Shown piece by piece: positions 1-64,000 of a DNA stretch of 64,000 nucleotides. Made by a program: the position numbers and the translations under genes. The notes under the pieces are model-generated. The model ran no database searches, was not told the origin of the DNA, and saw nothing but the letters and a program-made list of their open reading frames with translations. The stretch lies in the IMG/VR virus record IMGVR_UViG_3300042261_002385, positions 372,001 to 436,000 of that record; one strand, 5' to 3'. Positions within the stretch are counted from its first letter, which is position 1. The number at the start of each line of letters is the position of its first letter.

Positions 1-2
1 AT

Positions 3-386
3 GAAGACACTGATATACCATATGCACTTTTCACAGTAGTTCATGAGATAGCACATTGTGTTGACTACTTAGAAAAAATATCGTTCTCAAAAAAGTGGCA
101 AGCAATCTCTGGTTGGAAAAAATGTGATATCAATGATAGAATACCAGAAGGATACAAAAGATATATTGAAAAAAGACCAGGTAGAAAATTAACCGGTCAT
201 AAAAAATCAGGATGGATTTATAAAGAAGGTTCTGACTTTTGTAGAAAATATACGTCTCGAAATCCAAGAGAAGATTTCGCTGACTGTTTGGCATTTGTAA
301 TTTTAGGATTTGAAGAAAAACTAAAAGGAGAAGGAGGCTTGAAAAAGCTTGAAATCATTAAGCAATTACTCAAAAAGATAGATTAA
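3..386 (+). CDS. 5'-truncated zinc metallopeptidase-like protein
   Basis: Manual frame +3 translation: VVHEIAHCVD (HExxH) and SRNPREDFAD; stop TAA at 384-386. Confidence 0.7.
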   Translation, partial: EDTDIPYALFTVVHEIAHCVDYLEKISFSKKWQAISGWKKCDINDRIPEGYKRYIEKRPGRKLTGHKKSGWIYKEGSDFCRKYTSRNPREDFADCLAFVILGFEEKLKGEGGLKKLEIIKQLLKKID

Positions 387-441
387 TTTGAAATTTTAAG
401 TGTTTTTTACTTTATATATAACTTAAAAATAAATTTAAGAT

Positions 442-1272
442 ATGTTATTAAAAGTAGGAAGTAAGGGAGATGATGTAAAAAAACTCCAAACAAAATTAGG
501 ATTGACATCAGATGGTTCTTTCGGACCTGGAACTGAAAAAGCAGTTAAGGCTTGGCAAACAGCAAATGGACTAAAAGCGGATGGTATAGTAGGTGATGGA
601 ACCTGGTCTAAACTATTCGGAGAATCAGCTCCAGTAGCTGCAGCAAAACCAGCAGTTGTAATACCACCATCCGATTTCAAATTGGAAGCACTAAAAGGAC
701 ATATTCCAGATGCGGTTATAGCTCAAATACCGGATACAGCAGCAAAATTTAATATCACAAATCCATTGAGATTGGCTCATTTTTTAGCACAATGTGGTCA
801 CGAAAGTGGTGGATTTAAAGCAGTTTCAGAAAATCTAAACTATTCAGCCAAAGGATTACTTGGAACTTTTCCAAAATACTTTAACGCTACAACAGCTGCT
901 CAATATGAAAGAAAACCAGAAATGATTGCTTCAAGAGTTTATGGTGGAAGAATGGGCAACGGAGATGAATCTACAAAAGAAGGATTTAAGTTTAGAGGAA
1001 GAGGATATATTCAATTAACTGGAAAATCAAACTACACTAATTTTACGAAATTTATTGGAGAAGATTGTATTGCAAATCCAGATTTAATTGCTACAAAATA
1101 TCCTTTAGCTTCAGCAGCTTTCTTCTTTGATTCAAATAAACTTTGGTCAATATGTGATTTAGGTTCATCTGATGATGTTGTAACTAAAGTTACTAAGAGA
1201 GTTAATGGGGGAACTATTGGATTAGCTGATAGAATTAAACACTTTAAAGAATATTATGCTCTATTAAAATAA
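442..1272 (+). CDS. Endolysin: peptidoglycan-binding domain + GH19 glycoside hydrolase
   Basis: N-term LKVGSKGDDVKKLQ..DGSFGPGT..DGIVG (PG_binding_1); FLAQCGHESGGF, FRGRGYIQLTG, VTKRVNGG (phage GH19). Confidence 0.93.
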   Translation: MLLKVGSKGDDVKKLQTKLGLTSDGSFGPGTEKAVKAWQTANGLKADGIVGDGTWSKLFGESAPVAAAKPAVVIPPSDFKLEALKGHIPDAVIAQIPDTAAKFNITNPLRLAHFLAQCGHESGGFKAVSENLNYSAKGLLGTFPKYFNATTAAQYERKPEMIASRVYGGRMGNGDESTKEGFKFRGRGYIQLTGKSNYTNFTKFIGEDCIANPDLIATKYPLASAAFFFDSNKLWSICDLGSSDDVVTKVTKRVNGGTIGLADRIKHFKEYYALLK

Positions 1273-1326
1273 AAATCAAAAAAATGATTTTAGAAAATAA
1301 TATATAAAAAAAATAATTTTACTAAA

Positions 1327-1665
1327 ATGAAACATGTTAAAACTTTTGAAGGTTTCTTTTCAAGATTATTCGGAGGAGACAAAATCGGAGACTGTGACAA
1401 AATGACTACTAATAGAGATGGTGATGGTATTGAAGGTATGGGTACTGATTATGTAATATTTGGTGGTAGAAAATTCGAAGAAGATGATATCGTTTATGCT
1501 GATGCAAAAGACCCAAAAAACAACGGATTTGAGAATAAATCAGGTATCTTACCAAGAATTGGTTACAGAGAGAAAGATTCAAAAAACGACGGAAAACTTA
1601 TTATCCCAGGTGGTGATATGTTGAAAAAATGGTTGAAATCTAGAGGACTCGGAAGTAGAATATAA
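1327..1665 (+). CDS. Hypothetical protein with N-terminal tag (MKHVKTFEGF)
   Basis: ORF track; AATATATA at 1299-1306. Confidence 0.7.
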   Translation: MKHVKTFEGFFSRLFGGDKIGDCDKMTTNRDGDGIEGMGTDYVIFGGRKFEEDDIVYADAKDPKNNGFENKSGILPRIGYREKDSKNDGKLIIPGGDMLKKWLKSRGLGSRI

Positions 1666-1670
1666 CTATT

Positions 1671-1699
1671 AAAAACCACTCAATATTGAGTGGTTTTTT
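1671..1699. terminator. Bidirectional intrinsic terminator
   Basis: aaaaaccactcaa-ta-ttgagtggttttttt hairpin between convergent genes. Confidence 0.85.
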
Positions 1700-2376
1700 T
1701 AATTTAATACTTCTTCTAATTTTATTTCTCTAATTACAGATTTATAAATATCAGGACTAGTTGAATTTAATATTTCTAAAACTTTTTTTCTATTAAAAAA
1801 ACCTTTATAATATGTTTTTTTATTTTCAATGAAATCACCATACTCAGCAGTTAAGTTTATGAAAAGATTAGGTTTGATTCTTAGTATACATTTATAAAGT
1901 ATACCACCAGTCTCATCATCATAAACACTTAATGTAAATGATTGCTCAAATTCAGAACCAACGTTAGAAAGCCCTGGTTTAAATCCTAATTTTTGAAACC
2001 AATCAATAACCAATTTATGTTTTGACCATCGACAAGTCATTTTAGTTTCAGTATCATAGTATGGAAATCTACTCGGCATTAATTCAAATTCCGACTCATC
2101 TGAAATATAATAATCATCTAATAGAATTTCATCTATATCAATATCTCTAGTTTCTTCTTTTGAGGTTGATAACTTTCGTTTAAATGTATTTGTTAAGTGT
2201 TTATCAAAAATGAATCTAGTCCTTCCATCTTGTGATAATCTTTCACACTCATCAATCAAAGATTTTGAAACTTCTGACTTAACAGATTCAACACTAAGTT
2301 CTTCAATAAAACCATCTGGTTTCTCATCTTCACTTATGACTGAGATTGTTCCATCTGGATTTTGCATCACTTTCAT
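1699..2376 (-). CDS. Hypothetical protein with C-terminal tag (IREIKLEEVLN)
   Basis: ORF track; probable ATG at 2376. Confidence 0.7.
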   Translation of the reverse strand: MKVMQNPDGTISVISEDEKPDGFIEELSVESVKSEVSKSLIDECERLSQDGRTRFIFDKHLTNTFKRKLSTSKEETRDIDIDEILLDDYYISDESEFELMPSRFPYYDTETKMTCRWSKHKLVIDWFQKLGFKPGLSNVGSEFEQSFTLSVYDDETGGILYKCILRIKPNLFINLTAEYGDFIENKKTYYKGFFNRKKVLEILNSTSPDIYKSVIREIKLEEVLN

Positions 2377-2396
2377 ACTTGTTATATTAAACATTT

Positions 2397-2404
2397 AATA
2401 TATA
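2397..2404 (+). promoter_or_regulatory. Putative phage late promoter AATATATA (representative)
   Basis: Also at 1299, 6495, 9394, 12314, 17187, 24147, 25025, 27299, 36929, 40961, 43482, 51597 (+) and 29824, 32323, 33344, 57791, 62572 (-), 3-25 nt before holin-like, virion and N-tagged genes. Confidence 0.7.
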
Positions 2405-2409
2405 GTTTC

Positions 2410-2994
2410 ATGAAACATTTATCAACATTTAAACTATTTGAGAGATTAGATAATTCTACATTAGTTACAATAGACCAGTTACTTGAAAGAATTAGAATTC
2501 CAAATCATATGAGACCACAAATTATTAACTGGTGGAATCAAAATAGAAGTGAAATTAGAATTCATTTTTTTAGATTTAATACTACAGAACCAATTGGTGG
2601 AATAATTATGGATGAAAATACTATAGTTTTGAACGATGACTTACAAACAAGACCAATGCCTCCTCATATTAAATTATTTTTGGCACTTCACGAAAGTAGA
2701 CACTGCGACCAACACAGAATGGGAAATTCAATAACACAATATTTTGATTCTGTCGTAAGAAACGATAGACAATCATTTATGAGACATTATCAAGAATTAG
2801 AAAGTGATGCTAATGACTTTGCTATTTCATCTATGAGAGCTTGTGGTTTCGACAGACAAATGAATTTTGAAGAAAGAATGCTTAGATCAAATGAAATGGC
2901 AGGAGATATGGTTTATCAAATGATGTCAGATGACATACAGAGATTGAATCCGGTTGATTTATTTGACTTATTTAAAAAACAAATTGGAGTGTGA
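2410..2994 (+). CDS. N-tagged protein with HExxH metallopeptidase-like motif
   Basis: Start reassigned to MKHLSTFKLFE after AATATATA 2397-2404; LALHESRHCDQH plus downstream ELESDA. Confidence 0.65.
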   Translation: MKHLSTFKLFERLDNSTLVTIDQLLERIRIPNHMRPQIINWWNQNRSEIRIHFFRFNTTEPIGGIIMDENTIVLNDDLQTRPMPPHIKLFLALHESRHCDQHRMGNSITQYFDSVVRNDRQSFMRHYQELESDANDFAISSMRACGFDRQMNFEERMLRSNEMAGDMVYQMMSDDIQRLNPVDLFDLFKKQIGV

Positions 2995-3329
2995 AACATT
3001 TAAGAAAAATTTTTGAGTCAGCAGCAGAAGAAAATGAAATCAGAGAAGTTTGTATCTGGCTTCAAGACTTAGTTGATGATATTGAGATTACAGATAATGT
3101 TAGATGTTATGATATTAATATTCGTTGTTTTAGGAAGACTAATACATCTATTGGTGAGTTAGTTAAAAATTCAGAAAGACTTCAGGAAATAACAAAAGAA
3201 TATGCTGACCTTTTATTAAGATTGGAGGATTTAGGATATAAAGTTTCTTATCATTTATTAGAAAACAAACATCACCTTAACTTTTTTAGTATGACAGGTA
3301 AAATACAGATTAATAAAAAAGACCAATAA
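2991..3329 (+). CDS. N-tagged hypothetical protein (MKHLRKIFES)
   Basis: GTG start overlapping upstream stop. Confidence 0.7.
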   Translation: MKHLRKIFESAAEENEIREVCIWLQDLVDDIEITDNVRCYDINIRCFRKTNTSIGELVKNSERLQEITKEYADLLLRLEDLGYKVSYHLLENKHHLNFFSMTGKIQINKKDQ

Positions 3330-3334
3330 ATTCA

Positions 3335-3697
3335 GTGAAATACTTACAAACATATAAATTATTTGAATCATCTAATATAGAACAGGTAATAAAAAATATT
3401 TTACTTCCTATAAGTGATGGTCATTTTCAGTATGAGGTAAGTGTTGAAGAATATAGTTCTATTCCTCAGCTAGTCATAAGAGTTGTTTCATGGACCGATG
3501 AACCTCTACTGATAACGGATGGGATTAAAGAGGAATTTATGGGTATGAAAAATTATTTAGAATCCGAAGGTTATAATTATATTTTAGTAAAATACTGGAG
3601 ACCTAACTCGGTCTCTAGTTCCAAACCATTTGATTATTTTATAAATAATTTTGAAGGAACTATATCAAATCTACTATTTGTTGTTAAAAAAATATGA
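3335..3697 (+). CDS. N-tagged paralog-family protein (MKYLQTYKLFES)
   Basis: IKNILLPISD and YLESEG motifs shared with the 40134/51612 family. Confidence 0.7.
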   Translation: MKYLQTYKLFESSNIEQVIKNILLPISDGHFQYEVSVEEYSSIPQLVIRVVSWTDEPLLITDGIKEEFMGMKNYLESEGYNYILVKYWRPNSVSSSKPFDYFINNFEGTISNLLFVVKKI

Positions 3698-4323
3698 AAC
3701 ACTTACAAACATATAAACTATTTGAGTCAATTGAAAGTGAAATCAATTTTGATAAAATCGTTGAAGTCCTTTCAACTGAATGCTCAGAATTTTTAGATAT
3801 TTTACAACAATTTAATATTGAAGGTGTTTTCAGAGGTCATAAAATTTGGGATGAAGGAAATATAACTAAAGGATTTTGGAAGGTAACACCTTTTGAGAAA
3901 AGACTTCCAAGAGATACTAAAGCATCTATAAGTAAATTATTAGATGAAGAATTTGAAAAGAAATTTGGAATTCCTCTAAGAAGTAAAGGAATATTTGCAA
4001 GTAAAGATATATCAATTGCAGCAGATTACGGAAGACATAAAAACGAAGCCTTTTTATTTTTCCCTAAAAACGGATTTAGATATTTTTGGAATCCGGAAGT
4101 AGATGATCTTTTTACTCTTTTAAGAGACGATACCAGTTGGTATGATAAAGAGCCTGTCTTTTGGAAAACAATGGAATGGTTAGATTTTAAACAGATTGTA
4201 GGTGGATACAGAGAAGGTGGAATTCAATATGTAAAGTATCAAGAAATAACTTTTATTTGTGATGAATATTATCTACTTGACTTAGATTACTATGACCAAT
4301 TCTTAAATTACTTTATTAAATAA
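3694..4323 (+). CDS. N-tagged hypothetical protein (MKHLQTYKLFES)
   Basis: ORF track; translationally coupled start. Confidence 0.7.
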   Translation: MKHLQTYKLFESIESEINFDKIVEVLSTECSEFLDILQQFNIEGVFRGHKIWDEGNITKGFWKVTPFEKRLPRDTKASISKLLDEEFEKKFGIPLRSKGIFASKDISIAADYGRHKNEAFLFFPKNGFRYFWNPEVDDLFTLLRDDTSWYDKEPVFWKTMEWLDFKQIVGGYREGGIQYVKYQEITFICDEYYLLDLDYYDQFLNYFIK

Positions 4324-4354
4324 AACAAAATCCATAACTTTACATAAAAATTAA

Positions 4355-4660
4355 ATGATAAAGTTATTTTCATACGGAACACTTATCGAAAAAGAAGTTC
4401 AACTTCGTGAATTTGGTCAAGAATTCAAAGTGGAATCAAATTTAGATGGTGTAAAAGATTTTACAATTGATAAAATAGAAATTGAAGGAGAATACTATTA
4501 TTGTGCCATCAGTAGACCAGAATCAATAATTCTGGGTCAAATTGTCCATATACCTGAAGAATTTATGACTTTAGTCGATGATTATGAAGGTGAAGATTAT
4601 AAAAGAGTAAGTGTCAAAACACTCTCTGATGTTGAATGTTTAATGTATGTAAAAAGATGA
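4355..4660 (+). CDS. Gamma-glutamylcyclotransferase (GGCT/AIG2-like) family protein
   Basis: LFSYGTL N-terminal motif; DDYEGEDYKR. Confidence 0.8.
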   Translation: MIKLFSYGTLIEKEVQLREFGQEFKVESNLDGVKDFTIDKIEIEGEYYYCAISRPESIILGQIVHIPEEFMTLVDDYEGEDYKRVSVKTLSDVECLMYVKR

Positions 4661-5010
4661 GCACCTTCGGAAAGAAATACTTAAATTATTGGCCTTATCG
4701 TTTTGATGAAATGATAACCGGTGATAGTTGTTTAAGATGGAATAAAACCGATAAAGATTTTCAATTAGAAATACTTAAAAAATGGTATCCTATTGGAATG
4801 CGTGGAAAAGCCATTTTAGCTGGTAAAACGACAGGAGGTAACTTGTATGAGATTACCGGATATATTGAGCATGTGTGGGGATGGAAATTAGATATTGATT
4901 ATGTTGATAGTAATTTTAGAAAAGATGTGCATCCTATCAGATTTATTCCAGAAGAAGAAGATAGACTTAGAATTTTAAGAGAGATTAGATTGGAAAAGTT
5001 ATTAGACTAA
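4657..5010 (+). CDS. Hypothetical protein with C-terminal tag (LREIRLEKLLD)
   Basis: ATGA overlap with upstream gene. Confidence 0.7.
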   Translation: MSTFGKKYLNYWPYRFDEMITGDSCLRWNKTDKDFQLEILKKWYPIGMRGKAILAGKTTGGNLYEITGYIEHVWGWKLDIDYVDSNFRKDVHPIRFIPEEEDRLRILREIRLEKLLD

Positions 5011-5364
5011 TCCATCTAAGTTTTTTCTACGTCTATAAATCTTTTTCGATTTTTCCTTTTCTTTTTCTATAAATTTTTCATCACTATACATATAATTGTT
5101 ATAGTAAAGTAAAGTTCCATCTTCTTTATTTTCTTTTATACAATCATCACAGATTGCAATAATAAACTGGTCACCATCATGTTTTGATCCGTAACCAGCA
5201 TCAATAATCTGAATAATACCGTTATCAACCATTTCGTTGTTGATATTTAGAGTTGATCCATTTCTTTCCTTTTTAAAATAAAGCACATCTTCTTCAGTTT
5301 CAGAAAATCCACTTCGGTAGTTTTCTGGAATGACATTATTTTTTTTACAACAAATACAGTACAT
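5002..5364 (-). CDS. Putative Zn-binding protein with divergent C-terminal tag (RRKNLDGLV)
   Basis: CICC and CDDC pairs. Confidence 0.6.
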   Translation of the reverse strand: MYCICCKKNNVIPENYRSGFSETEEDVLYFKKERNGSTLNINNEMVDNGIIQIIDAGYGSKHDGDQFIIAICDDCIKENKEDGTLLYYNNYMYSDEKFIEKEKEKSKKIYRRRKNLDGLV

Positions 5365-5369
5365 ATTTT

Positions 5370-5612
5370 TTATTCTATGATAAATTTATCACAAGTCTCA
5401 TAGTCTTCACTTTCAATTGCATCTAAATAATCCTCACAATTTTTTTTGATATCACCAGTAAAAGGTATAATATCAGAAAACTCTTCTCTCAAATCAATAG
5501 CTCTCTTTAACTTACCATCTAAGTCATTTGGTAAAGATGATGATATTTGTATATTCTCACGTTGTTTTATAATACAATCCAAATACCTTTTTTTGATAAT
5601 TATTTTTCCCAT
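5370..5612 (-). CDS. Hypothetical protein
   Basis: ORF track; within minus-strand operon. Confidence 0.6.
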   Translation of the reverse strand: MGKIIIKKRYLDCIIKQRENIQISSSLPNDLDGKLKRAIDLREEFSDIIPFTGDIKKNCEDYLDAIESEDYETCDKFIIE

Positions 5613-5744
5613 TTAATTAAATATTCTTTCTATTTTTTCTTTTCTAAATGACTTTCTCAAAAGAAATCTTTTACTTAAGTTATAAACTAAAGTTGATTGA
5701 TAATACACATCAACACCACCTGAAATCACATTAATCTCTTTCAT
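5613..5744 (-). CDS. 43-aa ORF ending in C-tag variant (FRKEKIERIFN)
   Basis: Manual translation MKEINVISGG...; below ORF-track cutoff. Confidence 0.55.
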   Translation of the reverse strand: MKEINVISGGVDVYYQSTLVYNLSKRFLLRKSFRKEKIERIFN

Positions 5745-5861
5745 AAATTCTTTTAATCTTGTTTTTTCTTATAAACCTTCTAAAGTATCTGCTAGCAGCA
5801 CCTCTTTTAGGATTTAACTTCTGATACATTTTTTCTACAGCCTTTTCTACCCAACTTTCAC

Positions 5862-6467
5862 TCATTTCTCACACACCTTTCTAAAATCAGATAATATACT
5901 ATTTCTTAATTCTCTAAACTCTAAGTCTAATTCATTCCAAGTCCAATCTTTAGACACTAATTTATCCCAGATATAGTTAGCCATCTCAAAGTCATAAATG
6001 GATCCAGTAGTTGCAACCTGAGTTGCAAAAATTGGAATTCTAAGTGAATGAAAAATAGATTTTATTCCAGTGTGATAGTCTCCTATTTCTAATTTCTTTT
6101 TGCACTTCACCCAGCTATTTGAACTTACATGAGAAGTCGCGTGTCTAAGTTTAGGAAAATCTATATCTAAATTGTATGGGATATTTTCTTGAATCTTAGC
6201 CCAGGTTGGGGCAAAAATACACTCTAAGTTATTTATTCTATGCCACTCTAAATCTTCCTTAAACTTATCTGGAGTATAGATATGAATGTTATACTTCTCT
6301 AATTTCAACTCAATTGCTTCTACTGAATTGTTTGCTACCATTATGATATCCCAATCAGAATTTCCTGTATGAGTATTGTAAATTCTACTTCCGAAGATAT
6401 AGATGTTATGCACCCGCTTTGGATGAAGTCCTGAATGAAGTATTATATCTTGTGCAGTTGGTATCAT
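5862..6467 (-). CDS. Pol-beta superfamily nucleotidyltransferase
   Basis: IYIFGSRIYNTHTGNSDWDII = hGS-x-DhD motif; TATATTTG promoter at 6475-6482 (-). Confidence 0.8.
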   Translation of the reverse strand: MIPTAQDIILHSGLHPKRVHNIYIFGSRIYNTHTGNSDWDIIMVANNSVEAIELKLEKYNIHIYTPDKFKEDLEWHRINNLECIFAPTWAKIQENIPYNLDIDFPKLRHATSHVSSNSWVKCKKKLEIGDYHTGIKSIFHSLRIPIFATQVATTGSIYDFEMANYIWDKLVSKDWTWNELDLEFRELRNSILSDFRKVCEK

Positions 6468-6525
6468 AATTTATCAAATATAATAATTTAATTTAATATA
6501 TACTACAATAAAAAAAGATAAGATT

Positions 6526-6927
6526 ATGAAACACTTAAAATTATTTGAAGATTATAAATATAAGGGCAACATCCGAGTTAAATTACTCGGAAACAATGAT
6601 TTGTGGTATGCTAGTAATAATGAATTTGAAATATCAAATATTAAATATACCATTCTCAGTCATAATAGTAGCAAACAAGTAATTTATGTTGCTACACTCA
6701 ATAATGCTGATGATTGTCAAGAAATTCAAATCTCTACGTTGAAGTATCACTACTTTGAGGGTGATTTAGTGATGTATTCTGAAGTAGGTTCTCATTTATG
6801 GGACAAAGAAATAGAATTATTCAAAAATTTGGGCGGTCAGTTTGGTTATTTAAACTTTTGTAAATTAGATAGTGGAACTGAAGTTGGTAAAACAGACCAT
6901 AGGAAATGGTTTGAAATAGTAGGTTAG
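6526..6927 (+). CDS. N-tagged hypothetical protein (MKHLKLFED)
   Basis: AATATATA 6495-6502; C-terminus similar to the 8570 ORF. Confidence 0.7.
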   Translation: MKHLKLFEDYKYKGNIRVKLLGNNDLWYASNNEFEISNIKYTILSHNSSKQVIYVATLNNADDCQEIQISTLKYHYFEGDLVMYSEVGSHLWDKEIELFKNLGGQFGYLNFCKLDSGTEVGKTDHRKWFEIVG

Positions 6928-6977
6928 ATGTAGAACTGAAGTTAGTAAAACAGAGCATAGGAAATGGTTTGAAATAG
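6875..6977 (+). repeat. Imperfect 45-bp direct repeat (6875-6919 / 6933-6977)
   Basis: gaactgaagtt(g/a)gtaaaacaga(c/g)cataggaaatggtttgaaatag; 2 mismatches. Confidence 0.9.
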
Positions 6978-7004
6978 ATATAATAAGAAAAAAAGATTAG
7001 TATC

Positions 7005-7247
7005 ATGAAACACTTAAATAAATTTAATGAAGGTTGGTTTTCTAAAGATGAAGAAAATGAACCAGTAGATGCGGTAAATAGTAAAATTGAAGATGCTGCT
7101 TATAGTTTAGGATCATTTGGTACTATGACTAAGCAAGCCGCTTTTATAAACGGTGCTAAATGGGCTATTCATAATTTAACAGATGACGAGATTAAATTAC
7201 TCAGAGAGAATACTGATAAAGACGACCATAGTTTCTTTGGTTTATAA
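7005..7247 (+). CDS. N-tagged hypothetical protein (MKHLNKFNE)
   Basis: ORF track; AFINGAKWA motif. Confidence 0.7.
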   Translation: MKHLNKFNEGWFSKDEENEPVDAVNSKIEDAAYSLGSFGTMTKQAAFINGAKWAIHNLTDDEIKLLRENTDKDDHSFFGL

Positions 7248-7282
7248 TAATTTAATTTAATATAATAGAGAAAAATAGGATT

Positions 7283-7888
7283 ATGAAATACTTAAAATTA
7301 TTTGAAGAATTCAAGATTGATTCAGAGCGAAGTTATAACATCGGGGATACTATTAGTGGTGTTCCAGGTAGCGATACATCTATAGTTGTTCGAATTGATG
7401 AAAGGGGAAAACCTATATCTGTTATGGCGAGATTGGATGTTCATCCTCTCTTTACTCAAAGAGATATAAAAGAACTTTATGATCTTTCTGATGCAAAGAG
7501 CATTGGTGAAATATTAAGGCTACCGGAAAATAAATTCTCAGGAAATTCCGGGTGGAGAATTCCTCTTTTGAGTGAGGTAGATATCATGAGAAAGATGTAT
7601 AAAGGTCAAATAAGTCAAAATTGGAACTTTACACGACTTGAAGAGCCTCTTTATCTATATTCTAATCATGAGTGTAGAGAATTTTGGGAAATGGATCCAA
7701 ATACTCGACTAACATATCAACTAAAAAATAAAGATAAACTAGGACTTTTAGATTTTGCAGGAGGTGGATTAGATAAATTAGGAACCATCACAAAGCAGTT
7801 TAATATTAGACTTGTATATGACCTTTATAATTATAAATATTCAGATACTCTGAAAGATTTTGTTAAAACACCAAGATTTGATAGTTAA
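7283..7888 (+). CDS. N-tagged hypothetical protein (MKYLKLFEE)
   Basis: ORF track; GWRIPLLSEV resembles the WRLPT motif of DUF1566-like domains. Confidence 0.65.
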   Translation: MKYLKLFEEFKIDSERSYNIGDTISGVPGSDTSIVVRIDERGKPISVMARLDVHPLFTQRDIKELYDLSDAKSIGEILRLPENKFSGNSGWRIPLLSEVDIMRKMYKGQISQNWNFTRLEEPLYLYSNHECREFWEMDPNTRLTYQLKNKDKLGLLDFAGGGLDKLGTITKQFNIRLVYDLYNYKYSDTLKDFVKTPRFDS

Positions 7889-7955
7889 AAAAAAGACATT
7901 TTTAAATTTTATTATTAAATTATAATATAGAGAAAAAATAGAGAAAAATAGGATT

Positions 7956-8547
7956 ATGAAATATATTAAATTATTTGAAGAATGGAGTCCTAATTTAGAG
8001 TATGATGAATCCCAGAAAGAGGAGTTGAAAATAAATTACGAAAAATACGTAATGTCCAGAGATTATATTCCTAATATGATTAGAGATTTAATTAAGAAAC
8101 ATTTGTCTGAAAAATGGCATCCAACTCCCACACTAGATATTGTGGAAGTTAAGTGGGAACCAGAACCTTTCAAAGATCTTGCGAAACAAAAGGGTATTGT
8201 CAGGAAAAAAGAATTTAATGATGTTACTTATGCAGGAAAACTTACTCTAAAATCTGATTTTGCAAATACCCCAATTAGTTATAGCACAGGTGGTAACCCA
8301 ATTTGTTGGTGGTGATTATAGAGCGATGTTAGGAGAGAGATTTGATTTAATCTTAGCCGAAGCGACTAAATTACTTGATAATGTGTTGGATTTACCATAT
8401 AAAGGCGAAATGGATGATAGTAGCCATGGACCAATTTCTTTCAGACAAGTTGATAATACCTATACACTCAAACAAGAATTTGACAGACCACATGAATATA
8501 AGGCAATTTTCGGTTTAATACTTGATAAGGTTTATTTAGAAATATAA
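7956..8547 (+). pseudogene. N-tagged gene (MKYIKLFEE) split by a frameshift near 8302
   Basis: ORFs 7956-8315 and 8260-8547 join if one T is removed from ccaaTTTgtt (..GGNPI-VGGDYR..). Confidence 0.55.
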
Positions 8548-8569
8548 AAAATAAAAAAAAGATAAGATT

Positions 8570-9121
8570 ATGAAACACTTAAAATTATTTGAAGACTTCA
8601 ATGAGTATGATTTTGACGGTGCTAAAAACAATCCTGATAGAATTGTGGTCAAATTTGCGCCAGGTGGGTATAATAAATTTTGGGATCAATATGTAAAATC
8701 AACCGGTGATTATTATAGAGGATTAGGTGAGAATTGGACTTACTTTGGTAGTTGGGAAGACTTAGAAGAAAAATTTTCTAGTAAGGGATTAAAAATGAGA
8801 GATGGTGAATATTATCTTTTATATAAGAACTATGATCCAAAGGATATTAAAGATTGGTACTCTAAGGGGAAACCTGAAGGTAAATTAGCAGCGACATTCT
8901 ATTTTCTAAAATATAGCAAAGAAGCTGGAGAAATATACATAGTCTCTGTATATGGAACTGAATATCAATATGTAGAAGCGAACAAAGAATATACAACTGA
9001 TAAACTTGAAGGATATCCACAATCTACTTATTGTCGTTTTGATAAAGGTGATGTAGCTAGATTGGTTGAGGTAGGTTCTATCGATCATAGAGGTTATTTT
9101 GAGGTCGCATCAGTATCATAA
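8570..9121 (+). CDS. N-tagged hypothetical protein (MKHLKLFED)
   Basis: Leader plus first codons identical to the 6526 gene. Confidence 0.7.
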   Translation: MKHLKLFEDFNEYDFDGAKNNPDRIVVKFAPGGYNKFWDQYVKSTGDYYRGLGENWTYFGSWEDLEEKFSSKGLKMRDGEYYLLYKNYDPKDIKDWYSKGKPEGKLAATFYFLKYSKEAGEIYIVSVYGTEYQYVEANKEYTTDKLEGYPQSTYCRFDKGDVARLVEVGSIDHRGYFEVASVS

Positions 9122-9136
9122 ATAAGATTAAAACTA

Positions 9137-9388
9137 TTATAATAACTGACTTAATTTTAACTCTCTAATTATAGGAGTTAGTAAAATTCTTTGGTCATCC
9201 GGGAGTCCAATTAAACAACTTTGTAGTAAAACCGTAAAGTGTGAAACCTGGACTTCATCTTCATAGATATAAGCATTTGATAATTCTCTTTCAATTTCTC
9301 TTAAGTTTGAGGCAAGTTCATACATCTGCTTGTCAATTGCAGTATGTTTAATGTCTTTAATAGCTGATATAACTAAACCTGCTTTCAT
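9137..9388 (-). CDS. Hypothetical protein with C-terminal tag (IRELKLSQLL)
   Basis: ORF track. Confidence 0.65.
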   Translation of the reverse strand: MKAGLVISAIKDIKHTAIDKQMYELASNLREIERELSNAYIYEDEVQVSHFTVLLQSCLIGLPDDQRILLTPIIRELKLSQLL

Positions 9389-9420
9389 AAAATAATATAT
9401 AAAAAAAATTAATATATGTT

Positions 9421-10398
9421 ATGGCAAATGATCCAAAAACAATTATAGAAGAATGGGGAGTTGATCCACTTGAAGGAGTTCAATTAAATGAAGTTCAACA
9501 AACAATAGTTGATGAGGCATTAGGAAATGCCACTTCATTCAGAAATGATAAAGTGGTAAGTGATGAACTTGAAAATAAATATTCTAGTTTATTCAGTCAA
9601 TGTGATAGTGTAATTAAATCATTGGATGAAACATCTCTTAAAAGACTTCTTAGAAATGTTTATATAAATGAAAATCCAAAGTGGCACCCTGAGAGAAACT
9701 CACTTGTTCATATTAAAATCGTTATGTCACGAGGAATTCAAACTGGAGATGATGACCTTATTCAAGCAGCACTTTATCACGACATTTCTAAATTTGATAC
9801 TGTTTCATTTAACAAACAGGGATGGCCAACATCACTTGGGCATGACAAAGCAGGAGCTGATGTTGCTATGTCAGATGGTGCAAATGAAGTAGTTGTTTAT
9901 GTTTGTGCTAAACATATGGTCATTAAGGGTTGGCAGGGAGCTTCAGAAGGTGGTGAATTAAATCCATCAACTAAGTTTAAGATATTTGCAGATGCTCCAG
10001 GAGCAGACAATAATGAAAAAGCAAAATCATTTTGGAAACTTTGTGTGTTTTCTAAAATGGATAATATGGGAAATGATTTCAACTATGAAAACTTAAGATG
10101 GGATAATCCAAACTATGATAATTGGGATGAAGAGTGTCCTTTAAGAGATCAATTTAAGAAAGCAGAACTAGTTGAGATTAAAGTGGAAAAACCAAAACCT
10201 CCTTTCTCTGCTCAAGAGATTATGGCATTTGGAGTTCAACCAGGTCCAATGATGGGTAAAGTTATTGGAGCTACTACTGGAAAAACTAGAGAAGAGGCTT
10301 TAGAAATTATTAAACAAATGACTGGTAATCCGAATTTGACTATGGAATCTAAAAGATGGATTAGGACATTTGAGAGTTTTAGAAATAAATTAAGATAG
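9421..10398 (+). CDS. HD-domain phosphohydrolase resembling the HD/tail region of CCA-adding enzymes
   Basis: WHPERNSLVH, AALYHDISK, GHDKAG, GVQPGPMMGKVI; C-terminal KRWIRTFESF. Confidence 0.7.
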   Translation: MANDPKTIIEEWGVDPLEGVQLNEVQQTIVDEALGNATSFRNDKVVSDELENKYSSLFSQCDSVIKSLDETSLKRLLRNVYINENPKWHPERNSLVHIKIVMSRGIQTGDDDLIQAALYHDISKFDTVSFNKQGWPTSLGHDKAGADVAMSDGANEVVVYVCAKHMVIKGWQGASEGGELNPSTKFKIFADAPGADNNEKAKSFWKLCVFSKMDNMGNDFNYENLRWDNPNYDNWDEECPLRDQFKKAELVEIKVEKPKPPFSAQEIMAFGVQPGPMMGKVIGATTGKTREEALEIIKQMTGNPNLTMESKRWIRTFESFRNKLR

Positions 10399-10695
10399 TA
10401 TTTCTTCTAATTTTAACTCTCTAATTTTTTGTAAGTCTAATTTCAATGTTTCAATTGATGAATACTTAAAATGTTTTCCACCGTCATAAGACCAACAATC
10501 TAAAGTTGATACAACTCTATTCCAGTCAAGTGGTTTAACTAAAACCACCTGTTGATTTTGATTATAAATAAGCTGAAAAGCATAAACACCTTCTTTTATA
10601 TAATTAAGTATTTCAGATGTTTTTTCATCGGAAAATCGTAAATTATACTTTACTTTATGGTAATTTAACTCAGCTTTTATATAAACTTCAATCAT
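10390..10695 (-). CDS. C-tagged hypothetical protein (IRELKLEEILS)
   Basis: ORF track; probable ATG at 10695. Confidence 0.65.
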   Translation of the reverse strand: MIEVYIKAELNYHKVKYNLRFSDEKTSEILNYIKEGVYAFQLIYNQNQQVVLVKPLDWNRVVSTLDCWSYDGGKHFKYSSIETLKLDLQKIRELKLEEILS

Positions 10696-10913
10696 AATCC
10701 TAAACACTTTAATTTATTATCTCTCGCTTTTGATTTAGTGGTAAATAATTCCTTTCTATAATTACCAGTGATATCTAAATCATTAACAATTGTATAATGT
10801 CCTGTAACAATTCTTAGATAAACATATTTCTTCCCTTTAGTTAGGACTTTAACTTTTTGACCATTATAAACATTTTGATATCGGTCTTTAATAGCAATTA
10901 CATAATCCTTCAT
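10692..10913 (-). CDS. C-tagged small beta-rich protein (ARDNKLKCLGL)
   Basis: LTKGKKYV motif. Confidence 0.65.
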   Translation of the reverse strand: MKDYVIAIKDRYQNVYNGQKVKVLTKGKKYVYLRIVTGHYTIVNDLDITGNYRKELFTTKSKARDNKLKCLGL

Positions 10914-10946
10914 ATTCCTATTTTATTTTTTCAATTGGCATTGGAG

Positions 10947-11192
10947 CTACAGAAATATCTCATCTAACATTTTTTGCCTCCAAACATCTAAAGTAACAAA
11001 GTTCTTTGTTGGAAACCAATCCATCTTACTAAATCCTTCTAAGTTTAAGTAATTTTTATCCCATTCTACAGCATCGAAAAAAACAAGACTTGCTTCATAT
11101 ACTTTACCATATTCTAATGGCTCTTCTAATTTTAGAATTGGATCTCCACTTAACTTATTTGTAAAGTTAGCATCTATACAAACTACTTTCAT
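10947..11192 (-). CDS. C-tagged small beta-rich protein (WRQKMLDEIFL)
   Basis: MKVVCID..LEYGKVYE pattern. Confidence 0.65.
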   Translation of the reverse strand: MKVVCIDANFTNKLSGDPILKLEEPLEYGKVYEASLVFFDAVEWDKNYLNLEGFSKMDWFPTKNFVTLDVWRQKMLDEIFL

Positions 11193-11710
11193 ATTCCTAA
11201 ATCATCTAATTTACTATCTCTTAAAAACTCTTTGATAAGTAAGTTCAATTCATATTTTCCATCAACACAATCTCTTTCTAGAATCTTAATTGGTCTAATT
11301 TCTATTGTGTGAGTTCTATCAATTCTTTTATCAGAACCCCAATCGGATAACTGTGAATTTTTATTTTTGGATAGAATATCAAAAGTCATAAGTCTAATTG
11401 ACCTCATCTTTTTTGATGTAACTATTTTTGTTTTAAAGTAATCCGATTTCTCAAAAGTAATCTCAACTATGAAGTGAAACTTATCAGTGACTTCTGATAA
11501 GTTTGATGGCATAGTTTTATAAAACTGAGGCTGTTCAATATGAGAATAAGTAATGACTCCGCCACTTTCTGAAACTGCGACATCATCAATTGTGAAAAAA
11601 TCATCACTGGTCATTTCGAAAAAATTCTTTTGCTCAGGAAGCCAACTTAAAAAGATTAGACTTTTAGTTTCCTTATTAAATGAGTTTGATATATTGTAGT
11701 CAATTTTCAT
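11189..11710 (-). CDS. C-tagged hypothetical protein (LRDSKLDDLGI)
   Basis: ORF track. Confidence 0.7.
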   Translation of the reverse strand: MKIDYNISNSFNKETKSLIFLSWLPEQKNFFEMTSDDFFTIDDVAVSESGGVITYSHIEQPQFYKTMPSNLSEVTDKFHFIVEITFEKSDYFKTKIVTSKKMRSIRLMTFDILSKNKNSQLSDWGSDKRIDRTHTIEIRPIKILERDCVDGKYELNLLIKEFLRDSKLDDLGI

Positions 11711-11828
11711 TAAATATCCTTTTAATTTTTTGCACTCTAACTGTTTTTTTGAATCTAAAGTATTTCAATGGAACACCAGAACCCTGTAACAACCTTTCAT
11801 AGAAATATTTTAACTCAGACCTATTCAC
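11700..11828 (-). CDS. 42-aa ORF with C-tag variant (VRVQKIKRIFNEN)
   Basis: Manual translation from GTG; overlaps both neighbouring genes. Confidence 0.5.
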   Translation of the reverse strand: MNRSELKYFYERLLQGSGVPLKYFRFKKTVRVQKIKRIFNEN

Positions 11829-12162
11829 CTTTAATAATTTTGATGAGTTGATTATTAGCCATACCGGTTCCGATAAAATATTCTAAAGCTGTGTAGATGT
11901 TTTTACTGTGGTCTCTATATGAATTCTGAATTCTTAACTCACTTATATCACACTCTAAAACCGGCTTGTCAGAGGTCACATTTAACATCGAACATCTTTG
12001 ATGTAAATCTATGACTCTTTTTGTATAACCAATTGATATAATTCTATCATAAAAATTGACATCATTAAACTCTTCGGTTAATCTACTATCAATGTGACCA
12101 TAATACTTTAACCACTCGGCTTCTGTTTTGGCACACTTCCACATTTTTTCTAAATCTAACAT
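11821..12162 (-). CDS. Hypothetical protein
   Basis: ORF track; probable ATG at 12162. Confidence 0.6.
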   Translation of the reverse strand: MLDLEKMWKCAKTEAEWLKYYGHIDSRLTEEFNDVNFYDRIISIGYTKRVIDLHQRCSMLNVTSDKPVLECDISELRIQNSYRDHSKNIYTALEYFIGTGMANNQLIKIIKGE

Positions 12163-12287
12163 ACCCAATATTGATACTCATTTTCGTCTCTAAGGACTTC
12201 ATTTATTTTTAATTCACGCTCAAATCTTATAACAGAAGCTAAAATGTCATTATACATTAATACTCTACTATTTGCTATAATCCTCAT
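12156..12287 (-). CDS. 43-aa ORF containing C-tag (ERELKINEVL)
   Basis: Manual translation; directly after TATATTTG promoter 12295-12302 (-). Confidence 0.55.
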   Translation of the reverse strand: MRIIANSRVLMYNDILASVIRFERELKINEVLRDENEYQYWVC

Positions 12288-12325
12288 ATTACGCCAAATA
12301 TAATAAAAATTTTAATATATACAAT

Positions 12326-12850
12326 GTGAAACACTTAAAAAGATTTAATGAGAATATAACTTCTGATAATAGAACTGAAAGATTTCAGTCTATGATGGAT
12401 CTTGTGAAAGCCTTTGAGAAGGGAAAAATTACACCACCAACTGAAGATGTTCCAATAAGTCATGTCTATAAAGGTATAGTTATCAAAACGGTAAATAAAA
12501 TTGATACAACTGGTTTAGGTGGAAGACTCGGATCTCCTGACACCGAGCTTTCTGGAGTTGAAGTCTATAATGATATTGCTGAAGATTGGTTTAGAAGAAC
12601 ACTAGATGTTGAAAGTAAAAACTATCAAACAAACTGGATTTATATAGGTCAAAATTTTCGCTCTGGTCAATTTAGTCTCTGTTTCTACGAAAGTGAAAGT
12701 GGAGTGAAACAAAGAGTATCGGCTAATTATGGTGTTGATTTTCACGACCATTTAATACTTAACTACAATGATGTAAATCATGCTGAATTAGAAAACCTAC
12801 TAAGTCAATTCGGAGTTGAAGTAGATGAAATGTGGGGAATTCCAAGATAA
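12326..12850 (+). CDS. N-tagged hypothetical protein (MKHLKRFNE)
   Basis: GTG start just after AATATATA 12314-12321. Confidence 0.7.
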   Translation: MKHLKRFNENITSDNRTERFQSMMDLVKAFEKGKITPPTEDVPISHVYKGIVIKTVNKIDTTGLGGRLGSPDTELSGVEVYNDIAEDWFRRTLDVESKNYQTNWIYIGQNFRSGQFSLCFYESESGVKQRVSANYGVDFHDHLILNYNDVNHAELENLLSQFGVEVDEMWGIPR

Positions 12851-12853
12851 TTT

Positions 12854-13729
12854 TTATTCAACTTTTATTGAATTAAAAAATGATTTCCAATCCATCCAAC
12901 CTCTTCCAACATAATGAACATTTGGGTTAGTTGGTATGTTATCAGGAAAATCTTTTCTAATAGTTTTCCAGTGTCTATGACTTGTAATTTCAGTATAATT
13001 CTCAGATAACCATTTTACACAATCATCATAGTTTAGAAAACACTTTTTTTGATTTTGCACCCTATCATTTGATAAGAAATCTGACCAAGATATCCATCCT
13101 CTATTTTTATAATATCTTTCTGGTCTTCTCGGTAAAAAACTTGGAACCTCAATTTTTTTCCACTCAGCTAAGTTTTCTAAAATAATTTTATTTTCTTTTA
13201 TCCAATTTTTAGCTTCATCATATGATAAGTAGCTAATCTTTTTATTATCTTGTATTCTGTTTGTTCCTAAAAAATCTCCCCATGAAATCCATCCTCTATT
13301 TAGATAAACCTCTCTTGGATTTCTGGATATGAATTCGGGTAAGTCTTTTATTTTATACCATTCACTTTTGCTATTCACTGATAGGTTTTCTGAGACCCAT
13401 TTTTTACAATCATCATATGAAATTTCATATTTAATAGTTCCTCCTCCTTTACCACCTTTAGATGTATTGACTAGATTATCAAACTGAGTTATCCAATACT
13501 GTTCTCTTTCCGACCATATATTATCATCAATTTCTTCTAAAATTTTATAACCTATTTTTTTGTTTTCAGATAGTAGCTTTTTTATCCAACAATTCTTATG
13601 TGTCTTACTATTATTTCTCTGATAGATATGTCTTTTTAAACGGTTAGCTGGATTGTCAGCTTTACCGACATATCTAATGATTTCATCATCCTCAGAATAT
13701 AATCCATAGATAAATGTTTTTTTATCCAT
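12854..13729 (-). mobile_element. Free-standing GIY-YIG homing endonuclease with three C-terminal repeats
   Basis: FIYGLY..IRYVGKA..RLKRH..E..N; repeats P..YxxRGW(I/M)xWxxF x3. Confidence 0.8.
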
Positions 13730-13809
13730 ATAAACTTTTTCTTTTATATATTATAAAACACATAGTCCCTATTCTGGGGTATTTGTAAAAACAACTAAAA
13801 TTAAAAATT

Positions 13810-14535
13810 ATGAAAAGTGAAACAGAATTTAAGAAATTTGCACTAAGTGAGGGTTTATCATCAATGGACCTACACTATCACCAACAACAAATTGAGGCTT
13901 CTATGACACCTTATATTCTTGAAGAAAGAGAAATGAGGGTCACACAAATGGATGTATTCAGTAGATTACTAAGAGATAGAATTATTTGGATATCAGGAGT
14001 TGTAGATCAAAGAATGTGTGATGTCACTCAAGCACAGCTTATGTTTTTAGATTCAACAGAAAAGAAAGATATCACACTTCATATAAATTCACCAGGTGGT
14101 TCCGTTTTACATGGTTTAGGAATTATTGATGTTATGAACTATATCAACTCAGATATCCAAACAATCAATACAGGAATGGCAGCATCTATGGGTTCTGTTC
14201 TACTTTCATCTGGAACAAAAGGAAAACGATCATCACTTCTACATTCAAGAGTTATGACACACCAAGTCAGTCACGGAATGCAAGGAAATATTCAAGATAC
14301 AACTATTTCTCACATTGAAGGACACAAATACAACTATATCTTATTTAAGATTTTGGCTGACAACTGTGGAAAATCTTTTGAAGAAATGATTGAGTCTTCT
14401 CGTCGTGACAAATGGTTTAACTCACATGAAGCACTCCAGTTTGGATTGATTGATGAGGTTATCGGTGATAACTCTATGGATAAAATGTTAGTTGGATTTG
14501 ATGACTATTATAACAGAGAAGTTTTATCAAAATAA
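13810..14535 (+). CDS. clpP: ATP-dependent Clp protease proteolytic subunit
   Basis: MDVFSRLLRDRII, INSPGGSV, MAASMGS (Ser), MTHQ (His), RDKWF (Asp). Confidence 0.95.
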   Translation: MKSETEFKKFALSEGLSSMDLHYHQQQIEASMTPYILEEREMRVTQMDVFSRLLRDRIIWISGVVDQRMCDVTQAQLMFLDSTEKKDITLHINSPGGSVLHGLGIIDVMNYINSDIQTINTGMAASMGSVLLSSGTKGKRSSLLHSRVMTHQVSHGMQGNIQDTTISHIEGHKYNYILFKILADNCGKSFEEMIESSRRDKWFNSHEALQFGLIDEVIGDNSMDKMLVGFDDYYNREVLSK

Positions 14536-14556
14536 TAAATAAGAAAAAACAACATT

Positions 14557-14925
14557 ATGAAAAATTTAATTTTAACTTTTATCTTTAGTTTAATCTCATT
14601 GATTTCTTTCTCACAGTCACAAATTGACTTTGTTGAACTAACACACGATTTCGGTAGAATTGAGTTCAAAGGTGATACATTAGTGACTCAATTCTGGTTT
14701 AAAAATAGAGGAACTTCAACACTAGAAATAATTGACGCAAAAGGTTCTTGTGGTTGCACAATAGCTGATTTTCCAAAAGAAGTTCCAGTGGGGACCGGAG
14801 GTTCAATCACTGTTAAGTATTATAGTGCTAACGAAGGTTTCATAAACAAAAGTGTAACTGTCACTACAAACGATCCAAACAATCCAGTTGTAGTTTTGCG
14901 AATCAAAGGTGAAACCTATAAATAA
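14557..14925 (+). CDS. DUF1573 Ig-like secreted protein
   Basis: Signal peptide; HDFG..F.FKN.G..LEI..SCGCT..VTTNDP. Confidence 0.85.
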   Translation: MKNLILTFIFSLISLISFSQSQIDFVELTHDFGRIEFKGDTLVTQFWFKNRGTSTLEIIDAKGSCGCTIADFPKEVPVGTGGSITVKYYSANEGFINKSVTVTTNDPNNPVVVLRIKGETYK

Positions 14926-14931
14926 ATATAA

Positions 14932-16737
14932 ATGTCAAATTGGACTTTAATTAAAAGAATCTGGGAATTCGCTTACCCTTTTAGAAAAACTATTGGAGTA
15001 ATTTTCTTATGTATTCTTTTTACAGCCATCATTGATGGAATCAATACTTATTTTTTAAGTAATATTTTTGATATCATTCAGAAACACTCAAACGATCCAA
15101 ATTATATGAATGCAGCTCTTCTATCAGCTGCATTGGCTGGAATAGGAGTATTTGTAAGAATTCTTATTTCAAGATATCAAGGTAATCTTGAAATAAGAAA
15201 ACTTGATATAACTGCCTCAAACCATTTAAATCATTTTTCAATTGCAAAATATTTTGGATTTTCTAATGGTCAACACATCAATGAACACTCCGGAGTTAAA
15301 CAAAATATAATTACATCTGGTTTTCAATCAGTTCAAGGTCAAATTCAGCTTTTTGTTTATCACTTACTTCCAGCAGTTGCTAACTTTATAGTTTCAATTG
15401 TGATGTTGTTTTATATTAGCTCCTACATAGGATTCGCTTACTTAGGTGTGTCTTTTATTTTTCTTTGGTCGATATATAAGTTCAATACTTATCTTCAACC
15501 AAAATTGAGAGAAGTAAGAGACGCTAGAAATCAAACAGCTAGAACAATTTCTGAATTGTATCGATTTGTATTTTTAATTAAAAATGAAGTAGCTGAAAAG
15601 AAATCCTTAAATGATTTGGATGATGTTCAAGATGCGCATCAACAGGCCTATGAAAAGACTTGGCTACCTGGAAATAATTGGTTGACCATCATTCGATTAT
15701 CAACTGCTGGATTTAGATACTTAACCATACTTTTTGCAGTTTGGTTGTTATTTAATGGTTTTATAACTGCAGGTGCTATCTTCTTAATCTTTACCTGGTC
15801 TCAAAACTTCATAACGTCTCTTTGGATGATAACTGATATGCAAAAACAATTTATAACAGATAAAATTAACATTGAAAAGTATTTTGAAATTTTAGAAATC
15901 AAGCCTGACGTTCAAGAAGTTGAGACTCCAATAAGTTCAGATTTAATAGGAGATATTGAGTTTAGAAATGTCGAGTTCAGTTATCCACAAAGAAAAAAAT
16001 CACATAGTGATAAATTAGAAGATGAACTTCAATCAGAAATGGTTTTGAAAGGACTAACATTTACAATTAAAGAAGGTGAAAAAGTTGCCTTTGTCGGTGA
16101 AAGTGGTTCGGGTAAATCTACAATTGCGAATCTTGTAAGAAGAGCATTCGATCCACAAAATGGTGAAATTTTAGTAAATGGTAATAATCTTAAAGAATTA
16201 GAACTAAAATCATTTCTTAGAAAAATTGGAAGCGTAGACCAAGAGGTAAATCTCTTTGATAAGAGTATTCGAGAAAACATTTCTTATGGAACAGAAAGAC
16301 TACTAACCGATGAGGAGTTAAATAACATATCAAAGATGGCTCGTATTGATTCATTTTACAAAAAACTAGAACATGGTTGGGACACTATTGTTGGTGAACG
16401 TGGAGCTAAAGTATCAGGCGGTGAAAAACAAAGAATTGGTATCGCAAGAGCATTGGCTAAGAATCCAGAAATACTTATCTTTGATGAGGCGACTTCTGCA
16501 CTTGACACTGTAAGTGAAAGAGTGGTTCAAAAATCAATCGATGCTGTTAGTAAAGGAAAAACTTCTATAATCATCGCACACCGTCTTTCAACTGTAAAAA
16601 ACTGCGACAAGATATTTGTATTAAAACAGGGAGTATTATTAGCTGAAGGAACACATGAGCAACTTTTAGAAAGTTGCGAATATTATAAAGAATTAGTAAA
16701 ACATCAATTAACAAATAAACCAACAGAAAATGTATAA
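14932..16737 (+). CDS. ABC exporter half-transporter (TMD+NBD, MsbA-like)
   Basis: Hydrophobic N-half; GESGSGKST, VSGGEKQR, ILIFDEATSALD, IAHRLST. Confidence 0.93.
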   Translation: MSNWTLIKRIWEFAYPFRKTIGVIFLCILFTAIIDGINTYFLSNIFDIIQKHSNDPNYMNAALLSAALAGIGVFVRILISRYQGNLEIRKLDITASNHLNHFSIAKYFGFSNGQHINEHSGVKQNIITSGFQSVQGQIQLFVYHLLPAVANFIVSIVMLFYISSYIGFAYLGVSFIFLWSIYKFNTYLQPKLREVRDARNQTARTISELYRFVFLIKNEVAEKKSLNDLDDVQDAHQQAYEKTWLPGNNWLTIIRLSTAGFRYLTILFAVWLLFNGFITAGAIFLIFTWSQNFITSLWMITDMQKQFITDKINIEKYFEILEIKPDVQEVETPISSDLIGDIEFRNVEFSYPQRKKSHSDKLEDELQSEMVLKGLTFTIKEGEKVAFVGESGSGKSTIANLVRRAFDPQNGEILVNGNNLKELELKSFLRKIGSVDQEVNLFDKSIRENISYGTERLLTDEELNNISKMARIDSFYKKLEHGWDTIVGERGAKVSGGEKQRIGIARALAKNPEILIFDEATSALDTVSERVVQKSIDAVSKGKTSIIIAHRLSTVKNCDKIFVLKQGVLLAEGTHEQLLESCEYYKELVKHQLTNKPTENV

Positions 16738-17158
16738 AGCTTATATTGTAATGAAAAAAGGTTATGAATATGATGATAATATTTATAACGAAACAGAAGG
16801 TGGAACTCCTAAAACAGTTTGTTTCACAAAAGATGATGCGATTAAAAAGGCAAAAGAGCTGAATATAAAAGAATATCAAACAAGTTCCATAACAGAATTT
16901 TCTTATGAGTATGAAGACTGTATAAATGTTGAATGGGATATATTTGAGAAATTCAATCAGTCTTTAGTTGAAAAGTATGGTAAAATTCAATCAAAATATA
17001 CCTGGGACAATACAGAAAATAGACTTCATCCTGAAGCTAATCAGGATGAAATAAACGAATATTGTAAAATGGTTACAGTTTCATTTTATGATGTAGTTGA
17101 GGTAGATGTTGATATGTCAAGTTGGAGGGATAATCAACTAAATCAAATTATAGACTAA
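16730..17158 (+). CDS. C-tagged hypothetical protein (WRDNQLNQIID)
   Basis: Last gene of the clpP operon; terminator follows. Confidence 0.7.
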   Translation: MYKAYIVMKKGYEYDDNIYNETEGGTPKTVCFTKDDAIKKAKELNIKEYQTSSITEFSYEYEDCINVEWDIFEKFNQSLVEKYGKIQSKYTWDNTENRLHPEANQDEINEYCKMVTVSFYDVVEVDVDMSSWRDNQLNQIID

Positions 17159-17182
17159 CCACTTATGAAAGTGGTTTTTTTA
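17157..17182 (+). terminator. Intrinsic terminator
   Basis: aaccactt-atga-aagtggtt + T-run. Confidence 0.8.
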
Positions 17183-17210
17183 TTTTAATATATAAAAGAA
17201 AAAGTTATCT

Positions 17211-17627
17211 ATGGATAATTATAATACTAATTCTAAAGTAAGAAATTTTGGTGATTTCTGTAACAACTGGAAAGCTGAAAAAGAAAAACTTAAAACGGTT
17301 AAAAGAAGTTTTCAACCTAATTCTGATAGACAAAATCATACTACTAATACTAGAAACGAGTTTAATCCGATCACTAGAAAAATCACAGCTTACACTGAGG
17401 ATGAAGTAGAAGATACTTTAGATAACATGGCAGAAATCGAAAAAATGGAAGAAAAAAAGTCTGAAAAAGCTGAATCATTAGAAGACTGCCCATCATATTC
17501 AGAATTTAACAAAGCAATTTCAGAACTTAAAAAAGTCACAAAAAAAATCCATTCTGAATTGAAAAGAGGAACCAAAGGTGAAATTGATGATTATATCGAA
17601 AAGAAAATTTTTGGAAGAGATGTTTAA
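17211..17627 (+). CDS. Hypothetical charged protein (tag-like KVRNFGDF near N-terminus)
   Basis: AATATATA 17187-17194. Confidence 0.65.
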   Translation: MDNYNTNSKVRNFGDFCNNWKAEKEKLKTVKRSFQPNSDRQNHTTNTRNEFNPITRKITAYTEDEVEDTLDNMAEIEKMEEKKSEKAESLEDCPSYSEFNKAISELKKVTKKIHSELKRGTKGEIDDYIEKKIFGRDV

Positions 17628-17656
17628 ACATCTCTTTTTTATTTAAAACATTTCCT

Positions 17657-17664
17657 TATATTTG
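17657..17664 (+). promoter_or_regulatory. Bacteroidota sigma-A -7 element TAnnTTTG (representative)
   Basis: Also at 18366, 19522, 21031, 23550, 24420, 39466, 43806, 44047, 47067, 47828, 49097, 49282, 56406, 62621 (+) and 6475, 12295, 39401 (-); nearly all just upstream of a start codon. Confidence 0.85.
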
Positions 17665-18770
17665 TATAAAATATAAGATGATGAATAAACTAATTAACAA
17701 GTTCAAAAATTATTTCAATCCTGAAATCAAAGGAGAAGATTTCATCGTAGGTGTAAAGACCTTACATCCAAAAGAAAAATCAAATCCAAAATTCAACTCA
17801 ATGACCACAGGTGATAGAAAAAGATTTTTTGATAATTATAACCAAAATCTTCTTAATCGCATCTCGGATATAAAATCAAAAAATTCATAATGTTATTGAT
17901 AATCTTTTCAATATTCGCAATTGTTACCGCCATTCTTATCATCACACTAGTAGCCTCTCTATGGATACACAAAAACAAACGCGGTTCTAAAATTTGGAAC
18001 TTTGTAAATAAACACATCATCACAGATGAAGATGAATATTTAAAAAATAAATAGTTTTTATGGAAATGATAAAATTCGAACTTCCTGAAATTCTATGGAA
18101 AGTCACCAGAGCTTATTTAACAAATGGAGTACCCACCCACTATTTGTTTGAAATCTTATCGAAAGAAAAAAGTTATTACTTTAAAGATCATAATTTAGCA
18201 CAGGAATTTTGTGACTCATTCGCTGATGAAGAAATAATCGAACCAGTTGAGGTTGCTAAATTTAATAATGAAAATATAGTTTATAATTTAAAAGTAGTTG
18301 CTTATATTGAAAGAATTGAGACGAAAAATATTATCCCAAAAGTTTTTGATTTATAAATTTTTTATTATCTTTGTATAAATAAAAAATCACTACAAAATGG
18401 ACCAACAAAAAGTTAAAGACCACTTAAAAATTACAGGTATCGTAGCCGCAATTGTTTTCATCGGATTCAGTTATATAGTTGGATCTTTCAACCACTCAGT
18501 AGCAACTGAAGATGATAGAGGAATGGCACTAATAATTTTTGCACTCGCTGCTATCATTCTAAATATGATGTATTACGAGTCTTACACTGAAAAGAAAAAA
18601 GAAATTAAAGATAAAGAAAATGAAAATTGGTAAAATGACAATCACTGAGGCTTATCATTACCTCAAACCTATAGCGAATAATCATGGACTAAATTTAAAT
18701 CGTGCCAAAGAATTTAAACTGGCCAGATTAATTTTAGTAAACCTTTATTGCCACAATTAATATAATCGTT

Positions 18771-19106
18771 ATGAGAGTTTATAAGATTAGTACTAATTTG
18801 ACTAATGAGCAAAATAAAGAACTTGTTAAAAACATCGCTGAAGAAGATGCTAATTTTTTAGCAACATTAGATATTAAAGTATCAGTCGATCTTTTAGATG
18901 AAGAGGATAAATTAACCACTGTTATGGTCACTAACATCATCACAGTTGAAAAACTTAAAACATTTTTCAATAAAGCAAATATAGAATACGATGTTGAAGA
19001 TATTACAGAATATTTTTCAACTGAAGAAGATGAAGATGTTTTAACTCCAATTCTTGAAGAATTGACAACCGAAGACATTCTTAAAACATTCGGGGTAGAA
19101 ATATAA
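18771..19106 (+). CDS. Acidic hypothetical protein
   Basis: ORF track. Confidence 0.65.
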   Translation: MRVYKISTNLTNEQNKELVKNIAEEDANFLATLDIKVSVDLLDEEDKLTTVMVTNIITVEKLKTFFNKANIEYDVEDITEYFSTEEDEDVLTPILEELTTEDILKTFGVEI

Positions 19107-19111
19107 ATCCA

Positions 19112-19510
19112 ATGAAAGTAAGCTTTGATTTTGACGGGACACTGTCTCGAAAAGATGTGCAAAATTTCGCAACGACTCTTGTTCAGAGTGGTGTCGAAGT
19201 TTGGATTGTAACATCAAGAATAGCTACAGAACCGGCTTTGAAAAAAGGTTGGCATTGGATCGAAAGACAAAACCAAGAACTATATGATGTCGCTGAAAAA
19301 GTTGGAGTTAAAAAAGAAAATATTGTTTTCACAGAATTTGTTGATAAAATAAAATTTTTAAAAGATAAAAGTTTTATATTTCATATTGATGATGATGTCG
19401 ATGAGCTTATGGCTATTTTAGATTCTAAAGACAGCTGTAAGGCTGTAAATGTTGAACACTCAGAATGGAAACAAACTTGTGAAAATACTTTAAAAAATTT
19501 TGGTAAATAA
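19112..19510 (+). CDS. HAD-superfamily hydrolase
   Basis: SFDFDGTL (motif I), IVTSR (II), K, HIDDD (IV). Confidence 0.8.
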   Translation: MKVSFDFDGTLSRKDVQNFATTLVQSGVEVWIVTSRIATEPALKKGWHWIERQNQELYDVAEKVGVKKENIVFTEFVDKIKFLKDKSFIFHIDDDVDELMAILDSKDSCKAVNVEHSEWKQTCENTLKNFGK

Positions 19511-19561
19511 AAAAATATTTATATCTTTGTATCATTATTAATCACTTAAAACTTATAAAAA

Positions 19562-19777
19562 ATGGCAATTAAAAAAAATGCAGGAAAAGTAATCGGTCAG
19601 GTTGAAGGACTTAAAATTCGTCAAATCGATCAAACCGCTACCGTCAAAGGTAAAACAGTTACTAAGTCAACTCAAATTGGAATCTTTCGTGGTAAAAATG
19701 TGGTTGAAACTGGTTTTAAAAATCGAGAAACTGCACTTATACGAGCTAAAGAGATTAAATCACAAATCGTTAAATAA
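19562..19777 (+). CDS. Small basic protein with own host-type promoter and terminator
   Basis: TATCTTTG 19522; hairpin aggagac-attta-gtctcct + T-run at about 19784-19808. Confidence 0.7.
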   Translation: MAIKKNAGKVIGQVEGLKIRQIDQTATVKGKTVTKSTQIGIFRGKNVVETGFKNRETALIRAKEIKSQIVK

Positions 19778-19817
19778 CATCACAGGAGACATTTAGTCTC
19801 CTTTTTTTATATACTAT

Positions 19818-19925
19818 ATGAAAAAATGGTTGAAAAGAGTTGGTTTAGCTGGTTTTTTGTTCTTTTTAATCAAAGGATTAGTTTGGTTAAGTATTTTTAT
19901 AGCAGCTTACTTTTTAGGTAGTTAA
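19818..19925 (+). CDS. 35-aa membrane peptide MKKWLKRVGLAGFLFFLIKGLVWL...
   Basis: Manual translation; resembles a small Bacteroidota membrane peptide family. Confidence 0.55.
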   Translation: MKKWLKRVGLAGFLFFLIKGLVWLSIFIAAYFLGS

Positions 19926-20611
19926 TTATCTAAACAAACACTTAATAATTTACCTTCTGAGTTATACCAATATCTACGAACTAAAACTCCAAACTCATTG
20001 TATTGGTAAACAATTTTGATATAGTTTTTTGAGCTATTAAATTCTTTTTGAATTATTTTTTTATCTTTAAATATTATTAAATCTTTTCCAATTTTGACAG
20101 TGTCTTGTGTAAATGAATTATTAAAGAATGATAGAAAAAATGTCAACAAACCAACAAACCTCATTTGATATATATTTGAGGTTAATACTTAAATTAATAA
20201 AAAATAAATTAAATTATGAAAAGATATAGTCCAATACTATTTATCTGGTTATTTTGCTTTATAGGAACTACCTCTAACGCCTACATGACTTATATAACTG
20301 GTGATTTGTCAGAAACACTTGCTTGGTCTTCTGCTGGTGCCTTCTTAGCAAATCTAATTGTCTATCATTTCTGGGCTACTAGAAAAGAAAAAGATTCTGA
20401 ATTATTAGATGAATAAAGAACTTTTAGAATATAACATCTGTTTAATTTCTGAACAACTTACAATAGAACAAATTATCTTTGCTCGAAGAAATAGAGATTG
20501 GAGAAAGTTTGATAAATTAGATGAAATTTCAAAATTAAGAGTTAGATTAGAAGAGTTAGAGTATTTTGCTGATGATATAGATCCTAACTATAAACCAAAA
20601 GGATATTTTCA

Positions 20612-20827
20612 ATGATAAATAAAAAAAACATACAGGAATACTTTGAACTGATGAAATCAAAAAATGTCATTGCTGACTATTGGAACTTTGATAATTTTCT
20701 GGAAGAATCGGAACATGTCAAAATCTACTATTCACATAAGTCTGGAAAACGATCTTCATTTAGATTTACTAAAGAAATGGTAATTCAAGAACTTAGAGAT
20801 AACAAGTTAAAAAAAATTTTTGATTAG
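20612..20827 (+). CDS. C-tagged hypothetical protein (LRDNKLKKIFD)
   Basis: ORF track. Confidence 0.65.
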   Translation: MINKKNIQEYFELMKSKNVIADYWNFDNFLEESEHVKIYYSHKSGKRSSFRFTKEMVIQELRDNKLKKIFD

Positions 20828-21004
20828 TTACTTATTCTTAGGTGGTCTAAAAGGCATAGCTTTATTCCACTCCTCTTTTCTTTTTTCACATCCACAATCT
20901 TCATATCCCAAAGTTTTTGCAACTTTCACTGCCAATTTATCAACACGAACTAATTTAGTTGCCTTAGCTACCAAATCACCCATACCTTTTAATTCTTCTG
21001 ACAT
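20828..21004 (-). CDS. Small phage protein with GxGD..DCGCxxR motif
   Basis: Start reassigned to MSEELKGMGD after an AATATATA (-) element. Confidence 0.65.
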   Translation of the reverse strand: MSEELKGMGDLVAKATKLVRVDKLAVKVAKTLGYEDCGCEKRKEEWNKAMPFRPPKNK

Positions 21005-21042
21005 ATATTGTATATATTTAGATTTTTTTTTATATTTGCTGT

Positions 21043-21378
21043 ATGAAAACATTATTTACATCACTAATACTTTTAACGTCAAGTGTAATTTATTCACAAT
21101 ATAAATATAACAATGACTACGATAATAATTCTTTAAATGAACAGACCTGGCAAATTTCAACCACTTTTACTAATCAACAAATATCTTTTAGTTGGGAAAA
21201 AGATATCGTAACTTCTATTATAATAAAATCGATAGACAATGAATTTTATCTACCTAAAATCGATGCTTTTATGACTTCACAGCTTACTTTAAATCAACTT
21301 GCTAGCGGTAGATACGAGGTGATTTTTTTAGATGATTGTGATGCTATTATGTATACAAAAAAATTCGAAATAAAATGA
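21043..21378 (+). CDS. Secreted protein resembling a stand-alone T9SS type-A C-terminal domain
   Basis: Signal peptide; LNQLASGRYEVIF...YTKKFEIK. Confidence 0.55.
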   Translation: MKTLFTSLILLTSSVIYSQYKYNNDYDNNSLNEQTWQISTTFTNQQISFSWEKDIVTSIIIKSIDNEFYLPKIDAFMTSQLTLNQLASGRYEVIFLDDCDAIMYTKKFEIK

Positions 21379-22187
21379 CAATTTTTACTAGAGCTAAAAT
21401 ATCTAGAATCCTCCAAGACAAAACTAACTCTGGTGAGATAAGAGGATTTCAATTGGCTGATAATTATTTAAGAATTACTAAGTCTAAACGAACTGGATTT
21501 ACATTCAAAATTGACAACTTTACTGATAATGTTTTGATAAAAATACTTCAGAAAAAAACTCCTCACCCATCAATTCAAAATATAGAAACTTTCTATGAAA
21601 ATCAAATAGAAATATTTACAATATGAGACCAGAAAAAATTTTACTCCACATCGATAAAACAATAATTGAAAAAATAAAAAATGGTGAACGTTGGCTCAGT
21701 TTAATTGACTATCTAAAAGATAATATAAATAAATACAAAAGAAGAGATGGATACATCCAGGTTTCTGAAAAATATCTAATTAATAATTGGGATAGAATTG
21801 ACTGGAAAAAAAGAATGACCACAATGTTGGTAATTCAATCAAATAGACGTATTTCTGATATAAATTGGATTAAAAAAAGTCACTCAAAATTTCCACAATT
21901 GGGGTCTATTGGTATGTATAATTTAATTTTATTAAAAGATAAACTAAGATATAATCAATCTTCCGATTCTGAGTCTTCTAGATTATCTGATAATTCTAAC
22001 TCATAAACATCACCTCTAAATTCAATCCAGTGATTATCGTTGATTGAATATCTTTTAATGTAAGTCTCTATTTTATCTCCTGTTTTAAGTATGATTTTAT
22101 TTTCTAAGATTTTTATAGTGCCTTTAATATCTGCCATACGTAATTTAAATTTTGTTTAATATATATTGAAATAAAAAAACCCATTTT

Positions 22188-22307
22188 TTAATGGGTTTCT
22201 TGTTTATATTTTTTCAACAAAGCTTCGTTGAGTTGTATTCTTTTTAGTTTCTTTACTAAGTTTCCTCGGTTTCTTTTTGGTTTTCCTTCTTTTCTTGCTT
22301 TTGCCAT
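22188..22307 (-). CDS. 39-aa highly basic peptide (MAKARKGGKPKRNRG...)
   Basis: Manual translation; AATATATA upstream and terminator hairpin at about 22175-22198. Confidence 0.55.
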   Translation of the reverse strand: MAKARKEGKPKRNRGNLVKKLKRIQLNEALLKKYKQETH

Positions 22308-22330
22308 AGTAGTGATTTTTTTATTATATA

Positions 22331-22981
22331 TTAAGTTTTGATATAATAATTAAACCAAGTTCCAGAATTAGACCAAGTCACATCTAATAAAATTTTACTT
22401 AGTGGTGGTCCGAAAATTTTATAAGTTATAAAGTGTGATCCAACTGGTAATAGATTCCAAATAGACTGAGTCAACTCTACAGGAAAACAAACATCATTTG
22501 TGAATACAACAACAGGTTTTTCAAAGTCAAATTGCAAAATGTCATCGTTTAATAAAATGACATTATTGAAATCGTGTTCTAACCTTTCTAGAAGTTCAAC
22601 TGCATATACGTGTCGACCGGTCACAATCTCAACTCCTACAATATTTTCAAAATCTGAAATTAGAGACATATGCAGACAAATTTTTCCGACACCACTACCT
22701 ACGTCGATGAAAGTATCTATACCTTTGTTATGCTTACAAATCTCTTTGTGAATTGTCTCAACACCTGACTTAGTAATCTCACCATACACAAACTTCTTAT
22801 CGTCATAAATAAGTGATTTTTTTTGTTGAATAGTTTTGTCTAAATCTTCCAATGAATATACTTTATCACTAAATTCATTTTGAATTTTACTTGGATCTTC
22901 AGGTAAAAGATTGTTTAAAGTCATTTTGATATTAACATACTTGTCATATATTGTTTCTAACAAATTATCCAACTTAGTCAT
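22331..22981 (-). CDS. DOT1-like class I SAM-dependent methyltransferase
   Basis: FVYGEI, FIDVGSGVGK, VGVEI, VVFTNDVCF. Confidence 0.7.
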   Translation of the reverse strand: MTKLDNLLETIYDKYVNIKMTLNNLLPEDPSKIQNEFSDKVYSLEDLDKTIQQKKSLIYDDKKFVYGEITKSGVETIHKEICKHNKGIDTFIDVGSGVGKICLHMSLISDFENIVGVEIVTGRHVYAVELLERLEHDFNNVILLNDDILQFDFEKPVVVFTNDVCFPVELTQSIWNLLPVGSHFITYKIFGPPLSKILLDVTWSNSGTWFNYYIKT

Positions 22982-24172
22982 ACTATTTTATAATTTGAAA
23001 CATTTTATGTTTAGATCATCTAAACTTTTTCAACAAATCTATTCAGTTATTAACATCCAGACAACCTTTTAGAAGAATTAACGTATCTTTATAAAAAATT
23101 AATTATATGATGTTATCTTACTTACTTCTACTTTGCACACTTTATTTAGTGTGGTCTTTTAACTTATCTTGTCTCGTTTTTCTTATAGAACAGGGATATT
23201 TCAGTCACAAATTTTGGACACGTTCACTTAGGTCTACTTTTGTGATGCCACCATTTGCAATATTGGTTTATTCGGTAATTTTCTTTAAAGAATCGGTTAG
23301 TGTTAATTGGGAAAATCTTAAGATGGTTATGACAAAAAGAAAAGATTAAAACTTTTCTTTTTGATTATTAGACCATTCAAAGTAATCTTTTCTATCTCTG
23401 ACAACAGTTGTAGTTAATAATGTCAATGAAAAAAGTGACAATATAAATAAAATTATTTCCATAGTCTATATATTCTTTAAATCGAAAAAAAGTGTAAATA
23501 ACAGTTTAACAAATTGTTAATTATATTTGGTCAAATAAATAATAATCACTATATTTGTTAAATGAAAAGGATAAAACTCTTACCAATTTTAATTTTCACT
23601 TTTGTGACTGGTATTTTAGTTTTTAAATTTTCCAGTCGGCCATCTGGCTGTAAAACTATCGTTATACTACAAAATGGAGAATCCATAAATTGTAAATGGA
23701 TTAACTCATACAACTCTGGGTTTTCAAGTATCCGTAAGTGTGATGGTTCTGATTTTCAAACAGCAACTGCAAATATTAAACAAGTCATAAATAAATAAGA
23801 TGAAAAATTTTAAATCATTCTCACCTAAAGTTGATGAAAAAAGAAGATTAGTCTTAACTCGTTTTTATACTGGCGTTAAAGACTCTAACTCTTTTTGCTA
23901 TCAGATAACTAAGATTACAAAAGTCGGAACTTTAGATAAAAAGTTTAAACCACTCTATGCTTTCGGAACAGACGACTTTAACTCAGTTAAATCATTCTCA
24001 CATAGTGGTAACGGTCAACCAGTTAAAGTCTTCAGAAAACCTTTTAAATCAGTATTCGGAGTTGAAAAGAAAAACGATCCAGTCAGTGTTTGGCGAAAAA
24101 TATAACTGTAAAAAAACCAGAAATCTATACACGTTATTTTTAACTTAATATATAAAAGAAAAAATAACGCTT

Positions 24173-24346
24173 ATGAAACTAACTAAAGAACAATTGCTTG
24201 GAATCGTAAGACACACACTAACATTTGTTGGTGGTATCGTTGTAATGAAGGGACTTGTAGATGAAGCTACAGTAACTGAAATTACAGGTGGTGTTCTTAC
24301 TTTAGCTGGAGCCATTTGGTCTATCATCGCTAAAAACAAGGCGTAA
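24173..24346 (+). CDS. Putative holin (57 aa, two hydrophobic segments)
   Basis: MKLTKEQLLGIVRHTLTFVGG...LAGAIWSIIAKNKA; AATATATA 24147 and own terminator; the ORF track lists only the antisense frame. Confidence 0.65.
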   Translation: MKLTKEQLLGIVRHTLTFVGGIVVMKGLVDEATVTEITGGVLTLAGAIWSIIAKNKA

Positions 24347-24368
24347 TAGTCACTTAAGAAAAAAAATT

Positions 24369-24395
24369 AAAACCCACTTAATAGTGGGTTTTTTA
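24369..24395. terminator. Intrinsic terminator
   Basis: aaaacccact-taat-agtgggtttttt. Confidence 0.85.
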
Positions 24396-24443
24396 TTTTG
24401 TATTGTAATCATTTATTGTTATATTTGTAGAAATAAATCCACT

Positions 24444-24722
24444 ATGAAAAAATTTGAATCAAGTCGTTTAACAGAAGGAAATAAGTTATTTCCAACTCAA
24501 ATCTTATTATCAAGCAAAGGGGTCGTGGTAAAAAAACCAGGTATGTTTTCATCAGAAGAAAAAGTAATACCTTACTCACAAATTACTTATATTAATATTA
24601 ACACACCACTAGTCGGTTTCTCAAGTATTGAAATCGGAACCGAAAATCAACCAGTCATAATCGGTGGTCTTCTTAAAAGAGAAGTGGAGGAAATTCAAAG
24701 TTTAATTTTAGAAACGTTATAA
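24444..24722 (+). CDS. Bacterial PH-domain-like protein
   Basis: GMFSSEEKVIPYSQITYINI..GFSSIEI; host-type promoter 24420. Confidence 0.65.
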   Translation: MKKFESSRLTEGNKLFPTQILLSSKGVVVKKPGMFSSEEKVIPYSQITYININTPLVGFSSIEIGTENQPVIIGGLLKREVEEIQSLILETL

Positions 24723-24822
24723 ATTTAATTATTATGAGCACGGAAATTTTAGCAGCAATTATGACACCAGTTGTTATTTTTAGTATTTTAATTATTGCAA
24801 CAATCAAAGATAAACGCAACTA

Positions 24823-25020
24823 ATGGTTGTTATATGCAGAGATAATAAAGACTATGAAAGGTTCCTAAAAATTGGCGAGAAGTATTTCGTTATAGAAATT
24901 CTTTGTCAAGAAAACCAATTTTGGTATAGAATTGAAGGATTGAATACTATTTTCAGCTACTTTCGATTCTACCCAGTAGACCTTATTAGACAACAAAAGA
25001 TTGAAGATTTAGGTATCTAA
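24823..25020 (+). CDS. C-tagged small beta-rich protein (IRQQKIEDLGI)
   Basis: MVVIC..LKIGEKYFV pattern. Confidence 0.65.
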   Translation: MVVICRDNKDYERFLKIGEKYFVIEILCQENQFWYRIEGLNTIFSYFRFYPVDLIRQQKIEDLGI

Positions 25021-25036
25021 AATTAATATATAACCT

Positions 25037-25594
25037 ATGAGGTTATTAAATTTCGAGCTTTTTTGTGAAGCCTACAACAAACCAAGAGCTGGTGGTAAAC
25101 GTCGTTGGTCAGTCAAATATAAGAAGAAAATTGATTGTAGTAATCCAAAAGGATTTTCTCAAAAACAATATTGTAAAAGAAAACGTAGAGGTGGTCACTA
25201 TAAAACAGAATCAGTTGATAATGATTTTATAAAAAATACTCTTGGTCATATATTCTTAGAAGTATCTGATGTTAGTGATTGGTTTTTTTCGGTAGAAGGC
25301 GATATTTTTAGTAACTACTATGAAGTTTATATATCATTTGGTGATTCTGAACCATATCGAGGAGATGAAGGTGATGAATATCAACAAAGACAAATTTCTA
25401 AAGAATTAATAGATTGTATAAAAAGATCTATAGATTTTATGGACGGTGAAGATTTTTATTATAATTTACTTTTTTGTTCAGAATATTCATCCGACCCTGG
25501 TGAAGATTATATAGATACAATAGATATTGAAGATTTGAAACCAGGTCAATCAATGTTAGAAAATGAATCTATCAGAATAAAATTTTCTAAATAG
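25037..25594 (+). CDS. N-tagged protein with basic IDCSNPKGFSQKQYC module and acidic domain
   Basis: MRLLNFELFCE; AATATATA 25025. Confidence 0.7.
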   Translation: MRLLNFELFCEAYNKPRAGGKRRWSVKYKKKIDCSNPKGFSQKQYCKRKRRGGHYKTESVDNDFIKNTLGHIFLEVSDVSDWFFSVEGDIFSNYYEVYISFGDSEPYRGDEGDEYQQRQISKELIDCIKRSIDFMDGEDFYYNLLFCSEYSSDPGEDYIDTIDIEDLKPGQSMLENESIRIKFSK

Positions 25595-25631
25595 TTTAAT
25601 CTTTTTTTCCAATAGACATATAACTCTTACT

Positions 25632-25991
25632 ATGAGTTTATTCTATTTCTTTACAATTGTTTTTATTCTATGGGAGCTTAACACTCTCATTTTTACAAAG
25701 TCATATAACGATTTTTTAGAGTCAAGTATTCAAAGAATTCAAACACAGAAAGTCACTACAGATGATATTGTTTTTTCACTTTTTAACCTTTCTTATTTTA
25801 TTTGGACATCAATAGGAATATTTACCAATCAATATCTGTTTTTTTTACTACTTCTTATTTTAGGAGTTGTTAGTGCAACTGTTTCTAAAAAGATTAAAAA
25901 ATCTAATATAGACAGAATTCTATTACACAGGAGAATCGATGCTGTTATTTCAATCGTAATATTAGTTTTGATTTGGTTCAGTCGGTATTAA
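25632..25991 (+). CDS. Membrane protein
   Basis: Several hydrophobic segments. Confidence 0.65.
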   Translation: MSLFYFFTIVFILWELNTLIFTKSYNDFLESSIQRIQTQKVTTDDIVFSLFNLSYFIWTSIGIFTNQYLFFLLLLILGVVSATVSKKIKKSNIDRILLHRRIDAVISIVILVLIWFSRY

Positions 25992-26080
25992 ATCAAATCG
26001 ATGAAAAGATTAATCTTAAAAGTATTACTGTGGTGGAGCCTCAAATATAAAAAAAATAAAAGAAAGTCAATTTGGGATTT

Positions 26081-26395
26081 ATGATGTCAGAAAAAAATGA
26101 ATTAAATGTAGTTCAGAGTCACATTAATAAAATATACGAACTTTTTAAATCACAATCAAAACTAAATTATGTCACTCCATCTATACCAGGTCAACAAATT
26201 GTCGACTATCTTCAAATAGACAAGTCAGAGTATTACCACTTCTTTAATTTGATGTGCTATGAACTAAAAGTGCTTTCTATAAATCCAGGAACAGATGAAG
26301 TGTCTTATCATTGGCAGGAAAATGATTATGGATTACTAGAACCACTCAGAACTCAACTTGAAAGAGATATTAAAATTGATGAACTAGGTATATGA
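26081..26395 (+). CDS. C-tagged hypothetical protein (ERDIKIDELGI)
   Basis: ORF track; probable ATG at 26081. Confidence 0.65.
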   Translation: MMSEKNELNVVQSHINKIYELFKSQSKLNYVTPSIPGQQIVDYLQIDKSEYYHFFNLMCYELKVLSINPGTDEVSYHWQENDYGLLEPLRTQLERDIKIDELGI

Positions 26396-26616
26396 GAGTA
26401 GGTGATATTGTTAGATTAAAATCTGAACACTATTTAAATCAGTTCATTAAAGGAGACTGTTCTATAACACAAGTAGTTAAATATAATAATAAACATAGAA
26501 GGACTCGATATCATATTAAAAATAGTCAAGATTGCATGACTTGGGTATATTTAGAAGAAATAGATTTAATAAGTGATTTAAGAGACCAAAGACTATCAAT
26601 GATAGGTATCAAATAA
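26392..26616 (+). CDS. C-tagged SH3/KOW-like small protein (LRDQRLSMIGIK)
   Basis: MRVGDIVRLK start. Confidence 0.65.
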   Translation: MRVGDIVRLKSEHYLNQFIKGDCSITQVVKYNNKHRRTRYHIKNSQDCMTWVYLEEIDLISDLRDQRLSMIGIK

Positions 26617-26632
26617 ATAAATATATAAGTAT

Positions 26633-27286
26633 ATGTTAACAACCATCTTTATTATCTTAAACATTGTTTTATTAGAAATTGTTCTAAGCATTGACAATGC
26701 GGCTGTCTTATCAACTATGGTAGGACAACTTCCAAAATCTGAACAAAAAAAGGCACTGACTTGGGGAATCTTTGGAGCTTATATCTTTAGAGGTTTGGCA
26801 CTTCTTTTTGCGACCATTTTAATTAAGTTGACTTGGTTAAAAGTAGTCGGTGGTCTTTACTTAGTATATTTAGGAATTAAATCACTAAGTCTCCAATCAG
26901 ATAGTAAAGAAAAACACCCAGTCAAATTACCGTTCTTAAATACATTTTGGTCAACTGTCGTTATGGTCGAATTTATGGATATTATTTTTAGCATTGACAA
27001 TATATTTTCAGCAGTCGCATTTACCAACAACTTCTGGGTAATTTGTTTAGGGGTTTTTATAGGCATTTTAGCTATTCGTTTTGCTACAACTAAAATGATT
27101 GAGTTAGTGAAAAAAATACCAGTTATTGAAAAAATAGCTTTTGTAGTAATCGGTGTGTTAGGTATAAAATTAGTCTTATCTTCTTTCTTTCCTGAATTAA
27201 CATCTGAACTAGTTGACTTAGTTTTTTCACTTGGAACACTAGTCGCTTTTTTGACACCGGTTTTAATTAACAAGCTCAGTAAATAG
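26633..27286 (+). CDS. TerC/Alx family membrane protein
   Basis: LEIVLSIDNAAVL, GIFGAYIFRG, DIIFSIDNIFSAVA. Confidence 0.9.
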   Translation: MLTTIFIILNIVLLEIVLSIDNAAVLSTMVGQLPKSEQKKALTWGIFGAYIFRGLALLFATILIKLTWLKVVGGLYLVYLGIKSLSLQSDSKEKHPVKLPFLNTFWSTVVMVEFMDIIFSIDNIFSAVAFTNNFWVICLGVFIGILAIRFATTKMIELVKKIPVIEKIAFVVIGVLGIKLVLSSFFPELTSELVDLVFSLGTLVAFLTPVLINKLSK

Positions 27287-27310
27287 TTTTTGATATTTAA
27301 TATATAATAT

Positions 27311-27601
27311 ATGAAATTAAAACATTTACAAGACTTTGCGCAAACAAGATTTGGAGGAGCTGAAAAAATAGCTAACACGGCTAAAGACAAAGGTGGACTA
27401 GCACTATTGACCTGGAGACACTTTAAAGTTAAACTTCCTTACTATAAAAAGGCTGCTGAGGGTGAACTGGATTTAGAACAAGCAAAAAAAGAGTTTGATA
27501 AAACCCTAAAGTCAATTAATCTAAACATGACTCAAACTGAGTTTCAAACTGAAGTAGGTAGACTTGAAGTCTTAGGTGAGTTACTTATTAAAAACTCTTA
27601 G
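27311..27601 (+). CDS. Hypothetical protein with tag-like N-terminus (MKLKHLQDF)
   Basis: AATATATA 27299. Confidence 0.65.
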   Translation: MKLKHLQDFAQTRFGGAEKIANTAKDKGGLALLTWRHFKVKLPYYKKAAEGELDLEQAKKEFDKTLKSINLNMTQTEFQTEVGRLEVLGELLIKNS

Positions 27602-28371
27602 ATAGTTACTCTTTGAGAATTTATTTTCTGACCAATTAATTGTAACGATTCTCTATCAAATTCATCACTACTACCGGTTGTAAAATACTTACACGTTCCA
27701 CCTAAACTTGGTTCTATTCCTAAAGCGGAAATATAATCAACTATAATATCATCCTGAGAAATAATCTTAATATCTGGATATAATTCCTTGATGATATCTT
27801 TTAAAATGATGTAGTGTGTGCATGCTAATAAAATTGTGTCAATATCATTGTTTAAGTTAAACAATTCAGATAAATCCGACTTAATTATCTCTAAACCTTC
27901 AGATGTATTGAATTCACCAGTTTCAACCAACTGAGCCCAATTTGGACAACTTAAAGCCGTAACTCTGTCTAAAGACTTTTGATAAACACCCAAATGTATT
28001 GTTTTAGACGTTCCTAACACACCTAAATGATCATACTTGACTCTCTTTACCCAATCAATTGTTGGTGTGATTATATCAATTGTATTTGATGAATAGGTAG
28101 ATAACGAACAAGCTGTATTACAAGCTACAATGTTTGTTTTACATCCTGACTGATTCAAAAAATCTAAACCACGAGTGGTTAGTGATACAATTTCTTGAGA
28201 ATCAAGTTCTCCATATGGTGCTGTAAGATTGTCACCTAAGAAAACAAAGTCATAGTCTGGAAACTTTTTACGAAGTGTCGTCAATATAAAAAGACCACCA
28301 TATCCAGAATCAAAAACACCGATAGGATTATAAGATGAGTTAAACTCAAGATATAATTTTAACCACTTCAT
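27598..28371 (-). CDS. murI: Glutamate racemase with N-terminal tag extension
   Basis: PIGVFDSGYGG, APYG, VACNTA and LACTHY catalytic cysteines; extra MKWLKLYLEFN. Confidence 0.9.
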   Translation of the reverse strand: MKWLKLYLEFNSSYNPIGVFDSGYGGLFILTTLRKKFPDYDFVFLGDNLTAPYGELDSQEIVSLTTRGLDFLNQSGCKTNIVACNTACSLSTYSSNTIDIITPTIDWVKRVKYDHLGVLGTSKTIHLGVYQKSLDRVTALSCPNWAQLVETGEFNTSEGLEIIKSDLSELFNLNNDIDTILLACTHYIILKDIIKELYPDIKIISQDDIIVDYISALGIEPSLGGTCKYFTTGSSDEFDRESLQLIGQKINSQRVTI

Positions 28372-28703
28372 ATATTTTGGTCCTGTAGATATCTTTCAAC
28401 TTGAGTTTTAAAAACTTCAAAATCAGAAGGAATAGTTTTGAATTTAGACTGCCTTATGAAAATTTCTTGATTTCCATTTTTTTCTAAACTATAACCAAGA
28501 TGTGTTTTTTTAATTATCTCACCTGTCGGTAGTTGTGCTGTCGACTCGTCTATAAACTCACCACCGATATTGGAAATAAACATTACTTCTGAATTTGAAA
28601 AATCATTTGGATCATACTCTTTAGTTTGACCATGACTTCTCATCACGGTTCTTAAATCATTTAGACCCTCCTTAATATAATCTTTATATCTTTTAACTTT
28701 CAT
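28368..28703 (-). CDS. N-tagged hypothetical protein (MKVKRYKDYIKE)
   Basis: ORF track. Confidence 0.65.
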   Translation of the reverse strand: MKVKRYKDYIKEGLNDLRTVMRSHGQTKEYDPNDFSNSEVMFISNIGGEFIDESTAQLPTGEIIKKTHLGYSLEKNGNQEIFIRQSKFKTIPSDFEVFKTQVERYLQDQNI

Positions 28704-29806
28704 TACGCTCTAGTAATTGCAAATTGTTGTATTGAATCAAGTCCCCAATCACCTCCCCAGTTGGTTGTTCCACATGATGTAGTGGTTGAACCAGCTGGTG
28801 TGAGTTGTTTATATCCTAACAATTCGTCAAGTGAATAAAGAACATACTCTGCTGAATAAACATCTTCTGATCCAACGACAGCAACTATCCAAGCTGAGTC
28901 ATTAAGTAAGAAACTACCTTCTTTATAGTAGGCTATAACGCTTGTAGGATGTGTGACTCCATCTGGAATAGAAATTGGATAAAATAAGTTTTCTTCTAAT
29001 TGGTTAAAAGCAAACCAACTTAATGGTGTTTGGTAATAAATGAATTGATTATTTGAGTGTGTTGCTGCGTAACTAGCTGCTGATAAAGGTGTCAACGTTT
29101 GTGCTCCAGAACCGTAAGCCTCAAATGTTATACCTGTTATTAGTCCACAAGCTGGAGGAGCAGAACCAGTCGTTACACTTGCAGTAAATGAAAATATTTG
29201 TTTGTCAAGATTCATAACACGATCGAGATATAAAGTATATGTGGTTGAATAACTAGCATTTGATGAAAAATTTATAGTAGCATCAGTAACTTTTAAGTCA
29301 TCATACGTAATTTCAGTTGCTGGAATAATATCACCTGTATCATCTTTAACTAAACGAGCATATCTTGGTAACAAAGAAACTGAGATTACTGGTGCATCAA
29401 AGGTTACAGTCAAAGTATTTAAGTCTACAAATTCAGGGGTGATACCATTGGTAGTAGATATTTCAGTGGGTCTAAAACTTTCTCTAGACTTTTGTAATTG
29501 AGCAGCTACAGTAGGAGCTCCAGAAACAAACGGTGGAAAAACTCTATGTTTCTTTTGGTCATAAGTATTTGTTTCATCCCAACCTAAATCACCATTTGGT
29601 TCTTTTTCAACATCTACATAGAAAGTTTCATCAATTCTATCCCAGCAGAGACTTATGTAAGTAATTTCTTTTTCATCTTCTATAATAATTCTACCTCTTG
29701 AATCGATTTGCCTTTCAAGACCAGAACCTTTTAAAGCTGCACTCCAAGCCACTTGACCAACAATTGAAAGTAAATTTACGACTCGGTTAGTATCATCTAT
29801 AGCCAT
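28703..29806 (-). CDS. Putative virion protein, paralog of 29845-31332
   Basis: Shared WDRIDE, PTVAAQLQK, EAYGSGxQ, YVLYSLD, NWGG, IQQF. Confidence 0.6.
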   Translation of the reverse strand: MAIDDTNRVVNLLSIVGQVAWSAALKGSGLERQIDSRGRIIIEDEKEITYISLCWDRIDETFYVDVEKEPNGDLGWDETNTYDQKKHRVFPPFVSGAPTVAAQLQKSRESFRPTEISTTNGITPEFVDLNTLTVTFDAPVISVSLLPRYARLVKDDTGDIIPATEITYDDLKVTDATINFSSNASYSTTYTLYLDRVMNLDKQIFSFTASVTTGSAPPACGLITGITFEAYGSGAQTLTPLSAASYAATHSNNQFIYYQTPLSWFAFNQLEENLFYPISIPDGVTHPTSVIAYYKEGSFLLNDSAWIVAVVGSEDVYSAEYVLYSLDELLGYKQLTPAGSTTTSCGTTNWGGDWGLDSIQQFAITRA

Positions 29807-29844
29807 ATCACATTTTTTTCTTTTATATATTAATTCTCAAAAAC

Positions 29845-31332
29845 CTAAACTCTATTAATTCTGAATTGCTGAATAGTATCTATCCAATTACCACCCCAAT
29901 TAATTGTTCCACACAAATAAGTAGACGAACCAGCTGGACTTAATTGATATGTTTCACCAATTATGTCTAAAGAATAAAGCACGTATTCATAAGAACTATT
30001 ATAGTCTAATTCAGAGCCTATAATTCCCACAATCCACGGTGCGTCTTCAAGCAAGTAAGCTCCGTTTTTATAATAAACATAAACAGTCGTTGGTATAGTA
30101 ACGCTAGCCGGAACTAAAACAGTAGAATCTAATTTAGTTAAAAATTCAGTCCAATTCAATCCTTCTTGATAATAAATAAATTTATTATCAGTATTGGTGA
30201 GAAAAGACCATTCTGACTCTGACACTGGATAAATCAATTGCTCACCTGATCCATAAGCTTCTATGAAAATACTACTAATTTCAGGACAAGCTCTTGGGGC
30301 ATCTATTGTTGTTGCTGAAACTTCATGAGATGTTGACTCTTTTGCCAAATTGAACACACCATCTATAGTAATCACGTGTGTTGTGCCATATTCTGCCGGA
30401 GGCTCAATAGTTAAATAAACATCGTTTGTTTTATCTTCGTCAGAGTTAATTTCTGTAACTGTAAGATTGTATGAAATTTCAGGTCCCGATGCAGTCACAT
30501 CATCAATAGTAAAAATTGCTTCACTATCACCACCCGAAACTCTAATCTGATCACCGACACGATATCCAGAACCACCAGAAACTATAGTTGCTGACTCAAC
30601 TGCGCCTCCATCAACACTTTCTATTAAAAAAATTGAATTTCCATTACCTCTATCAATTACTAATGTTTCTCCTGCTTGATAGCCTGTTCCCGCTGATATA
30701 ATTGTTGCTGATGTTAATCTGCCTCCTTCATGGGTCATTTCTAATGTTAGACCAGAACCACCAGGTGATCCAGTCACACTGCCTGTAAATGGATTTGTAA
30801 AACCACCTAATCCATCACCAGCAACAAATATACTACCACTTAGAACACGAGTTGGAGTAGCCGATACTAAGACTTGAGCAGAAGTTCCAACATCACTTAA
30901 TACATTGTATGTAGTTGATATATAACCTGAACCAGAAGTTAGAAGACTTATACTATTGATATAACCGTTAGCAAGTCCAGTGATAGAAATACTATCTGTT
31001 GATAGTAATGATGAGTAGATTTTATTTTTAAAATTTAAGTTTAGAGTTTGGAGATTTGAAAACTCTGCCGTAACGTCATTTCCTGTTGGAAGTGAAGTAG
31101 CTACATATCCTACTTTTTGTTTTTGTAACTGGGCAGCCACAGTAGGCGCTCCTTCTTCAAAAGATGGAAAAATCTTATAAGTTTTTTTATTAGAATCATC
31201 TTGAACATAAAGTGCTTCATCTATTCTATCCCATATTATTGAAATCATAGCATCTTCAGATTTTGTAGTAAAAATTACAATTTTTCTATTCTCTGAAGTT
31301 ATTTGACCCGCTCTTACTTCTCTATCAAACAT
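29845..31332 (-). CDS. Putative virion/fibre protein with G-S/T-G-Y repeats
   Basis: SGSGY, AGTGY, GGSGY repeats inserted into the scaffold shared with 28703-29806. Confidence 0.6.
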   Translation of the reverse strand: MFDREVRAGQITSENRKIVIFTTKSEDAMISIIWDRIDEALYVQDDSNKKTYKIFPSFEEGAPTVAAQLQKQKVGYVATSLPTGNDVTAEFSNLQTLNLNFKNKIYSSLLSTDSISITGLANGYINSISLLTSGSGYISTTYNVLSDVGTSAQVLVSATPTRVLSGSIFVAGDGLGGFTNPFTGSVTGSPGGSGLTLEMTHEGGRLTSATIISAGTGYQAGETLVIDRGNGNSIFLIESVDGGAVESATIVSGGSGYRVGDQIRVSGGDSEAIFTIDDVTASGPEISYNLTVTEINSDEDKTNDVYLTIEPPAEYGTTHVITIDGVFNLAKESTSHEVSATTIDAPRACPEISSIFIEAYGSGEQLIYPVSESEWSFLTNTDNKFIYYQEGLNWTEFLTKLDSTVLVPASVTIPTTVYVYYKNGAYLLEDAPWIVGIIGSELDYNSSYEYVLYSLDIIGETYQLSPAGSSTYLCGTINWGGNWIDTIQQFRINRV

Positions 31333-31383
31333 TTGGTGGTTTAAAATTTTATTTATATATTAATATTATAATATATATTAAAA

Positions 31384-31950
31384 ATGAAAGGATTAATCGT
31401 TTTAGATATAGATGAGACGTTGATATCATCTAAGGTAGTTTTAGAAAATGAACTTGACACAATTGACCAAAACCAGTTTGATTTTAGCTTCACATTGGAT
31501 TGGCAGTCAGAAACATATTATGTTTTTATCAAAAAAAGACCATTTTTAGACGAATTTATAGAATATTTGGTCAAAGACTTTGAAATAGCAGTATTTACAG
31601 CAGCAGACAGAGAGTATGCAACAAAAATACTACAACACTTAGGTATATTTGACAGACTTAAATTCTTTAAATCTCGAGAGTCTTTAAGTATAGGGTTTGA
31701 CTGGTTTAAACTATTTGTTTACCTAAAAAAACTTAAATCAATACCAGATATAGATTTAAAAAAGACAGTCATAATTGACGACACTAAAGAAGTCGCAAAT
31801 AGAAACTCTAAGAATTTAATACATGTCAATCAATTCAAATGGAACAGAAAATCTTCTGAAAATGACGCTACACTTCTAAAAGTTATTTCTTTACTTGAAC
31901 AAATAAAAGACTTACCAGATTGGACCTCAGTTAAAAAAAGAATTGTATAG
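31384..31950 (+). CDS. NIF/FCP1-SCP-like HAD phosphatase
   Basis: VLDIDETLI, KKRPFLDEF, AVFTAA..YA..I, VIIDD, D..L. Confidence 0.85.
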   Translation: MKGLIVLDIDETLISSKVVLENELDTIDQNQFDFSFTLDWQSETYYVFIKKRPFLDEFIEYLVKDFEIAVFTAADREYATKILQHLGIFDRLKFFKSRESLSIGFDWFKLFVYLKKLKSIPDIDLKKTVIIDDTKEVANRNSKNLIHVNQFKWNRKSSENDATLLKVISLLEQIKDLPDWTSVKKRIV

Positions 31951-31951
31951 A

Positions 31952-32317
31952 TTATTTAGACTGTTGTAATCTTTTAGTCTTTTCTTTTGACCTTTCACAT
32001 TTTACTTTAATATAATCATGAGCTCTTTTAAGTCGTTTTTTAACTTCAGGATCTTTCGAGGTTCTTACAGCAACTCTTAATCTTTGTTCTATCAAATTTA
32101 TAATCTGAGATTGACGCTTATGTGACTTACTCTTAAAACTTTGACTATTCAATGTCTTTCTGACATCTTCTAAAGTTCTAAACTTTACTGATACTGTATC
32201 ATCAGGATTTTCGTCAGTGTATAACCTACGAGAGGAACCTTTAGGCTTTTTTCCAGTTCCTACTAAAGGGTCTTTTTCTTCTGAGATAAATTGACCAAAG
32301 CTTTCTAAATGTATCAT
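31952..32317 (-). CDS. N-tagged basic protein (MIHLESFGQFISE)
   Basis: GTGKKPKGSSRRLYTDENP module; AATATATA (-) 32323-32330. Confidence 0.7.
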   Translation of the reverse strand: MIHLESFGQFISEEKDPLVGTGKKPKGSSRRLYTDENPDDTVSVKFRTLEDVRKTLNSQSFKSKSHKRQSQIINLIEQRLRVAVRTSKDPEVKKRLKRAHDYIKVKCERSKEKTKRLQQSK

Positions 32318-32334
32318 TAGATTATATATTATAT

Positions 32335-33339
32335 TTAGTAACCGAATACTCCTTTGTCTGCATTATAATTTTGTAAAACCTCATCTGGAGTTAAGGATCT
32401 TGTATAACAATAAACTTTAGATACTCTTCCATTTAGTAAATTACCACCAGGACTATAACAAGCTACATTTGTAGAACCGTTACCGGTATAAGCTGTTTTA
32501 ATAGTTGTATAACTACTATCTAATATTCCGTTTATATAAAGTTTCATTCCATCTGTTGTATTAAAAGTTAAAGCTGCATTATACCACTTGTTTAAACTAA
32601 ACGTAGCAGTTGATGGATAGTTAGAAGGAAATCCTGCCCAATTTGAATGACCGTTATACATTTTATTAGTTCCTTGAAAAAACATATAATGACCTCCAGT
32701 ATTACTACTTAAAACATTGTTGTCTTGATATGAATTTAAATAAAACCAAACAGATTTAGTATAAGATGTTGATGATAGAACCGCTCCTGAACCACTACCG
32801 TATTGATTAGAACCATTAAAGGTGAAATAAGCAGGTGATGTTGAAGTATATGTAGGATTATTAACAAGTGTAATGTTTTGAGTCGTGCCTGCTAAATCTG
32901 TCCAAGTAGTTCCTGATCCTGTATAACTTAAAGGATTACCAGCATCTAGACGTAAAGATAAATCAGTAGTGACAATTTGACCATAAGACGTCCAATATCC
33001 ATTTGAGTTTAAATAAGATAAAGCATTTGAAGCTGTTAAAAATGATTGACTCGTCAACTTTAAAACAGTAGATAAGAACTCAGCATCAGTAAATTGAGAG
33101 GTTCTTCTGAATCCTACCGATGTTCCTGAAACTATCACACTTCCAGATGCTGCTGTTTTTGGGCCTGTATAAGGGTATCCAATTATATATCCTAAATCTT
33201 CATCGGGTCCGTTAAACCAAGTCAATCCACCACAACCGGCTGTCCAACCAGTGGACTGAATCGATAAGTTTCCATACTGAGTTGATCCAGTCGGTGCACT
33301 TAAACTTGGATTATAAGCAAACGCTCTTGATGTTGGCAT
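32335..33339 (-). CDS. LamG/concanavalin-like virion protein
   Basis: LDAGNPLSYTGSGTTWTDL, FNGSNQY, KLYING, RSLTPDEVLQNYNA. Confidence 0.8.
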   Translation of the reverse strand: MPTSRAFAYNPSLSAPTGSTQYGNLSIQSTGWTAGCGGLTWFNGPDEDLGYIIGYPYTGPKTAASGSVIVSGTSVGFRRTSQFTDAEFLSTVLKLTSQSFLTASNALSYLNSNGYWTSYGQIVTTDLSLRLDAGNPLSYTGSGTTWTDLAGTTQNITLVNNPTYTSTSPAYFTFNGSNQYGSGSGAVLSSTSYTKSVWFYLNSYQDNNVLSSNTGGHYMFFQGTNKMYNGHSNWAGFPSNYPSTATFSLNKWYNAALTFNTTDGMKLYINGILDSSYTTIKTAYTGNGSTNVACYSPGGNLLNGRVSKVYCYTRSLTPDEVLQNYNADKGVFGY

Positions 33340-33349
33340 AGATTATATA

Positions 33350-34075
33350 TTATTTATATAATGTAGTATCTATCGTTTGTAGAATAAAATCACACACCAA
33401 TATATGTCCTCGAGCAGTCGGATGTATTCCATCTGATGTCATACTTTGTAGATCATAAGGCTCAATAAATTGACATTCGGTTAAATCTGATTTTAATTTC
33501 AGCTGTAGGTTTTTTCTTTTTTCAACATATGGAATCCAATCTGACCTTTTACTTAATAGATTTGCTGGTCTTCCGACAGGAAGAATGTTAATATCCATAA
33601 ACTTACCTTCAATCTTCCAACCTAAGTTAACCCAAACATCACAACCATGTGAGTTGGATATGTCAATCATTTTCTGAAAATTAGAAATAGTTGTCTCCAA
33701 AGGTATTGACATATTTGAAGCATCATTTCCACCACCATATAAGATAACACGGTCCCAATTTTTACCAGTCTTAAACATCGATTCTAATTTTTCTAACATC
33801 CATTTTGAAGTCTTACCACCAGAAGCTCCAACATCAACAGTGACACCATATGGTGATAACTTTTGTGATAAGTGATTAGGCCAAGTCCAAGTTATCTTTT
33901 GTCCAGAATTAGTTGTAACAGCACTTTGTGAATCACCTATAATAAGAATAGACATCGGTGGTTTAATAGTATCAGTTACAACCTGACTGTTTGTTTTGAT
34001 AAAACTAATTTGTTTCTCATCTCTTAAAACTCCAGAAAACAAAAAAGATAAAATTAAAATTCCAAGCAATCTCAT
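33350..34075 (-). CDS. Secreted SGNH/GDSL hydrolase
   Basis: Signal peptide; IGDSQS, GGNDA, DGIHPT. Confidence 0.85.
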   Translation of the reverse strand: MRLLGILILSFLFSGVLRDEKQISFIKTNSQVVTDTIKPPMSILIIGDSQSAVTTNSGQKITWTWPNHLSQKLSPYGVTVDVGASGGKTSKWMLEKLESMFKTGKNWDRVILYGGGNDASNMSIPLETTISNFQKMIDISNSHGCDVWVNLGWKIEGKFMDINILPVGRPANLLSKRSDWIPYVEKRKNLQLKLKSDLTECQFIEPYDLQSMTSDGIHPTARGHILVCDFILQTIDTTLYK

Positions 34076-34164
34076 ACGTTATATATTATAATTTTTATAA
34101 AAACAAAGTTATAAACAAATCAATTTTTATATCGTATAACCGTGATATAAAATATTTACTTATT

Positions 34165-34674
34165 ATGAAAAATTTAATTCTTACCTTAATTTTAAGCTTT
34201 GTGTCGACAATTTTGTTTTCACAAACATCACTTGATATCTATGTTGTATCAAATCAAGGAACTGGAGTTCCTGAATGTCCTTTCGGGTTAGTCGATACCT
34301 GGTCCAGTCAATCAGGAGCTGGGAATATGACACTTATTTCACAAGACTCAATCTTTGGAGCGCCGGTATACCACTATGAGATTCCAGATACCACTTATCC
34401 TATTTTAGTGACTATCTGTCTTTATGTTGGTTCACAACAACCACCATTTCCACCACAAACTCCGAACTGTGTAACATTGACAGTTAATGGTCCTATGATG
34501 GCTTATACAATTGTTGCAGATTGTGGACAACTACAAATAGAAGAAATTTTTACAGAAGATAAAATCGTAAGTATTACAAATCTTTTAGGTCAACCAATCA
34601 GTTGGAAACAAGAAGAACTTATGATTGTTAAATTCTCTAATGGAACTTATAAAAAATTATTCGTCAATAAATAA
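34165..34674 (+). CDS. Secreted protein with T9SS type-A-like C-terminal domain
   Basis: Signal peptide ..LFSQ; ITNLLGQ...IVKFSNGTYKKLF. Confidence 0.65.
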   Translation: MKNLILTLILSFVSTILFSQTSLDIYVVSNQGTGVPECPFGLVDTWSSQSGAGNMTLISQDSIFGAPVYHYEIPDTTYPILVTICLYVGSQQPPFPPQTPNCVTLTVNGPMMAYTIVADCGQLQIEEIFTEDKIVSITNLLGQPISWKQEELMIVKFSNGTYKKLFVNK

Positions 34675-34927
34675 ATGACTAAATCTGAAATCATTTCCCG
34701 TATTATTTTTTTAGAGTCTCAGATAACTCAAAAAATTATTAGTGATAGAAGTTTTAGAGCTAGTGACCAAGATGAGTTTAAAGAACATAGAACCGAATTA
34801 AGAATCTTAAGAGAAATGGTCAAAGATGAATTATATCCACCAAGCTATCTTCCTGATGGAAAAAATCCTCAAAGACCTAGTGTTGATTTAGAAATTAAAA
34901 AACCAAAACTAGATAATAAGTTATAAT

Positions 34928-35272
34928 ATGGACTATAAAGAAATGCAACTATTAACAAATCAAAAGTTTGAATCACTAGACTTTAAAGTAGGTGATATCT
35001 TTTCAGAAATGTTAGCTCACTGGAAAGTAATTATTAAAGTTGATGGTGATAGACTTACTGTTATTTCTGGTTCATCAAAAAATCTAAAATTAGAATCATA
35101 TACACCGAAAGAATTTAAAGAACATTGTTCTTATAAAAATATCACAGGTTATTGGATAGACTTTATGAAAAACGATACTAGAAGAGCATCAGACTATTTA
35201 GAAGCTTACTTTGAGCAAATAGATATGAGTCAAAAAGAAATAAGAGATTTCAAATTAGATTTAGTTCTCTGA
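34928..35272 (+). CDS. C-tagged hypothetical protein (IRDFKLDLVL)
   Basis: FKVGD motif. Confidence 0.65.
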   Translation: MDYKEMQLLTNQKFESLDFKVGDIFSEMLAHWKVIIKVDGDRLTVISGSSKNLKLESYTPKEFKEHCSYKNITGYWIDFMKNDTRRASDYLEAYFEQIDMSQKEIRDFKLDLVL

Positions 35273-35471
35273 AAAAAAATTTTTGATTATGAAAAAACAA
35301 TTTCTATTTATCGTTTTCGTTCTTTCTTGTGTTAATATCTGCACGTGTTTTATGATTGGTGATTCAGTAGCAGCAATTGCCTGGGTTACAGCAGCTATCT
35401 CTTCAATAGATCACTTTAATACTTTAAGAAGGTTAGACGATTAGTCTGTTTTACAACTAGATATATAGAGT

Positions 35472-36344
35472 ATGAAACCACTACTTACTCTTATTGCTAT
35501 AATATTATACACAAATTTATTTTGTCAACAATCACAAGATACAGTAAGTCTTAGTCCACAACAATTATTCGAGTTTAACTCTAAATGGAATAACTTAGGT
35601 GTATCACAAATCTACGTAGATTTCTCTAAAGATGTGCTGTCAAACTCTGATTTATCATTCGGAGTAGTTGGTAGAAAAGTATCGACTACACTAAATCTAT
35701 CATATAATATACAATCTCCAAATGGCAACTGGAGTCATATGATACTTAGTTCGATAAATCCTGTTTGGAAATACTATGGTTTAGGCTACGGATTTTCACA
35801 TACTACCGATAAAAGAGTTACAACATTACAATCAATGATATCCTCTGATTTCAAGTTTCAAAACAATATTAATTTGAATTTTATAGATATTTACAAAACA
35901 AAAAAAATAGGTAAACTGGGATGGGGAATAACCTTGTCTAAAACATACTGGGATGAATGGCAAGGACCGTGGGAAGGCCAATATATTGTAGACTCATTAG
36001 GTAATTGGGTTAGTAATATTTATCCTATCAATCCACCATCTAATCAATTATCAACTCGAGCTATAATAATGTATACATATACATTTAAAACAAAAATTGT
36101 TGATATATCACCTCAAACATTCATTACATCGGATATTCATAAAGTATTTAAAAGTCCTGAATTGCAAATTAGTTACTTTGATGATGTAAACCTGGATATT
36201 TACTACGGTGTTTGCATGAATTGGAAAATAACCAACAAGTTTCGACTTAATACTACTTTAAGATTTAATAACACATATGATAAACAAAATTTAGGATTCA
36301 AAAAAAGTAATCCTATCCTTTTTATGATTGGAACAAGTTTTTAA
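35472..36344 (+). CDS. Putative outer-membrane beta-barrel protein
   Basis: Signal peptide, alternating beta pattern, terminal Phe (FMIGTSF). Confidence 0.5.
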   Translation: MKPLLTLIAIILYTNLFCQQSQDTVSLSPQQLFEFNSKWNNLGVSQIYVDFSKDVLSNSDLSFGVVGRKVSTTLNLSYNIQSPNGNWSHMILSSINPVWKYYGLGYGFSHTTDKRVTTLQSMISSDFKFQNNINLNFIDIYKTKKIGKLGWGITLSKTYWDEWQGPWEGQYIVDSLGNWVSNIYPINPPSNQLSTRAIIMYTYTFKTKIVDISPQTFITSDIHKVFKSPELQISYFDDVNLDIYYGVCMNWKITNKFRLNTTLRFNNTYDKQNLGFKKSNPILFMIGTSF

Positions 36345-36895
36345 TTATCTAAGATATTACTGGAGACTTCAAAGTATTTACCATCAGTAGATCCTCCGAT
36401 ATTATCTAACTCTTCACCGTCATATAATACTTTAGAAATCATATCACCATAAAAGTAAGATGTGATACCAACTTCTTGGTCAACTATTAATTTTAGTTTA
36501 GATGAATCAAACTCTTCACACTCTATTTTAGATTCAAAGAAAGAACCTTTTTCACCACTAACACAAATTAAAAGCGGATCAGTTGATGTTTGATATCTAT
36601 CAACAAACTCAAAATTATCAACCTCATCAGAGTAAAGTTCTTCATCAGATATCTGAAAAACTTCATGACCTGATTCATCGGTCACACTTAAAACAAACTT
36701 ATCTCCGACACCCCAGTTGTGATAGATATCATCTATATCATAAAAAGATTTACCAAGTTTTTCATCTAAAACAATATCTTGTAAAGTAGATTCTTTAGAC
36801 AATTCTGAATTGATTATAGATATGTCTTGTTCTGATAATGTTCCAATAGTTACTTCAGCTCCATAACCCCAGATAGTAATAGTGAATTTTTTCAT
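36341..36895 (-). CDS. Acidic hypothetical phage protein
   Basis: ORF track; GYGAE..GGSTDGK. Confidence 0.65.
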   Translation of the reverse strand: MKKFTITIWGYGAEVTIGTLSEQDISIINSELSKESTLQDIVLDEKLGKSFYDIDDIYHNWGVGDKFVLSVTDESGHEVFQISDEELYSDEVDNFEFVDRYQTSTDPLLICVSGEKGSFFESKIECEEFDSSKLKLIVDQEVGITSYFYGDMISKVLYDGEELDNIGGSTDGKYFEVSSNILDN

Positions 36896-36943
36896 AATTT
36901 TGAATTTATTATAGTTATATCGAAAAATAATATATAGTTTTAT

Positions 36944-38281
36944 ATGATATCAAGACTTTCAACATTTTCGGGACCTATATCTACTATATTTAAAAAAATC
37001 ACTAGTTCTACTTCTGTCGTCACAAATGGTTTAGTTCTTTACTACGATCCAAGTAATTCACAAAGTTATCCAGGAACTGGAAATACTATCTATGACTTAT
37101 CTGGAAATTCACTTCACGGTTCAATGTCTAATATTAGTTTTACCAGTTCATATTTTACTTATAATGGAACATCATCACAAATATCTATAACCGATAATTC
37201 CTTACTAGAACCTGGAAGTGGTAGTTGGACAATGGAAGCTTGGGTTAATCAAACTGTTTCAGGAAACGATGTTGTATTAGGTAAATTTGATAACGGTGGT
37301 TTATCTGAAGATGTTAGTTATAGTCTTAGAACTACCGGAACTAACTATTATGGTCAATACAGTGATGGTTCTGGAACAGGTGCAACTTTATTTCAAAATA
37401 GTATTACTGTTACAGCAAGTGTTGGAAACTGGTATCAAATAGTTTTAGTTTGGAAAAACGGAGCAGTAAAAACGTTAGAAACGTTTGTAAATGGTCTTAG
37501 TATAGGAACTTCAAGTCACAGTTTGACTAGCTTAGTTAATACCGCAAACAACCTTTATATTGGAAGTTACAATGGTGGTGAGTATACTCAATACTTTGAT
37601 GGAAAAATTGGAGTAGTAAGATTGTATAATACAGCATTGACACAAGCTGATGTTTATCAAAACTTCTCTGCTGATGCTTCTAAATATGGTTTAGTATATG
37701 ATGAGATTAGAGAACAACTTACCGAATCACAAAGGATAACATATGACGCAGCAACTGATGGCAATTGGATTAAGGTAACACAGACTCAATATGATAATAT
37801 CGCAACTAATGTGTTAGGCACCACAAAATACCGAGATACTGACTCTAATTTTACAGCTGGATCATCTCAATGGGGTAGTCCTTTCTTTTTAGTGGGTGGT
37901 TCAGCAAGTTTCTATATACCGGCTGATAACTATATAGTCGCGTATAAATTTATTGCAGGTAGAACAAATGAAACCTACTCTACAAGAATTTATCAATCAA
38001 ATACTTATTCACCAACTGCCAGTTCTTGGACCGCACTTGGTGTGACTAACTCGTTTGTTACCGGAGCATCAGCTAACGAAGTGGCTTACTATGTAAGAAA
38101 GAAACCAAGTTCAGTTACTCCTATAAATGTATTTATAGCTATCTATTCATCTAACAATCTTAAACAAAGTGTTGGAACACCGACTTATCTTAGCTCTAAT
38201 TTTGGAACATCATTTACTACTTATGCTTCAACAAATTCACCAGCTTTACAAGTATTAGCGACTCCTACAAAATCTTGGTAA
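36944..38281 (+). CDS. LamG-domain virion/fibre protein
   Basis: GLVLYYDPSNSQSYPGTG, WTMEAWVN, FDGKIGVVRLYNTALT; AATATATA 36929. Confidence 0.8.
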   Translation: MISRLSTFSGPISTIFKKITSSTSVVTNGLVLYYDPSNSQSYPGTGNTIYDLSGNSLHGSMSNISFTSSYFTYNGTSSQISITDNSLLEPGSGSWTMEAWVNQTVSGNDVVLGKFDNGGLSEDVSYSLRTTGTNYYGQYSDGSGTGATLFQNSITVTASVGNWYQIVLVWKNGAVKTLETFVNGLSIGTSSHSLTSLVNTANNLYIGSYNGGEYTQYFDGKIGVVRLYNTALTQADVYQNFSADASKYGLVYDEIREQLTESQRITYDAATDGNWIKVTQTQYDNIATNVLGTTKYRDTDSNFTAGSSQWGSPFFLVGGSASFYIPADNYIVAYKFIAGRTNETYSTRIYQSNTYSPTASSWTALGVTNSFVTGASANEVAYYVRKKPSSVTPINVFIAIYSSNNLKQSVGTPTYLSSNFGTSFTTYASTNSPALQVLATPTKSW

Positions 38282-38285
38282 AATT

Positions 38286-38948
38286 ATGTTAAATAGAATA
38301 TCTAACTTTTCTGGACCAAAATCAGTAACATTTAAAAAAATAGCTGCAGCTACTGGAGCCGACTCAATTAGATCTTCTTTAAATGCTGGATCACAAACTA
38401 GATACGATAGTGCTACAGTTGGTGACTTTATAACTGTTTCATCAGCTGAATACGCTTCTGTTGTAACCGCAGTCACTGCAACAAAGTATATTATGACAGA
38501 TGCTGATTTAACCAGTTCATTTACTGGTTGGTCTACAGGATATAATGTTTCTTACCAAGATACAACAAAGTCTGAAGGTGCGATTCCTACATCAAATTAT
38601 ATAATAGGATATGCATTTAGTGGAGGATTTGGAGCAGGCAATATAACAACATATTTAAGAACAGGAACCGCTTCTAATAATACACATACAAAATTAGGTT
38701 CGAATATTGTTTTTGCACCGGGTTCTGGAAGTAAAACACTTTACTTCATAAGAAAAGCTCCTACAACAGCGACTTCCCAGAAAACATATGTTTCATTCTA
38801 TATGAATGGAACTAACTTAGGTCAAGTTTCAGGTAAAACAAATTATCCAATTTACTATAGTCAATTTATTGATACAAATACTTGGACCTCTTTTACTGGT
38901 GGTTATCCTACTTTACAGGTTATAGCAACTACAAATAAACTTTGGTGA
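38286..38948 (+). CDS. Paralog of 36944 lacking the LamG domain
   Basis: Shared N-term RxSxFSGP and C-term PxLQVxATxxKxW. Confidence 0.7.
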   Translation: MLNRISNFSGPKSVTFKKIAAATGADSIRSSLNAGSQTRYDSATVGDFITVSSAEYASVVTAVTATKYIMTDADLTSSFTGWSTGYNVSYQDTTKSEGAIPTSNYIIGYAFSGGFGAGNITTYLRTGTASNNTHTKLGSNIVFAPGSGSKTLYFIRKAPTTATSQKTYVSFYMNGTNLGQVSGKTNYPIYYSQFIDTNTWTSFTGGYPTLQVIATTNKLW

Positions 38949-38950
38949 TG

Positions 38951-39382
38951 CTACCCAATCTTCCAAACACCTAATAACCGACAACGCAGTTTAGTAGCAT
39001 CATTCGAGTTACCACCAACTACTTCACCATCTTTAATAGTAAACGCGTGGTGTGATACAACAATGATATAAGTTCCTTTATCATACCACTTAACAAATTG
39101 TCCTACTGTTTTAATTGAGCTATCTGAAATAGGTTTAATCGATTTACGACCTAATTTACGACCTTCATTGACCAACCTTTTCATAGTAAACATAAACTTA
39201 GGTGTGCCTTTTTTATCTGGTCTTAAAAATTCTTTCTTTACAAATTTATGAGCTTTATCATAATCCCAATCACAAGCCGCTGCAAAAGCACGAACTACAC
39301 AATCATTTTTTTCAGACTGAGCAATCTTTGATTCGACATAATTTTTGATAGAGTCTTTAGGTGAAGTAAAGTTTAATTTCAT
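38951..39382 (-). CDS. Hypothetical phage protein (NDCVVRA...HHAFTI), possible papain-like fold
   Basis: Cys/His motifs; host-type promoter 39401 (-). Confidence 0.6.
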   Translation of the reverse strand: MKLNFTSPKDSIKNYVESKIAQSEKNDCVVRAFAAACDWDYDKAHKFVKKEFLRPDKKGTPKFMFTMKRLVNEGRKLGRKSIKPISDSSIKTVGQFVKWYDKGTYIIVVSHHAFTIKDGEVVGGNSNDATKLRCRLLGVWKIG

Positions 39383-39490
39383 AGAGTGTAGTGATTTATA
39401 CAAAGATACAAAAATTTTTTAGATTAAAAAACTTATTTAACTATTGCTGTTTACTAATAATTCCTTATATTTGTAGAAATAATCACTACA

Positions 39491-39784
39491 ATGTCATTCG
39501 TTAAAATCAATCAGGGAAAAGTTGAACTTCGTAACTGTTGGGGTGTATTAACTCGATACATCACTGATAGAGCTAAAAGCTGTAATATAAATCAATCACA
39601 AGACCTTATCTTAGTTACTAAATTAAATGGTCAAGTAGAACTTAGAAAATCAAATGGTATGTTAGTTAGAACTATTACCAATGCGGCCGAAGATGCTAAG
39701 TTTCAAGGTGATGATATCTTAGTGATTAAATATCCAAAATGTGAACTAAGAAATCAATGGGGTGTCTTAATTAGAAAGGTTTAA
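39491..39784 (+). CDS. Three-repeat protein (VELRxxxGxLxRxI)
   Basis: Repeats visible in translation; host-type promoter 39466. Confidence 0.7.
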   Translation: MSFVKINQGKVELRNCWGVLTRYITDRAKSCNINQSQDLILVTKLNGQVELRKSNGMLVRTITNAAEDAKFQGDDILVIKYPKCELRNQWGVLIRKV

Positions 39785-40133
39785 TTGATAATCAAGTTTT
39801 GCTAATTATCTAGAATGGAATGCTCATAAACATCAGTATTTACAAGACTTTTAGATAAATTCTAAATAACACTATTATATATATTGTATTATGAAGAAAG
39901 ATAATTTAATTCCTATTGCTATCTTAATCGGTTGGTTTACGATTGTAATAGCATTTGCTATTTACATGGGATAAGATTAATAATATCTTATTTCTGTTAC
40001 TTTATGACCTGAAACCTTTTTGTCTGCTTAAAACGTTATTGAAAATAAATATATAATAAAAATTAGGCGGATTATGAAAGTGATAATCCAAACGAAGAGT
40101 ATTTCAATCTTAAAATAGTTGGATAATATCTAT

Positions 40134-40553
40134 ATGAAAAGAATTAAATCATTCATTTTGTTTGAGACATTTGATGAACAAGATGACGTCTATCAAATTA
40201 CCACTACTGTAAAAGAAATGTTATTAGAGTTAGACTTCTTAGATATTGAAAAAAGAGTTGATATTGTTAAAAATCATTCTAAATTACAAATTGATGAATC
40301 CCCTGAGATTATTGTAATTAATCTATGGAAGAAGGCAATTAAAAAAGAAGACTATGGATTTAGAGCTTCTTATCATTGGAATGATGTTAAAGATGTTATA
40401 GTGCCAGTTATTGATTATTTAGAAGCGGAAGGATTTACTTGGCAAATGGATAGGGGAACGCTTGCTTATAATGGAGTTCCTATTATATCTACATCAGGTA
40501 GTCAGCAATTCGATACTGTTAGGAGTAAAGTAGAAATGTGGTTTATAAGATGA
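40134..40553 (+). CDS. N-tagged paralog-family protein (MKRIKSFILFE)
   Basis: Close paralog of 51612. Confidence 0.72.
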   Translation: MKRIKSFILFETFDEQDDVYQITTTVKEMLLELDFLDIEKRVDIVKNHSKLQIDESPEIIVINLWKKAIKKEDYGFRASYHWNDVKDVIVPVIDYLEAEGFTWQMDRGTLAYNGVPIISTSGSQQFDTVRSKVEMWFIR

Positions 40554-40969
40554 GAAAGATTAAGTCATTTAAGTTATTTGAAAGTGATTATCTACCACTA
40601 AATTTTGATTATACACAGTATGATGAAGACCATAAATTCATTTCAGATACACTTTTAGATTTAGAAGACATAGGATATAAAATCAAAATCTCACCAGATG
40701 GAATTTCTAGTCATATAGGAATTAATGAAGAAATGCCATTCTTTATAATTGATAATAAAAAATACTTTAAATTTTCTGATGTTAAAGAACAACTTCTTCA
40801 AATTAAATCTTACTTAGATGATAGATGGTTTAAGTGTGGTGTTCTTTTTGAAGGTGATCCTAAAAGACTAGAAGTTTATATAGATGAAAAAGATTATGAC
40901 TATTTAGATGATTGGTTTCAAACATCAACTACAGCAATCGTAAATTTAGCAGTCTATTTTAATATATAG
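40550..40969 (+). CDS. N-tagged paralog-family protein (MRKIKSFKLFE)
   Basis: ISDTLLDLEDIG motif. Confidence 0.72.
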   Translation: MRKIKSFKLFESDYLPLNFDYTQYDEDHKFISDTLLDLEDIGYKIKISPDGISSHIGINEEMPFFIIDNKKYFKFSDVKEQLLQIKSYLDDRWFKCGVLFEGDPKRLEVYIDEKDYDYLDDWFQTSTTAIVNLAVYFNI

Positions 40970-40972
40970 TTA

Positions 40973-41452
40973 GTGAAACATTTAAAATCATATAAAGTAT
41001 TTGAAAATTCGGGTTCTGGAAATGCCCAATTTGATTGGTTGAGAAAACAAAATAATGAAAGATTTTTTAAGTTAGCAGATATACTTTATTCTGAAGTTTT
41101 TGATGAGTATGATGTTATCGAAAAAAAAGATGAAAGTTTTGATGGCCAAGCCGATCCTACTCACAAATTCTGGGGATTCAATTTATTAAACGGAGGTTTT
41201 GTAAAAAATAAAAGTGAAATCTCAGACACTGATTCTATTAAATCAATTTTCGTTTACAATATACCAGAACACGAAGAAAGTGAATTTTATGAATTGTTAA
41301 AAAGTTTAGATGAAAGAGTTTTTGATTATTGTGAAAAACATTTAGTCGTTACTCAAGAATCATATGTCAATGATTATGTTTACTTTGACTTTATAATATC
41401 TTTCGGAGATGAAACTGCTTTTTATAACGAGTTAGGCGCACCACTTACTTGA
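40973..41452 (+). CDS. N-tagged hypothetical protein (MKHLKSYKVFE)
   Basis: AATATATA 40961; GTG start. Confidence 0.7.
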   Translation: MKHLKSYKVFENSGSGNAQFDWLRKQNNERFFKLADILYSEVFDEYDVIEKKDESFDGQADPTHKFWGFNLLNGGFVKNKSEISDTDSIKSIFVYNIPEHEESEFYELLKSLDERVFDYCEKHLVVTQESYVNDYVYFDFIISFGDETAFYNELGAPLT

Positions 41453-41467
41453 AAACTTGAATAAACT

Positions 41468-41944
41468 ATGAAAAGAATAAAGACATTTAAACTATTTGAA
41501 TCAGTATCCGAACAAATTATAAGAGACATACTCTTAGATCTAACTGATGATAGTAATTTCAATGTTAATATCAAAAAGGTAGATTATCATTTAGAAGTTG
41601 TTATAACGAGGGGTTCTTATTTAGATTCAAGAAAAACAAGAGAGATTCCAGGAGCACCTGAAGCACCAGGTGGATATCCAAATAATTTATTTTTATGGTT
41701 TGAAATCAAAGATGTTATTATAAGATTATGTGAGTATGTTTATTCAGAAACTGAATTAAAACCAATTGAGAATAGACATTTTCAACAATGGTATTTACAG
41801 GCAGAACATTTTTCAAAATCACCATTTAGAATGAAAAATCTTGGTATTGGAAGTGAGTTTGGTATAGGATGGCACAAAGCAGAAGATTTTACTTTAGGTG
41901 ATTTTATTTCTTTTACTGGATTAAAATTAATAATTAAATTGTGA
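41468..41944 (+). CDS. N-tagged paralog-family protein (MKRIKTFKLFE)
   Basis: IRDILLDLTDD motif. Confidence 0.7.
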   Translation: MKRIKTFKLFESVSEQIIRDILLDLTDDSNFNVNIKKVDYHLEVVITRGSYLDSRKTREIPGAPEAPGGYPNNLFLWFEIKDVIIRLCEYVYSETELKPIENRHFQQWYLQAEHFSKSPFRMKNLGIGSEFGIGWHKAEDFTLGDFISFTGLKLIIKL

Positions 41945-42213
41945 GAAGAATAAAGACATACAAATTATTTGAATCTGTTCAAAACTGGATAGAGATTAAT
42001 GATAAACTTTGTAGAGATTTCGAGTTTTCTGATTTCAATGAAGCTTTACAATTCATTAATAAAATATCAGATATTTGTGAATCAGAAAATCATCATCCCG
42101 AAATCAATTGGACTTATAATAAGATAACTCTAAAGTTATCAACACACGATGCAGGAGATATTATCACTGATAAAGATTTCAGATTAGCTAAATTAATAGA
42201 TGATTTAGTATAG
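41941..42213 (+). CDS. phhB: Pterin-4-alpha-carbinolamine dehydratase with N-terminal tag
   Basis: FSDFNEALQF, ENHHPE, LSTHDAG, ITDKDFRLA; extra MRRIKTYKLFES. Confidence 0.88.
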   Translation: MRRIKTYKLFESVQNWIEINDKLCRDFEFSDFNEALQFINKISDICESENHHPEINWTYNKITLKLSTHDAGDIITDKDFRLAKLIDDLV

Positions 42214-42216
42214 GCA

Positions 42217-42252
42217 TAAAAAAACCTCATCAATTGATGAGGTTTATTTTTT
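42217..42252. terminator. Bidirectional intrinsic terminator
   Basis: aaacctcatc-aatt-gatgaggttt between convergent genes. Confidence 0.8.
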
Positions 42253-42255
42253 TGA

Positions 42256-42540
42256 TTACTGTCTTGCTGGAAATATACCTTGAACACAAATATAACTTTC
42301 AATGTATGGTGTTCCATCAGGTAATAAATCACCTTGTCTTAAGTATTGGCCATTAGCATCTTTCTTTCTTAAATCAGGTAGTTTGAAATTTGTTTGACCA
42401 TCGCCTCCAAACTGAGTTCCTAAAAGTGCAAAAAGAGCTTGATTTTGTGCAATACCAATTGTTTGACCGTGGCAAATCATCCAGCCTTGAGTTTCAAACA
42501 TAAAAACAAATTGTTTAATAGTTCCTATAAATTCATCCAT
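42256..42540 (-). CDS. Phage tail-collar domain protein
   Basis: FIGTIKQF..GWMICHGQ..NQALFALLGTQFGGDGQTNFKLPDLR..ICVQGIFP. Confidence 0.85.
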   Translation of the reverse strand: MDEFIGTIKQFVFMFETQGWMICHGQTIGIAQNQALFALLGTQFGGDGQTNFKLPDLRKKDANGQYLRQGDLLPDGTPYIESYICVQGIFPARQ

Positions 42541-42576
42541 AATAAATAATAATTTTAGTTTATATATCTAAAATGA

Positions 42577-43401
42577 TTATCTTAATTTGGCAATAGCTGA
42601 ATTCTTAATCTGACGACATCTTTCTTGACCAACTCCAATCACATTAGAGATTTCAGAAATTGTCATTTCAGAATGACCTGATAGCCCAAATGACATTTCA
42701 ATAACCAATCGTTCTCTATCTGATAAACGAGTAAGTAGTTGTGATATCTCATACTTAACAGAATCAACTTCTAAGTCTTTATCAGTTTCTGAATCAGAAC
42801 TTATTGTATCAATTAAAGTAAGGCTATCTTCATCAAAAGATATTTGACTATCTAATGAACTAACATAAGCAGATGATTTTAAACTTAATTCAATCTTACT
42901 TACATCAACACCTAAAGCTTCAGATAGTTCTTCGGCAGTCGCTGGTCTTAATAACTTCTGTTCTAAGTTGATTTGACATTCTCTAATCTTATTTAAACTA
43001 TTGATTTGATTTAAGGGAAGTCTAATCATTCTGGAGTTATCTGCCAAACTTTGAAGTATTGATTGACGAATCCACCAAACAGCATATGAAATGAATTTTA
43101 TACCTTTAGTTTCGTCAAACTTTTGTGCAGCTTTTATTAGACCAATGTTTCCTTCACTTACTAAGTCAGAGATATCTAAACCTCGACCTTGATATTGTTT
43201 TGCAATACTAACAACAAAACGTAAGTTAGCTTCGACTAATTCGTTTTGAGCTTTGAGACTTCCTTGTTTAATTTGTTTAGCAAGTTCTACCTCTCTGTCT
43301 GGAGTGATAAGTTGTTTAGGATTAATGTCTTTTAGATATTTATCAAAAGACTCGGAATCACGGTTAGTGATTGATTGTTGGATTTTCGTAGTGTTTCTCA
43401 T
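42577..43401 (-). CDS. Sigma-70 family RNA polymerase sigma factor (short Bacteroidota RpoD/SigA type)
   Basis: LVEANLRFVVSIAKQY, DLVSEGNIGLIKAA, KFISYAVWWIRQSI, region 4 ERCRQI; lacks region 1.1; ATG at 43401. Confidence 0.92.
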   Translation of the reverse strand: MRNTTKIQQSITNRDSESFDKYLKDINPKQLITPDREVELAKQIKQGSLKAQNELVEANLRFVVSIAKQYQGRGLDISDLVSEGNIGLIKAAQKFDETKGIKFISYAVWWIRQSILQSLADNSRMIRLPLNQINSLNKIRECQINLEQKLLRPATAEELSEALGVDVSKIELSLKSSAYVSSLDSQISFDEDSLTLIDTISSDSETDKDLEVDSVKYEISQLLTRLSDRERLVIEMSFGLSGHSEMTISEISNVIGVGQERCRQIKNSAIAKLR

Positions 43402-43513
43402 ATAATATAAATATACTATATAGACGTAAAAAGTCAATAAAGGTTACCAAAATTAACAATTTTTTTTGATTTTTTTAATTAAATATATACTTTATTAAAA
43501 AATAATAATTATA

Positions 43514-43750
43514 ATGAAACATATTAAAAATTATAGATTGTTTGAATCAGCTGGTCCAGAAGAAGCTTGGAGAGAATTATTCAAAAATTGGGATGGTAAA
43601 AGTCCGAATGCTCCATGGCACTATCAATATGATGAGTTCAAAAAAGAGCTTCAAGCAGAAGGTAAATGGAAACCTGAATGGGATAAGAGTTTTAACTCTT
43701 CACGAGACCAAGCACAAGAAGATTATCTTACACATTTTAACAGACATTAA
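43514..43750 (+). CDS. N-tagged hypothetical protein (MKHIKNYRLFES)
   Basis: AATATATA 43482; terminator at about 43757-43784. Confidence 0.7.
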   Translation: MKHIKNYRLFESAGPEEAWRELFKNWDGKSPNAPWHYQYDEFKKELQAEGKWKPEWDKSFNSSRDQAQEDYLTHFNRH

Positions 43751-44073
43751 ATTAAAGACCTCATTAAAAAGATGAGGTTTTTTTATGCTGTTTAATTTTT
43801 TTGTTTATCTTTGTCTTATTACTAACAATTTAAATTTATCATTATGGAAAACATTAGAATGACTCCTGAACAGGAGCAAAAAGTAGCTGATTATGTATAT
43901 CTTAAATACAAACAGTTTGAAAAGAAAACTTTGATTATCAAAGATAAAGGCACACACTATGAAGTATTAGCTCACAAAGATGGTTCACCACTTATCTTAG
44001 GAAAAGATATTTTTTAAATCTCATTTGAAATTTAAAAAAATTATCTTAAATTTGTATAAAACTATATTACCGT

Positions 44074-44520
44074 ATGAAAAACAACTTTAAAACAAAATGG
44101 ACTCGATTCAAACGTAAATTCATTGTAGCCTGGTATGGCCTTAGTGCAACACGAAGAGATTCTAGAATCCAAAAACCTAAAATGTCCGAGACCGAAGAAC
44201 AAGCAGCCAGAATTTGGATTAAAGTAGTCCATCAAAAAGATTCTGATTTAATGTATAATCCACAAACACACGAAGCTTATGCGCTCTGGGAATCACCAAG
44301 TGGAACTGTTTACCTATTCTTAGAAGCAGGAAACCTTAGAGTTATCAATACCGTTGTAGGTTATGATATCAGATTAAGCTCACAAGTTGAACAGTGGTGT
44401 GCTAGTATCTTCTCACGAGAAGTGGCTAAACGTAGAGCGAAGTTTCGTAAGAATGCTGAATCTAAAGTAACACACTCATTAGATAGTCTTGAGACTAGAT
44501 TAGAAACACTTGAGAAATAA
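44074..44520 (+). CDS. Hypothetical protein, first gene of a host-promoter operon
   Basis: TAAATTTG 44047. Confidence 0.65.
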   Translation: MKNNFKTKWTRFKRKFIVAWYGLSATRRDSRIQKPKMSETEEQAARIWIKVVHQKDSDLMYNPQTHEAYALWESPSGTVYLFLEAGNLRVINTVVGYDIRLSSQVEQWCASIFSREVAKRRAKFRKNAESKVTHSLDSLETRLETLEK

Positions 44521-44735
44521 TGTTATATGTTGTTAAAGTAAAAGATAAAGATTTGTTTTTTACTCGTGATGATTCAGATGAATGGATTTCTGAAATCCCA
44601 CTTATTGTTACTTTAAAAGAAGCCGAGACCATTATGACTTGGGCGAAAACAAAGATACCCGATTTGTCAGAAGATAATTGGTATCAAAAACAAGATTTAG
44701 AAATTAGACAAATAACATATCAAATTATTTAATCT

Positions 44736-44898
44736 TAGTGACCGTTAGTTGCACTAAGCTCTATGTCAAGATAGAGAATATAATCAATTAAGACTTGACT
44801 CAACTTAATTGTTTCGCTATTGACACTGAGCGAACGGGGTTTAAATCCACCTGTCTGTAAGATGGGGTCCAGAAGATGGGTGAATCAGTGTCTTTTTT
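44736..44898 (+). ncRNA. Candidate structured ncRNA (multi-stem junction with kissing loops, then a long hairpin)
   Basis: Stems ctctat/atagag, caattaag/cttaattg, tagtga/tcgcta, gacactga/tcagtgtc; loops GTCAAG and CTTGAC are complementary. Confidence 0.55.
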
Positions 44899-44907
44899 AT
44901 TTTAACT

Positions 44908-45171
44908 ATGATAGTATTCAATACAATAAAGAAAGCAGAACACTGGTTAAAGTGGTATTCTAAACATAACGATTATCATAGAGATGGTTATGATTGGGAA
45001 TCTGTTTCAACTTATATTGATGGAAATCTTGTTGTAACTCGTCACCAAGGTGATGGTTGTGGGTGTGGATGTGACGACCATCATTTTGATTTCATCACAG
45101 TTCATGGTAGAATTAAAAAATTCGATACTAAATCTATTCGTGGTGAAAAGATAAATGACTTAGGTGTATGA
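44908..45171 (+). CDS. C-tagged hypothetical protein (IRGEKINDLGV)
   Basis: GCGCGC motif. Confidence 0.65.
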   Translation: MIVFNTIKKAEHWLKWYSKHNDYHRDGYDWESVSTYIDGNLVVTRHQGDGCGCGCDDHHFDFITVHGRIKKFDTKSIRGEKINDLGV

Positions 45172-45371
45172 TAGTTAAATGTAAATCAGATAATGACTCT
45201 GTTGGTAAACTTAAAGGCTTGACTATTGATAAATCATATACAGTTACTGGTATTGATAAAATAGGGTATAGAATAGTTGATAATGAATTTAGAAACTATT
45301 GGTATACAAAAGAATTGTTTTATCCGATAGATGAAGAAAGAAATAAAAAATTAAATGCCTTAGGAATATGA
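45168..45371 (+). CDS. C-tagged small beta-rich protein (ERNKKLNALGI)
   Basis: MIVKC..LTIDKSYTV..YRIVD pattern. Confidence 0.65.
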   Translation: MIVKCKSDNDSVGKLKGLTIDKSYTVTGIDKIGYRIVDNEFRNYWYTKELFYPIDEERNKKLNALGI

Positions 45372-45701
45372 AAACCCCAGATGAAATTAGATTAGAAGAA
45401 ACTAAAAAGTGTAAAGGATACACTAATAGACAATTACGTTTTAATCTTATAATTTATAACTTCTTTAAATTTCTTTTTTCAAGAACATTTATGTTTATTT
45501 TCTATGCTACACTAATCGTAATAATGTCAATGTTTATGATGGTTCCAATCGAAATTAGAATCTTCTTTGGTCTTATATCACACTTTATTCTTTTTATGGT
45601 ATTTGATCCACTGATAAGTAAGTTTGTTGGTGTAGACTATACCAAAAAAGAAATCAATATCTTAATACAGGTCAATAAAGAGATTCTAAAACAAAGACTA
45701 A

Positions 45702-46181
45702 ATGAAAGAAGTTGAAATCCTTTTAGACATCATAAATAAACTTCCAGGAGTCGAAGTTACTGGTCATATCTTAGACAGATCTTTTGACCAAATTAAATCA
45801 AAATGGTCAGGGCCCCTTATCTTTTTACATATAGATGAAAGTGAACAAGAAGGTTTATTCTTCTTAACCAGAGTATTAGATAAGAGATATTTTCAACACG
45901 GACATCTTTGGAGAATCGAACTATCAGTTGGAGACCTTAATTATAACAATGGTGATAGACCAATCACCTATCAGATATTTAGACCACTAGTAGGAATCGA
46001 AACTGAAGAAACATTAGTCAGGGAATATAGTGACTTGATTGAAAACATGGTTTATCATTTCAATCACAGTGAGTTTATGGACTGTTATAGAATGTGTAGA
46101 GAAAAATATAGTAATAGTAGACTTCATTGGACTAACGAGGCTTGGTTAAGAAAAGATAAATTAAACAGATTAGGAATATAA
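45702..46181 (+). CDS. C-tagged hypothetical protein (LRKDKLNRLGI)
   Basis: ORF track. Confidence 0.65.
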   Translation: MKEVEILLDIINKLPGVEVTGHILDRSFDQIKSKWSGPLIFLHIDESEQEGLFFLTRVLDKRYFQHGHLWRIELSVGDLNYNNGDRPITYQIFRPLVGIETEETLVREYSDLIENMVYHFNHSEFMDCYRMCREKYSNSRLHWTNEAWLRKDKLNRLGI

Positions 46182-46205
46182 ACAAAAATTAAATAATTTA
46201 GGAGT

Positions 46206-46553
46206 ATGAATAATTTTTTAGATGATACCGATATTTTTATAAAGGATAACTTAGACTGGATATTAGCTGGTAACTATGATGATAAGTTTAATAAAGAACA
46301 GTTAGATAAGATGATTGAACTAAGTTTTCTTTATAATCATATGATATTAGAAAACGATAAACTTACTTTTGAGTATAGTAAGTATCAAATAAATCTAACT
46401 AATCTTTATGAACAATATAGTGAGTTGGTTTATCAATTAGGTAGAGAAGGAGTAAAGAATATGATTATCACTACAATCACTTCACAGGACCAATTTAAGT
46501 TAGCTTTTAAATCATTCTTAAGAGATAGAAAGATTAATAAAATTATCGAATAA
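46206..46553 (+). CDS. C-tagged hypothetical protein (LRDRKINKIIE)
   Basis: ORF track. Confidence 0.65.
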   Translation: MNNFLDDTDIFIKDNLDWILAGNYDDKFNKEQLDKMIELSFLYNHMILENDKLTFEYSKYQINLTNLYEQYSELVYQLGREGVKNMIITTITSQDQFKLAFKSFLRDRKINKIIE

Positions 46554-46559
46554 TCGAAT

Positions 46560-46701
46560 ATGAGAAGAAGACATCCAGAAATTAAAGGGTATAAAAGGGT
46601 ATATTCTTATTTTAGATTATTCCGGTAATCGAAGACCACTCGGAACATTTGAACCGTAAGACGTGATAAGAGATAAGAAGTTAAAGAAACTTGGAATATA
46701 A
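46560..46701 (+). pseudogene. Decayed gene remnant ending in an intact C-tag (IRDKKLKKLGI-stop)
   Basis: Tag codons 46666-46701 are preceded by an in-frame TAA and an aaagggtat duplication. Confidence 0.5.
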
Positions 46702-46723
46702 ATGAAAAGATATCTATAGAAAT

Positions 46724-47041
46724 ATGAAATGTTATAAGCTAGTCGATAACACACCAGTTAAATGTGAATTAGATGAGATAGATATGAAGGATAAAACTCT
46801 TTGGTATGATGATTTCTCAGGAGTTCAAGTTTCTACTGTATTCTTAGTTTGGGACCATTCATTCGGAAATGGAGCACAACCAGTTCTTTTTGAAACAATG
46901 GTGTTTGGTGGCGTCTATAATGACTATCAAATCAGATATAATACTTATGAAGAAGCCGAAGCAGGTCATAAAGAAACGTGTTATATGGTTAATAAAATAT
47001 CTGATGATAGACAAAAAAAATTAGATGATTTAGGTATCTAA
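46724..47041 (+). CDS. C-tagged phage protein (DRQKKLDDLGI)
   Basis: VSTVFL..PVLFETMVFGG..RYNTYEEAEAGH phage hypothetical motif. Confidence 0.7.
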   Translation: MKCYKLVDNTPVKCELDEIDMKDKTLWYDDFSGVQVSTVFLVWDHSFGNGAQPVLFETMVFGGVYNDYQIRYNTYEEAEAGHKETCYMVNKISDDRQKKLDDLGI

Positions 47042-47208
47042 AATTTGTATTATCAAATAATTTCCTTATCTTTGTAGTGTCAGAAAAGATAACGGTTGCC
47101 GACGATATCAAAGTATGAAGGGCGGGGGTAAGACCACGAAGTAAATCAGAGGCAGGCTGCCTTTTTAAAAAAAAAGAACTTTTCTACTTTGTAAGAGTAA
47201 AATTAATA

Positions 47209-47796
47209 ATGAAAATAGTAAACAATAGAATAGACTTCTTAAACGAAGTTAAGACACTCATACCAGACAACCCAACGTGTATTGAAATAGGAGTAGAAAA
47301 AGGAGATTTTAGTAAACTACTTATACAATATCTGACACCTAAAAAACTATTCTTAGTAGATCCGTGGCAAACCGGTCACGATAAAAACTCAGAACCTAAT
47401 TATGGAACAGTGTTAAATAGTTTACCAACCGCTTACTCTACAGAACAAGATTACGCTTCTATCTTAACTCATTTCTATAAAGATATAAAATCAAATAAGG
47501 TTATTGTAAGACCGGACTTCTCATATAATGTAGTAGATGATTTTCCTGACAACTATTTTGACTTTATCTATATTGACTCCTGTCACCTTTATGATTCTGT
47601 TAAGGCAGATTTAAATGATTTTCTACCTAAATTAAAAGTAGACGGTATAATGGCCGGTCATGACTATTTTAACTATGATAACTTTGGCGTAATCAAAGCA
47701 GTAGACGAGTTCTGTATTGAACACGGTTTTGAAAAAATAGTAATGGCTCAACCATCTTGGGATTGGGCACTTAGAAAAACAAATCTTAATTTCTAA
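47209..47796 (+). CDS. Class I SAM methyltransferase (Methyltransf_24-like)
   Basis: IEIGVEKGDFS, LVDPW, FDFIYIDSCHLY, GIMAGHDY. Confidence 0.85.
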   Translation: MKIVNNRIDFLNEVKTLIPDNPTCIEIGVEKGDFSKLLIQYLTPKKLFLVDPWQTGHDKNSEPNYGTVLNSLPTAYSTEQDYASILTHFYKDIKSNKVIVRPDFSYNVVDDFPDNYFDFIYIDSCHLYDSVKADLNDFLPKLKVDGIMAGHDYFNYDNFGVIKAVDEFCIEHGFEKIVMAQPSWDWALRKTNLNF

Positions 47797-48234
47797 CTAT
47801 TATTTTGATTAAATAATAAATATTAAGTATATTTGTGATATGAAGACATATTATTTAATCGTAAGTCTATTAGCAGTTATTGGATTATCTCAATTGCTAT
47901 CTGACTATCCTATCTTAGTTGGTTTAATTTCATTTGGAATCGCTATTGGTTACTCTAATGAACTGCACATACTTAAACAGAAAACTAATAAACAGTAGTC
48001 TATGAAAGTATTCTTTGAATTAGAAGTAGGGTTATTTGACCGTGCTTCAATAAGAACGCAATTAAATAACTCTAAAGCAAAACTCGAATATTGGTATCCC
48101 CAGTGTCGTGTTCTTCTTACAGAAGATAAGAATTGGTTTGAATCAAAGTTTTATTTTGAAGCTGATGGTTTACCAGATACGGCTAAACTACATATGCAAC
48201 ATTGGCTAGGTAAACTAAAGAGTTTAGCAAAATT

Positions 48235-48603
48235 ATGATAGAAAAACTATGGAATGATATTAGACTTATCTATGACGGTTATAATTTTAAGAGTAATTCA
48301 TTAGTAGATGATCTAATGATTGTCTCACAAGATAACTATTACATAGTAAATTTCAGCCGTTCGGATAGCCTGTCTAAAAAAAGAATCACTACTCAAATAA
48401 GAATCGAAAAGAACTATAATTTAGTTAATATGTGGTCTATAGGTAAACAATTCGATGATAGATACCACAATAAAACAGATTATAAACTCACGGTTCAAAC
48501 AAATAATAAAATAGAAGTAGATGAAAACCACAAAATTGAATTAGCATATAAAATAATCACACCATTCCTAAGAGAAGTTAAACTTGCTAAGATTATAAAC
48601 TAA
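48235..48603 (+). CDS. C-tagged hypothetical protein (LREVKLAKIIN)
   Basis: ORF track. Confidence 0.65.
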   Translation: MIEKLWNDIRLIYDGYNFKSNSLVDDLMIVSQDNYYIVNFSRSDSLSKKRITTQIRIEKNYNLVNMWSIGKQFDDRYHNKTDYKLTVQTNNKIEVDENHKIELAYKIITPFLREVKLAKIIN

Positions 48604-48607
48604 AGAT

Positions 48608-48892
48608 ATGGATTTAGAACAAATGATACAAAGATGTCCTGACATCACTAAACTTACTCAATCTTTGCTTAATGAAGTGGCTATAAAAAAAACCGGTCAA
48701 GAACTGAATTTCAATCTAACATTCATTGAGAACGGATATGATGATTTAGATGTAATTGAATTAGTAATGGAAATCGAAAAGATATTAGATATCACTATAC
48801 CCGATGATGTGGTAGATGTAATTATAAAAGGAAAACCACCACGTTTCACCGAGTGGATTCGAAATGAAAAGATTAGACAACTTGGCTTATGA
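48608..48892 (+). CDS. Acyl-carrier-protein-like protein lacking the phosphopantetheine Ser, C-tagged (IRNEKIRQLGL)
   Basis: GYDDLDVIELVMEIEKILDITIPDD vs canonical GADSLDTVELVMALEEEF..IPD. Confidence 0.7.
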   Translation: MDLEQMIQRCPDITKLTQSLLNEVAIKKTGQELNFNLTFIENGYDDLDVIELVMEIEKILDITIPDDVVDVIIKGKPPRFTEWIRNEKIRQLGL

Positions 48893-49292
48893 TAAAAAAA
48901 GTCAGTGATACACTCTTTGGTATATGGGGTCTTTGCTTATTTGCAATAAAATGGGTATTAGGATTTATATGGTGCCAAACTACCGGTCATAAATTCACTA
49001 CTATACACTATTCTAAAAAAAGTGGTGAATCACTCGAAATATGTGAACGTTGTTTAAAAACAAGAATAAATTATTGATATTGTAAATAATTTTAACTATA
49101 TTTGTAATTATTAACTATCAAATCAAAACCACTATGAAAGGAGACCTAAACGAAATTGCTATCAAATCTATTATACAAGGAGTTATTGCAAACGCTATCA
49201 TAGTTATTAGCGTCACTCTATACCAACTGATTTTCTAATACAAAAATCTGTTCATTTTTCTGTATATTAGAAAATAATCCTTATCTTTGTGT

Positions 49293-49817
49293 ATGAAATC
49301 AACCGTAATTAAACACATCGAAAAATTATCTAAAAACACCATCCCTACGCCAGATGCCGCTGGTAACTTCTATGAATATCCACTACAATCCCTATTCACT
49401 ATAACACACGGTGGAACTAAATCCGGCCACGTAGACCTTATCACATCAGGTAAATTTATCATTACCGAAAACGATTTTAAAGTTGATAAAACATTCGCCT
49501 CAATGTCTATGTCCAGTAAAATTGGAAACCAATACAGATATAAATTTATTGTAACTATTAATGAACCTAAAGAATCAGATATTAAAATCACAGGTTCTGA
49601 AAAAGCCCTTTACTCTGGTGTCTACAAAAAAGAACACACCTTTATGTTTAATTCATTTACTGATGCTAATGAATTCTACTTACATATGAGTGATAAATTA
49701 AACCTAACCAACGATACCTATAAAAATAGGAGATATACTCAATTGGTTAATGATAATGCACCAGAATTCACCAAAGACGTTTATTTAGACTTAATTAGAG
49801 AGTTCAATGTAATGTAA
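49293..49817 (+). CDS. Hypothetical protein, probably leaderless transcript
   Basis: ATG 3 nt after TATCTTTG 49282-49289. Confidence 0.65.
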   Translation: MKSTVIKHIEKLSKNTIPTPDAAGNFYEYPLQSLFTITHGGTKSGHVDLITSGKFIITENDFKVDKTFASMSMSSKIGNQYRYKFIVTINEPKESDIKITGSEKALYSGVYKKEHTFMFNSFTDANEFYLHMSDKLNLTNDTYKNRRYTQLVNDNAPEFTKDVYLDLIREFNVM

Positions 49818-50150
49818 TATAAAATGACTACGAAAGTTGTTTATAACTCTGATTTTTAATATACAAAAATATGCACACTTTTCTGTAGTCTTTCTTAAAG
49901 ACTCAAACTTTGTTTGTAGTATTATATAGCCTAATAGCCTTCTCCATTCGCAAAACTCTACGCTTAATAAACCACCTGGCACGCTTATTACGATACATCT
50001 GACTGAGGTTCTCTATAAAGGTTATCTTATAGTCCATAAATACGTTTTATCTTCATCATACGAGCCGTCTTAATGAGTTTAGATTTGATACGAGCCTTCC
50101 ATGATTTTGCAAGTGAAAATGATGTTACTACATTATCACTGGCGACTTTG

Positions 50151-50342
50151 TTACTCTCCCAATCCATCTTTGACATCCATAAACTTCTTTATGACAAGTT
50201 CTAAAAGCTTCGAACGGTCGTAACCATTCGACTCACAGTAAGATTCAAACCGGTCAAATACTTTGGCATCAATTGTGCCACATAAACGTTTCTTAGCGGC
50301 GTTTTCTCTTTTCGCCATTTCAAATTCATCTTCTTCTTTCAT
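50151..50342 (-). CDS. Ribbon-helix-helix (CopG-like) DNA-binding protein
   Basis: KRLCGTIDAKVFDRFESYC..DRSKLLELVIKKF. Confidence 0.6.
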   Translation of the reverse strand: MKEEDEFEMAKRENAAKKRLCGTIDAKVFDRFESYCESNGYDRSKLLELVIKKFMDVKDGLGE

Positions 50343-50640
50343 AGTATATTATATATTAGAATTTTGTGCTCAAGTTCTGATTTCTAATCGTGGCTAACGT
50401 AAGTAAATGTAATGGCTGACTTAACCCTTTTGACACAAACTTACAAATACAAATAGAATCAACACAAAATCATACAAAAAAACGACCACATTTCTGTATG
50501 TGATACAAATATCCGTTCAGAATTTTGTATCTTTGTATTTTACTTATACAGAAAAACAAACAATTTTTTGTATCAATTACATACCTGAATACAGAAATTT
50601 GACCGGAATTTCGCCCCAAAAATCCAGCCCATTTCCAAGC

Positions 50641-50865
50641 TTATTCCCCTATAATTTGATTAATCTTACCTTGTCTTATTTGAGACCTTATACTATAGAA
50701 GCTATCTAAATTAATTGACCAACTATTATTAATAAACACAGTTTCGCCTACTATCTGGTATACACTATCTTGTTTTTGGAGTTCGCCTAAAATCCAATCT
50801 TGTGAAACTTCCATTTCGCCAATAGGAGACATTATAACTAATTTATCAACTTTATTATCTAACAT
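50641..50865 (-). CDS. C-tagged hypothetical protein (IRQGKINQIIGE)
   Basis: ORF track. Confidence 0.65.
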   Translation of the reverse strand: MLDNKVDKLVIMSPIGEMEVSQDWILGELQKQDSVYQIVGETVFINNSWSINLDSFYSIRSQIRQGKINQIIGE

Positions 50866-50879
50866 AGATATTATATTAT

Positions 50880-51092
50880 ATGAATTGGATTTGTCGTTTA
50901 TTTAGGCATAAGTTTCGTTATCAAGAAAAAAGAGTTCCTTTACAGATTGGGTCTATTACTAAAAAGTTTAGAAAGTGTCAGAGATGTGGTCTTACTCAGA
51001 AGTATTTAAATGATACTGGCCAGTGGATTGAATTAAGAAAGACATTATCTGAGATACGGGATGAAAAGCTATCTAAATTAGGAATCAAATAA
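50880..51092 (+). CDS. C-tagged DUF1660-like Zn-finger protein (IRDEKLSKLGIK)
   Basis: ICRLFRHKF..CQRCG. Confidence 0.65.
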   Translation: MNWICRLFRHKFRYQEKRVPLQIGSITKKFRKCQRCGLTQKYLNDTGQWIELRKTLSEIRDEKLSKLGIK

Positions 51093-51611
51093 TTTTCTTC
51101 ATATTGGAGTAGATAACAAAGTTAATTCTATCTACTAATTGAGGTCTTTCCCTATCGTTTATTATAAGGACTTTGTTATCTACTATGAATTTAGTTTTAT
51201 ACACTTTATTTAGTGTAGTATTTTTAACTTTACCTTTAAGGTCAAATGTTGAGATGCAGAGTATATCTATCATTTGATATTATTAAGAATATCTTTAGGT
51301 AGTTCTGACTCTGTAATGGTAGTTGTCTTAGTTTTAGTTGGAGTTATTTGGACCATTTCAAAATGGAATAATTGTTTATTTTGAGTTTTAGTTCTGACGT
51401 GGTAGTATTCAGAGATTTGTCCTGTAGAGTGAATAGTTCCTAAGTGTTTTTTATCTTTCATAGTTATATTATTATTGTTATTATTATTAGTTTTATAAAA
51501 ATTAGGTGAAGGCATATCTGAGTAGTGGCACCATTGTTCATCGTTCATAGTTTTTATATGATGAAGTGGGTTTTTGGTTTAAATATTTTATAAATTAATA
51601 TATAACTTATT

Positions 51612-52001
51612 GTGAAAAAGATTAAATCATTTAGTTTATTTGAGTCAGTTGATGATGCATTAGACATTTTACCTGTTGTAAAGGATATGTTATTAGAGTT
51701 AAGTGATTTAGATTATATTACTAATTGTGTAGTAAGAAGAATGGATGGTTGTGAGTATATTAGAATAGGAATTTCTAAGCCAGTTGTGATTGGAGATAGA
51801 TATGATGTTAAGGCATCATTCGAGTGGATTGATATAAAAGATATTATGGATACTATTATAGAGTATTTAAAATCCGAAGGGTATCATTATCAAGTGGATA
51901 AGGGAACCCTATCTTGGAGTGGTCATCCTATTGTGGTCACTTCTGGAAATGCCTTTGAAGGTATTAAATCAAGATGTGAAATGTGGTTTGAAAAGAGATG
52001 A
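51612..52001 (+). CDS. N-tagged paralog-family protein (MKKIKSFSLFES)
   Basis: AATATATA 51597; paralog of 40134. Confidence 0.72.
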   Translation: MKKIKSFSLFESVDDALDILPVVKDMLLELSDLDYITNCVVRRMDGCEYIRIGISKPVVIGDRYDVKASFEWIDIKDIMDTIIEYLKSEGYHYQVDKGTLSWSGHPIVVTSGNAFEGIKSRCEMWFEKR

Positions 52002-52513
52002 AGAGGTTAAAATCATTTAAGTTATTTAATGAATCAAAAGATTATAATTTATCTACTATAAAGGATATGTTATTAGATTTTACTGATAAGGATATTGATG
52101 TTGATGTCAGTGAAGGTTCTTGGATTTTAGATAATGGGGAAGTTGAATATGTTAAGATAAAGATTGGAAAATTTAATGGACCTCTTTTTAGTATAGAAAG
52201 GTGTTTATTAGATGTTATAGATTATTTAGAAGAATCTGGGTTTGTTATGATGGATGAGTCTTGGTATTGGAATGATTCTTGGCAGCATTACGTTGGGTGT
52301 CCTAATTGTTTATCAGATGATTTTGAGGACAATTATGGTTTACGTGGAGCAACTCGTTGTAATAAGTGTGAGTATATCGGGCCTCCTGATAGTTTTTTAC
52401 AAGACCAGTGGTCAGTTACAAGATATGATTTGGCAAAGGATATTAAGGGTAGGCAGGTTGAACAAATAGAGTTACTTTTCAGTGATAGAAGGAGTAAGTT
52501 CGGTGGTGGGTAA
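51998..52513 (+). CDS. N-tagged paralog-family protein with inserted Zn ribbon
   Basis: MKRLKSFKLFNE; IKDMLLDFTD; CPNC..CNKC. Confidence 0.7.
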   Translation: MKRLKSFKLFNESKDYNLSTIKDMLLDFTDKDIDVDVSEGSWILDNGEVEYVKIKIGKFNGPLFSIERCLLDVIDYLEESGFVMMDESWYWNDSWQHYVGCPNCLSDDFEDNYGLRGATRCNKCEYIGPPDSFLQDQWSVTRYDLAKDIKGRQVEQIELLFSDRRSKFGGG

Positions 52514-52743
52514 TTAGAAATTCCTGCCTAAAAAATTTTTAAGCCGTCTTCGACGATAGGTCAAAATTTTTTTTCGGGGAGTCAAAATTTTTTTAAACTG
52601 TAGAATCAGAATTAATCAGATAGTTTTTATGGGTTAGATGTGAAAGAGATTATTAGTCTTTATCAATAATAGACCAAATTAATCCACTGATGCCAGCTGC
52701 TATAAGTAAAGTGATTAAGGTTGAAATATCCATAGTTAGATTT

Positions 52744-53013
52744 TTAGAATGCTGGAACGGTGTCTTTAATTACTTTATCGTATTTATGATCAATTAAGAT
52801 AAAAGGAGCTGGAATTACCACTTGAGATCCGTCAGAGTTTCGGTAAGTGGCATAGTTTTCACCCAATTCGATAGAATCAGTGAACCAGATGGCTTTATGT
52901 TTTTCGCCTTTGTAGTGGACGTATCCTTTAATTTCATAACGCCAGGTGGTTTCTTTTTTGGATTGTTGACAACTTAAAATAAGTAACGTGGTTAAGATAA
53001 TTAGGTATTTCAT
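52744..53013 (-). CDS. Putative lipoprotein
   Basis: MKYLIILTTLLILSC lipobox. Confidence 0.65.
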   Translation of the reverse strand: MKYLIILTTLLILSCQQSKKETTWRYEIKGYVHYKGEKHKAIWFTDSIELGENYATYRNSDGSQVVIPAPFILIDHKYDKVIKDTVPAF

Positions 53014-53054
53014 ATTTTGTAATTTTAAGTTATATTAATCTGGTTTAAAAAGTT

Positions 53055-53807
53055 TTATATGATATTAAACCAACAGTATTGTTTATGCCAGTTTTGGGTA
53101 TGATTAAAGAAGTAACTTCCTGTTCTAGAGTTATCAATAAGTATTAGACCAGGTTGGTCTTGGTTATTTCCTCTACAAACTATAATTTTATCATCATCTA
53201 TTAATTCACTGAAATAGGTTTGTATTCCATTAAATTGATTTAGGGCATGATTTATATAAGGAGATGATTTTTTTCCATATATGATAGATGTAGCGGGTCC
53301 AATTCTTCCTTCCATACTAATTATACTTGAGCACATTTGTATCTTTGTAATTATTCTTCGATAATCTTGGTCAAAATCTCCGGTTAGTTTGACATCTAGT
53401 GATGACATTGGTCCATATGCAATTGATTTAGGAAGTTTAGTATTTTGGTTTAAGAAATCAATTACTTCATCTTTGAGTTTTTGGTAAGTCTCAAATTTTT
53501 TAGAAGTCAGTGTAAGTTTCATAATTTTTGGACTTATCACTTGATTTCCTGAACTACTTACTATTGAGTTATATTGTGAGCTTAAATCAACTGCTATTGA
53601 TGAAGTATTATTTTCTCTAAAATTGTTTAGTTCTTCAATCTTATCATCTAAAACAGCATCAACTACTAATTCTCTGTTTCGTTGTTTAATCTGTCTTTGA
53701 TATTCTTCTTCATCTTGTGATACCATATCAATATACATCAATTGAGCCGTTGGGTGACTCATTTGTTTATCTGAGTAGTTACAAATAGATTTAAGTTCGT
53801 CAATCAT
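53055..53807 (-). CDS. Hypothetical protein with an internal C-tag-like helix (NRELVVDAVL)
   Basis: ORF track. Confidence 0.65.
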   Translation of the reverse strand: MIDELKSICNYSDKQMSHPTAQLMYIDMVSQDEEEYQRQIKQRNRELVVDAVLDDKIEELNNFRENNTSSIAVDLSSQYNSIVSSSGNQVISPKIMKLTLTSKKFETYQKLKDEVIDFLNQNTKLPKSIAYGPMSSLDVKLTGDFDQDYRRIITKIQMCSSIISMEGRIGPATSIIYGKKSSPYINHALNQFNGIQTYFSELIDDDKIIVCRGNNQDQPGLILIDNSRTGSYFFNHTQNWHKQYCWFNII

Positions 53808-53809
53808 AA

Positions 53810-56260
53810 TTATCTTAATAATCTCACGCTACCCTGAAGTTCTCTTTTATCATCGTTTTTTGGAAGACCAAACTCGATAGTCCAGTTATAGATTCCATCA
53901 GGACAGATTTTATTATTATAAGTTCCATCCCATTTACCAGTAACATCAAAAGATTCCCATACCATTTCTCCCCATCTATTATACATAGTCATATGAAACT
54001 GATAGATATCAACTCCTGAAGTAATAATTGGAGAAAAGTATTGATTGTGTTCGTCTCCGTCTGGAGTAAATGAATTTGGAATATAAATTAATTCTTGTGG
54101 ACAAAGTTGAATAGTAACTGTTATATTTTGTGGATAAGATTGGCAGCCTAATTCCCAGCGAGTTGCTTGAAATAAAAACACACCTTCTTGATTCCAAGTT
54201 AAGTTAATTTGGTCTCCGATTAAGGTATCTCCAAAAGTTGACCATTCTGTATAACCTGGTTGTGAAAAAAGTGATACATAGGTATCAGTAATTGAGTCTC
54301 CTTCACATAGTTCGTGATACTCAGAATTAGTGATTTGACCATCAATTTGTATTGAGAATTGTGGACGTGGATTTACTTCAATTTGAGATGTTTGTGTAAA
54401 TTGACACCCTGATTGAATATAAGTATACGTTATGGTGTTTAGACCTGCTAATTGTGTTGTTGGACAGAACTGAGAATTTTGAACACCAACTCCTGAGAAT
54501 TGACCACCTACTGGTTGTGCAGATAATTGGACACAGTTATCATAGTCACAAAGTGGAAGAACTGGTGTGATTTGTGGAACGATATCTAAATCTACAATAG
54601 TAAATGTTTGTGGAGGTGAAAGACATCCAGTTACATCTTCTCCTATAACAGTTAAGGCATTTGGGTAAACACCACCAGCGACTCCTGTCACATCGAGTAA
54701 GATGTTTTGGGTTCCTTGACCAGAGATTGTTCCGATTGTTGAGGTCCAGTTATAGGTTAAGTTATTAAAAAGACTTGATGTTTGATAAGGGTTATTTGAA
54801 GAGTTAACACAAACTGTATCACTTCCTATTATTGGGTTTATTATAACTTGTGGTGGATCTGTTAAGGTAACGGTTCCAGTTGCTTGGCATCCATTAGCAT
54901 CGGTTACTACAACACTAAAGTTTCCTTGGCAAAGACCAGTTGCAGTTTGTCCAGTTTGATTATCAGACCAAAGATAAGTGTAGGGTGCAATACCTGCTAC
55001 TGGATTTACCACGGCTTGTCCATCACAGTAACTGTAGCAAAGTGGATTAGTTCCTGTAACTGGTGGTTGTGGAAGTGCTGCTGGTTCAACAATAGTGGCC
55101 AATCCTTGATAGCTACAACCAGATGCGTCCTGGAGTGTGAAGTTATAGTTTCCAGCACAAAGACCATTTTGTGTTAGTGAGTTTCCGACTAAACCAGGCC
55201 AACTTATAGTTATTGGAGCAGTTCCACCTATTGGAGTTACAATTATCTGACAAGTGCAATCACCATTACAAAGTGGATTCGTTATTTGAACTCCTGGAGG
55301 TGGTAGATTCGGGGTTGGAGTCACTAAAATAGTGTCTGGTCCTAAGTTTCCAGCTCCAGCATTACATTGAGACCAGCCTAGATTACAAGTTGGATAAACA
55401 AATTGACAAGTGTATTGAGTTGGTCCATTTGGAGTTACCGTGATTTGAGGTCCGGTTCCGATTGGAATTGGATTTCCAACTTGAAACCAAGTTAATGTAG
55501 GTGTCACTTGTGGACCTGATGGTGTCCATCTGTAAGCGTTGTTCTGAGTTGTCCACTGAGTTGAGTTTCTACCTGGAACAGTCACGGCTGCGGATCCTAA
55601 AAGGTTATGAACACCTTGAACTGCGGTTCCGCCAGCCCATTGTGGACAGTTTGGTTTATTTTGAATATGATTTTCGATTACGTTTGTAGATTCGTAAATT
55701 ACAATATGGAAAGTTCCTAATAGGTTAGTGCAAGAAAACATAGGAACGTTTATCCAACTAACAATTAATCTACGACATGGAGCTACGCCTTGAACTTGAT
55801 AACGGACTAAACCTCCGATACCTGGATTCCAGTCTTGCCACGGTCCCATAATACAATTCTTAGGTGTTAAGGCGTTTCCTGTTGGAATTGGATTTGATGT
55901 AAAAGTTGTTGGTTGACCAGCGCTAAATGAAATCCAACCGTTTGAACCTATCCAGAATTGTGTATACGTGTTTCCATAGTAACAGAAAGTAAAACCAATG
56001 TTAAATGGTCCAGATTGAGAGTCATCTCCTAAAGCAACAGTAGTTCCGGCATTGGGTTGACCGACAAATGGTATGTTAGTAACGGTATAGTTTGTGGTTT
56101 GATTTGGATTAGAACCAGGTCCACACTGAGAAAGGTCAGCTGTTAAAGTAGTTTGTGTTACTCCACAAGGTAGAGTTACATCTGGTCCTAAATAAGGACA
56201 ATATTGACCAAATGTGAATTGGGCAAAGATAAGGCTTAAAAAAATTATTAGGTTTCTCAT
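53810..56260 (-). CDS. SprB-repeat surface protein with T9SS type-B (gliding-motility-associated) C-terminal domain
   Basis: Signal peptide; PLC..GGTAP..GLCAG..DANGC repeats; YIPNSFTPDGD..YNRWGEMV..WDGTY..DGIY..GSVRLLR. Confidence 0.88.
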   Translation of the reverse strand: MRNLIIFLSLIFAQFTFGQYCPYLGPDVTLPCGVTQTTLTADLSQCGPGSNPNQTTNYTVTNIPFVGQPNAGTTVALGDDSQSGPFNIGFTFCYYGNTYTQFWIGSNGWISFSAGQPTTFTSNPIPTGNALTPKNCIMGPWQDWNPGIGGLVRYQVQGVAPCRRLIVSWINVPMFSCTNLLGTFHIVIYESTNVIENHIQNKPNCPQWAGGTAVQGVHNLLGSAAVTVPGRNSTQWTTQNNAYRWTPSGPQVTPTLTWFQVGNPIPIGTGPQITVTPNGPTQYTCQFVYPTCNLGWSQCNAGAGNLGPDTILVTPTPNLPPPGVQITNPLCNGDCTCQIIVTPIGGTAPITISWPGLVGNSLTQNGLCAGNYNFTLQDASGCSYQGLATIVEPAALPQPPVTGTNPLCYSYCDGQAVVNPVAGIAPYTYLWSDNQTGQTATGLCQGNFSVVVTDANGCQATGTVTLTDPPQVIINPIIGSDTVCVNSSNNPYQTSSLFNNLTYNWTSTIGTISGQGTQNILLDVTGVAGGVYPNALTVIGEDVTGCLSPPQTFTIVDLDIVPQITPVLPLCDYDNCVQLSAQPVGGQFSGVGVQNSQFCPTTQLAGLNTITYTYIQSGCQFTQTSQIEVNPRPQFSIQIDGQITNSEYHELCEGDSITDTYVSLFSQPGYTEWSTFGDTLIGDQINLTWNQEGVFLFQATRWELGCQSYPQNITVTIQLCPQELIYIPNSFTPDGDEHNQYFSPIITSGVDIYQFHMTMYNRWGEMVWESFDVTGKWDGTYNNKICPDGIYNWTIEFGLPKNDDKRELQGSVRLLR

Positions 56261-56442
56261 AAATTATGATATGGTTTTTTTTAAAAAAAGTTTATTACGG
56301 TATATATTGATAAGTTGTTTGTGAATTATCGTAAATAGATAAAAGATTAGCAAACTTATTAACTGGATTAGCAACCAAAATATTTGATAATTTAGATAAA
56401 TTCCTTATCTTTGTATTATAAATCACTACAAAAACAACACTT

Positions 56443-57129
56443 ATGACATACGATATTAACAAGCGTTTCGAATTTTTAAATCAACTAACAGGACTTGTTG
56501 TTGATGGAATTACTCCATCTTTGATAGTTACTGGTGAAGGTGGACTTGGTAAAACTCACTCAGTTATGCAAACTATCCGTCAGAAGCACGTTCCTGACCA
56601 CGAATTTATAGTGTTTAAAGGATATTCTACCGCTCGAGGTCTTTACAATACTCTTTTTGATAATAATGGTAAAGTTATTGTTTTTGACGACTGTGATTCT
56701 ATTTTAGAGGACAGAGTGGCACTTAACATTTTAAAGTCGGCTCTTGACTCTTATGAGAAAAGAACAATTTCTTGGATGTCACGTATGGCAAGAAATGACG
56801 AGTATCCACAACAATTTGATTTCAAAGGTCAAGTCATTTTTATCTCAAATAAAAATATGGATTCTATTGATGATGCGATTTTGAGTCGTTCACTTACAGT
56901 AGACCTTTCAATGACTTCTGTAGAAAAAATTCAACGAATGAGTTTTATCTTACCGAATATTTTACCGGACTATGATTTAGATATCAAACAAGAGGCTTTA
57001 GAGTTCTTGAATCAAAAGAAGGATGATGTTAATTTGAATCTACGTAGTTTGATTATTACTTCTAAATTAAGAGCGGCTTATCCTGAAAACTGGAAAGACT
57101 TAGCCAATTATATGATTACTACTAAATAA
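56443..57129 (+). CDS. P-loop (AAA+-like) ATPase
   Basis: GEGGLGKT, VFDDCD, IFISN, AILSRS; host-type promoter 56406 and terminator. Confidence 0.8.
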   Translation: MTYDINKRFEFLNQLTGLVVDGITPSLIVTGEGGLGKTHSVMQTIRQKHVPDHEFIVFKGYSTARGLYNTLFDNNGKVIVFDDCDSILEDRVALNILKSALDSYEKRTISWMSRMARNDEYPQQFDFKGQVIFISNKNMDSIDDAILSRSLTVDLSMTSVEKIQRMSFILPNILPDYDLDIKQEALEFLNQKKDDVNLNLRSLIITSKLRAAYPENWKDLANYMITTK

Positions 57130-57136
57130 TCTGTAA

Positions 57137-57168
57137 CAAAAAACCCACTCAATCGAGTGGGTTTTTTT
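57137..57168. terminator. Bidirectional intrinsic terminator
   Basis: aaaaaacccactc-aatc-gagtgggtttttt. Confidence 0.85.
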
Positions 57169-57193
57169 CTATGTTAGTAAAATAAAATTATTA

Positions 57194-57772
57194 TCAAAAA
57201 GGTGAAAGTTTATGACGTGAGGGGTTTAAATTTTTACCACTTCCTGCTACAGCGGACAAGCATTTCCAACATATCGCAGCTGCGAAAGTAATAATAGCTC
57301 CGGCTAAAACACCAATACCTAATCCAGTTCCTAATAAAGCAAGTAAAGTAACGATGGCTCCTCCAATAGTGATTGCTGCTGAACTTAACCAACCTATCAT
57401 TTTCAAGAATTCAACTGCACTCATACCTAAAATTTCTTCAGTAATTAACGTATAGTTTTCTTTTAATACCGGTTGTAATTTTTTCTCGTCAGTTGGTGGA
57501 ACATAATTTTTTAATTTTTCATAACAATCTTTTATGTCTTCTATACCAACTTTTTCGGATACTATTTTACAAGCAGCATTGAATTTATCGGCATATTTCT
57601 CCATTACCTCTTTAGCCTTCTCCATACCTTCGCGGTAAGATCCTGTTAGTTTATCCCAGAGGTTTTTAAGACTATTTTTTAGTGAGTCCCACCACTCACC
57701 CAATCTGCTAAATAATCCTTCTTCTTCATTAATGGAATAAGAAAAACTTTCGAATGATTTGACGTATTTCAT
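57194..57772 (-). CDS. N-tagged protein with C-terminal hydrophobic hairpin
   Basis: MKYVKSFESF; about 45-aa hydrophobic stretch; AATATATA (-) 57791. Confidence 0.7.
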   Translation of the reverse strand: MKYVKSFESFSYSINEEEGLFSRLGEWWDSLKNSLKNLWDKLTGSYREGMEKAKEVMEKYADKFNAACKIVSEKVGIEDIKDCYEKLKNYVPPTDEKKLQPVLKENYTLITEEILGMSAVEFLKMIGWLSSAAITIGGAIVTLLALLGTGLGIGVLAGAIITFAAAICWKCLSAVAGSGKNLNPSRHKLSPF

Positions 57773-58166
57773 TTTATTTAATATTTTTTTTATATATTAA
57801 GTGACAAAAATGTTTTTTTTACCGATTTTTCAACTGTTTTTTTTTGTTTGACTTAATTAATGTATAGTCTAATGAGGATATATCTTAAACTCTACTCACG
57901 GTGATAAAAAGAAAAATGATAGAACCAGAATTCAAAGAATCGGTGATTACTTTCGAATCGGTGAGATTTTAGACTAATCTTCAGTCCAGTTTTCGGGGTC
58001 TATCAAATCACCTTCATCAATCAAATCCATTTTTATATAGATAAACACTTGATTGTGTTCTTTAATGAATTTTAGTTCATCGTAGTAGTTGAATTCTTTT
58101 TCTGCACGTTTTTTCCAATAATCATAAACGCCATCAAAGTCTTTGTTAAAAGAAGTTGCTTTTACT

Positions 58167-58424
58167 TTACCAATTTTTTTGAGTCTTAGTTCCATTTATC
58201 AGCTGTTCTATTTTATAGTCTCTTTTATTTATTATTTTTTCATTTAATACATTTTCTAAAACTAATTCTAGGTCAGCTGCAAGTGAGTCTATTTTTATTG
58301 TGAAGATTTCACCATCAAATGTATCTTTTAAGGTATATGATGGTAGAAATGTGGTTGAGTGGTAAGATATAGGTAGATGATTTTGGAATCTACCACTAAA
58401 TTTTTTAAGTAATTTATCAATCAT
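58167..58424 (-). CDS. C-tagged hypothetical protein (KRDYKIEQLIN)
   Basis: ORF track. Confidence 0.6.
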   Translation of the reverse strand: MIDKLLKKFSGRFQNHLPISYHSTTFLPSYTLKDTFDGEIFTIKIDSLAADLELVLENVLNEKIINKRDYKIEQLINGTKTQKNW

Positions 58425-58435
58425 TTAATCTGATA

Positions 58436-58654
58436 TTAATTAAGTAGTTTATTTAATAGTTGTTCTCTATGAGATCTAAGATTTCTCCTATAAGAGTCTA
58501 AAATTATTACTTCAATTTCTTTTTCTGTGATGAGAAAACCATGATGCATATCTTGTATTATTTCAGGTGACAGGTCAAGTTTTACTCCTTTGTAATATGC
58601 TTGAGTAAGACCATCTGGTTCTTTAATCCATTTTATCTCGTCTTTCTCTATCAT
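58436..58654 (-). CDS. C-tagged hypothetical protein (HREQLLNKLLN)
   Basis: ORF track. Confidence 0.6.
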   Translation of the reverse strand: MIEKDEIKWIKEPDGLTQAYYKGVKLDLSPEIIQDMHHGFLITEKEIEVIILDSYRRNLRSHREQLLNKLLN

Positions 58655-58847
58655 TTAGTATTTGTTCTAATTGTTTATCTCTTATTTGATCTAATTCTTT
58701 TTTATAGTAGAACATAATAATAGATTCTGCTTTCATATCTGTTTGAATGACATAGTCTTGAACATTTTGACGAGTGACTTTAAGTTTTATATCGTCATAG
58801 AAAACTTCTTCGCCTTTAAATATTAGGAGTTCTTTGTTAAATTTCAT
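58623..58847 (-). CDS. C-tagged hypothetical protein (IRDKQLEQILN)
   Basis: ORF track; resembles 58436. Confidence 0.6.
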   Translation of the reverse strand: MKFNKELLIFKGEEVFYDDIKLKVTRQNVQDYVIQTDMKAESIIMFYYKKELDQIRDKQLEQILNDRERRDKMD

Positions 58848-59256
58848 ACTTTTTATATATTTTGCTCATTTTTTGTTGTTAAATTTTGTTTCTAAATTTT
58901 AACATAATCATATAAAACCGTTGATAATAAAGGGTTTCATAAAAAATAGCTATTTTTGAATTATATATACAAAATGATTAGAAGGATTATATCGTGGTAT
59001 AAAATCTGGATATTAAAAAGAGAAATAAAGTCAATTCAAGTAGAAATTGATGAGTATTATCTTACGCTATTAGCCCGTAATGATGAATTTCATAAGGTCA
59101 TAGACATAGACAAACACTTTCAGAGAGTTGTTAAACTAAGAGACGTTGAAAGACGTGAGTTAGAAAGACAGATTGAATCTCTTAAAAGGTAGTTAAAACT
59201 TCTCTTTTTAATTAAGTAATCAATTTCACTTAAATTGTTTACCCTAAATTTGTGCC

Positions 59257-60906
59257 TTAAATTTTAGTTACGAGATTTTCTACAATTTGGAGACCTCTTA
59301 TTATTTTTGAATAATAATCATTTACTCTCCAATTTCTCAAATATTGACAAGCTCTTTCACCAGTATCTTGACCTAAATAATCTATGAAATTTGATAAATT
59401 ATCTAAACCGTAAGTGCTATTAGAAAAGAAGTTTGATAGACTTATCATTTTTTGACGAGCTATTTCTAAATCTTCTATGGTATTAAATTCACCAGACATT
59501 AGTCTTGTATAGAACTTTTGACTTATTCTTTCTAAACTTTCAACAATTGGTAAATATTTGTTTTCAGTTTCTTCACTGTCGGATTTTAGAATTTTTTTAA
59601 CAGTTTCTAAATTTTTAGTGATTCTAGTAGTTCTTTCAGCTGCTCTTTTGTAAAGGTCTTTGATTCTATTATTAATTTGATTAATGCAGTATTCTTTATT
59701 ACTTTCGTCTTCAGTAGACATCATATCATAATAAAGTTCTGATATTGATCCAAAATAGTTTTGATATCTTGAAGCTGATTCTAAGACAAACATTGACCAT
59801 CTACCACCAACTCCTCTAGATACTAAATTTTTGATATTAGACACATCGCCTATGATGTCAGCTTTAAGTGCAATTTGAGTAAGATATCTTTCAATATTTT
59901 GTTTTCTAACATCATCATCACTAACTACTAATCTGCTGCCAGATTTAAGTTCTTCTCTTTCATCTTTTATTTCACTTCTACGTTGATACTCACCCGACTT
60001 TAATTTATTTAAGTCTAACACTAAGGCAAAATGAGCATCTTTTATAGTAGATTCTACATTTGTTCCAGTATATGATTTAAAGTATTGGTTTAGTCCAACA
60101 TTCCACTCGTAAGGATCTACGGCATCTTTATCATCATCATCATCACCTTCTTCTTTTTCTTTAAGAACACAAATTCTGTTAAAATCTCCACCAGATACAT
60201 TCCAAGAGTATCTTCCATAACTTCTCCAAGCACTACCATTTGGTGATCCACCGTCGAACCTGTCTTGAATACAGAATACTTCTCCACCACTTTGAAAAAT
60301 CGTTGCAATTACATCTGGATCTCTATCATGTGCTGCAATTGTAACTTTTGTCAAGTGTGGTAGACTACGGAGAGTTCTTACTCCATTTGAATCAGGTAAC
60401 AGGGTAGATACTACTTTATATTTTTGCAAAGATTTTGATTTAGATGCTACGCTTCTAAGAACTCCATCAACTCCAGTTTGTGTGATGAATTTACCATCTG
60501 ATGAAAACCAGAATTTAATTATTTTTACCTCTGGTTGTTGTGGTTCTTTTCCAGATCCATCACAATGGGGACAATCAACGATTCTAGTTCTTTGACCCCA
60601 CATACGTGCTAATTTACCTGATTTACAAACCTCACCTTCAACACCGTGTTGTCTGAATGCGGTTTTAGAAGTCATTTTACAAGGTTCATCTTTAGGTTCA
60701 AATTTAACATTTAGTGCCTTTTTGAAAGGTAAGTATTCAAACATATCATCTGAAAACTGAGATAGTGGAAAATCGTAACTGCGAGCTAATTTTTCGAGTG
60801 TATTAATGAATCTTTGTTTAGATTCAGAATTTATATATCCTAAAATTTTAGTTAATTTAACTGATTCAAATGCTTCGAAAAGTTTGAGATATTTTAATTG
60901 TCTCAT
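59257..60906 (-). CDS. Large N-tagged hypothetical protein (MRQLKYLKLFEAFE)
   Basis: Zn-ribbon-like CPHCDGSG; helical C-half. Confidence 0.75.
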   Translation of the reverse strand: MRQLKYLKLFEAFESVKLTKILGYINSESKQRFINTLEKLARSYDFPLSQFSDDMFEYLPFKKALNVKFEPKDEPCKMTSKTAFRQHGVEGEVCKSGKLARMWGQRTRIVDCPHCDGSGKEPQQPEVKIIKFWFSSDGKFITQTGVDGVLRSVASKSKSLQKYKVVSTLLPDSNGVRTLRSLPHLTKVTIAAHDRDPDVIATIFQSGGEVFCIQDRFDGGSPNGSAWRSYGRYSWNVSGGDFNRICVLKEKEEGDDDDDKDAVDPYEWNVGLNQYFKSYTGTNVESTIKDAHFALVLDLNKLKSGEYQRRSEIKDEREELKSGSRLVVSDDDVRKQNIERYLTQIALKADIIGDVSNIKNLVSRGVGGRWSMFVLESASRYQNYFGSISELYYDMMSTEDESNKEYCINQINNRIKDLYKRAAERTTRITKNLETVKKILKSDSEETENKYLPIVESLERISQKFYTRLMSGEFNTIEDLEIARQKMISLSNFFSNSTYGLDNLSNFIDYLGQDTGERACQYLRNWRVNDYYSKIIRGLQIVENLVTKI

Positions 60907-62567
60907 ATTTGTGGACCTACGATTTCTACTTTTATTCCGCTTCTTCTTAGTTCGGATACATATTCTTTAGTTTGCTTGTCAACTATAAGGTCACCAGAAA
61001 TTACTAATTTTTTTACTTTTAAGTTACTGAAACCTTCTTTCATATCAGCTAATGTATCTAATGTATAAAGTATTTGTAATTCTTCCAATTCAGTGAATAT
61101 AGAAAGATCAATATCTCCTGTCATATCACAACTTAATATCTGAAGTTTCTTAATATTTGGATTTACTGAAACAATTTCTTCGAATATCTTAGAGTCAAAT
61201 TTACATTTATCAAATGCGATAGAGTCTGTTTTTACGTTGCTAAATCCTGACAATGTTTTTATTTTCAATGATTTGAATTTAATCCATTCTAAGTCAAGTG
61301 GAATTTGAGTCAAATTCTCTGGAATATCTGTAGTCTCAATTACTAGTTGTTTGATTTTTGCTTTTGGTGATATTTTTATCTTACTCCAGTCATAAACTGC
61401 ACTTAAGTAAAGTGATTTAGTATTTTTTCCAATAAACTGAGCTTGGTCAAGTCTCATTCTATCCATATAAGGAGCTCTAATTGAATCTTCAGGATCAATA
61501 TCCGGTGTGAATAAATATCTAGAAGAACTTGGGCTTGTGTTTTCAACGTTGCTTGAATATTTTGTTACAAGCTCGTCAAATATATCTTTCATCCTATCTG
61601 GATAAGCTCTGTCAAAGTAAATCTTTGCTTCACTTTGGTCATCAAATGATTCGATATTTCTAATCATCATTCTTGAAAGTGGTAGTTTATCTGATATTTT
61701 TTCATCATTCCAGAAAATCGGAGTATCAAATACAAAGAAAGCTGGAATTGAATTCGGATCGAAAACGTTTCCTAATAGTTGTTCTCTGTAGCCACCTGTG
61801 TATAAATGTTGACAAGAACTATAGAATTTTGAAATAGACATGTTCAAAATATCACTCGGATTGTGGTCAATCTGAAGATATATATCTCTTCCAAAGATTG
61901 CATATTCATATCTGTAGTCACTGTTGTGATTTTCTTTAGCTAAATTTCTTAATTGACTAATATCTCTTGATGAGAAAATAGTTGTAGAGACTCTATCATC
62001 TGGATAACATCTATTGTAGTCATCAACAAAGCTATTGATATTAATTAAGTTCGTTGAGAAAACAGGATCACCTGCATTCTTTTTAACACGAATCATATTT
62101 CCTTCTTCATCTCTAATTGGTCTACCATTCTCATCTTTTTGAATTCTTTCTGAAGCTTGAGTTTCTCTAATTTCTAATTTTCTAAATACCGGCTCATAGA
62201 TAAAAACTATTTGATCTACAGTTGGTGCTTGGATATTAAAATTATCCATAACCATTTTACTAGCATCGGTTAGAAGCTCTAAATTTATAGACTCTTGAAG
62301 AACATGATTGAATTTATCTGGAATACTTGTAAATGAATTCATAATATTTTCCATATTACAATCAAAAAAATAAGATAAAACTTTAAGTTTATCTTCTTCT
62401 TCAAGTTTCCATCTACCTTGTTTAATCTTATCGGTCGGATCTACTTCTTCATAATCTAAGTATTTCTCACCCCATTGTTGAGCAACAGCTTTTGCTTGTT
62501 TTGGTAAGATAATATCTTTGATTCTGGCTTCGTTTAACCATTGTTCTCTAGTTTTAATCCACTTCAT
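60903..62567 (-). CDS. Large N-tagged protein with LRR-like C-terminus (MKWIKTREQWLNE)
   Basis: IKQLVI, IKKLQI, LEELQI, VKKLVI repeats; AATATATA (-) 62572. Confidence 0.72.
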   Translation of the reverse strand: MKWIKTREQWLNEARIKDIILPKQAKAVAQQWGEKYLDYEEVDPTDKIKQGRWKLEEEDKLKVLSYFFDCNMENIMNSFTSIPDKFNHVLQESINLELLTDASKMVMDNFNIQAPTVDQIVFIYEPVFRKLEIRETQASERIQKDENGRPIRDEEGNMIRVKKNAGDPVFSTNLININSFVDDYNRCYPDDRVSTTIFSSRDISQLRNLAKENHNSDYRYEYAIFGRDIYLQIDHNPSDILNMSISKFYSSCQHLYTGGYREQLLGNVFDPNSIPAFFVFDTPIFWNDEKISDKLPLSRMMIRNIESFDDQSEAKIYFDRAYPDRMKDIFDELVTKYSSNVENTSPSSSRYLFTPDIDPEDSIRAPYMDRMRLDQAQFIGKNTKSLYLSAVYDWSKIKISPKAKIKQLVIETTDIPENLTQIPLDLEWIKFKSLKIKTLSGFSNVKTDSIAFDKCKFDSKIFEEIVSVNPNIKKLQILSCDMTGDIDLSIFTELEELQILYTLDTLADMKEGFSNLKVKKLVISGDLIVDKQTKEYVSELRRSGIKVEIVGPQI

Positions 62568-62642
62568 AAACTATATATTAAAATATTTTGTTTATTTTTT
62601 GATTTAGATAAAAACTTTAGTATCTTTGTCTATAACATAAAT

Positions 62643-63269
62643 ATGAAAACATCTTTTAAACTCTTTAACTTTTTAGGAGCACCAGTTGAAATTAGTGTCT
62701 GGTTTTTCTTAATTTTTCTTTTTTTGAATGTCAAAATAGTCTTAGCTCTTTTTATTTCTATATTAGTTCACGAAATGGCTCATGCGCTAGTTGCTCATAG
62801 ACTCGGCTGGGGATTCTATGGAATAAAACTAGACCTGTTTTTCGGAACTGCAAACGTAGATATGTCTATGCCTGAAAGAGATTCAATACGTGTCGTTGCT
62901 GCTGGCCCGCTAAGTAATTTGCTACTTGCTGGTGTGACTTTGTTAGGATATTCACTCGCTGTAAATTCAAACTTAGGTGTGAATCCACAAGTAGGTTCAT
63001 TTCTGAATAGTCTTTTTACTATAAATATGATTTTATTTATTTTCAACTTACTTCCTATTTTTCCGATGGATGGTGGTAGATTGGTTAGAGATATTTTACT
63101 TACTAGACTACGAAGTAGACTAAAAGCTCGTAGAATATCAGCAACAATATCATTGATAGCGTCAGCACTTCTTTTACTATATTCTGTTTCAATAAGTGCT
63201 ATTTTCTTAATATTCTTTTCGGCTTTCTTTATATGGATTGCTTATAAGGATCTTCAAGAACTTAAATAA
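62643..63269 (+). CDS. M50 family site-2 intramembrane metalloprotease
   Basis: VHEMAHAL, AAGPLSN, FNLLPIFPMDGGR; host-type promoter 62621. Confidence 0.9.
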   Translation: MKTSFKLFNFLGAPVEISVWFFLIFLFLNVKIVLALFISILVHEMAHALVAHRLGWGFYGIKLDLFFGTANVDMSMPERDSIRVVAAGPLSNLLLAGVTLLGYSLAVNSNLGVNPQVGSFLNSLFTINMILFIFNLLPIFPMDGGRLVRDILLTRLRSRLKARRISATISLIASALLLLYSVSISAIFLIFFSAFFIWIAYKDLQELK

Positions 63270-63535
63270 TCAAATAAATATATAGTTTATGATACTAAAA
63301 GACTGGCAAGTAATTGCTGAATCTGATGAATGTGTATTAGTTACTATTGATGAATCTGTCGATATCAATGGTTTGGAACTAACATTAATTAGTGATACTA
63401 GAACTCCAATTTTAAAGTTAAAGGTAACTTGTAGAGAGATACACATTTGTTCACATACTGAGAAGCCAATGTTTGCTCAATTAGGAAACTCTGTCAAATA
63501 CGTAAAGGGTTCTGGAAAATCTATGTATACAGAAA

Positions 63536-63724
63536 ATGTGTGATTGGAAACGACTTCGTGTTGATGAATTAATAGAAGGAGTTGATTTCTATTGGGAAGA
63601 AAAAGAAGGTATTAGACTTAGAGTTTTTACTGAATCTTATTTACAGATGATTAGACCAAAGTGTTGTGAATCAGGTTGTCGACACTGTCCGTGGAATTTT
63701 AAAAAAGAGAATAATGTCAAATAA
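63536..63724 (+). CDS. DUF5522-like Cys-rich small protein
   Basis: EGVDFY..VFTESYL..CCESGCRHCPW. Confidence 0.75.
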   Translation: MCDWKRLRVDELIEGVDFYWEEKEGIRLRVFTESYLQMIRPKCCESGCRHCPWNFKKENNVK

Positions 63725-63953
63725 ATTTTACTGCCCTGGTTGTGGTTATGTTTGTGCTTTAGTTACAGATTTAAATGATATATACGTTGCTAAAATTAAC
63801 AAAAGAATATGGGTTGATTTTACGAATTATCAATGTGATAAATGTTTTGATTCATTTACTACTACAGAATTAGATGAATTGAATTTGTTTGAAATTAATA
63901 AAGCAATTCGACGGTCTGAAAGAAAAACTAAAATAAAAACGTTATTAAAGTAA
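63714..63953 (+). CDS. C-tagged Zn-ribbon protein (ERKTKIKTLLK)
   Basis: CPGC..CDKCFDSFTT; ATG at 63714. Confidence 0.65.
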   Translation: MSNKFYCPGCGYVCALVTDLNDIYVAKINKRIWVDFTNYQCDKCFDSFTTTELDELNLFEINKAIRRSERKTKIKTLLK

Positions 63954-63985
63954 AAAAAACCCTCTGATTTCTCAGAGGGTTTTTT
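63954..63985. terminator. Intrinsic terminator
   Basis: aaaaaaccctctga-tttc-tcagagggtttttt. Confidence 0.85.
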
Positions 63986-64000
63986 GTGTAAATTAATTTA

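What the first reader, a model, noticed from the sequence alone, without database searches (positions are those of the whole stretch)
9421..10398. HD phosphohydrolase with the N-type tag at its C-terminus
Seen: the gene follows AATATATA but has no N-tag; instead it ends ..TMESKRWIRTFESFRNKLR, matching the tag (compare MKYVKSFESF, MKHVKTFEGF) and preceded by an E-S site. The body resembles the HD and tail parts of CCA-adding enzymes without the nucleotidyltransferase head. Inference: the tag may work independently of position, and the cargo could act on RNA ends or nucleotide signals (possible anti-defence role).
Basis: inference. Interest (0 to 1): 0.62.

Follow-up and report, generated by a model that had tools for sequence, protein, structure and literature searches.

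The report
Phage HD enzyme with C-terminal address tag
A giant freshwater phage puts the same 11-residue peptide that begins at least 45 of its unrelated proteins onto the far end of a conserved RNA-end/nucleotide phosphoesterase, which shows the peptide is a portable protein tag that works wherever it sits and that also serves as a joint where gene modules are swapped.

Summary
ORF 9421-10398 (+) encodes 325 aa, has no N-tag, and ends ...TMESKRWIRTFESFRNKLR.

- **Match to the tag:** on a profile built from 30 N-tags of the same 436-kb phage genome, the tail scores 25.2 bits. True tags have a median of 22.2 bits. Chance is 2e-9 per window, and this is the best non-N-terminal hit in the proteome.
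- **Conservation:** 113 of 120 orthologs (down to 45% identity) keep the tail. Its pN/pS is 0.36, against 0.39 for the whole gene and 1.3 just after the tag.
- **Structure:** AlphaFold places it on a disordered linker outside the fold.
- **Module junction:** in about 23 orthologs the tag is internal and is followed by one of six unrelated 100-138 aa modules. The same modules also occur as stand-alone N-tagged genes. One pair of contigs differs by a 543-bp deletion between two 24-nt tag-coding repeats.
- **The enzyme:** it has an intact HD site, is closest to the HD region of CCA-adding/repair enzymes, and has a CCA-enzyme-like tail domain but no nucleotidyltransferase head.
- **A second case:** a DHH phosphoesterase family also ends in ..IAKFESFNNSKL.

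What the tag binds is not shown. Capsid loading, as with the T4 capsid targeting sequence, is my leading inference. The anti-defence role is untested.

The parts
9394..9418 (+). Promoter-like motifs AATATATA (9394-9401) and TTAATATATG (9409-9418) in the 32-nt divergent intergenic gap
   Evidence: Read directly. AATATATA occurs within 70 nt upstream of 21/45 N-tagged ORFs and 129/528 of all ORFs, including the head protease. It looks like a general phage promoter element and does not mark a class.
9421..10398 (+). HD phosphoesterase gene, 325 aa, stop TAG at 10396-10398
   Evidence: 120 homologs at 43-96% identity. AlphaFold2 mean pLDDT 90.3.
9658..10080 (+). HD catalytic core (residues 80-220); invariant H89, H97, H120-D121, H141-D142, H165, D214
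   Evidence: Invariant columns in the 55-sequence alignment. HDIG E 1.7e-5 and NF008137 (Cca) E 2.4e-5. PhnZ Z 10.7, 3wfo Z 9.6. pN/pS 0.28.
10186..10326 (+). Three-helix tail domain (residues 256-302), similar to the C-terminal tail of class II CCA/A-adding enzymes
   Evidence: phmmer/hmmsearch against 3wfo residues 444-507. Helices 264-269, 276-285, 290-301.
10327..10350 (+). Flexible linker (residues 303-310, NPNLTMES) containing the conserved Glu (E309)
   Evidence: pLDDT below 50 at residues 310-314. Length varies among orthologs. pN/pS 0.58. A Glu lies 3-9 residues before the Trp in 113/113 orthologs.
10351..10383 (+). C-terminal copy of the tag: K311 R W I R T F E S F R321
   Evidence: 25.2 bits on the N-tag PSSM, P 2e-9. 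W 103/113, F 104/113, E 106/113, F 111/113 conserved. pN/pS 0.36 with pS 0.57.
10384..10395 (+). Unconstrained 4-residue stub (NKLR) after the tag; in long-form orthologs a 100-138 aa module starts here
   Evidence: pN/pS 1.3. Long forms.
6526..9121 (+). Upstream same-strand array of N-tagged genes (6526-6927, 7005-7247, 7283-7888, 7956-8315, 8570-9121)
   Evidence: The HD gene sits at the end of this array, after one short minus-strand gene (9137-9388).
10390..10707 (-). Convergent downstream gene whose stop overlaps the last 9 nt of the HD gene; ends ..IRELKLEEILS (the other, C-terminal recurring motif)
   Evidence: The same neighbour is found in orthologous loci L004, L006, L007, L035.

Best explanation
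The gene encodes an active metal-dependent HD phosphoesterase. Its catalytic domain is of the kind fused to CCA-adding/repair enzymes, and it keeps their small C-terminal tail domain but has no nucleotidyltransferase head. The most likely substrate class is 2',3'-cyclic or 3'-phosphate ends of tRNA/RNA, or cyclic nucleotides.

A disordered linker follows the fold. After it comes an 11-residue amphipathic peptide (K-[KR]-W-[IV]-K-T-F-E-S-F-R). This is the same short linear motif that forms the first 10-11 residues of at least 45 otherwise unrelated proteins of this 436-kb Mahaphage-clade phage.

The motif is a portable protein-level tag read independently of position. It occurs at the N-terminus of small cargo proteins, at the C-terminus of larger enzymes whose N-terminus is part of the fold (this HD enzyme and, in a related form, a DHH phosphoesterase), and between modules in multi-module proteins.

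My leading inference is that the tag docks its carrier onto the assembling prohead core, so that the enzyme is packaged and delivered with the DNA into the next cell. A gp21-type head protease, which is present, would then trim at a Glu in or next to the tag. Precedents are the T4 capsid targeting sequence and encapsulin targeting peptides.

Separately, and shown directly, the tag-coding DNA acts as a short homology patch at which downstream modules are deleted, fused and exchanged in frame.

Shown: identity of the tail with the tag, its conservation and purifying selection, its flexibility, the module junctions, one recombination event, and the intact HD site. Inferred: what the tag binds, proteolytic trimming, packaging, and substrate.
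For: - Tag identity: 25.2 bits against a true-tag median of 22.2; P 2.1e-9 per window.
- Only the tag is shared: the 45 N-tagged ORFs fall into 44 blastp singleton groups once the first 14 residues are removed.
- Conservation: the motif is present in 113/120 orthologs down to about 45% identity. pN/pS is 0.36 in the tag with synonymous sites near saturation (pS 0.57), against 0.58 in the linker and 1.3 after the tag. The tail has its own lineage-specific consensus (W3, T6, R11), so it is not being copied from neighbouring N-tags.
- Flexibility: AlphaFold2 pLDDT is 90 for the body and below 50 for residues 310-314, with a short low-confidence helix at 317-324.
- Junction role: 23 orthologs carry 100-138 aa extensions of six unrelated kinds right after the tag. 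The same module stands alone behind an N-tag in P0124 and P0125. L018 has a two-module protein with an internal KYLKTFESF before the module that is fused to HD in L023.
- Recombination: L029 equals L028 (99% identity) minus 543 bp, with the breakpoints inside a 24-nt direct repeat encoding ESFRKNK.
- Second C-terminal case: all but 3 of the 120 listed orthologs of a 741-aa DHH/DHHA1 enzyme end ..[VI][IV]AKFExF... The window genome's copy scores 14.9 bits, with 0.014 expected in C-terminal zones.
- Capsid plausibility: the genome has a portal, a major capsid protein and a 699-aa head maturation protease (phrog_207 E 1e-30, Peptidase_S77-like). The protease carries about ten 14-residue YSEYIAENLDKNIA repeats that look like a scaffold. 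Two small N-tagged ORFs lie just downstream of the capsid gene on the same strand.
- T4 precedent: its internal proteins use a 10-residue tag in which residues 4 and 7 drive targeting, and T4 Alt and gp21 also have C-terminal propeptides (PMC9026906).
- Encapsulin precedent: the same targeting motif is used at the C- or N-terminus (PMC8346489).
- Enzyme: invariant H/HD/H/H/D residues; NF008137 E 2.4e-5 and HDIG E 1.7e-5. A distant relative, P0290, is a true PolyA_pol-head enzyme matched in its HD region at E 2.6e-14.
Against: - There is no direct evidence that any tagged protein is in a virion. No cultured relative carries the tag: 0 pattern hits in LR756501.1, Lak-B5, pT24 and MA9V-2.
- The T4 CTS has no profile similarity to this tag (-10 to -14 bits).
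- About 45 carriers (around 9% of genes) is far more than T4's handful, and the carriers are mostly acidic (median pI 5.7) rather than basic like the T4 internal proteins.
- The Glu contexts (L-T-M-E, K-T-F-E) do not fit the T4 L/I-x-E cleavage rule consistently.
- The shared upstream motif also precedes a quarter of all genes, so co-expression with head genes is not shown.
- The HD assignment is below Pfam and NCBIfam cut-offs, and PhnZ-type oxygenases match the fold at least as well, so the substrate is open.
- The DHH tail is modelled, at low confidence, as a beta hairpin rather than a free helix.
Confidence: 0.5

Rival explanations
1. The tag is a docking motif for some hub other than the capsid. 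It would bring many phage proteins, this HD enzyme included, to a host or phage machine or compartment such as the replisome clamp, RNA polymerase, ribosome, a chaperone or protease, or a membrane site.
For: Everything that shows a position-independent, conserved short linear motif fits this equally well. Carriers are numerous (45) and mostly acidic, unlike the T4 internal proteins. The F-[DE]-x-F core on a flexible terminal tail is the general form of clamp- and hub-binding peptides (my own knowledge; not tested here). Nothing here ties the tag to the capsid specifically.
Against: No replication or transcription protein of the genome appears among the high-scoring internal or C-terminal hits. 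Carriers sit in hypervariable cassette arrays, and none of the about 30 scanned has a clear Pfam or PHROG function apart from one DUF5824 match. That is the pattern of accessory or injected arsenals rather than core-machine subunits. Two carriers lie inside the head gene cluster.
Confidence: 0.3
2. The tail is an evolutionary scar. It would be the 5' end of a once-adjacent N-tagged gene that became fused in frame to the HD gene and was then truncated, with no function in the HD protein.
For: Long forms show that such fusions do happen, and a tag-to-tag deletion was caught directly. The residue before the tag region is often Met (TMES), as if it were an old start codon. The HD gene sits at the edge of an N-tag gene array.
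Against: The tail is kept in 113/120 orthologs across the whole family, including the deepest branches. pN/pS is 0.36 with saturated synonymous change, whereas the four residues after it evolve neutrally at 1.3. It has its own stable consensus. A second enzyme family independently keeps a similar tail. One lineage (L036-L038, KRWIKSIAQWK) does show partial decay, so loss is possible but rare.
Confidence: 0.08
3. The conserved element works at the nucleic-acid level only, as an A/T-rich translation-start region or a recombination site. On this reading the peptide itself is irrelevant.
For: Tag codons are A/T-rich. Recombination at tag DNA is shown. N-terminal codons are known to affect expression (general knowledge).
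Against: Amino acids are conserved while synonymous sites are nearly saturated. Substitutions are conservative at the protein level (K/R, F/Y, H/Y/W, I/L/V). The copy in the HD gene lies 930 nt from the start codon, where no initiation occurs.
Confidence: 0.05

Closest known systems
Capsid targeting sequence (CTS) of phage T4 internal proteins IPI/IPII/IPIII (MKTYQEFIAE), with gp21 processing
   Same: A roughly 10-residue peptide starting M-K with an aromatic at position 7, shared by otherwise unrelated and fast-evolving small proteins. T4 residues 4 and 7 drive targeting (PMC9026906), and positions 4 and 7 are among the most conserved here. A gp21/S77-type head protease is present. T4 Alt and gp21 also have C-terminal propeptides.
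   Different: No sequence relationship: the T4 CTS scores -10 to -14 bits on the tag profile. Here there are at least 45 carriers, the tag also occurs at C-termini and between modules, the carriers are acidic, and no packaging or cleavage has been observed.
Encapsulin targeting / cargo-loading peptides
   Same: A short linear peptide on a flexible linker, usually at the C-terminus of an enzyme and in some cargo at the N-terminus. It loads diverse enzymes into an HK97-fold shell (PMC8346489).
   Different: A different motif (TVGSL-like), and a cellular nanocompartment rather than a virion. Binding of this tag to the capsid protein was not tested.
Multifunctional CCA-adding/repair enzyme Cca (NF008137) and the Aquifex aeolicus A-adding enzyme (PDB 3wfo)
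   Same: The HD region aligns to Cca profile positions 203-349 (E 2.4e-5). Both the HD segment and the C-terminal tail segment align to 3wfo (Z 9.6). The E. coli Cca HD domain is known to have 2',3'-cyclic phosphodiesterase, 2'-nucleotidase and phosphatase activities (my own knowledge).
   Different: There is no nucleotidyltransferase head or neck in the protein or anywhere in the genome. It has an extra 70-residue N-terminal region, a C-terminal tag, and scores far below family cut-offs.
PhnZ / TmpB HD-domain mixed-valent diiron oxygenases
   Same: Best structural match to the HD core (Z 10.7 and 8.9). It has the same count of His/Asp ligand positions.
   Different: Only marginal sequence similarity (E 0.04). 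No phosphonate context, and the extra tail domain points to a nucleic-acid substrate.
Polymorphic toxin cassettes (CdiA VENN, Rhs PxxxxDPxGL junctions)
   Same: A short conserved peptide marks the border between a constant part and swappable C-terminal modules. Its coding DNA serves as the recombination site, and stand-alone 'orphan' modules lie downstream (general knowledge; compare).
   Different: Here the junction peptide also heads dozens of stand-alone genes. The modules show no toxin or immunity pairing, and the constant part is a small enzyme.

Membership tests
HD-domain metal-dependent phosphohydrolase superfamily (PF01966 / TIGR00277) | H...HD...D metal-binding residues | tested here: met
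   H97, H120-D121 and D214 (plus H89, H141-D142, H165) are invariant in 55 sequences.
HD-domain metal-dependent phosphohydrolase superfamily (PF01966 / TIGR00277) | Score above the curated family cut-off | tested here: not met
   Pfam HD 15.2 bits against a cut-off of 22. HDIG 24.6 against 27.6. Distant relatives found with the family profile do pass the Pfam HD cut-off.
HD-domain metal-dependent phosphohydrolase superfamily (PF01966 / TIGR00277) | All-helical HD fold | tested here: met
   pLDDT 90 model. PhnZ Z 10.7 (rmsd 2.7, 137 aligned residues), 3wfo Z 9.6, and many HD proteins at Z 5-7.
Multifunctional CCA-adding/repair enzyme (Cca, class II nucleotidyltransferase) | N-terminal PolyA_pol nucleotidyltransferase head | tested here: not met
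   No PF01743 match in the protein or in the whole 436-kb genome.
Multifunctional CCA-adding/repair enzyme (Cca, class II nucleotidyltransferase) | Cca-type HD domain | tested here: inconclusive
   NF008137 E 2.4e-5 but 23 bits against a cut-off of 451. The profile hits the HD region of a PolyA_pol-head protein at E 2.6e-14.
Multifunctional CCA-adding/repair enzyme (Cca, class II nucleotidyltransferase) | C-terminal tRNA-binding tail domain | tested here: inconclusive
   Residues 251-305 align to 3wfo 444-507 with a domain E of about 4-10 only. tRNA binding cannot be tested here.
T4-type capsid targeting sequence | Sequence similarity to MKTYQEFIAE | tested here: not met
   T4 IPII/IPIII N-termini score -14.3 and -10.3 bits on the tag PSSM.
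T4-type capsid targeting sequence | Short N-terminal peptide shared by unrelated cargo proteins | tested here: met
   45 ORFs, 44 unrelated groups. In the HD enzyme itself, however, the peptide is C-terminal.
T4-type capsid targeting sequence | gp21-type prohead protease in the genome | tested here: met
   269288-271387 (-): phrog_207 E 1.3e-30. Peptidase_S77 E 1.5e-5, below cut-off.
T4-type capsid targeting sequence | Carrier is packaged in the head and the tag is cleaved off | not testable with these tools
   No virion proteome exists for this clade. The complex prediction of the tag against the protease repeat domain gave no verdict.
Encapsulin-type targeting peptide | Terminal peptide on a disordered linker outside the cargo fold | tested here: met
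   pLDDT below 50 at 310-314 and 57-65 for 306-325.
Encapsulin-type targeting peptide | Binds the inner face of an HK97-fold shell protein | not tested
   The major capsid protein was identified (267436-269208, phrog_138), but no binding test was run.

The most novel reading that the evidence does not exclude
A clade of huge freshwater Bacteroidetes phages uses one 10-11 residue peptide as a universal, position-independent loading tag. It would send more than 45 unrelated proteins into the capsid for delivery with the DNA, among them pre-made nucleotide and RNA-end phosphoesterases (HD, DHH, and possibly a Nudix hydrolase and a P-loop kinase). The tag's coding sequence doubles as the recombination joint that shuffles cargo modules, giving a self-diversifying injected arsenal much larger than any described for T4-like or phiKZ-like phages.
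Probability: 0.3. Interest if true: 0.85.

Novelty: new variant of a known kind. Interest (0 to 1): 0.68.

Why it matters
Tags that load proteins into capsids are known from T4 and encapsulins. They are thought of as end-specific and as serving a few proteins. Here a single peptide heads about 9% of the genes of a 436-kb phage. This HD enzyme shows that the peptide works equally at a C-terminus or between domains.

That gives three things. It is a simple sequence rule for finding the tagged proteome in uncultured huge phages. It is a natural example of how cargo modules are exchanged, through recombination at the tag. It is also a candidate tool for packaging foreign proteins.

If the carriers are injected, the tagged HD and DHH phosphoesterases would be candidates for enzymes that act at the first moment of infection, on damaged tRNA ends or on cyclic-nucleotide alarm signals.

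Tried and rejected
- **PHROGs on the HD protein:** no family.
- **tblastn against 50,697 phage records:** one partial 33% hit in LR756500.1.
- **Foldseek against PDB:** nothing at E <= 0.001. The top weak rows were 3wfo and PhnZ.
- **Viral-contig scan with the family alignment:** no confirmed locus. The metagenome scan then gave 46 loci.
- **Extension modules against the window genome's proteome:** no blastp hit.
- **Promoter test:** AATATATA is only 1.9-fold enriched before N-tagged genes and also precedes a quarter of all genes, including the protease. It cannot assign a temporal class.
- **T4 CTS scored on the tag profile:** negative, so homology to the T4 CTS is rejected.
- **Complex prediction:** HD residues 286-325 against the protease repeat domain 215-470 returned no verdict (score 0.00, controls not run). 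This is neither evidence for nor against binding.
- **phiKZ_IP hit:** a faint Pfam hit (PF12699, E 0.009) on the N-tagged protein at 57197-57772 (-) was not reproduced in its two paralogs and sits among noise-level hits. It is rejected as evidence.
- **Family scans of about 30 N-tagged proteins (Pfam; 20 of them also PHROGs):** almost nothing. The hits were DUF5824, a weak CPT-like P-loop and a weak Nudix match.
- **Literature search for the motif strings:** no paper.
- **Sequencing runs:** no RNA run holds the locus.
- **Clamp-binding reading:** considered because of the F-[DE]-x-F core. No replication protein carries the motif.
- **Internal start at M308 making an 18-residue peptide:** rejected, because Met is replaced by Leu, Val or Ile in many orthologs.
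Full report
**What is there.**
The ORF at 9421-10398 (+) encodes 325 residues. It begins MANDPKTIIEEW, so it has no N-tag, and it ends ...GNPNLTMESKRWIRTFESFRNKLR. The 32-nt gap upstream holds AATATATA (9394-9401) and TTAATATATG (9409-9418).

The window is the last 64 kb of a single 436,265-bp virus record with 31.5% G+C and 28 tRNA genes. The genome has a portal, a major capsid protein and a head maturation protease. Its capsid protein is 70% identical to that of the 642-kb uncultured phage LR756502.1 and 51% identical to that of the 735-kb LR756501.1. These genomes belong to the Mahaphage clade, predicted to infect Bacteroidetes (PMC7162821). Near-identical DNA of the locus occurs in lake, reservoir and drinking-water metagenomes of 13 studies.

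**Is the tail really the tag?**
Forty-five ORFs of the genome start with M-[KR]-x-[ILV]-[KR]-x-[FY]-[ED]-x-[FWY] or the variant MKxLKSFKLFES. Once the first 14 residues are removed, they form 44 unrelated blastp groups. The shared peptide is therefore a portable element, not the conserved head of a paralog family.

I built a position matrix from 30 of these N-termini. It gives the tail KRWIRTFESFR 25.2 bits, above the leave-one-out median of true tags (22.2 bits). This is the best of 128,728 non-N-terminal windows; the only higher hits are N-tags with mis-called starts, and the next real hit scores 15.4. The exact null probability is 2.1e-9 per window.

**Is it conserved?**
A word-index search gave 120 homologs at 43-96% identity. 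Of these, 113 carry the motif, and the other seven are mostly fragments. The consensus is K-[KR]-W-[IV]-K-T-F-E-S-F-R, with Phe at the last aromatic position in 111 of 113.

On codon alignments of 29 metagenomic loci, pN/pS values were:

| Region | pN/pS |
|---|---|
| Tag (pS 0.57, near saturation) | 0.36 |
| Whole gene | 0.39 |
| HD core | 0.28 |
| Linker | 0.58 |
| Four residues after the tag | 1.3 |

The tail keeps its own flavour (Trp at position 3, Thr at 6, Arg at 11). It is therefore maintained by selection on the peptide rather than copied from neighbouring N-tags.

**Structure.**
AlphaFold2 on a 55-sequence alignment gives mean pLDDT 90.3. Confidence collapses after residue 305: it is below 50 at residues 310-314, and a short low-confidence helix spans 317-324. 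The tag is a flexible appendage, as expected for a short linear motif.

**The tag as a module junction.**
In 23 homologs the motif is internal and is followed by 100-138 further residues of six mutually unrelated kinds. Several observations tie these modules to stand-alone tagged genes.
- One module also exists as a stand-alone protein that starts with an N-tag (P0124, MKYLKQFENF...; P0125 after start correction).
- In L028 the module that L029 has fused to the HD gene forms the C-terminal part of the separate, N-tagged gene just downstream.
- L029 is L028 (99% identity on both sides) minus 543 bp. The breakpoints lie in a 24-nt direct repeat that encodes ESFRKNK, the second half of the tag.
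- In L018 the gene downstream of HD is itself a two-module protein. It has an internal KYLKTFESF before the module that L023 has fused to HD.
- Many loci have N-tagged genes directly after the HD gene. In the window an array of five such genes lies just upstream.

Tag-coding DNA is therefore a demonstrated site of in-frame module exchange, and the tag peptide sits at the front of each module.

**A second C-terminal case.**
The only other strong C-terminal hit in the genome is a 741-residue protein at G000:348480-350705, outside the window. It has invariant DHH and GGGH motifs. All but three of its 120 listed orthologs (47-98% identity over the C-terminal region searched, on contigs up to 630 kb) end NK[KR][VI]IAKFE[SNK]FNNSK. 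The score is 14.9 bits, with 0.014 expected in C-terminal zones. Its model is poor at that end, showing a possible beta hairpin with pLDDT around 50, so I treat this as supportive rather than proven.

**The enzyme.**
Pfam HD and TIGR HDIG hits are below cut-off. Even so, H89, H97, H120-D121, H141-D142, H165 and D214 are invariant. The fold matches these HD proteins:

| Match | Z-score |
|---|---|
| PhnZ | 10.7 |
| A. aeolicus CCA-family enzyme 3wfo | 9.6 |
| TmpB | 8.9 |

The best named sequence match is the HD region of the multifunctional CCA addition/repair protein (NF008137 positions 203-349, E 2.4e-5). Residues 251-305 align weakly to the C-terminal tail of 3wfo.

A full-library profile search shows the complete architecture is confined to this phage clade, with 9 representatives at E < 1e-30. 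More distant relatives match only the HD core, and one of them has a PolyA_pol head. Neither the protein nor the genome has a nucleotidyltransferase head. The protein is therefore not a CCA-adding enzyme. It is a stand-alone 'HD plus tail' relative.

By homology, the likeliest chemistry is removal of 2',3'-cyclic or 3'-phosphates from tRNA/RNA ends, or hydrolysis of cyclic nucleotides. An Rnl2-type RNA ligase gene (161397-162035, at the Pfam cut-off) and 28 tRNA genes make an RNA-repair role plausible. This is inference only.

**What the tag does.**
This is the weak link. The best precedent is the T4 capsid targeting sequence (MKTYQEFIAE, verified).
- It is a 10-residue N-terminal peptide shared by unrelated, fast-evolving internal proteins.
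- Residues 4 and 7 drive targeting to the scaffold core, and the gp21 protease trims after Glu.
- T4 Alt and gp21 also have C-terminal propeptides (PMC9026906; PMC5694885).
- Encapsulins use one targeting motif at the C- or N-terminus (PMC8346489).

This phage has a gp21-type protease. Its middle part consists of about ten 14-residue repeats, YSEYIAENLDKNIA. This is a scaffold-like domain rich in I-A-E, the same tripeptide that ends the T4 CTS and starts T4 gp22. Two small N-tagged ORFs lie just downstream of the capsid gene.

Several points count against pressing the analogy.
- The T4 CTS has no profile similarity to this tag.
- There are 45 carriers, and they are acidic.
- The Glu contexts do not follow L/I-x-E.
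- The shared promoter-like motif is not class-specific.
- The tag pattern is absent from every cultured relative checked, so no virion proteome bears on it.
- A complex prediction of the tail with the repeat domain gave no verdict.

I therefore put about 0.85 on 'the tail is a functional, position-independent copy of the tag'. I put about 0.35-0.4 on 'the tag loads proteins into the prohead', and about 0.3 on some other docking partner.

**Cargo hints.**
Most tagged proteins match no family. The few hints are as follows:
- a CPT-like P-loop kinase with an intact Walker A motif (157350-158213);
- a Nudix-like protein (351792-352370);
- DUF5824 (314474-315178);
- the C-terminally tagged HD and DHH phosphoesterases.

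A bias toward nucleotide and phosphate chemistry is suggestive but rests on weak matches.

**Novelty.**
No paper in the searchable library contains the motif strings, and the family has no annotation. In kind it is closest to known capsid or compartment targeting peptides and to junction motifs of polymorphic cassettes. The new elements are its scale, its use at either end and between modules, and the direct link between tag and module shuffling.

**Verdict.**
The virion and anti-defence roles remain untested.

Noticed in passing
window 10390-10707(-), 10692-10913(-), 11189-11710(-), 24823-25020(+), 26081-26395(+), 45168-45371(+), 46724-47041(+) and many more: A second recurring terminal motif, this one at C-termini. 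Dozens of small ORFs end ..[LI]R[DE]xK[LI]xx[LI]G[IL] (e.g. IRELKLEEILS, RDNKLKCLGL, ERDIKIDELGI). Orthologous loci from other metagenomes show the same thing. Function unknown.
   Followed up: no
G000:348480-350705 (+), outside the window (locus L066): A 741-aa DHH/DHHA1 phosphoesterase (invariant DHH 140-142, GGGH 606-609). All but 3 of its 120 listed orthologs end ..NK[KR][VI]IAKFE[SNK]FNNSK, a tag-like FESF tail at the extreme C-terminus.
   Followed up: partly
G000:269288-271387 (-), outside the window (locus L068): The head maturation protease is 699 aa. Residues about 285-440 form roughly ten tandem 14-residue repeats, YSEYIAENLDKNIA (42-bp DNA period, 9.6 copies), followed by an acidic His-rich stretch. 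It looks like a protease-scaffold fusion. The repeat resembles the T4 CTS and the gp22 N-terminus in its ..[FY]IAE core.
   Followed up: partly
window 2410-2994, 3694-4323, 40134-40553, 40550-40969, 41468-41944, 43514-43750, 51998-52513 (all +): A variant of the N-tag with three extra residues (MK[HR][LI]K[ST][FY]KLFES), as if the K-x-F unit were duplicated. It always contains L-F-E. These ORFs tend to cluster.
   Followed up: no
window 59257-60906 (-) and 60903-62567 (-): Two adjacent ORFs of 549 and 554 aa. The first carries the tag three residues in from its start (MRQLKYLKLFEAF; 25.3 bits). G000:77294-78919 (541 aa, MRYLKFYEAF) is a similarly large carrier of the tag. No family match for the two that were scanned.
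   Followed up: no
G000:157350-158213 (-), 351792-352370 (+), 161397-162035 (-), outside the window: N-tagged proteins with weak enzyme hints: a CPT-like P-loop kinase (Walker A GTSSSGKS) and a Nudix-like protein. An Rnl2-type RNA ligase (PF09414, 27.4 bits, at cut-off) lies next to a tRNA-Cys gene. Together with the HD enzyme, this could be an RNA-repair set.
   Followed up: partly
loci L028 (5063-5086 and 5630-5653) and L029 (2444-2467): Two natural variants from different samples of one study differ by a precise 543-bp deletion between 24-nt direct repeats encoding ESFRKNK. The deletion swaps which module is fused behind the HD tag.
   Followed up: yes
G000:37118-37204 (-), outside the window: ARAGORN reports a tRNA-like gene with a four-base anticodon (agta) next to a tRNA-Met, among 28 tRNA genes.
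   Followed up: no
loci L036, L037, L038: In one HD lineage (about 51% identity) the tail has drifted to KRWIKSIAQWK. The W-I-K half is kept and the F-E-x-F half is lost, while N-tagged genes persist next door.
   Followed up: no

Follow-up and report, generated by a model that had tools for sequence, protein, structure and literature searches.

The capsid-targeting sequence (CTS) of phage T4 internal proteins IPI-IPIII and Alt is a short N-terminal leader of about 10-19 residues carried by otherwise unrelated proteins (Mullaney and Black 1996; reviewed in PMC9026906, PMC3012670). Mutagenesis found the residues at positions 4 and 7, hydrophobic or aromatic, to be critical for targeting, and the leader ends in a site for the prohead protease, L/I-X-E (PMC9026906). 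Giant phiKZ-like phages (201phi2-1, phiKZ, SPN3US) also load tens of different proteins into the head, with propeptides removed after Glu by a gp21-related protease; these propeptides, however, are 80-160 residues long, lack a shared short N-terminal motif and end at S/A/G-X-E sites (PMC5694885), and the phages belong to a different lineage, i.e., the nucleus-forming Chimalliviridae rather than the Bacteroidota-infecting Mahaphage clade. Glutamate racemase (MurI) supplies D-Glu for peptidoglycan in bacteria, and MurI of E. coli, B. subtilis (YrpC), M. tuberculosis and M. smegmatis is in addition an endogenous inhibitor of DNA gyrase (PMC10886550, PMC1635304). Here, we report that a freshwater huge phage of the Mahaphage clade carries an intact MurI gene whose product begins with a leader resembling the T4 CTS; that the leader directs capsid loading in this phage is a hypothesis by analogy.

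The window, i.e., the whole 64,000-nucleotide stretch of the 436-kb record that was analysed, contains the following features.

27598..28371 (-), glutamate racemase (MurI) coding sequence, 257 aa, with N-terminal leader
28327..28371 (-), leader, residues 1-15, MKWLKLYLEFNSSYN, with the motif core at residues 1-10
28120..28122 (-), catalytic Cys84, in VACNTA
27820..27822 (-), catalytic Cys184, in LACTHY
28368..28703 (-), upstream 111-aa ORF with a T4-CTS-like class B leader, MKVKRYKDYIKEG, whose stop overlaps the MurI start (ATGA); no family match was found
28703..29806 (-), 367-aa protein of stacked Ig-like beta-sandwich domains, same cluster
29824..29832 (-), TAATATATA promoter-like motif, the nearest one upstream of MurI on its strand
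29845..31332 (-), 495-aa paralogue of the 367-aa protein (46% identity over 210 aa), first gene of the cluster
31354..31380 (-), two TAATATATA promoter-like motifs heading the cluster
31952..32317 (-), 121-aa ORF with class B leader MIHLESFGQFISEE
41941..42213 (+), pterin-4a-carbinolamine dehydratase (PCD) with leader MRRIKTYKLFES, a second captured enzyme with the tag
40134..42213 (+), tandem array of five tagged small genes (MKRIKSFILFE, MRKIKSFKLFES, MKHLKSYKVFEN, MKRIKTFKLFES, MRRIKTYKLFES)

The earlier note had described an intact racemase preceded by an N-terminal tag, without stating the strand, and this observation is confirmed. Profile searches identified the protein as a MurI homologue (NCBIfam PRK00865, 1.8e-36; TIGR00067, 1.9e-35), with PDB MurI 2jfu matched at 6e-32. 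The AF2 model (pLDDT 93.9, pTM 0.90) has the predicted two-domain alpha/beta MurI fold; the top 48 Foldseek PDB hits are all glutamate racemases, with a best TM of 0.87 to 2gzm. Residues D21-S22-G23, G46-D47-N48-x-x-A-P52-Y53-G54, C84-N-T, E150 and C184-T-H are all present, and both cysteines are invariant in a 69-sequence alignment. The protein nevertheless scores below the curated family cut-offs (TIGR00067, 122.5 bits against 146.65; PRK00865.1-3, 126 against 328; PF01177 Asp_Glu_race, 27.4 against 31), i.e., it is a divergent, shortened member that lacks three segments of about 13, 6 and 7 residues relative to cellular MurI. Its nearest cellular relatives are Bacteroidota MurI (Flavobacteriales, Crocinitomicaceae, Fluviicola and Chitinophagaceae) at 36-41% identity, sharing the DSGYGG variant and the GDNxxAPYG, ACNTA and ACTHY motifs, and the tagged phage sequences fall on one side of a single tree branch with SH-aLRT 99. 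MurI is absent from the five complete Mahaphage reference genomes, so it is an accessory gene of a sub-lineage.

The leader MKWLKLYLEFNSSYN is placed before PIG, where cellular homologues have about 5 residues. Alignment with cellular homologues had been proposed as a check on whether the extension is phage-specific: of 102 cellular-type sequences, 59 have 5 residues there and none matches the strict motif, whereas all 17 phage-clade sequences carry 13-22 residues before PIG with a hydrophobic residue near position 4 and aromatics near 7 and 10 (weakest in the homologues P0006 and P0017). The leader was retained across the whole MurI phage clade down to 43% identity. The model predicts a short helix at residues 2-10, although the mean pLDDT for residues 1-10 is only 50. 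It does not resemble a Sec, Tat or lipoprotein signal peptide, which would have a hydrophobic h-region of about 10-15 residues after a basic n-region; the motif M-K-x-L-K-x-F-E-x-F is instead followed by polar or acidic residues, and true signal peptides in the same window look different, e.g., MKNLILTLILSFVSTILFSQ.

The leader is genome-wide. In the record, 49 of 528 ORFs begin with M-[KR]-x-[LIV]-K-x-[FY]-x-x-F (class A) against 0.19 in shuffles, about 300 times the internal rate; the ORF counts come from our own simple greedy ORF caller and are approximate. A second form, [FY]xx[FY][ILV]xE at residues 4-7 (class B), is found in 19 ORFs against 0.4 expected, and adds a further 18 carriers, giving 67 tagged proteins, about one in eight. 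The T4 CTS, MKTYQEFIAE, is an instance of class B, and on the T4 genome this pattern picks IPII, IPIII and one hypothetical ORF among 264, although it also has T4 look-alikes not known to be packaged, gp61.1 and the UvsW C-terminal ORF. Position 4 is L, I, V or M and position 7 is F or Y in 47 of the 49 class A tags (L4 and Y7 in MurI), and a Glu follows at 8-12 in 47 of 49. The dominant form here (M-K-x-L-K-x-F-E-x-F, or ...KLFES) is not the T4 sequence, however, and matches no T4 ORF. Twenty-six of 49 tags have [LI]xE within the first 16 residues; the MurI leader reads K-L-Y-L-E-F, with Y at P3 rather than L or I, so the canonical L/I-X-E site is absent, and it is one of 8 of 49 class A tags without an aromatic-Glu pair. 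MurI homologues such as P0008 read L-Y-E.

Codon usage at tag positions equals genome-wide synonymous usage, indicating that selection acts on the peptide, and a DNA-level explanation of the motif was rejected on this basis. Six natural SNPs in MurI are all synonymous, including one at tag codon 4. The 49 class A carriers fall into 46 BLAST families, which rejects a paralogous-family explanation, and the tagged domains include Pterin_4a, a cyanophycin-synthase N domain, CPT and several DUFs. The tag is modular, as the earlier note had inferred: PCD shows the same tagged-phage versus untagged-short pattern, two unrelated genes in a related phage (L026) share a near-identical 62-nt leader that stops being similar right after KLFE, and a 90%-identity MurI cluster has three different leaders. 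Tagged genes also cluster, with 12 adjacent pairs against 4.5 expected. As with the T4 CTS, genes carrying the leader sit in variable arrays and leaders are exchanged between genes.

The phage has a T4-type head module, with a gp23-family MCP (95 bits) and a gp20-type portal lying near an S77-like, gp21-type protease in the same head-gene region. The protease (PF03420, 1.5e-5; phrog_207, 1.3e-30) is part of a 699-aa protease-scaffold fusion with about 12 repeats carrying [IL]-A-E, the T4 gp21 cleavage motif (PMC9026906). The nearest isolate, Tenacibaculum phage pT24, has the protease-scaffold fusion but 0 of 286 tagged ORFs, and is therefore uninformative as a cultured relative. Tag density varied too much by region, in the stretches compared across genomes, for co-variation of tag form with scaffold repeat to be judged. 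A hydrophobic-moment calculation gave a 3-residue periodicity that differs from T4 and was not informative.

The interpretation offered in the earlier note, a captured host enzyme converted to virion cargo by adding a packaging-like tag, is partly supported. The capture of a Bacteroidota-type MurI, the phage-specific extension and the modularity of the tag are supported, whereas a packaging role of the tag and MurI as virion cargo are hypotheses, the packaging reading resting on analogy with the T4 CTS plus a T4-type head module. We consider that the gene was acquired from a Bacteroidota host by a lineage of freshwater huge phages, was trimmed by three short deletions and, judged from sequence and model, very probably remains catalytically competent, its first roughly 10-15 residues being a copy of a portable leader that this lineage attaches to many unrelated proteins. 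In the reading we favor, tentatively, since we hold it at slightly less than even likelihood, the leader would bind the scaffolding core of the prohead so that the protein is enclosed when the gp23-type shell closes; the S77-type protease may then clip it after a glutamate, and the protein would be delivered into the next cell with the DNA. What the analysis itself establishes is the intact MurI fold (as modelled) and active-site residues, the phage-specific leader with its genome-wide occurrence, amino-acid-level selection and modular exchange, and the T4-type head module with a Glu-site-rich scaffold, whereas racemase activity, binding to the core, cleavage, presence in virions and what MurI does after injection or in the cytoplasm (D-Glu supply, or a moonlighting activity such as gyrase binding) are inferred.

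Several findings weigh against capsid targeting, for which there is no direct evidence of packaging, cleavage or expression (the only RNA-labelled runs hold next to nothing of the locus, and no transcript ends could be read). The missing L/I-X-E site in MurI is one; the promoter-like motif ahead of the cluster, which is not late-specific, and the class B look-alikes in T4 are others. Sixty-seven tagged proteins in this record (about 13% of ORFs rather than about 2%), and 31 of 166 ORFs in the first 80 kb of LR756502, are far more than the handful of CTS proteins in T4. Tagged proteins are mostly acidic, unlike the basic T4 internal proteins, and the tagged enzymes (MurI, PCD and a cytidylyltransferase-like protein) look like cytoplasmic metabolic enzymes. 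It is thus possible, though we consider it less likely than capsid targeting, that the leader is a protein-level sorting or regulatory signal not meant for the capsid: a degron read by the phage's own AAA+ (Lon-like) protease to time protein lifetimes, a handle for a phage chaperone, or an address for an intracellular phage structure, in which case MurI would work in the infected cytoplasm as an auxiliary metabolic enzyme keeping D-glutamate, and hence peptidoglycan synthesis, going during a long infection. The phage indeed encodes an ATP-dependent protease (phrog_4871, 1.2e-250), the MurI active site is fully conserved and under purifying selection, and there is no Mur-ligase or TupA-type ATP-grasp gene in the record, so D-Glu would feed the host pathway. 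However, no such N-terminal signal is known in phages; Hsp70, present in three large relatives, is absent from this record; and the key positions and trailing Glu match the T4 CTS in a phage that has the T4-type core and protease such a signal needs.

Two further readings seem unlikely. The leader might have no role of its own in the mature protein's biology, persisting as a by-product of a cassette boundary, a conserved 5' gene end with its translation start at which recombination inserts and shuffles newly captured genes; the shared 62-nt leader, the swapped MurI leaders and the tandem arrays fit this, and recombination at conserved CTS and promoter sequences was proposed for T-even ip loci (Repoila et al. 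1994, cited in PMC12373910). Yet median nucleotide identity between leaders is only 23 of 42, so together with the codon usage it is the peptide and not the DNA that is conserved, the peptide pattern has been kept across the diverged MurI homologues, and recombination at leaders is compatible with, and expected under, a functional tag. Alternatively, the phage MurI may be kept for a non-racemase activity, e.g., binding and inhibiting host gyrase, with the tag delivering it at the moment of infection. Two tagged sub-clades have lost substrate-binding motifs while keeping the fold, both cysteines and the leader (DSG to DLG with PYG to KTA in one, GDNxxAPYG to GVSPN... in the other), and gyrase inhibition by MurI, correctly cited in the earlier note as established, crosses species; this offers a possible rationale for a phage to deliver MurI early. 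But the window's own protein keeps every catalytic and substrate motif, and no sequence determinant of gyrase binding is known; for this protein the idea is by analogy with cellular MurI. A gene-calling artefact, with only the general risk of over-extended ORF calls in its favor, is practically excluded: there is no ATG, GTG or TTG between codon 1 and PIGVFDSG, the ATG overlaps the upstream stop as ATGA, and the motif is conserved in all 17 homologues with synonymous change.

If the capsid reading holds, huge phages of the Mahaphage clade would use a short, portable T4-like leader to load dozens of different proteins into the capsid, more than 60 in this genome and perhaps more in 640-kb relatives if the density in that one 80-kb stretch holds, including captured host enzymes such as MurI and PCD. 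Infection would then begin with the injection of a large pre-made proteome, and any captured gene could become cargo simply by recombination at a roughly 30-60-nt leader. We regard this wider picture as tentative, again short of even likelihood. It would give a sequence-only way to read the injected proteome of uncultured huge phages, would help explain what part of their extra coding capacity is for, and could supply a compact tag for loading foreign proteins into large capsids. Even if the leader has another role, a single 10-residue signal on about 13% of a phage's proteins is a directly testable organising principle for which we found no description in the literature searched. We also found no report there of a MurI gene in a bona fide phage; matches in the phage collection, taken without their genomic context, are unannotated metagenomic or short 'phage' records and two Salmonella genome contigs.

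The earlier note had also placed MurI in a late-type operon with virion-like genes, which is only partly confirmed. MurI is the fourth gene of a co-oriented, tightly packed cluster behind the two Ig-like paralogues (atlas searches with the 495-aa protein gave weak leads only), and it lies near structural-protein-like and tail-fibre-like ORFs. The TAATATATA motif heading the cluster also precedes the portal and protease genes, but it precedes ribonucleotide reductase (RNR) as well, so it cannot be called late-specific, and scans for sigma-70-type promoters and terminators were at or below chance. A homologue of the nearby 121-aa class B ORF is fused to the C-terminus of MurI in P0010.

The window belongs to a 436,265-bp IMG/VR virus record (bases 372001-436000; about 30% G+C), and the record is probably incomplete because the same MurI protein also occurs on a 522-kb contig. 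The major capsid protein (MCP) is 70% identical to those of the 634-kb and 642-kb genomes LR745206 and LR756502, 50-51% identical to those of the 735-kb and 636-kb genomes, and 29% identical to Lak phages. These belong to the "Mahaphage" clade of Al-Shayeb et al. 2020, whose largest members are predicted to infect Bacteroidetes (PMC7162821). Near-identical DNA occurs in many freshwater and lake metagenomes. The gene of interest and its surroundings in the window are as follows.

26633-27286, plus strand: TerC-family integral membrane protein (PF03741, 1.4e-49), next to the MurI cluster on the opposite strand, probably another host-derived accessory gene
27598-28371, minus strand: glutamate racemase homologue (MurI), 257 aa
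28368-28703, minus strand: ORF immediately upstream of MurI, with a leader of the second form, MKVKRYKDYIKEG
28703-29806 and 29845-31332, minus strand: two large paralogous proteins, 46% identical over the C-terminal 210 aa
31952-32317, minus strand: 121-aa ORF with a leader of the second form, MIHLESFGQFISEE
29824-29832, 31354-31380, 32323-32331, 33344-33352 and 34080-34088, minus strand: promoter-like motif TAATATATA

The ATG of MurI overlaps the stop of the upstream ORF as ATGA, and no alternative start codon lies before the conserved PIGVFDSG. In two metagenomes (runs X4 and X9, one labelled freshwater and one "fungus metagenome"), a TA insertion at window 28373 ends the upstream ORF one codon earlier, which removes the stop/start overlap but leaves the MurI start intact. 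The observation in the earlier note, a MurI preceded by an N-terminal tag, holds.

The protein matches glutamate racemase models at E 1e-35 to 1e-36, though it falls below the curated cut-offs, and it matches solved MurI structures at up to 6e-32. An AlphaFold2 model built on 69 homologues has a mean pLDDT of 93.9; its 48 best PDB matches are all glutamate racemases, with a best TM of 0.87. Both catalytic cysteines are present (C84 in ACNTA and C184 in ACTHY), and so are the D21-S22-G, G-D-N-x-x-A-P52-Y-G and E150 motifs. Its nearest cellular relatives are Flavobacteriales, Crocinitomicaceae, Fluviicola and Chitinophagaceae MurI at 36-41% identity, which share the DSGYGG variant; compared with them, the phage protein lacks three short segments of about 13, 6 and 7 residues. 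Six natural SNPs seen in two freshwater metagenomes are all synonymous. We conclude that this is a divergent, shortened MurI that is very probably active, activity being inferred from sequence and the predicted structure.

The 17 closest homologues (43-99% identity) come from metagenomic contigs with phage-like gene content, including one of 816 kb. All carry 13-22 residues before PIG, of the same kind as the leader in the window, e.g., MKHLKLFLEFNQEY, MKYLKLYEDFSQNS and MKWLKTYETFRPLNY, although two of these homologues (P0006 and P0017) fit least well. Among 102 cellular-type homologues, 59 have 5 residues before PIG and none has the motif, indicating that the extension is phage-specific. In a maximum-likelihood tree the tagged and untagged sequences are separated by a single branch with SH-aLRT 99; as the tree has no outgroup, its root and the direction of transfer are inferred. 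In the metagenomic homologue P0010, MurI is fused in frame to a homologue of the 121-aa ORF at window 31952-32317, with the leader of the second gene read through, which points to gene fusion or loss of a stop in a relative.

The leader is not restricted to MurI. With a simple ORF caller, 49 of 528 ORFs in the record begin M-[KR]-x-[LIVM]-[K..]-x-[FY..]-x-x-[FYW], whereas shuffling gives 0.19 and the internal rate is 3e-4 per position. The consensus is M-K-[YH]-[LI]-K-x-[FY]-[EK]-x-F, with a sub-form ending ...KLFES, and an aromatic-Glu pair follows within residues 7-12 in 41 of 49 tags, against 26 of 479 other ORFs. Synonymous codon usage at the conserved positions equals the genome average (for example, Lys2 is AAA 83% versus 83%, and Phe10 is TTT 73% versus 75%); the peptide is therefore what is selected, not the DNA. 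After the first 14 residues are removed, the 49 proteins fall into 46 BLAST families, and their Pfam domains are diverse: Pterin_4a, a cyanophycin-synthase N domain, CPT, MurI and several DUFs. The leader is common in LR756502 (31 of 166 ORFs in its first 80 kb), rarer or variant in LR756500 and LR756504, and absent from the cultured Tenacibaculum phage pT24.

The pterin dehydratase at window 41941-42213 repeats the MurI pattern: about 95 phage-type homologues carry leader variants directly in front of the domain, whereas short forms of 76-79 aa begin at the domain itself. In a related phage contig (L026), the dehydratase gene and an unrelated 275-aa gene share a near-identical 62-nt leader (L026:4644-4705 and L026:9712-9773), and similarity stops immediately after the codons for ...KLFE. 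Within one 90%-identity MurI cluster, three different leaders occur.

The closest known system is the capsid-targeting sequence (CTS) of phage T4. T4 IPII and IPIII begin MKTYQEFIAE; mutagenesis placed targeting at residues 4 and 7 and processing at residues 8 and 10, with cleavage by gp21 after L/I-X-E (PMC9026906). The present genome has a second leader form, [FY]xx[FY][ILV]xE starting at residues 4-7, which occurs in 19 ORFs against 0.4 expected, i.e., the two in the MurI neighbourhood and 17 others, and the T4 sequence itself satisfies this pattern. Applied to the T4 genome, the pattern returns only IPII, IPIII and the hypothetical gp61.1 among 264 ORFs. The latter, a 54-aa protein (AF158101, 18966-19130), begins MKTFKEFIKED, a close look-alike of the T4 CTS, and a looser scan also hits an ORF inside uvsW, so look-alikes exist. 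Together, the two leader forms mark 67 of 528 ORFs.

The phage has a T4-type head module comprising a gp23-family MCP (95 bits), a portal, and an S77-like prohead protease fused to a scaffold. The fusion lies outside the window, at 269288-271387 of the record on the minus strand (locus L020:9291-11387), and its scaffold contains about 12 tandem 14-residue repeats YSEY[IL]AENLDKNI[AS], each carrying an [IL]-A-E site; the repeat core Y-x-E-[FY]-I-A-E is nearly the T4 CTS core YQEFIAE. The same architecture is present in four related huge-phage genomes (LR756501, LR756502, LR756504 and LR756500) and in pT24, although the repeats are degenerate in LR756500 and for pT24 the statement concerns the fusion alone.

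The peptide-level conservation, the N-terminal position, the key positions, the trailing Glu, the modular exchange and the presence of the partner machinery all fit a capsid-targeting propeptide, and this is the reading we tentatively prefer, although we hold it at somewhat less than even likelihood. Several points count against it: the carriers are many and acidic (median pI 5.4), they include metabolic-looking enzymes, and the MurI leader reads L-Y-L-E with no canonical site. In the absence of virion or expression data, targeting remains a hypothesis. Another protein-level signal is possible and only somewhat less likely, while a recombination by-product seems unlikely. The interpretation in the earlier note, a captured host enzyme turned into virion cargo by a modular tag, is partly supported: the phage-specific leader, its genome-wide occurrence, its selection as a peptide and its modularity are shown by our analysis, as are the intact active-site residues and the T4-type head module, whereas racemase activity, capsid targeting and the direction of gene transfer are inferred.

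The earlier note also placed MurI in a late-type operon with virion-like genes. The cluster is headed by the TAATATATA motif, which has 208 copies in the record and lies within 70 nt upstream of 128 genes, peaking at -13..-15 and -30..-35. It precedes the portal and protease genes, but the same motif stands before ribonucleotide reductase, so "late" is not established. The two large proteins ahead of MurI are lineage-restricted, with only 12 relatives found among 1.84 billion representative proteins; the model shows stacked Ig-like beta-sandwiches, with S-layer-like domain matches of low overall TM. ORFs further upstream have weak matches to virion structural and tail-fibre families. This is compatible with a structural neighbourhood but is not proof of one.

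As for what MurI would do, the record has no Mur ligase or TupA-type ATP-grasp gene, so any D-Glu made would feed the host pathway. Two tagged sub-clades have lost substrate motifs while keeping the fold, the cysteines and the leader, which hints that some lineages keep the protein for something other than racemisation. Gyrase inhibition is documented for four cellular MurI proteins (PMC10886550, PMC1635304) and could be considered here by analogy alone.

In the literature searched, we found no report of this leader or of MurI in a bona fide phage; MurI matches in the phage collection, taken without regard to their genomic context, are unannotated metagenomic or short "phage" records and two Salmonella genome contigs. 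Compared with the T4 CTS, the leader described here occurs on a much larger scale and has a different consensus. Its carriers also include two large proteins of 549 and 541 aa (MRQLKYLKLFEAFE and MRYLKFYEAFKSKG), which are paralogues in distant parts of the genome, at window 59257-60906 (minus strand) and at 77294-78919 of the record; the ORF adjacent to the first (554 aa, window 60903-62567, minus strand) starts MKWIKTREQW.

Follow-up and report, generated by a model that had tools for sequence, protein, structure and literature searches.

A pterin dehydratase of a freshwater huge phage carries an N-terminal leader shared with about one in eight of the phage genes

The tagged pterin dehydratase gene and its surroundings

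The window analysed here, i.e. a stretch of 64,000 nucleotides, comprises bases 372001-436000 of a 436,265-bp IMG/VR virus record (IMGVR_UViG_3300042261_002385) that has 31% G+C and is estimated to be 95% complete. It contains a run of five consecutive genes that begin with a similar N-terminal leader (hereafter the tag), the last of which encodes a complete pterin-4a-carbinolamine dehydratase (PCD) behind the leader MRRIKTYKLFES and is followed by a terminator-like hairpin (Table 1). Only two codons lie between the preceding in-frame stop and the GTG start of this gene, and no other ATG, GTG or TTG occurs in frame before the domain, so the leader must be part of any full-length product; orthologues in other contigs mostly start with ATG at the same tag position.

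A Pfam profile search matched residues 11-89 to PF01329 with 90.9 bits against a cut-off of 26 (E 5.8e-26, profile positions 13-91 of 91), and the solved PCD/DCoH structures 2v6u and 2v6s matched at E about 1e-14. The HHPE and LSTHDAG motifs are present and invariant in the alignment, in which H51, H52, P53, E54, Y59, S67, T68, H69 and D70 are invariant across viral and cellular homologues; these residues belong to the motif (HHP ... [YWF] ... STH-D) assigned to catalysis in DCoH/PCD studies. An AlphaFold2 model (mean pLDDT 86) gave a confident predicted PCD fold for residues 13-90, with the two-layer alpha/beta elements E17-19, E22-28, H32-48, E54-58, E61-66 and H77-89 and pLDDT above 90 for residues 20-90, whereas pLDDT was below 50 for exactly residues 1-12, placing the leader outside the fold. 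The first 39 nucleotides of the PCD gene match those of the neighbouring 41468 gene at 32 of 39 positions, the best match among all long-form tags in the genome, the others scoring 13-29 of 39. Thus, the original prediction, which described a complete PCD with a leader in front, last in a run of five tagged genes and with first codons closely matching those of the 41468 gene, was confirmed in every detail.

Table 1. Features at and around the tagged PCD gene (window coordinates).
Position	Strand	Feature	Remarks
41941..42213	+	Tagged PCD ORF	90 aa plus stop; GTG start overlaps the upstream TGA (GTGA)
41941..41976	+	N-terminal leader, long form	Residues 1-12 (M/V-RRIKTYKLFES); disordered in the model; putative protease site L9-F10-E11 | S12
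41977..42210	+	PCD core	Residues 13-90; strand-strand-helix-strand-strand-helix; His51-His52-Pro53, His69 and Asp70 invariant; after the putative cut it equals a 79-aa short-form PCD
42222..42245		Bidirectional terminator-like hairpin	10-bp stem, T runs on both sides; closes the five-gene unit
41468..41944	+	Tagged gene 4	158 aa, MKRIKTFKLFES; no Pfam hit; second shared motif [IV][KR][DE][MI]LL[DE][LF] after the tag; tag closest to the PCD tag at nucleotide level
40973..41452	+	Tagged gene 3	159 aa, GTG start, KHLKSYKVFEN
40550..40969	+	Tagged gene 2	139 aa from ATG 40550, MRKIKSFKLFES
40134..40553	+	Tagged gene 1	139 aa from ATG 40134, MKRIKSFILFET
40048..40055	+	AATATATA promoter-like motif	78 nt upstream of tagged gene 1
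40961..40968	+	AATATATA promoter-like motif	4 nt upstream of the GTG of tagged gene 3; nearest candidate promoter for genes 3-5, including PCD
43514..43750	+	Further long-form tagged gene	78 aa, MKHIKNYRLFES; preceded by AATATATA at 43482
51612..52513	+	Two more adjacent long-form tagged genes	129 and 171 aa; paralogues of genes 1 and 4 by their second motif

The major capsid protein (MCP) of the phage is 70% identical to those of the uncultured huge phages LR756502 and LR745206, about 51% identical to that of LR756501 (735 kb) and 29% identical to those of the Lak phages, with weaker hits reaching T4-like cyanophages, and the same DNA or close relatives occurs in lake, river, lagoon and some marine metagenomes from 14 studies. 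It is therefore a Mahaphage-like huge phage from fresh water, of which the host is probably a member of the Bacteroidota, as inferred from the relatives and from the origin of the PCD gene. Megablast of the region against INPHARED phages found nothing, and tblastn of PCD found one untagged partial hit in a gut phage.

Distribution of the leader and history of the PCD fusion

A census of ORF N-termini identified three related forms of the leader, i.e. the long form found on PCD (MK[HRY][IL]K[ST][YF]K[LV]FE[SN], 14-16 ORFs), a short form (MK[YH][ILV]K[TL][FY]E.[FY], about 38 ORFs) and a T4-like form, variant A (MK[LI][KR]RY.QF[ILV].E[SAN], about 13 ORFs), which share a basic MK..K start and an aromatic pair three residues apart ([YF]xxF). 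Together they head about 65 of 528 crude ORFs, against 4 of 1836 windows starting at internal methionines, far beyond chance. The bodies behind the leader are unrelated (7% mean column identity) and mostly ORFans, while those with domains include a cyanophycin-synthase-like N-domain (genome 8581-9126), a class-I glutamine amidotransferase (GATase; genome 48932-50344, minus strand) and DUF5824; a few tagged proteins hit cytoplasmic-looking families such as cytidyltransferase and, weakly, SSB. Conserved positions use several synonymous codons (Leu TTA/CTA/CTT/TTG, Ser TCN/AGY, Phe TTT/TTC) and show conservative replacements (I/L/V, F/Y, K/R), and the three variants keep residue spacing rather than nucleotides, so selection acts on the peptide and not on a nucleotide motif. 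The tagged proteins are more acidic than the rest (−0.049 versus −0.012 net charge per residue, p 6e-5), most of all just behind the leader. The leader does not fit a Sec/Tat/lipoprotein signal peptide, since its 12 residues alternate Lys and aromatic residues, are followed by an acidic stretch and contain no hydrophobic core of 10 or more residues.

By scanning related records with a core DNA pattern, we found 31 matches in this genome (control matches, 1), 42 in LR756502 (2), 26 in LR756504 (0), 16 in LR756500 (1), 1 in LR756501 (0), none in Lak-B5 (0) or Chryseobacterium phage MA9V-1 (0), and 2 in Tenacibaculum phage pT24 (0); a direct inspection of the pT24 N-termini found nothing beyond chance. 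The cultured relatives pT24 and MA9V-1 lack the tag. A scan of IMG/VR for the long form returned at least 118 stretches on contigs of up to 501 kb, many with arrays of three to five tagged genes.

A word-based protein search returned about 96 clusters of PCDs with 60-98% identity from many contigs, nearly all beginning with the leader and some with a duplicated version, MKRIKTYTLFERVSNETKLFES, followed by untagged cellular PCDs of 76-79 residues that start M(x)xW. All 14 PCD loci found in IMG/VR have N-terminal leaders, eleven carrying canonical tags, one being fused behind a tagged paralogue domain (locus L016), and two having a longer extension that starts MKKFSKILEN or similar. In contrast, none of the 80 closest PCDs in GTDB species genomes, mostly from Bacteroidota (Marinoscillum, Flavobacteriales, Cytophagales, Chitinophagales and Saprospiraceae), has a tag-like N-terminus. 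In a quick maximum-likelihood tree (IQ-TREE) of the cores with the leaders removed, 44 of 46 viral sequences formed one clade (SH-aLRT 89) next to the Bacteroidota-rich group of untagged 76-78-aa short-form PCDs. Compared with bacterial short-form PCD/PhhB (COG2154, PF01329), the viral core shows 45-61% identity, the same length once the leader is removed and the same invariant His-His-Pro...Ser-Thr-His-Asp residues, but the viral clade has a characteristic EINW.YNK in place of EI.N.YN. The enzyme was therefore captured once, probably from a Bacteroidota-like host, and tagged early.

These data supported only part of the interpretation in the original prediction, which regarded PCD as a second host metabolic gene recruited by copying a neighbouring tag cassette, with an unknown role as injected cargo. 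The cellular origin of the enzyme and the portability of the tag were supported, whereas recruitment by copying the neighbouring cassette in this genome was not, because the fusion is shared by dozens of homologues and predates this genome; injected cargo remains an inference, which the T4-like head machinery and the motif resemblance fit. Copying and homogenisation of tags do happen as a process, in that an identical duplicated tag sits on two different genes in locus L007. The orthologue of the 41468 gene in loci L006/L007 carries MRHLKSYKLFES rather than the MKRIKTF found here, so that, if anything, the neighbour's tag was homogenised towards the RIKT type in this genome. Furthermore, a comparison of 2,701 nt of the region with contigs of sequencing runs showed that contigs from other samples join the tag of one gene to the body of another, one example skipping 40993 to 41489 with 12 shared letters, and that many foreign contigs match only the roughly 32-nt tag segment. 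RNA-library contigs covered PCD at 90-95% identity but do not prove transcription, and as all runs were contigs, they say nothing about transcript ends or levels.

A possible capsid-targeting role of the leader

The phage has a T4-type head module, comprising a portal (phrog_213), a 699-aa protease-scaffold fusion (genome 269288-271387, minus strand; phrog_207, E 1.3e-30; PF03420, E 1.5e-5, below cut-off) and a gp23-type MCP (phrog_138). The protease-scaffold protein begins MKSVLIVE|N, which compares with the LIE-9 site of T4 gp21, and contains about ten 14-residue repeats Y-[ST]-E-Y-[ILV]-A-E|[NH] followed by one K-L-F-E|N site; both the repeats and the K-L-F-E|N site are conserved among 120 homologues, the LFE site being present in 98 of them. 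The MCP has V-L-E20|N and I-N-E44|N in its N-terminal region. Some leader-bearing genes sit in or beside the head module, namely a 510-aa peptidase with ...YNQLFE|A and a 215-aa protein, MKYLHKFLHHLNE|S, next to the portal.

T4-family prohead proteases cut after Glu, and the capsid targeting sequence (CTS) of the T4 internal proteins IPI/II/III and Alt, cut by the prohead protease gp21, is MKTYQEFIAE (PMC8442874), in which residues 4 and 7 (Y, F) carry targeting and residues 8 and 10 (I, E) carry processing (PMC9026906). The scaffold repeat of this phage (YSEYIAE) nearly repeats the YQEFIAE of the T4 signal, as does variant A (Y.QF[ILV].E|S), while the long form on PCD, with M1, R/K2, Y7 and F10, ends in the same K-L-F-E|S as the second scaffold site. 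Like the T4 CTS, the leader lies at the extreme N-terminus, comprises about 10 residues, is portable onto unrelated proteins, starts MK, has an aromatic pair three residues apart, usually ends in [LIV]-x-E, and heads genes in variable arrays that recombine at the leader; this is resemblance only, with a register shifted by 2-3 residues. It differs in being 2-3 residues longer with a conserved L4-K5, in occurring as three variants on about 65 genes rather than a handful, in its acidic rather than basic cargo that includes host-derived enzymes, and in a Glu that is not universal. The phiKZ-like giant phages (SPN3US gp245, phiKZ gp175) likewise have a T4-related prohead protease that cuts after Glu and many packaged proteins, about 50 head proteins in SPN3US, but the propeptides of their ejection/inner-body proteins are mostly long (over 100 residues), share no short leader, are cut at A/S/G-x-E rather than hydrophobic-x-E and have no sequence relation to this leader.

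We therefore tentatively favour, although at somewhat less than even likelihood, that the leader is this clade's version of the T4 CTS, fused by an ancestor of a large clade of freshwater Mahaphage-like huge phages to a host-derived short-form PCD that is probably active as judged from its sequence. In this view, the leader would bind the assembling scaffold core and take the protein into the prohead, where the T4-type (S77) protease would cut after Glu11 (L-F-E|S) and release a 79-aa protein starting S-V-Q-N-W..., of the same length and start as cellular short-form PCDs, that stays in the head and enters the cell with the DNA. Our analysis establishes the gene, the domain, the forced start, the modular and N-terminal-only nature of the leader, its amino-acid-level conservation, the ancient single-origin fusion and the T4-type head module with matching sites in the protease-scaffold and capsid proteins, whereas targeting, cleavage, packaging, injection, the dehydratase activity of the product and what PCD does on arrival are inferred from sequence alone. 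Several findings argue against this reading. About 12% of genes tagged would be far more, and more diverse, cargo than in any known case; the cargo is acidic, whereas T4 internal proteins are basic; Gln replaces the Glu in 13 of 83 tagged PCD homologues, forming a subclade; the short form often has Thr or Lys rather than Leu/Ile at P3; and a few tagged proteins look cytoplasmic. In addition, tags and Y.EY[IL].E scaffold repeats do not co-occur strictly across eight genomes, LR756501 having the repeats and 1 tag and LR756500 having 16 tags and 1 repeat. The shared AATATATA upstream motif, considered as a marker of late co-expression, also precedes RNR-like and thioredoxin-like ORFs and so does not mark late genes specifically. 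A complex prediction of the protease domain (residues 1-215) with tagged PCD, run without controls, scored 0.00 and counts neither for nor against binding.

As to the role of PCD, searches of the phage for a pathway partner found no Biopterin_H aromatic amino-acid hydroxylase, PTPS or GTP cyclohydrolase I, a further point against the reading of PCD as injected cargo. PCD-family proteins in organisms without such hydroxylases have been linked to molybdenum-cofactor metabolism (PMC3223725); the PCD motif and the Moco link reportedly come from Naponelli et al. 2008. The conserved active site suggests a working enzyme, which we speculate could recycle pterin for a host pterin-dependent or Moco-linked enzyme, although a binding role of the DCoH fold cannot be excluded.

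Alternative readings and implications

A less likely but possible alternative is that the leader is a real peptide signal not for the capsid, namely a short basic amphipathic N-terminal helix recognised by another phage or host machine, such as a phage-encoded Hsp70/DnaJ/GrpE system, a timed-degradation protease (degron), a membrane surface or another intracellular assembly, in which case PCD would act in the cytoplasm of the infected cell. Related contigs with tagged PCD encode DnaJ, GrpE and HSP70; the invariant features (L4, K5, [YF]7, F10) fit a binding helix better than a strict cleavage site; the Gln substitution, the number of tagged genes, the acidic cargo and the cytoplasmic-looking proteins are consistent with it; and the pattern recalls N-terminal amphipathic membrane helices such as that of MreB. 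However, nothing specific links the tag to any of these machines, acidic cargo argues against binding to anionic membranes, and the near-invariant Glu, its match to the [LIV]-x-E sites of this phage's own protease-scaffold and MCP, and the close likeness of variant A to the T4 CTS would be unexplained.

More doubtful is that the conserved segment is mainly a DNA-level module, i.e. a promoter, start codon and first codons forming a joint for swapping cassettes by homologous recombination and giving good initiation on short-leader or leaderless mRNAs, with the peptide incidental and PCD an ordinary auxiliary metabolic gene. This is consistent with the tag-to-body joints, the duplicated tag in L007, the tandem arrays in IMG/VR contigs, and the AATATATA motif lying 0-9 nt upstream of 63 start codons. 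T4-like phages shuffle cassettes through short conserved segments at gene starts in hyperplastic regions (PeSL), the internal-protein palette being the first example (PMC4122927), but here the joint lies in the coding leader itself, plus the AATATATA motif, rather than in a promoter-stem-loop. The amino-acid-level conservation and the persistence of the tag on PCD down to about 60% protein identity weaken this reading, and recombination at tags is equally expected if they are functional signals, as at the T4 IP locus. Finally, that the tag is a wrong start, a gene-calling artefact or the normal N-terminus of this PCD subfamily is essentially excluded: although the start is GTG, Bacteroidota-type genes lack clear Shine-Dalgarno sites and long-form cellular PCDs have about 15 extra N-terminal residues, the two conditions set beforehand as refuting the tag, a downstream start and similar N-termini in host PCDs, were both looked for, the latter among the 80 closest cellular PCDs, and not found, and the same leader heads unrelated proteins.

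No description of this leader was found in the papers searched. It remains possible, though less likely than not, that a whole clade of freshwater huge phages uses one portable 10-12-residue address label on roughly one gene in eight, including captured host enzymes such as PCD, a cyanophycin-synthase-like domain and a glutamine amidotransferase, to load an exceptionally large, mostly acidic cargo into the capsid for co-injection; that would be a greatly expanded, enzyme-bearing version of the T4 internal-protein palette, with the label also serving as the recombination joint for swapping cargo genes. If the leader is a capsid address, a sequence motif alone would predict the injected proteome of uncultured huge phages, the proteins first to meet host defences, it would show that metabolic enzymes, not only small DNA-binding or anti-restriction proteins, can be delivered ready-made, and it would give a compact natural tag for loading foreign proteins into large capsids. 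If it is something else, it is still an undescribed sorting or recognition signal that marks about 12% of the genes of an abundant, widespread phage group. For PCD itself, a conserved, tagged, stand-alone copy with no pterin-dependent partner in the phage points to an unrecognised use of pterin recycling, or of the DCoH fold, early in infection.

An upstream octamer and a sigma factor gene
By scanning the whole genome, we found that the octamer AATATATA, often TTAATATATA, occurs 169 times, of which 128 copies lie within 45 nt upstream of a same-strand start codon (125 genes). The distances to the start codons fell into two classes, i.e. 0-9 nt (63) and 20-29 nt (34), suggesting leaderless or very short-leader mRNAs. 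The octamer precedes the portal, protease and other head-module genes, but was observed ahead of RNR-like and thioredoxin-like ORFs as well, and it resembles the T4 late promoter TATAAATA. In addition, a full sigma-70-family factor comprising regions 1.2, 2, 3 and 4 is encoded convergently just downstream of the tagged operon.

Coordinates of the octamer, the genes flanking the tagged operon, the head-module and other leader-bearing proteins, and the tag-coding segments
Frame	Position	Strand	Feature
Window	40048-40055, 40961-40968, 43482-43489, 51597-51604 and 32 other sites		AATATATA octamer
Window	42577-43437	-	Sigma-70-family factor
Window	42256-42540	-	94-aa phage tail-collar-domain protein
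Window	36944-38281	+	445-aa concanavalin/LamG-like protein
Window	40974-41005, 41467-41503, 40546-40581		Tag-coding segments
Genome (outside the window)	269288-271387 (locus L003:7288-9387)	-	699-aa fusion of a T4-type prohead protease domain with a scaffold-like region
Genome (outside the window)	264402-265934	-	510-aa PHROG 'peptidase' in the head module
Genome (outside the window)	276424-277071	-	215-aa protein next to the portal
Genome (outside the window)	8581-9126 (locus L024)	+	Leader-bearing protein with a cyanophycin-synthase-like N-terminal domain
Genome (outside the window)	48932-50344 (locus L026)	-	Leader-bearing protein with a class-I glutamine amidotransferase domain

Head-module proteins and genes flanking the tagged operon
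In the fusion of the T4-type prohead protease domain with a scaffold-like region, the latter region contains about ten 14-residue Y-S-E-Y-[IL]-A-E-N repeats, an acidic His-rich linker and a conserved C-terminal domain. More than 1600 homologues of this protein exist in metagenomes, and the top 120 are at least 89% identical in the protease domain. Two further proteins in the head module have leader-like N-termini that end in a [L]-x-E site, namely the PHROG 'peptidase' (MELFKYNQLFE, with A following the site) and the protein next to the portal (MKYLHKFLHHLNE, with S following the site). The tagged operon itself is flanked by the tail-collar-domain protein (E 5.7e-23) and the concanavalin/LamG-like protein, so structural-type genes lie next to the array of putative cargo genes.

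Properties and possible shuffling of the leader-bearing genes
Genome-wide comparison of all tagged ORFs revealed that the tagged proteins are significantly more acidic than the untagged ones, especially at residues 12-41 (-0.082 versus -0.009 net charge per residue). Other leader-bearing proteins carry cellular-type domains, namely the cyanophycin-synthase-like N-terminal domain (E 1.9e-43) and the class-I glutamine amidotransferase (E 2.7e-7). In the relative represented by locus L004, a 287-kb ENA contig with a tagged PCD, DnaJ, GrpE and an HSP70 homologue, a T4-type RNA ligase and PrkA-like kinase genes are encoded near the PCD gene.

Among the PCD orthologues, a subclade (loci L006, L007 and L004) has a duplicated leader (MKRIKTYTLFERVSNETKLFES) with two LFE sites, and in L007 the same duplicated leader heads a different 275-aa gene. 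By querying contigs from other metagenomes, we observed that the tag segments are joined to different gene bodies; in one example the contig skips 40993 to 41489 of the window, while others go back from 41500-41503 to 40546 or 40181, and many unrelated contigs match only the tag segment. This fits cassette gain, loss and swap by recombination at the tags.

What the first reader, a model, noticed from the sequence alone, without database searches (positions are those of the whole stretch)
48608..48892. ACP mimic: phosphopantetheine Ser replaced by Asp, plus C-tag
Seen: GYDDLDVIELVMEIEK..ITIPDD aligns to the ACP signature GxDSLDxVELVM, with DSL changed to DDL, so it cannot be pantetheinylated; helix II is retained; it ends in IRNEKIRQLGL. 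Established: ACP helix II is the docking surface for AcpS and Fab enzymes, and ACP binds SpoT and MukB in E. coli. Inference: a decoy that sequesters ACP partners or ACP-dependent defence proteins, or routes them to whatever reads the C-tag.
Basis: partly seen in the sequence, partly recalled or inferred. Interest (0 to 1): 0.72.

Follow-up and report, generated by a model that had tools for sequence, protein, structure and literature searches.

The report
Serine-less ACP look-alike with shared tail
A huge freshwater phage of Bacteroidota encodes a small protein that copies the bacterial acyl carrier protein but can never carry its cofactor, and it ends in a short tail that dozens of unrelated small proteins of the same phage group also carry.

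Summary
ORF 48608-48892 (+, 94 aa) is an ACP-fold protein. Asp46 sits where ACP has its phosphopantetheine serine, recognition helix II is intact, and the protein ends in ...IRNEKIRQLGL. It is not a private mutation. About 67 cluster representatives of this roughly 95-aa family lack the serine: 58 have Asp or Glu, 9 another residue. None of the 58 members with the tail has Ser, and natural variants of this gene are synonymous or conservative.

The window is the last 64 kb of a 436-kb Mahaphage-like huge phage, with a likely Bacteroidota host in freshwater. The phage encodes no PPTase, ketosynthase or PlsC-type acyltransferase. A complex model docks the protein on AcpS through helices II and III (score 0.65, best control 0.05).

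The tail was the surprise. The motif R-x-x-K-[LI]-x-x-[LI]-[G/L]-x lies at the C-terminus of 28 of 552 gene-like ORFs in this genome (0.3 expected), 20 of them in this window. It appears on unrelated folds, including all-alpha ACP and an SH3-like barrel. Related huge phages carry 3-34 copies each, and cellular genomes carry none beyond chance.

Best reading: a non-acylatable decoy of host ACP that carries a clade-wide addressing or degron helix. The decoy function and the tail's reader are inferred, not shown.

The parts
48608..48892 (+). Gene for the 94-aa serine-less ACP-fold protein (stop included)
   Evidence: ORF list. Pfam PP-binding 21.8 bits. AF2 model pLDDT 85.8. All top Foldseek and VIA hits are ACPs, with model residues 17-84 aligned to AcpP 3-75.
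48608..48655 (+). Family-specific N-terminal extension (residues 1-16, two short helices) ahead of ACP helix I
   Evidence: Model helices 3-9 and 11-15 lie outside the range aligned to ACPs. The consensus M....I....P.L.KIT is conserved in the family.
48734..48787 (+). Recognition helix II region (residues 43-60: G-Y-D-D-L-D-V-I-E-L-V-M-E-I-E-K-I-L)
   Evidence: Of 48 aligned members, D45 is kept in 44, L47 in 44, D48 in 43, E51 in 45, M54 in 41 and E57 in all 48. These residues make up most of the predicted AcpS interface.
48743..48745 (+). Codon GAT for Asp46, on the column of the phosphopantetheine serine (E. coli Ser36)
   Evidence: PDB alignments. The family column reads D 33, E 25, S 10 and other 9; every Ser belongs to a tail-less true ACP or to P0072.
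48845..48889 (+). C-terminal helix F80-L94. The first turns stand in for ACP helix IV, and R85-L94 (48860-48889) is the shared tail R-N-E-K-I-R-Q-L-G-L
   Evidence: Model helix 80-91. The ACP alignments end at about model residue 84-91. R85 is invariant in 48 of 48 members. The tail is not in the predicted AcpS interface.
44908..47041 (+). Run of small genes, five of which end in the tail: 44908-45171, 45168-45371, 45702-46181, 46206-46553 (KII flavour) and 46724-47041
   Evidence: 45168-45371 models as an SH3-like barrel followed by a C-terminal helix.
48235..48603 (+). Upstream neighbour (122 aa) that ends in the second tail flavour, ...FLREVKLAKIIN
50880..51092 (+). Zinc-ribbon-like 70-aa protein (DUF1660 / phrog_2670 on residues 1-43) that ends ...IRDEKLSKLGIK
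10390..11710 (-). Three tail-bearing ORFs: 10390-10707, 10692-10913 and 11189-11710
24823..26616 (+). Three tail-bearing ORFs (24823-25020, 26072-26395 and 26392-26616), with untagged genes between them
13810..14535 (+). Phage-encoded ClpP, one of three in the genome. It is a candidate part of a tail reader but is not shown to be linked to the tail
   Evidence: Pfam CLP_protease E 4.8e-55. NCBIfam ClpP 231 bits against 68 bits for the ClpP-related head maturation protease. In L109 a 95%-identical ClpP gene lies directly upstream of an ACP-like gene.

Best explanation
The gene encodes a member of a virus-specific family of roughly 95-aa acidic proteins (median pI 4.4). These proteins keep the four-helix ACP fold and the ACP recognition helix II, but Asp or Glu has permanently replaced the phosphopantetheine serine. 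The protein therefore cannot carry acyl groups. The most likely function is to occupy the ACP-docking site of one or more host (Bacteroidota) ACP-client enzymes, such as AcpS, fatty-acid, lipid A or phospholipid enzymes. It would then act as a dead-end competitor during host takeover, much as unmodified apo-ACP inhibits E. coli growth. The conserved carboxylate may imitate the phosphodiester of holo-ACP or add charge to the docking face.

The last 10-15 residues continue helix IV into a capped amphipathic helix, R-x-x-K-[LI]-x-x-[LI]-G-[ILV]-COOH. The same helix ends about 5% of this phage's genes, on unrelated folds. I read it as a clade-wide address or degron peptide read by one shared partner, which is not identified.

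Shown: the fold, the serine loss and its conservation, the retention of helix II, the absence of phage ACP enzymes, and the tail's positional enrichment, modularity and restriction to viruses. Inferred: binding to host enzymes in vivo, inhibition, and any function of the tail.
For: Fold: AF2 pLDDT 85.8; every top Foldseek and VIA hit is an ACP, TM by target 0.64-0.72, Z up to 7.3. Serine loss is a family trait: position 46 is D or E in 40 of 48 aligned members and never Ser. Among 77 hits, none of the 58 tail-bearing members has Ser, while the DSL hits are tail-less true ACPs. Helix II and III acidic residues are the best-conserved columns, and the family is as acidic as real ACP. Natural variants are 6 synonymous changes plus L92I (my own codon count). 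The phage has no PPTase, ketosynthase or PlsC-type acyltransferase, and the gene has no conserved neighbours, so any partner is probably host-encoded. The complex model with the B. subtilis AcpS trimer scores 0.65 against a best control of 0.05; that mark was reached by 58 of 80 solved complexes and 2 of 110 mismatched pairs. The interface is helix II/III against AcpS helix 1 and residues 54-75. [quoted passage not shown] Tail: 28 of 552 ORFs carry it at the C-terminus against 0.3 expected. It is conserved at the amino-acid level with synonymous codon variation. In IMG/VR loci, 225 tail ORFs fall into 145 sequence clusters. It sits on an SH3-like fold as well. Related huge phages carry 3-34 copies each against 0-1 for a reversed-pattern control. 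In 596 Gb of cellular genomes it appears only at chance level.
Against: No experiment backs any of this. The AcpS dock used a non-host enzyme from a family with a solved ACP complex (1F80), so the score may only reflect likeness. A carboxylate beside the AcpS catalytic Glu could hinder binding rather than help it. Nine family members have a neutral residue (A, Q, N, G, Y, I, V) at the site, so a negative charge is preferred but not required. Which host enzyme is the target is unknown. No RNA evidence for expression was found. Nothing identifies a reader of the tail. Phage ClpP is absent from three near-complete tail-bearing genomes.
Confidence: 0.45

Rival explanations
1. Adaptor model. The ACP-like domain grips a host ACP-client enzyme, and the shared tail hands the complex to a common effector, for example the phage's own ClpC-like/ClpP protease. 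The host enzyme is then destroyed rather than merely blocked. Each tail-bearing small protein would aim the same effector at a different host target.
For: The tail lies outside the predicted client interface and is free. It sits at the extreme C-terminus in 204 of 225 cases, which is typical of peptides read through a free carboxylate. It occurs on more than 100 unrelated small proteins. The genome encodes three ClpP proteins and a 710-aa ClpC-like unfoldase that lacks the N-domain but keeps a VGF loop. One ClpP lies in this window, and in L109 a ClpP gene sits directly upstream of an ACP-like gene.
Against: The link between the tail and Clp is purely circumstantial. Near-complete relatives G002, G006 and G007 have 3, 9 and 6 tails but no ClpP. 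The tail does not resemble LAA-type degrons. No adaptor of this kind is known in phages.
Confidence: 0.12
2. The tail is a self-degron or timing device. It makes the small, presumably early proteins short-lived, through host or phage AAA+ proteases, so that host-takeover functions, including the ACP decoy, act only briefly. This is compatible with the decoy model for the ACP domain.
For: The tail occupies the extreme C-terminus and ends in nonpolar residues, as SsrA-type tags do. Tail genes cluster in arrays of small, same-strand, translationally coupled genes. The phage has its own Clp system.
Against: The tail is a well-formed capped helix with conserved R, K and G, not an unstructured nonpolar tag. 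The ClpP correlation is weak: 12, 22, 34, 7 and 13 tails in genomes with ClpP against 3, 9 and 6 without, with n = 8 and related genomes. That these genes are expressed early is assumed, not shown.
Confidence: 0.2
3. The protein is not an ACP decoy. The ACP fold has been reused as a generic small acidic scaffold, for example a DNA mimic or anti-restriction protein, or as a non-carrier structural subunit of a phage complex. The tail would then serve oligomerisation or membrane or compartment targeting.
For: Small, very acidic proteins are common phage DNA mimics (my own knowledge); this family has pI 4.4 and net charge about -9. The tail is an amphipathic helix that loosely resembles MinD-type membrane helices (my own comparison). 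Tail pLDDT is lower (59-82), which fits a helix that needs a partner.
Against: The columns conserved are exactly the ACP-client contact residues: D35, L37, D38, E41, M44, E47 and D56 in E. coli numbering. A generic acidic surface would not demand that. The tail carries acidic residues at positions +1 and +6, which is unusual for membrane-binding helices.
Confidence: 0.15
4. The gene is a decaying remnant of a phage auxiliary ACP gene, or a real carrier that uses another attachment residue.
For: Phage ACPs exist as auxiliary genes (PHROG 5934 and 4154). One weak hit, P0072, keeps DSL together with a tail-like ending, so a transition from true ACPs is plausible.
Against: The family is conserved over 30-55% identity, with invariant E57 and R85. 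Natural variants are synonymous or conservative. No Ser, Thr or Cys lies in or beside the motif. The phage has no PPTase.
Confidence: 0.04

Closest known systems
Bacterial acyl carrier protein AcpP (Pfam PF00550; E. coli 1ACP/1L0H, B. subtilis 1F80)
   Same: Four-helix fold. Acidic helix II with D-x-L-D-x-[VI]-E-L-V-M-x-[IL]-E. The I-P-D turn before helix III. pI about 4.4. Predicted canonical docking onto AcpS.
   Different: Asp or Glu replaces the phosphopantetheine serine. A 16-residue N-terminal extension is added. Helix IV is lengthened by the shared tail. Scores of 26-31 bits fall far below the AcpP equivalog cutoffs of 66-106 bits. No cognate enzymes are encoded in the genome.
Unmodified apo-ACP as a growth inhibitor in E. 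coli (reviewed in PMC3896788)
   Same: An ACP without its prosthetic group that still binds client enzymes and blocks them. Apo-ACP inhibits glycerol-3-phosphate acyltransferase more strongly than holo-ACP.
   Different: That case is an overexpression artefact of the cell's own ACP. Here the apo state is fixed genetically, conserved across a virus family, carries an acidic replacement residue, and is combined with a tail.
Phage-encoded ACPs annotated as auxiliary metabolic genes (PHROG 5934, 4154; ACP modules in Flavobacterium jumbophages, PMC13573597)
   Same: Small ACP-fold proteins encoded by large phages. phrog_5934 matches residues 2-71 at E 2.3e-7.
   Different: Those are treated as real carriers. 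The true-ACP hits in my search keep DSL and have no tail. tblastn at E 1e-3 finds no member of this family in 50,697 GenBank phage records.
C-terminal addressing peptides: SsrA-type degrons read by ClpX/ClpA, encapsulin cargo-loading peptides, dockerin or PRANC-type shared C-terminal modules (analogies from my own knowledge)
   Same: A short motif at the extreme C-terminus, shared by otherwise unrelated proteins of one system.
   Different: The sequence R-x-x-K-[LI]-x-x-[LI]-G-[ILV] matches none of them. It is a capped amphipathic helix, it is virus-only, and no reader is known. I found no paper describing it.

Membership tests
Acyl carrier protein (PP-binding, PF00550 / AcpP) | Four-helix ACP fold | tested here: met
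   AF2 model pLDDT 85.8. All top Foldseek and VIA hits are ACPs, covering AcpP residues 3-75.
Acyl carrier protein (PP-binding, PF00550 / AcpP) | Sequence score above the curated family thresholds | tested here: inconclusive
   Pfam gives 21.8 bits against a cutoff of 20.8, a bare pass. NCBIfam AcpP equivalogs give 26-31 bits against cutoffs of 66-106, a clear fail.
Acyl carrier protein (PP-binding, PF00550 / AcpP) | Conserved serine of the D-S-L motif that receives 4'-phosphopantetheine | tested here: not met
   Asp46 in this protein. The column is D or E in 58 of 77 family hits and is never Ser in a tail-bearing member.
Acyl carrier protein (PP-binding, PF00550 / AcpP) | Acidic recognition helix II that docks client enzymes | tested here: met
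   D45, D48, E51, E57 and D66 are kept in 90-100% of members. The modelled AcpS interface uses residues 43-58 and 66-74.
Acyl carrier protein (PP-binding, PF00550 / AcpP) | Works with a PPTase and acyl-ACP enzymes in the same genome or operon | tested here: not met
   The 436-kb phage record has no ACPS, ketoacyl-synthase or PlsC-type acyltransferase. The gene has no conserved neighbours.
Phage auxiliary ACP (PHROG 5934) | Match to the PHROG profile | tested here: met
   E 2.3e-7 on residues 2-71. Whether members of that PHROG keep the serine could not be read with these tools.
SsrA-like C-terminal degron for Clp proteases | Motif at the extreme C-terminus that ends in nonpolar residues | tested here: met
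   204 of 225 tail ORFs end exactly at G-[ILV]. In this genome 12 of 14 strict-motif occurrences lie within 2 residues of the C-terminus.
SsrA-like C-terminal degron for Clp proteases | Protease-dependent turnover conferred by the tag | not testable with these tools
   The only evidence is circumstantial: the phage ClpP and ClpC-like genes. Three near-complete genomes have tails but no ClpP.

The most novel reading that the evidence does not exclude
The tail R-x-x-K-[LI]-x-x-[LI]-G-[ILV]-COOH is an undescribed, virus-only addressing system of Mahaphage-like huge phages. One reader, possibly the phage's own N-domain-less ClpC/ClpP machine, would recognise dozens of unrelated small effector proteins by this C-terminal helix. 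The serine-less ACP would then be one cartridge of that system.
Probability: 0.12. Interest if true: 0.9.

Novelty: new variant of a known kind. Interest (0 to 1): 0.72.

Why it matters
Acyl carrier protein is one of the busiest hubs in a bacterial cell. A conserved viral copy that can dock but never carry would be a natural protein inhibitor of fatty-acid, lipid A or phospholipid synthesis. It would be a new kind of host-takeover tool, and a template for probing ACP-client surfaces.

The larger point is the tail. About 5% of this phage's genes, and tens of genes in each related huge phage, end in the same ten residues on unrelated folds. That implies a common reader and a sorting, assembly or turnover logic that has not been described for phages. 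It also gives a simple sequence handle for picking a coherent class of likely host-interaction proteins out of the mass of 'hypothetical' genes in the largest known phage genomes.

Tried and rejected
1. The tail as a DNA or RNA element (promoter, terminator or recombination site). Rejected because codons vary synonymously while the residues stay the same.

2. The tail as mimicry of a host signal. The pattern scan of 596 Gb of prokaryote genomes gave 44 stretches, close to my back-of-envelope chance estimate of about 50. Most are not ORF ends. The only clusters are two small contigs that look like mis-binned phage.

3. Co-variation of the tail flavour within lineages, as proof of a co-evolving reader. 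It looked promising in L106 and L013. It was dropped because the LGI and KIL flavours co-occur in this genome and in L003, L009, L017 and L050.

4. Phage ClpP as an obligate partner of the tail. Tail counts are 12, 22, 34, 7 and 13 in genomes with ClpP and 3, 9 and 6 without. This is too weak and is confounded by relatedness.

5. A conserved operon around the ACP-like gene, including the methyltransferase at 47209-47796. Neighbours differ between relatives.

6. The paired roughly 550-aa proteins (59257-62567) as TPR-type readers. Only a sub-threshold ANAPC5 hit was found, with nothing in PHROGs or PDB. This was left open.

7. A second PP-binding hit at genome position 32333. The frame is not open, so it is noise.

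8. P0028, a 666-aa apparent fusion. It has no domains and a low-complexity body, so it is uninformative.

9. Searches that found nothing: tblastn against GenBank phages, PADLOC, and literature searches for the tail or for serine-less phage ACPs.

10. Bacteroidota AcpS Swiss-Prot references were not held. The Flavobacterium PPTase I fetched belongs to a secondary-metabolite cluster. B. subtilis AcpS was used instead.

11. RNA run X20 showed no coverage of the gene. This is no evidence either way.

Full report
**What is at the coordinates.** The ATG lies 5 nt after the stop of the upstream gene, and the TGA overlaps the ATG of the next gene. Pfam PP-binding matches at 21.8 bits against a cutoff of 20.8. 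A phmmer search of the PDB returns ACPs at the top, with E about 1e-4. In those alignments ...N-G-Y-D-D-L-D-V-I-E-L-V-M... pairs with ...L-G-A-D-S-L-D-x-V-E-L-V-M..., which puts Asp46 on the serine column. NCBIfam AcpP equivalog models give only 26-31 bits against cutoffs of 66-106. The protein is therefore ACP-like but not an AcpP.

**Fold.** An AlphaFold2 model built on 48 family members has mean pLDDT 85.8. Its helices are at 3-9, 11-15, 18-29, 46-60, 66-74 and 80-91. All 50 Foldseek hits shown against the PDB are ACPs, with probability up to 1.00 and TM by target mostly 0.64-0.72. The VIA second look aligns model residues 17-84 with AcpP residues 3-75, at Z up to 7.3. These Z values are modest, as expected for a 94-residue helical protein; what carries weight is that almost every hit is a carrier protein. 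Residues 1-16 are an added N-terminal piece. The helix at 80-91 takes the place of ACP helix IV and runs about two turns further. The 'C-tag' is thus continuous with the fold, not a loose appendage.

**The serine loss is a family trait.** An exhaustive profile-free search of 1.84 billion cluster representatives found 80 proteins at E below 1e-3, and 19 below 1e-10. In an alignment of 48 full-length members, position 46 is D in 21, E in 19, and Q, N, G, Y or another residue in the rest. It is never Ser.

Across the 77 hits of at most 130 aa the split is clean. The 58 with the tail have no serine, and 49 of them have D or E. The 10 with D-S-L are the weakest hits and have no tail. The one exception is P0072, which keeps DSL and ends in a tail-like RNKKLDLLLKNK, so it may be an intermediate.

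The most conserved columns are D45, L47, D48, E51, M54, E57 (invariant), D66 and R85 (invariant). In E. coli numbering the first seven are D35, L37, D38, E41, M44, E47 and D56, the residues that ACP clients contact (my own knowledge of ACP complexes). The family is as acidic as real ACP, with median pI 4.4 and net charge about -9.

Sequencing error is excluded. A 98%-identical variant with 38 member sequences keeps D-D-L-D. The stretch is present in many independent lake, river, estuary and lagoon metagenomes. The seven differences listed inside the gene in laid contigs are six synonymous changes plus L92I, which stays within the motif (my own codon count). Not all differences were printed. 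No transcription evidence was obtained.

**Genomic setting.** The window is bases 372,001-436,000 of a 436,265-bp IMG/VR virus record, with 31% GC and a CheckV completeness of 95%. A conserved 554-aa protein of the window is 61%, 43% and 32% identical to proteins of LR745206, LR756502 and LR756504. Those are the 634-642-kb genomes that Al-Shayeb et al. place in the Mahaphage clade and predict to replicate in Bacteroidetes (PMC7162821). A window protein with SprB, PKD and a CHU_C type IX secretion domain points the same way.

The phage record has no 4'-phosphopantetheinyl transferase, ketoacyl synthase or PlsC-type acyltransferase. Relatives share many genes with the window but in shuffled order, and the neighbours of the ACP-like gene are not conserved. 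The gene stands alone among small genes, and any ACP-type partner is most likely a host protein.

**Docking test.** A complex prediction was run with the B. subtilis AcpS trimer, because Bacteroidota references were not held. It scored 0.65 against a best control of 0.05. That mark was reached by 58 of 80 solved complexes and 2 of 110 mismatched pairs. The interface on the phage protein is residues 43, 45-47, 50-51, 54 and 58 in helix II, and 66-74 in helix III. It faces AcpS residues 10-28 and 54-75. This is the canonical ACP pose. Because a like complex is solved, the pass shows that the docking surface is retained, not that binding occurs. The tail is not part of the interface.

**The tail is the bigger finding.** Eleven ORFs in the window end in R-x-x-K-[LI]-x-x-L-G-[ILV], two of them followed by one Lys. 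The codons differ (AGA, CGA, CGT or CGG; TTA, CTA or CTT; GGA, GGT or GGC) while the residues stay the same, so selection acts on the peptide.

With a slightly wider motif that also takes the second flavour (...K-[IL]-x-x-[IL]-[LI]-polar), 28 of 552 non-overlapping gene-like ORFs of the genome carry it within four residues of the C-terminus. The internal rate predicts 0.3. Twenty of the 28 lie in this window, including the gene directly upstream of the ACP-like gene.

A degenerate DNA pattern for the strict tail found 92 stretches in IMG/VR, many on contigs of 170-480 kb. Those loci hold 225 tail ORFs with a median length of 95 aa. They fall into 145 sequence clusters once the tail is removed, and 204 end exactly at G-[ILV].

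Counts per record with a looser pattern are 22, 3, 34, 30 and 13, against 0-1 for the reversed control. In 21 further records the counts are 1-14, against 0 for the control. The same strict pattern in 596 Gb of prokaryote genomes gave 44 stretches, close to my rough chance estimate. Most are not ORF ends. The only clusters are two small contigs that look like mis-binned phage.

The tail sits on unrelated folds. These include the all-alpha ACP fold, a zinc-ribbon-like DUF1660 protein, and a large paralogous family (MKVICI...LTxGKxY...). That family models as an SH3-like barrel followed by a C-terminal helix with lower confidence. Structurally the motif reads as an amphipathic helix closed by a Gly cap, with the last hydrophobic residue folding back. 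That is my own reading of the pattern L4-x-x-L7-G8-I9. I found no description of this motif in the literature.

**Who reads the tail?** This is unknown. The genome has its own Clp machinery: three ClpP genes, one of them in the window at 13810-14535, and a 710-aa two-ring ClpC-like unfoldase. The unfoldase lacks the usual N-domain but keeps a VGF ClpP-docking loop. In a marine relative (L109), a ClpP gene 95% identical to the window's lies directly upstream of an ACP-like gene. That makes a degron or adaptor reading attractive.

The support is thin, however. Among eight near-complete or complete genomes, those with ClpP have 12, 22, 34, 7 and 13 tails, and those without have 3, 9 and 6. The genomes are related, and tails clearly exist without phage ClpP. 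An early idea that the tail flavour co-varies within a lineage failed, because both flavours occur in the same genome.

**Most likely mechanism.** The ACP domain is a permanently cofactor-less look-alike of host ACP that competes for ACP-client enzymes. The precedent is E. coli, where overproduced ACP stops growth by inhibiting glycerol-3-phosphate acyltransferase and apo-ACP is the stronger inhibitor (PMC3896788). The same review reports that SpoT does not bind apo-ACP, which argues against that partner. The preference for Asp or Glu over any other non-serine residue suggests the carboxylate matters, either as a stand-in for the phosphodiester or as extra charge on the docking face. That point is inference. 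The tail most likely addresses this protein, and about 27 others in the genome, to one shared partner. Whether that means turnover, delivery of bound targets, assembly or localisation cannot be decided here.

**Verdict.** The ACP part is a new variant of a known kind. The tail may be something new in its own right.

Noticed in passing
window 13810-14535 (+); genome G000 326455-327138 (+), 81465-82031 (-), 32044-34176 (-): The phage encodes three ClpP paralogs, all apparently with the Ser-His-Asp triad. It also encodes a 710-aa ClpC/ClpA-like double-ring unfoldase that lacks the Clp_N domain but keeps a VGF loop, which makes a complete Clp protease of its own. The window copy scores far better as true ClpP than as a ClpP-related head maturation protease.
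   Followed up: partly
window 14932-16737 (+): A 601-aa MsbA-like ABC exporter (transmembrane plus ATPase domains; best NCBIfam match is lipid A export MsbA, below cutoff) lies directly downstream of ClpP in a phage genome.
   Followed up: no
window 53810-56260 (-): An 816-aa protein carries a SprB repeat, a PKD-like domain and a CHU_C type IX secretion C-terminal sorting domain. A phage protein that could be exported by the host T9SS points to a Bacteroidota host.
   Followed up: no
window 59257-60906 (-) and 60903-62567 (-); L106 3888-8887: Two adjacent roughly 550-aa genes have no match in Pfam, PHROGs or PDB, and the two window proteins show no BLAST similarity to each other. Each has a homolog in distant relatives: three tandem roughly 550-aa genes sit next to the ACP-like gene in L106, and the 554-aa one is 61% identical in LR745206.
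   Followed up: partly
window 45168-45371, 24823-25020; L145 31-2351; L075; L009 9300-10429: A large paralogous family of 65-77-aa proteins (MKVICI...LTxGKxY...) occurs in tandem, translationally coupled arrays, with ten in a row in the 4.2-kb locus L145. The proteins model as an SH3-like barrel plus the tail helix.
   Followed up: partly
window 48889-49077 (+) and 50880-51092 (+): Two small Cys/His zinc-ribbon-like proteins of the DUF1660 type flank the region. One has an N-terminal hydrophobic helix and no tail, and the other has the tail.
   Followed up: no
window 47209-47796 (+): A class I SAM-dependent methyltransferase (Methyltransf_24, E 8e-14) lies 0.8 kb upstream of the ACP-like gene. 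It is not conserved next to it in relatives.
   Followed up: partly
P0072 (94 aa, metagenomic homolog): This is the only hit that combines an intact D-S-L motif with a tail-like ending (RNKKLDLLLKNK). It may be an intermediate between real phage ACPs and the serine-less family.
   Followed up: no
tail-bearing genes genome-wide, e.g. window 45168-45371 / 45368-45715: Most tails end ...GGA/GGT ATA TGA, so the Ile codon and the stop contain the ATG of the next gene. The arrays are therefore tightly coupled in translation. This may constrain the last two codons but does not explain the conserved R, K and L residues upstream.
   Followed up: partly
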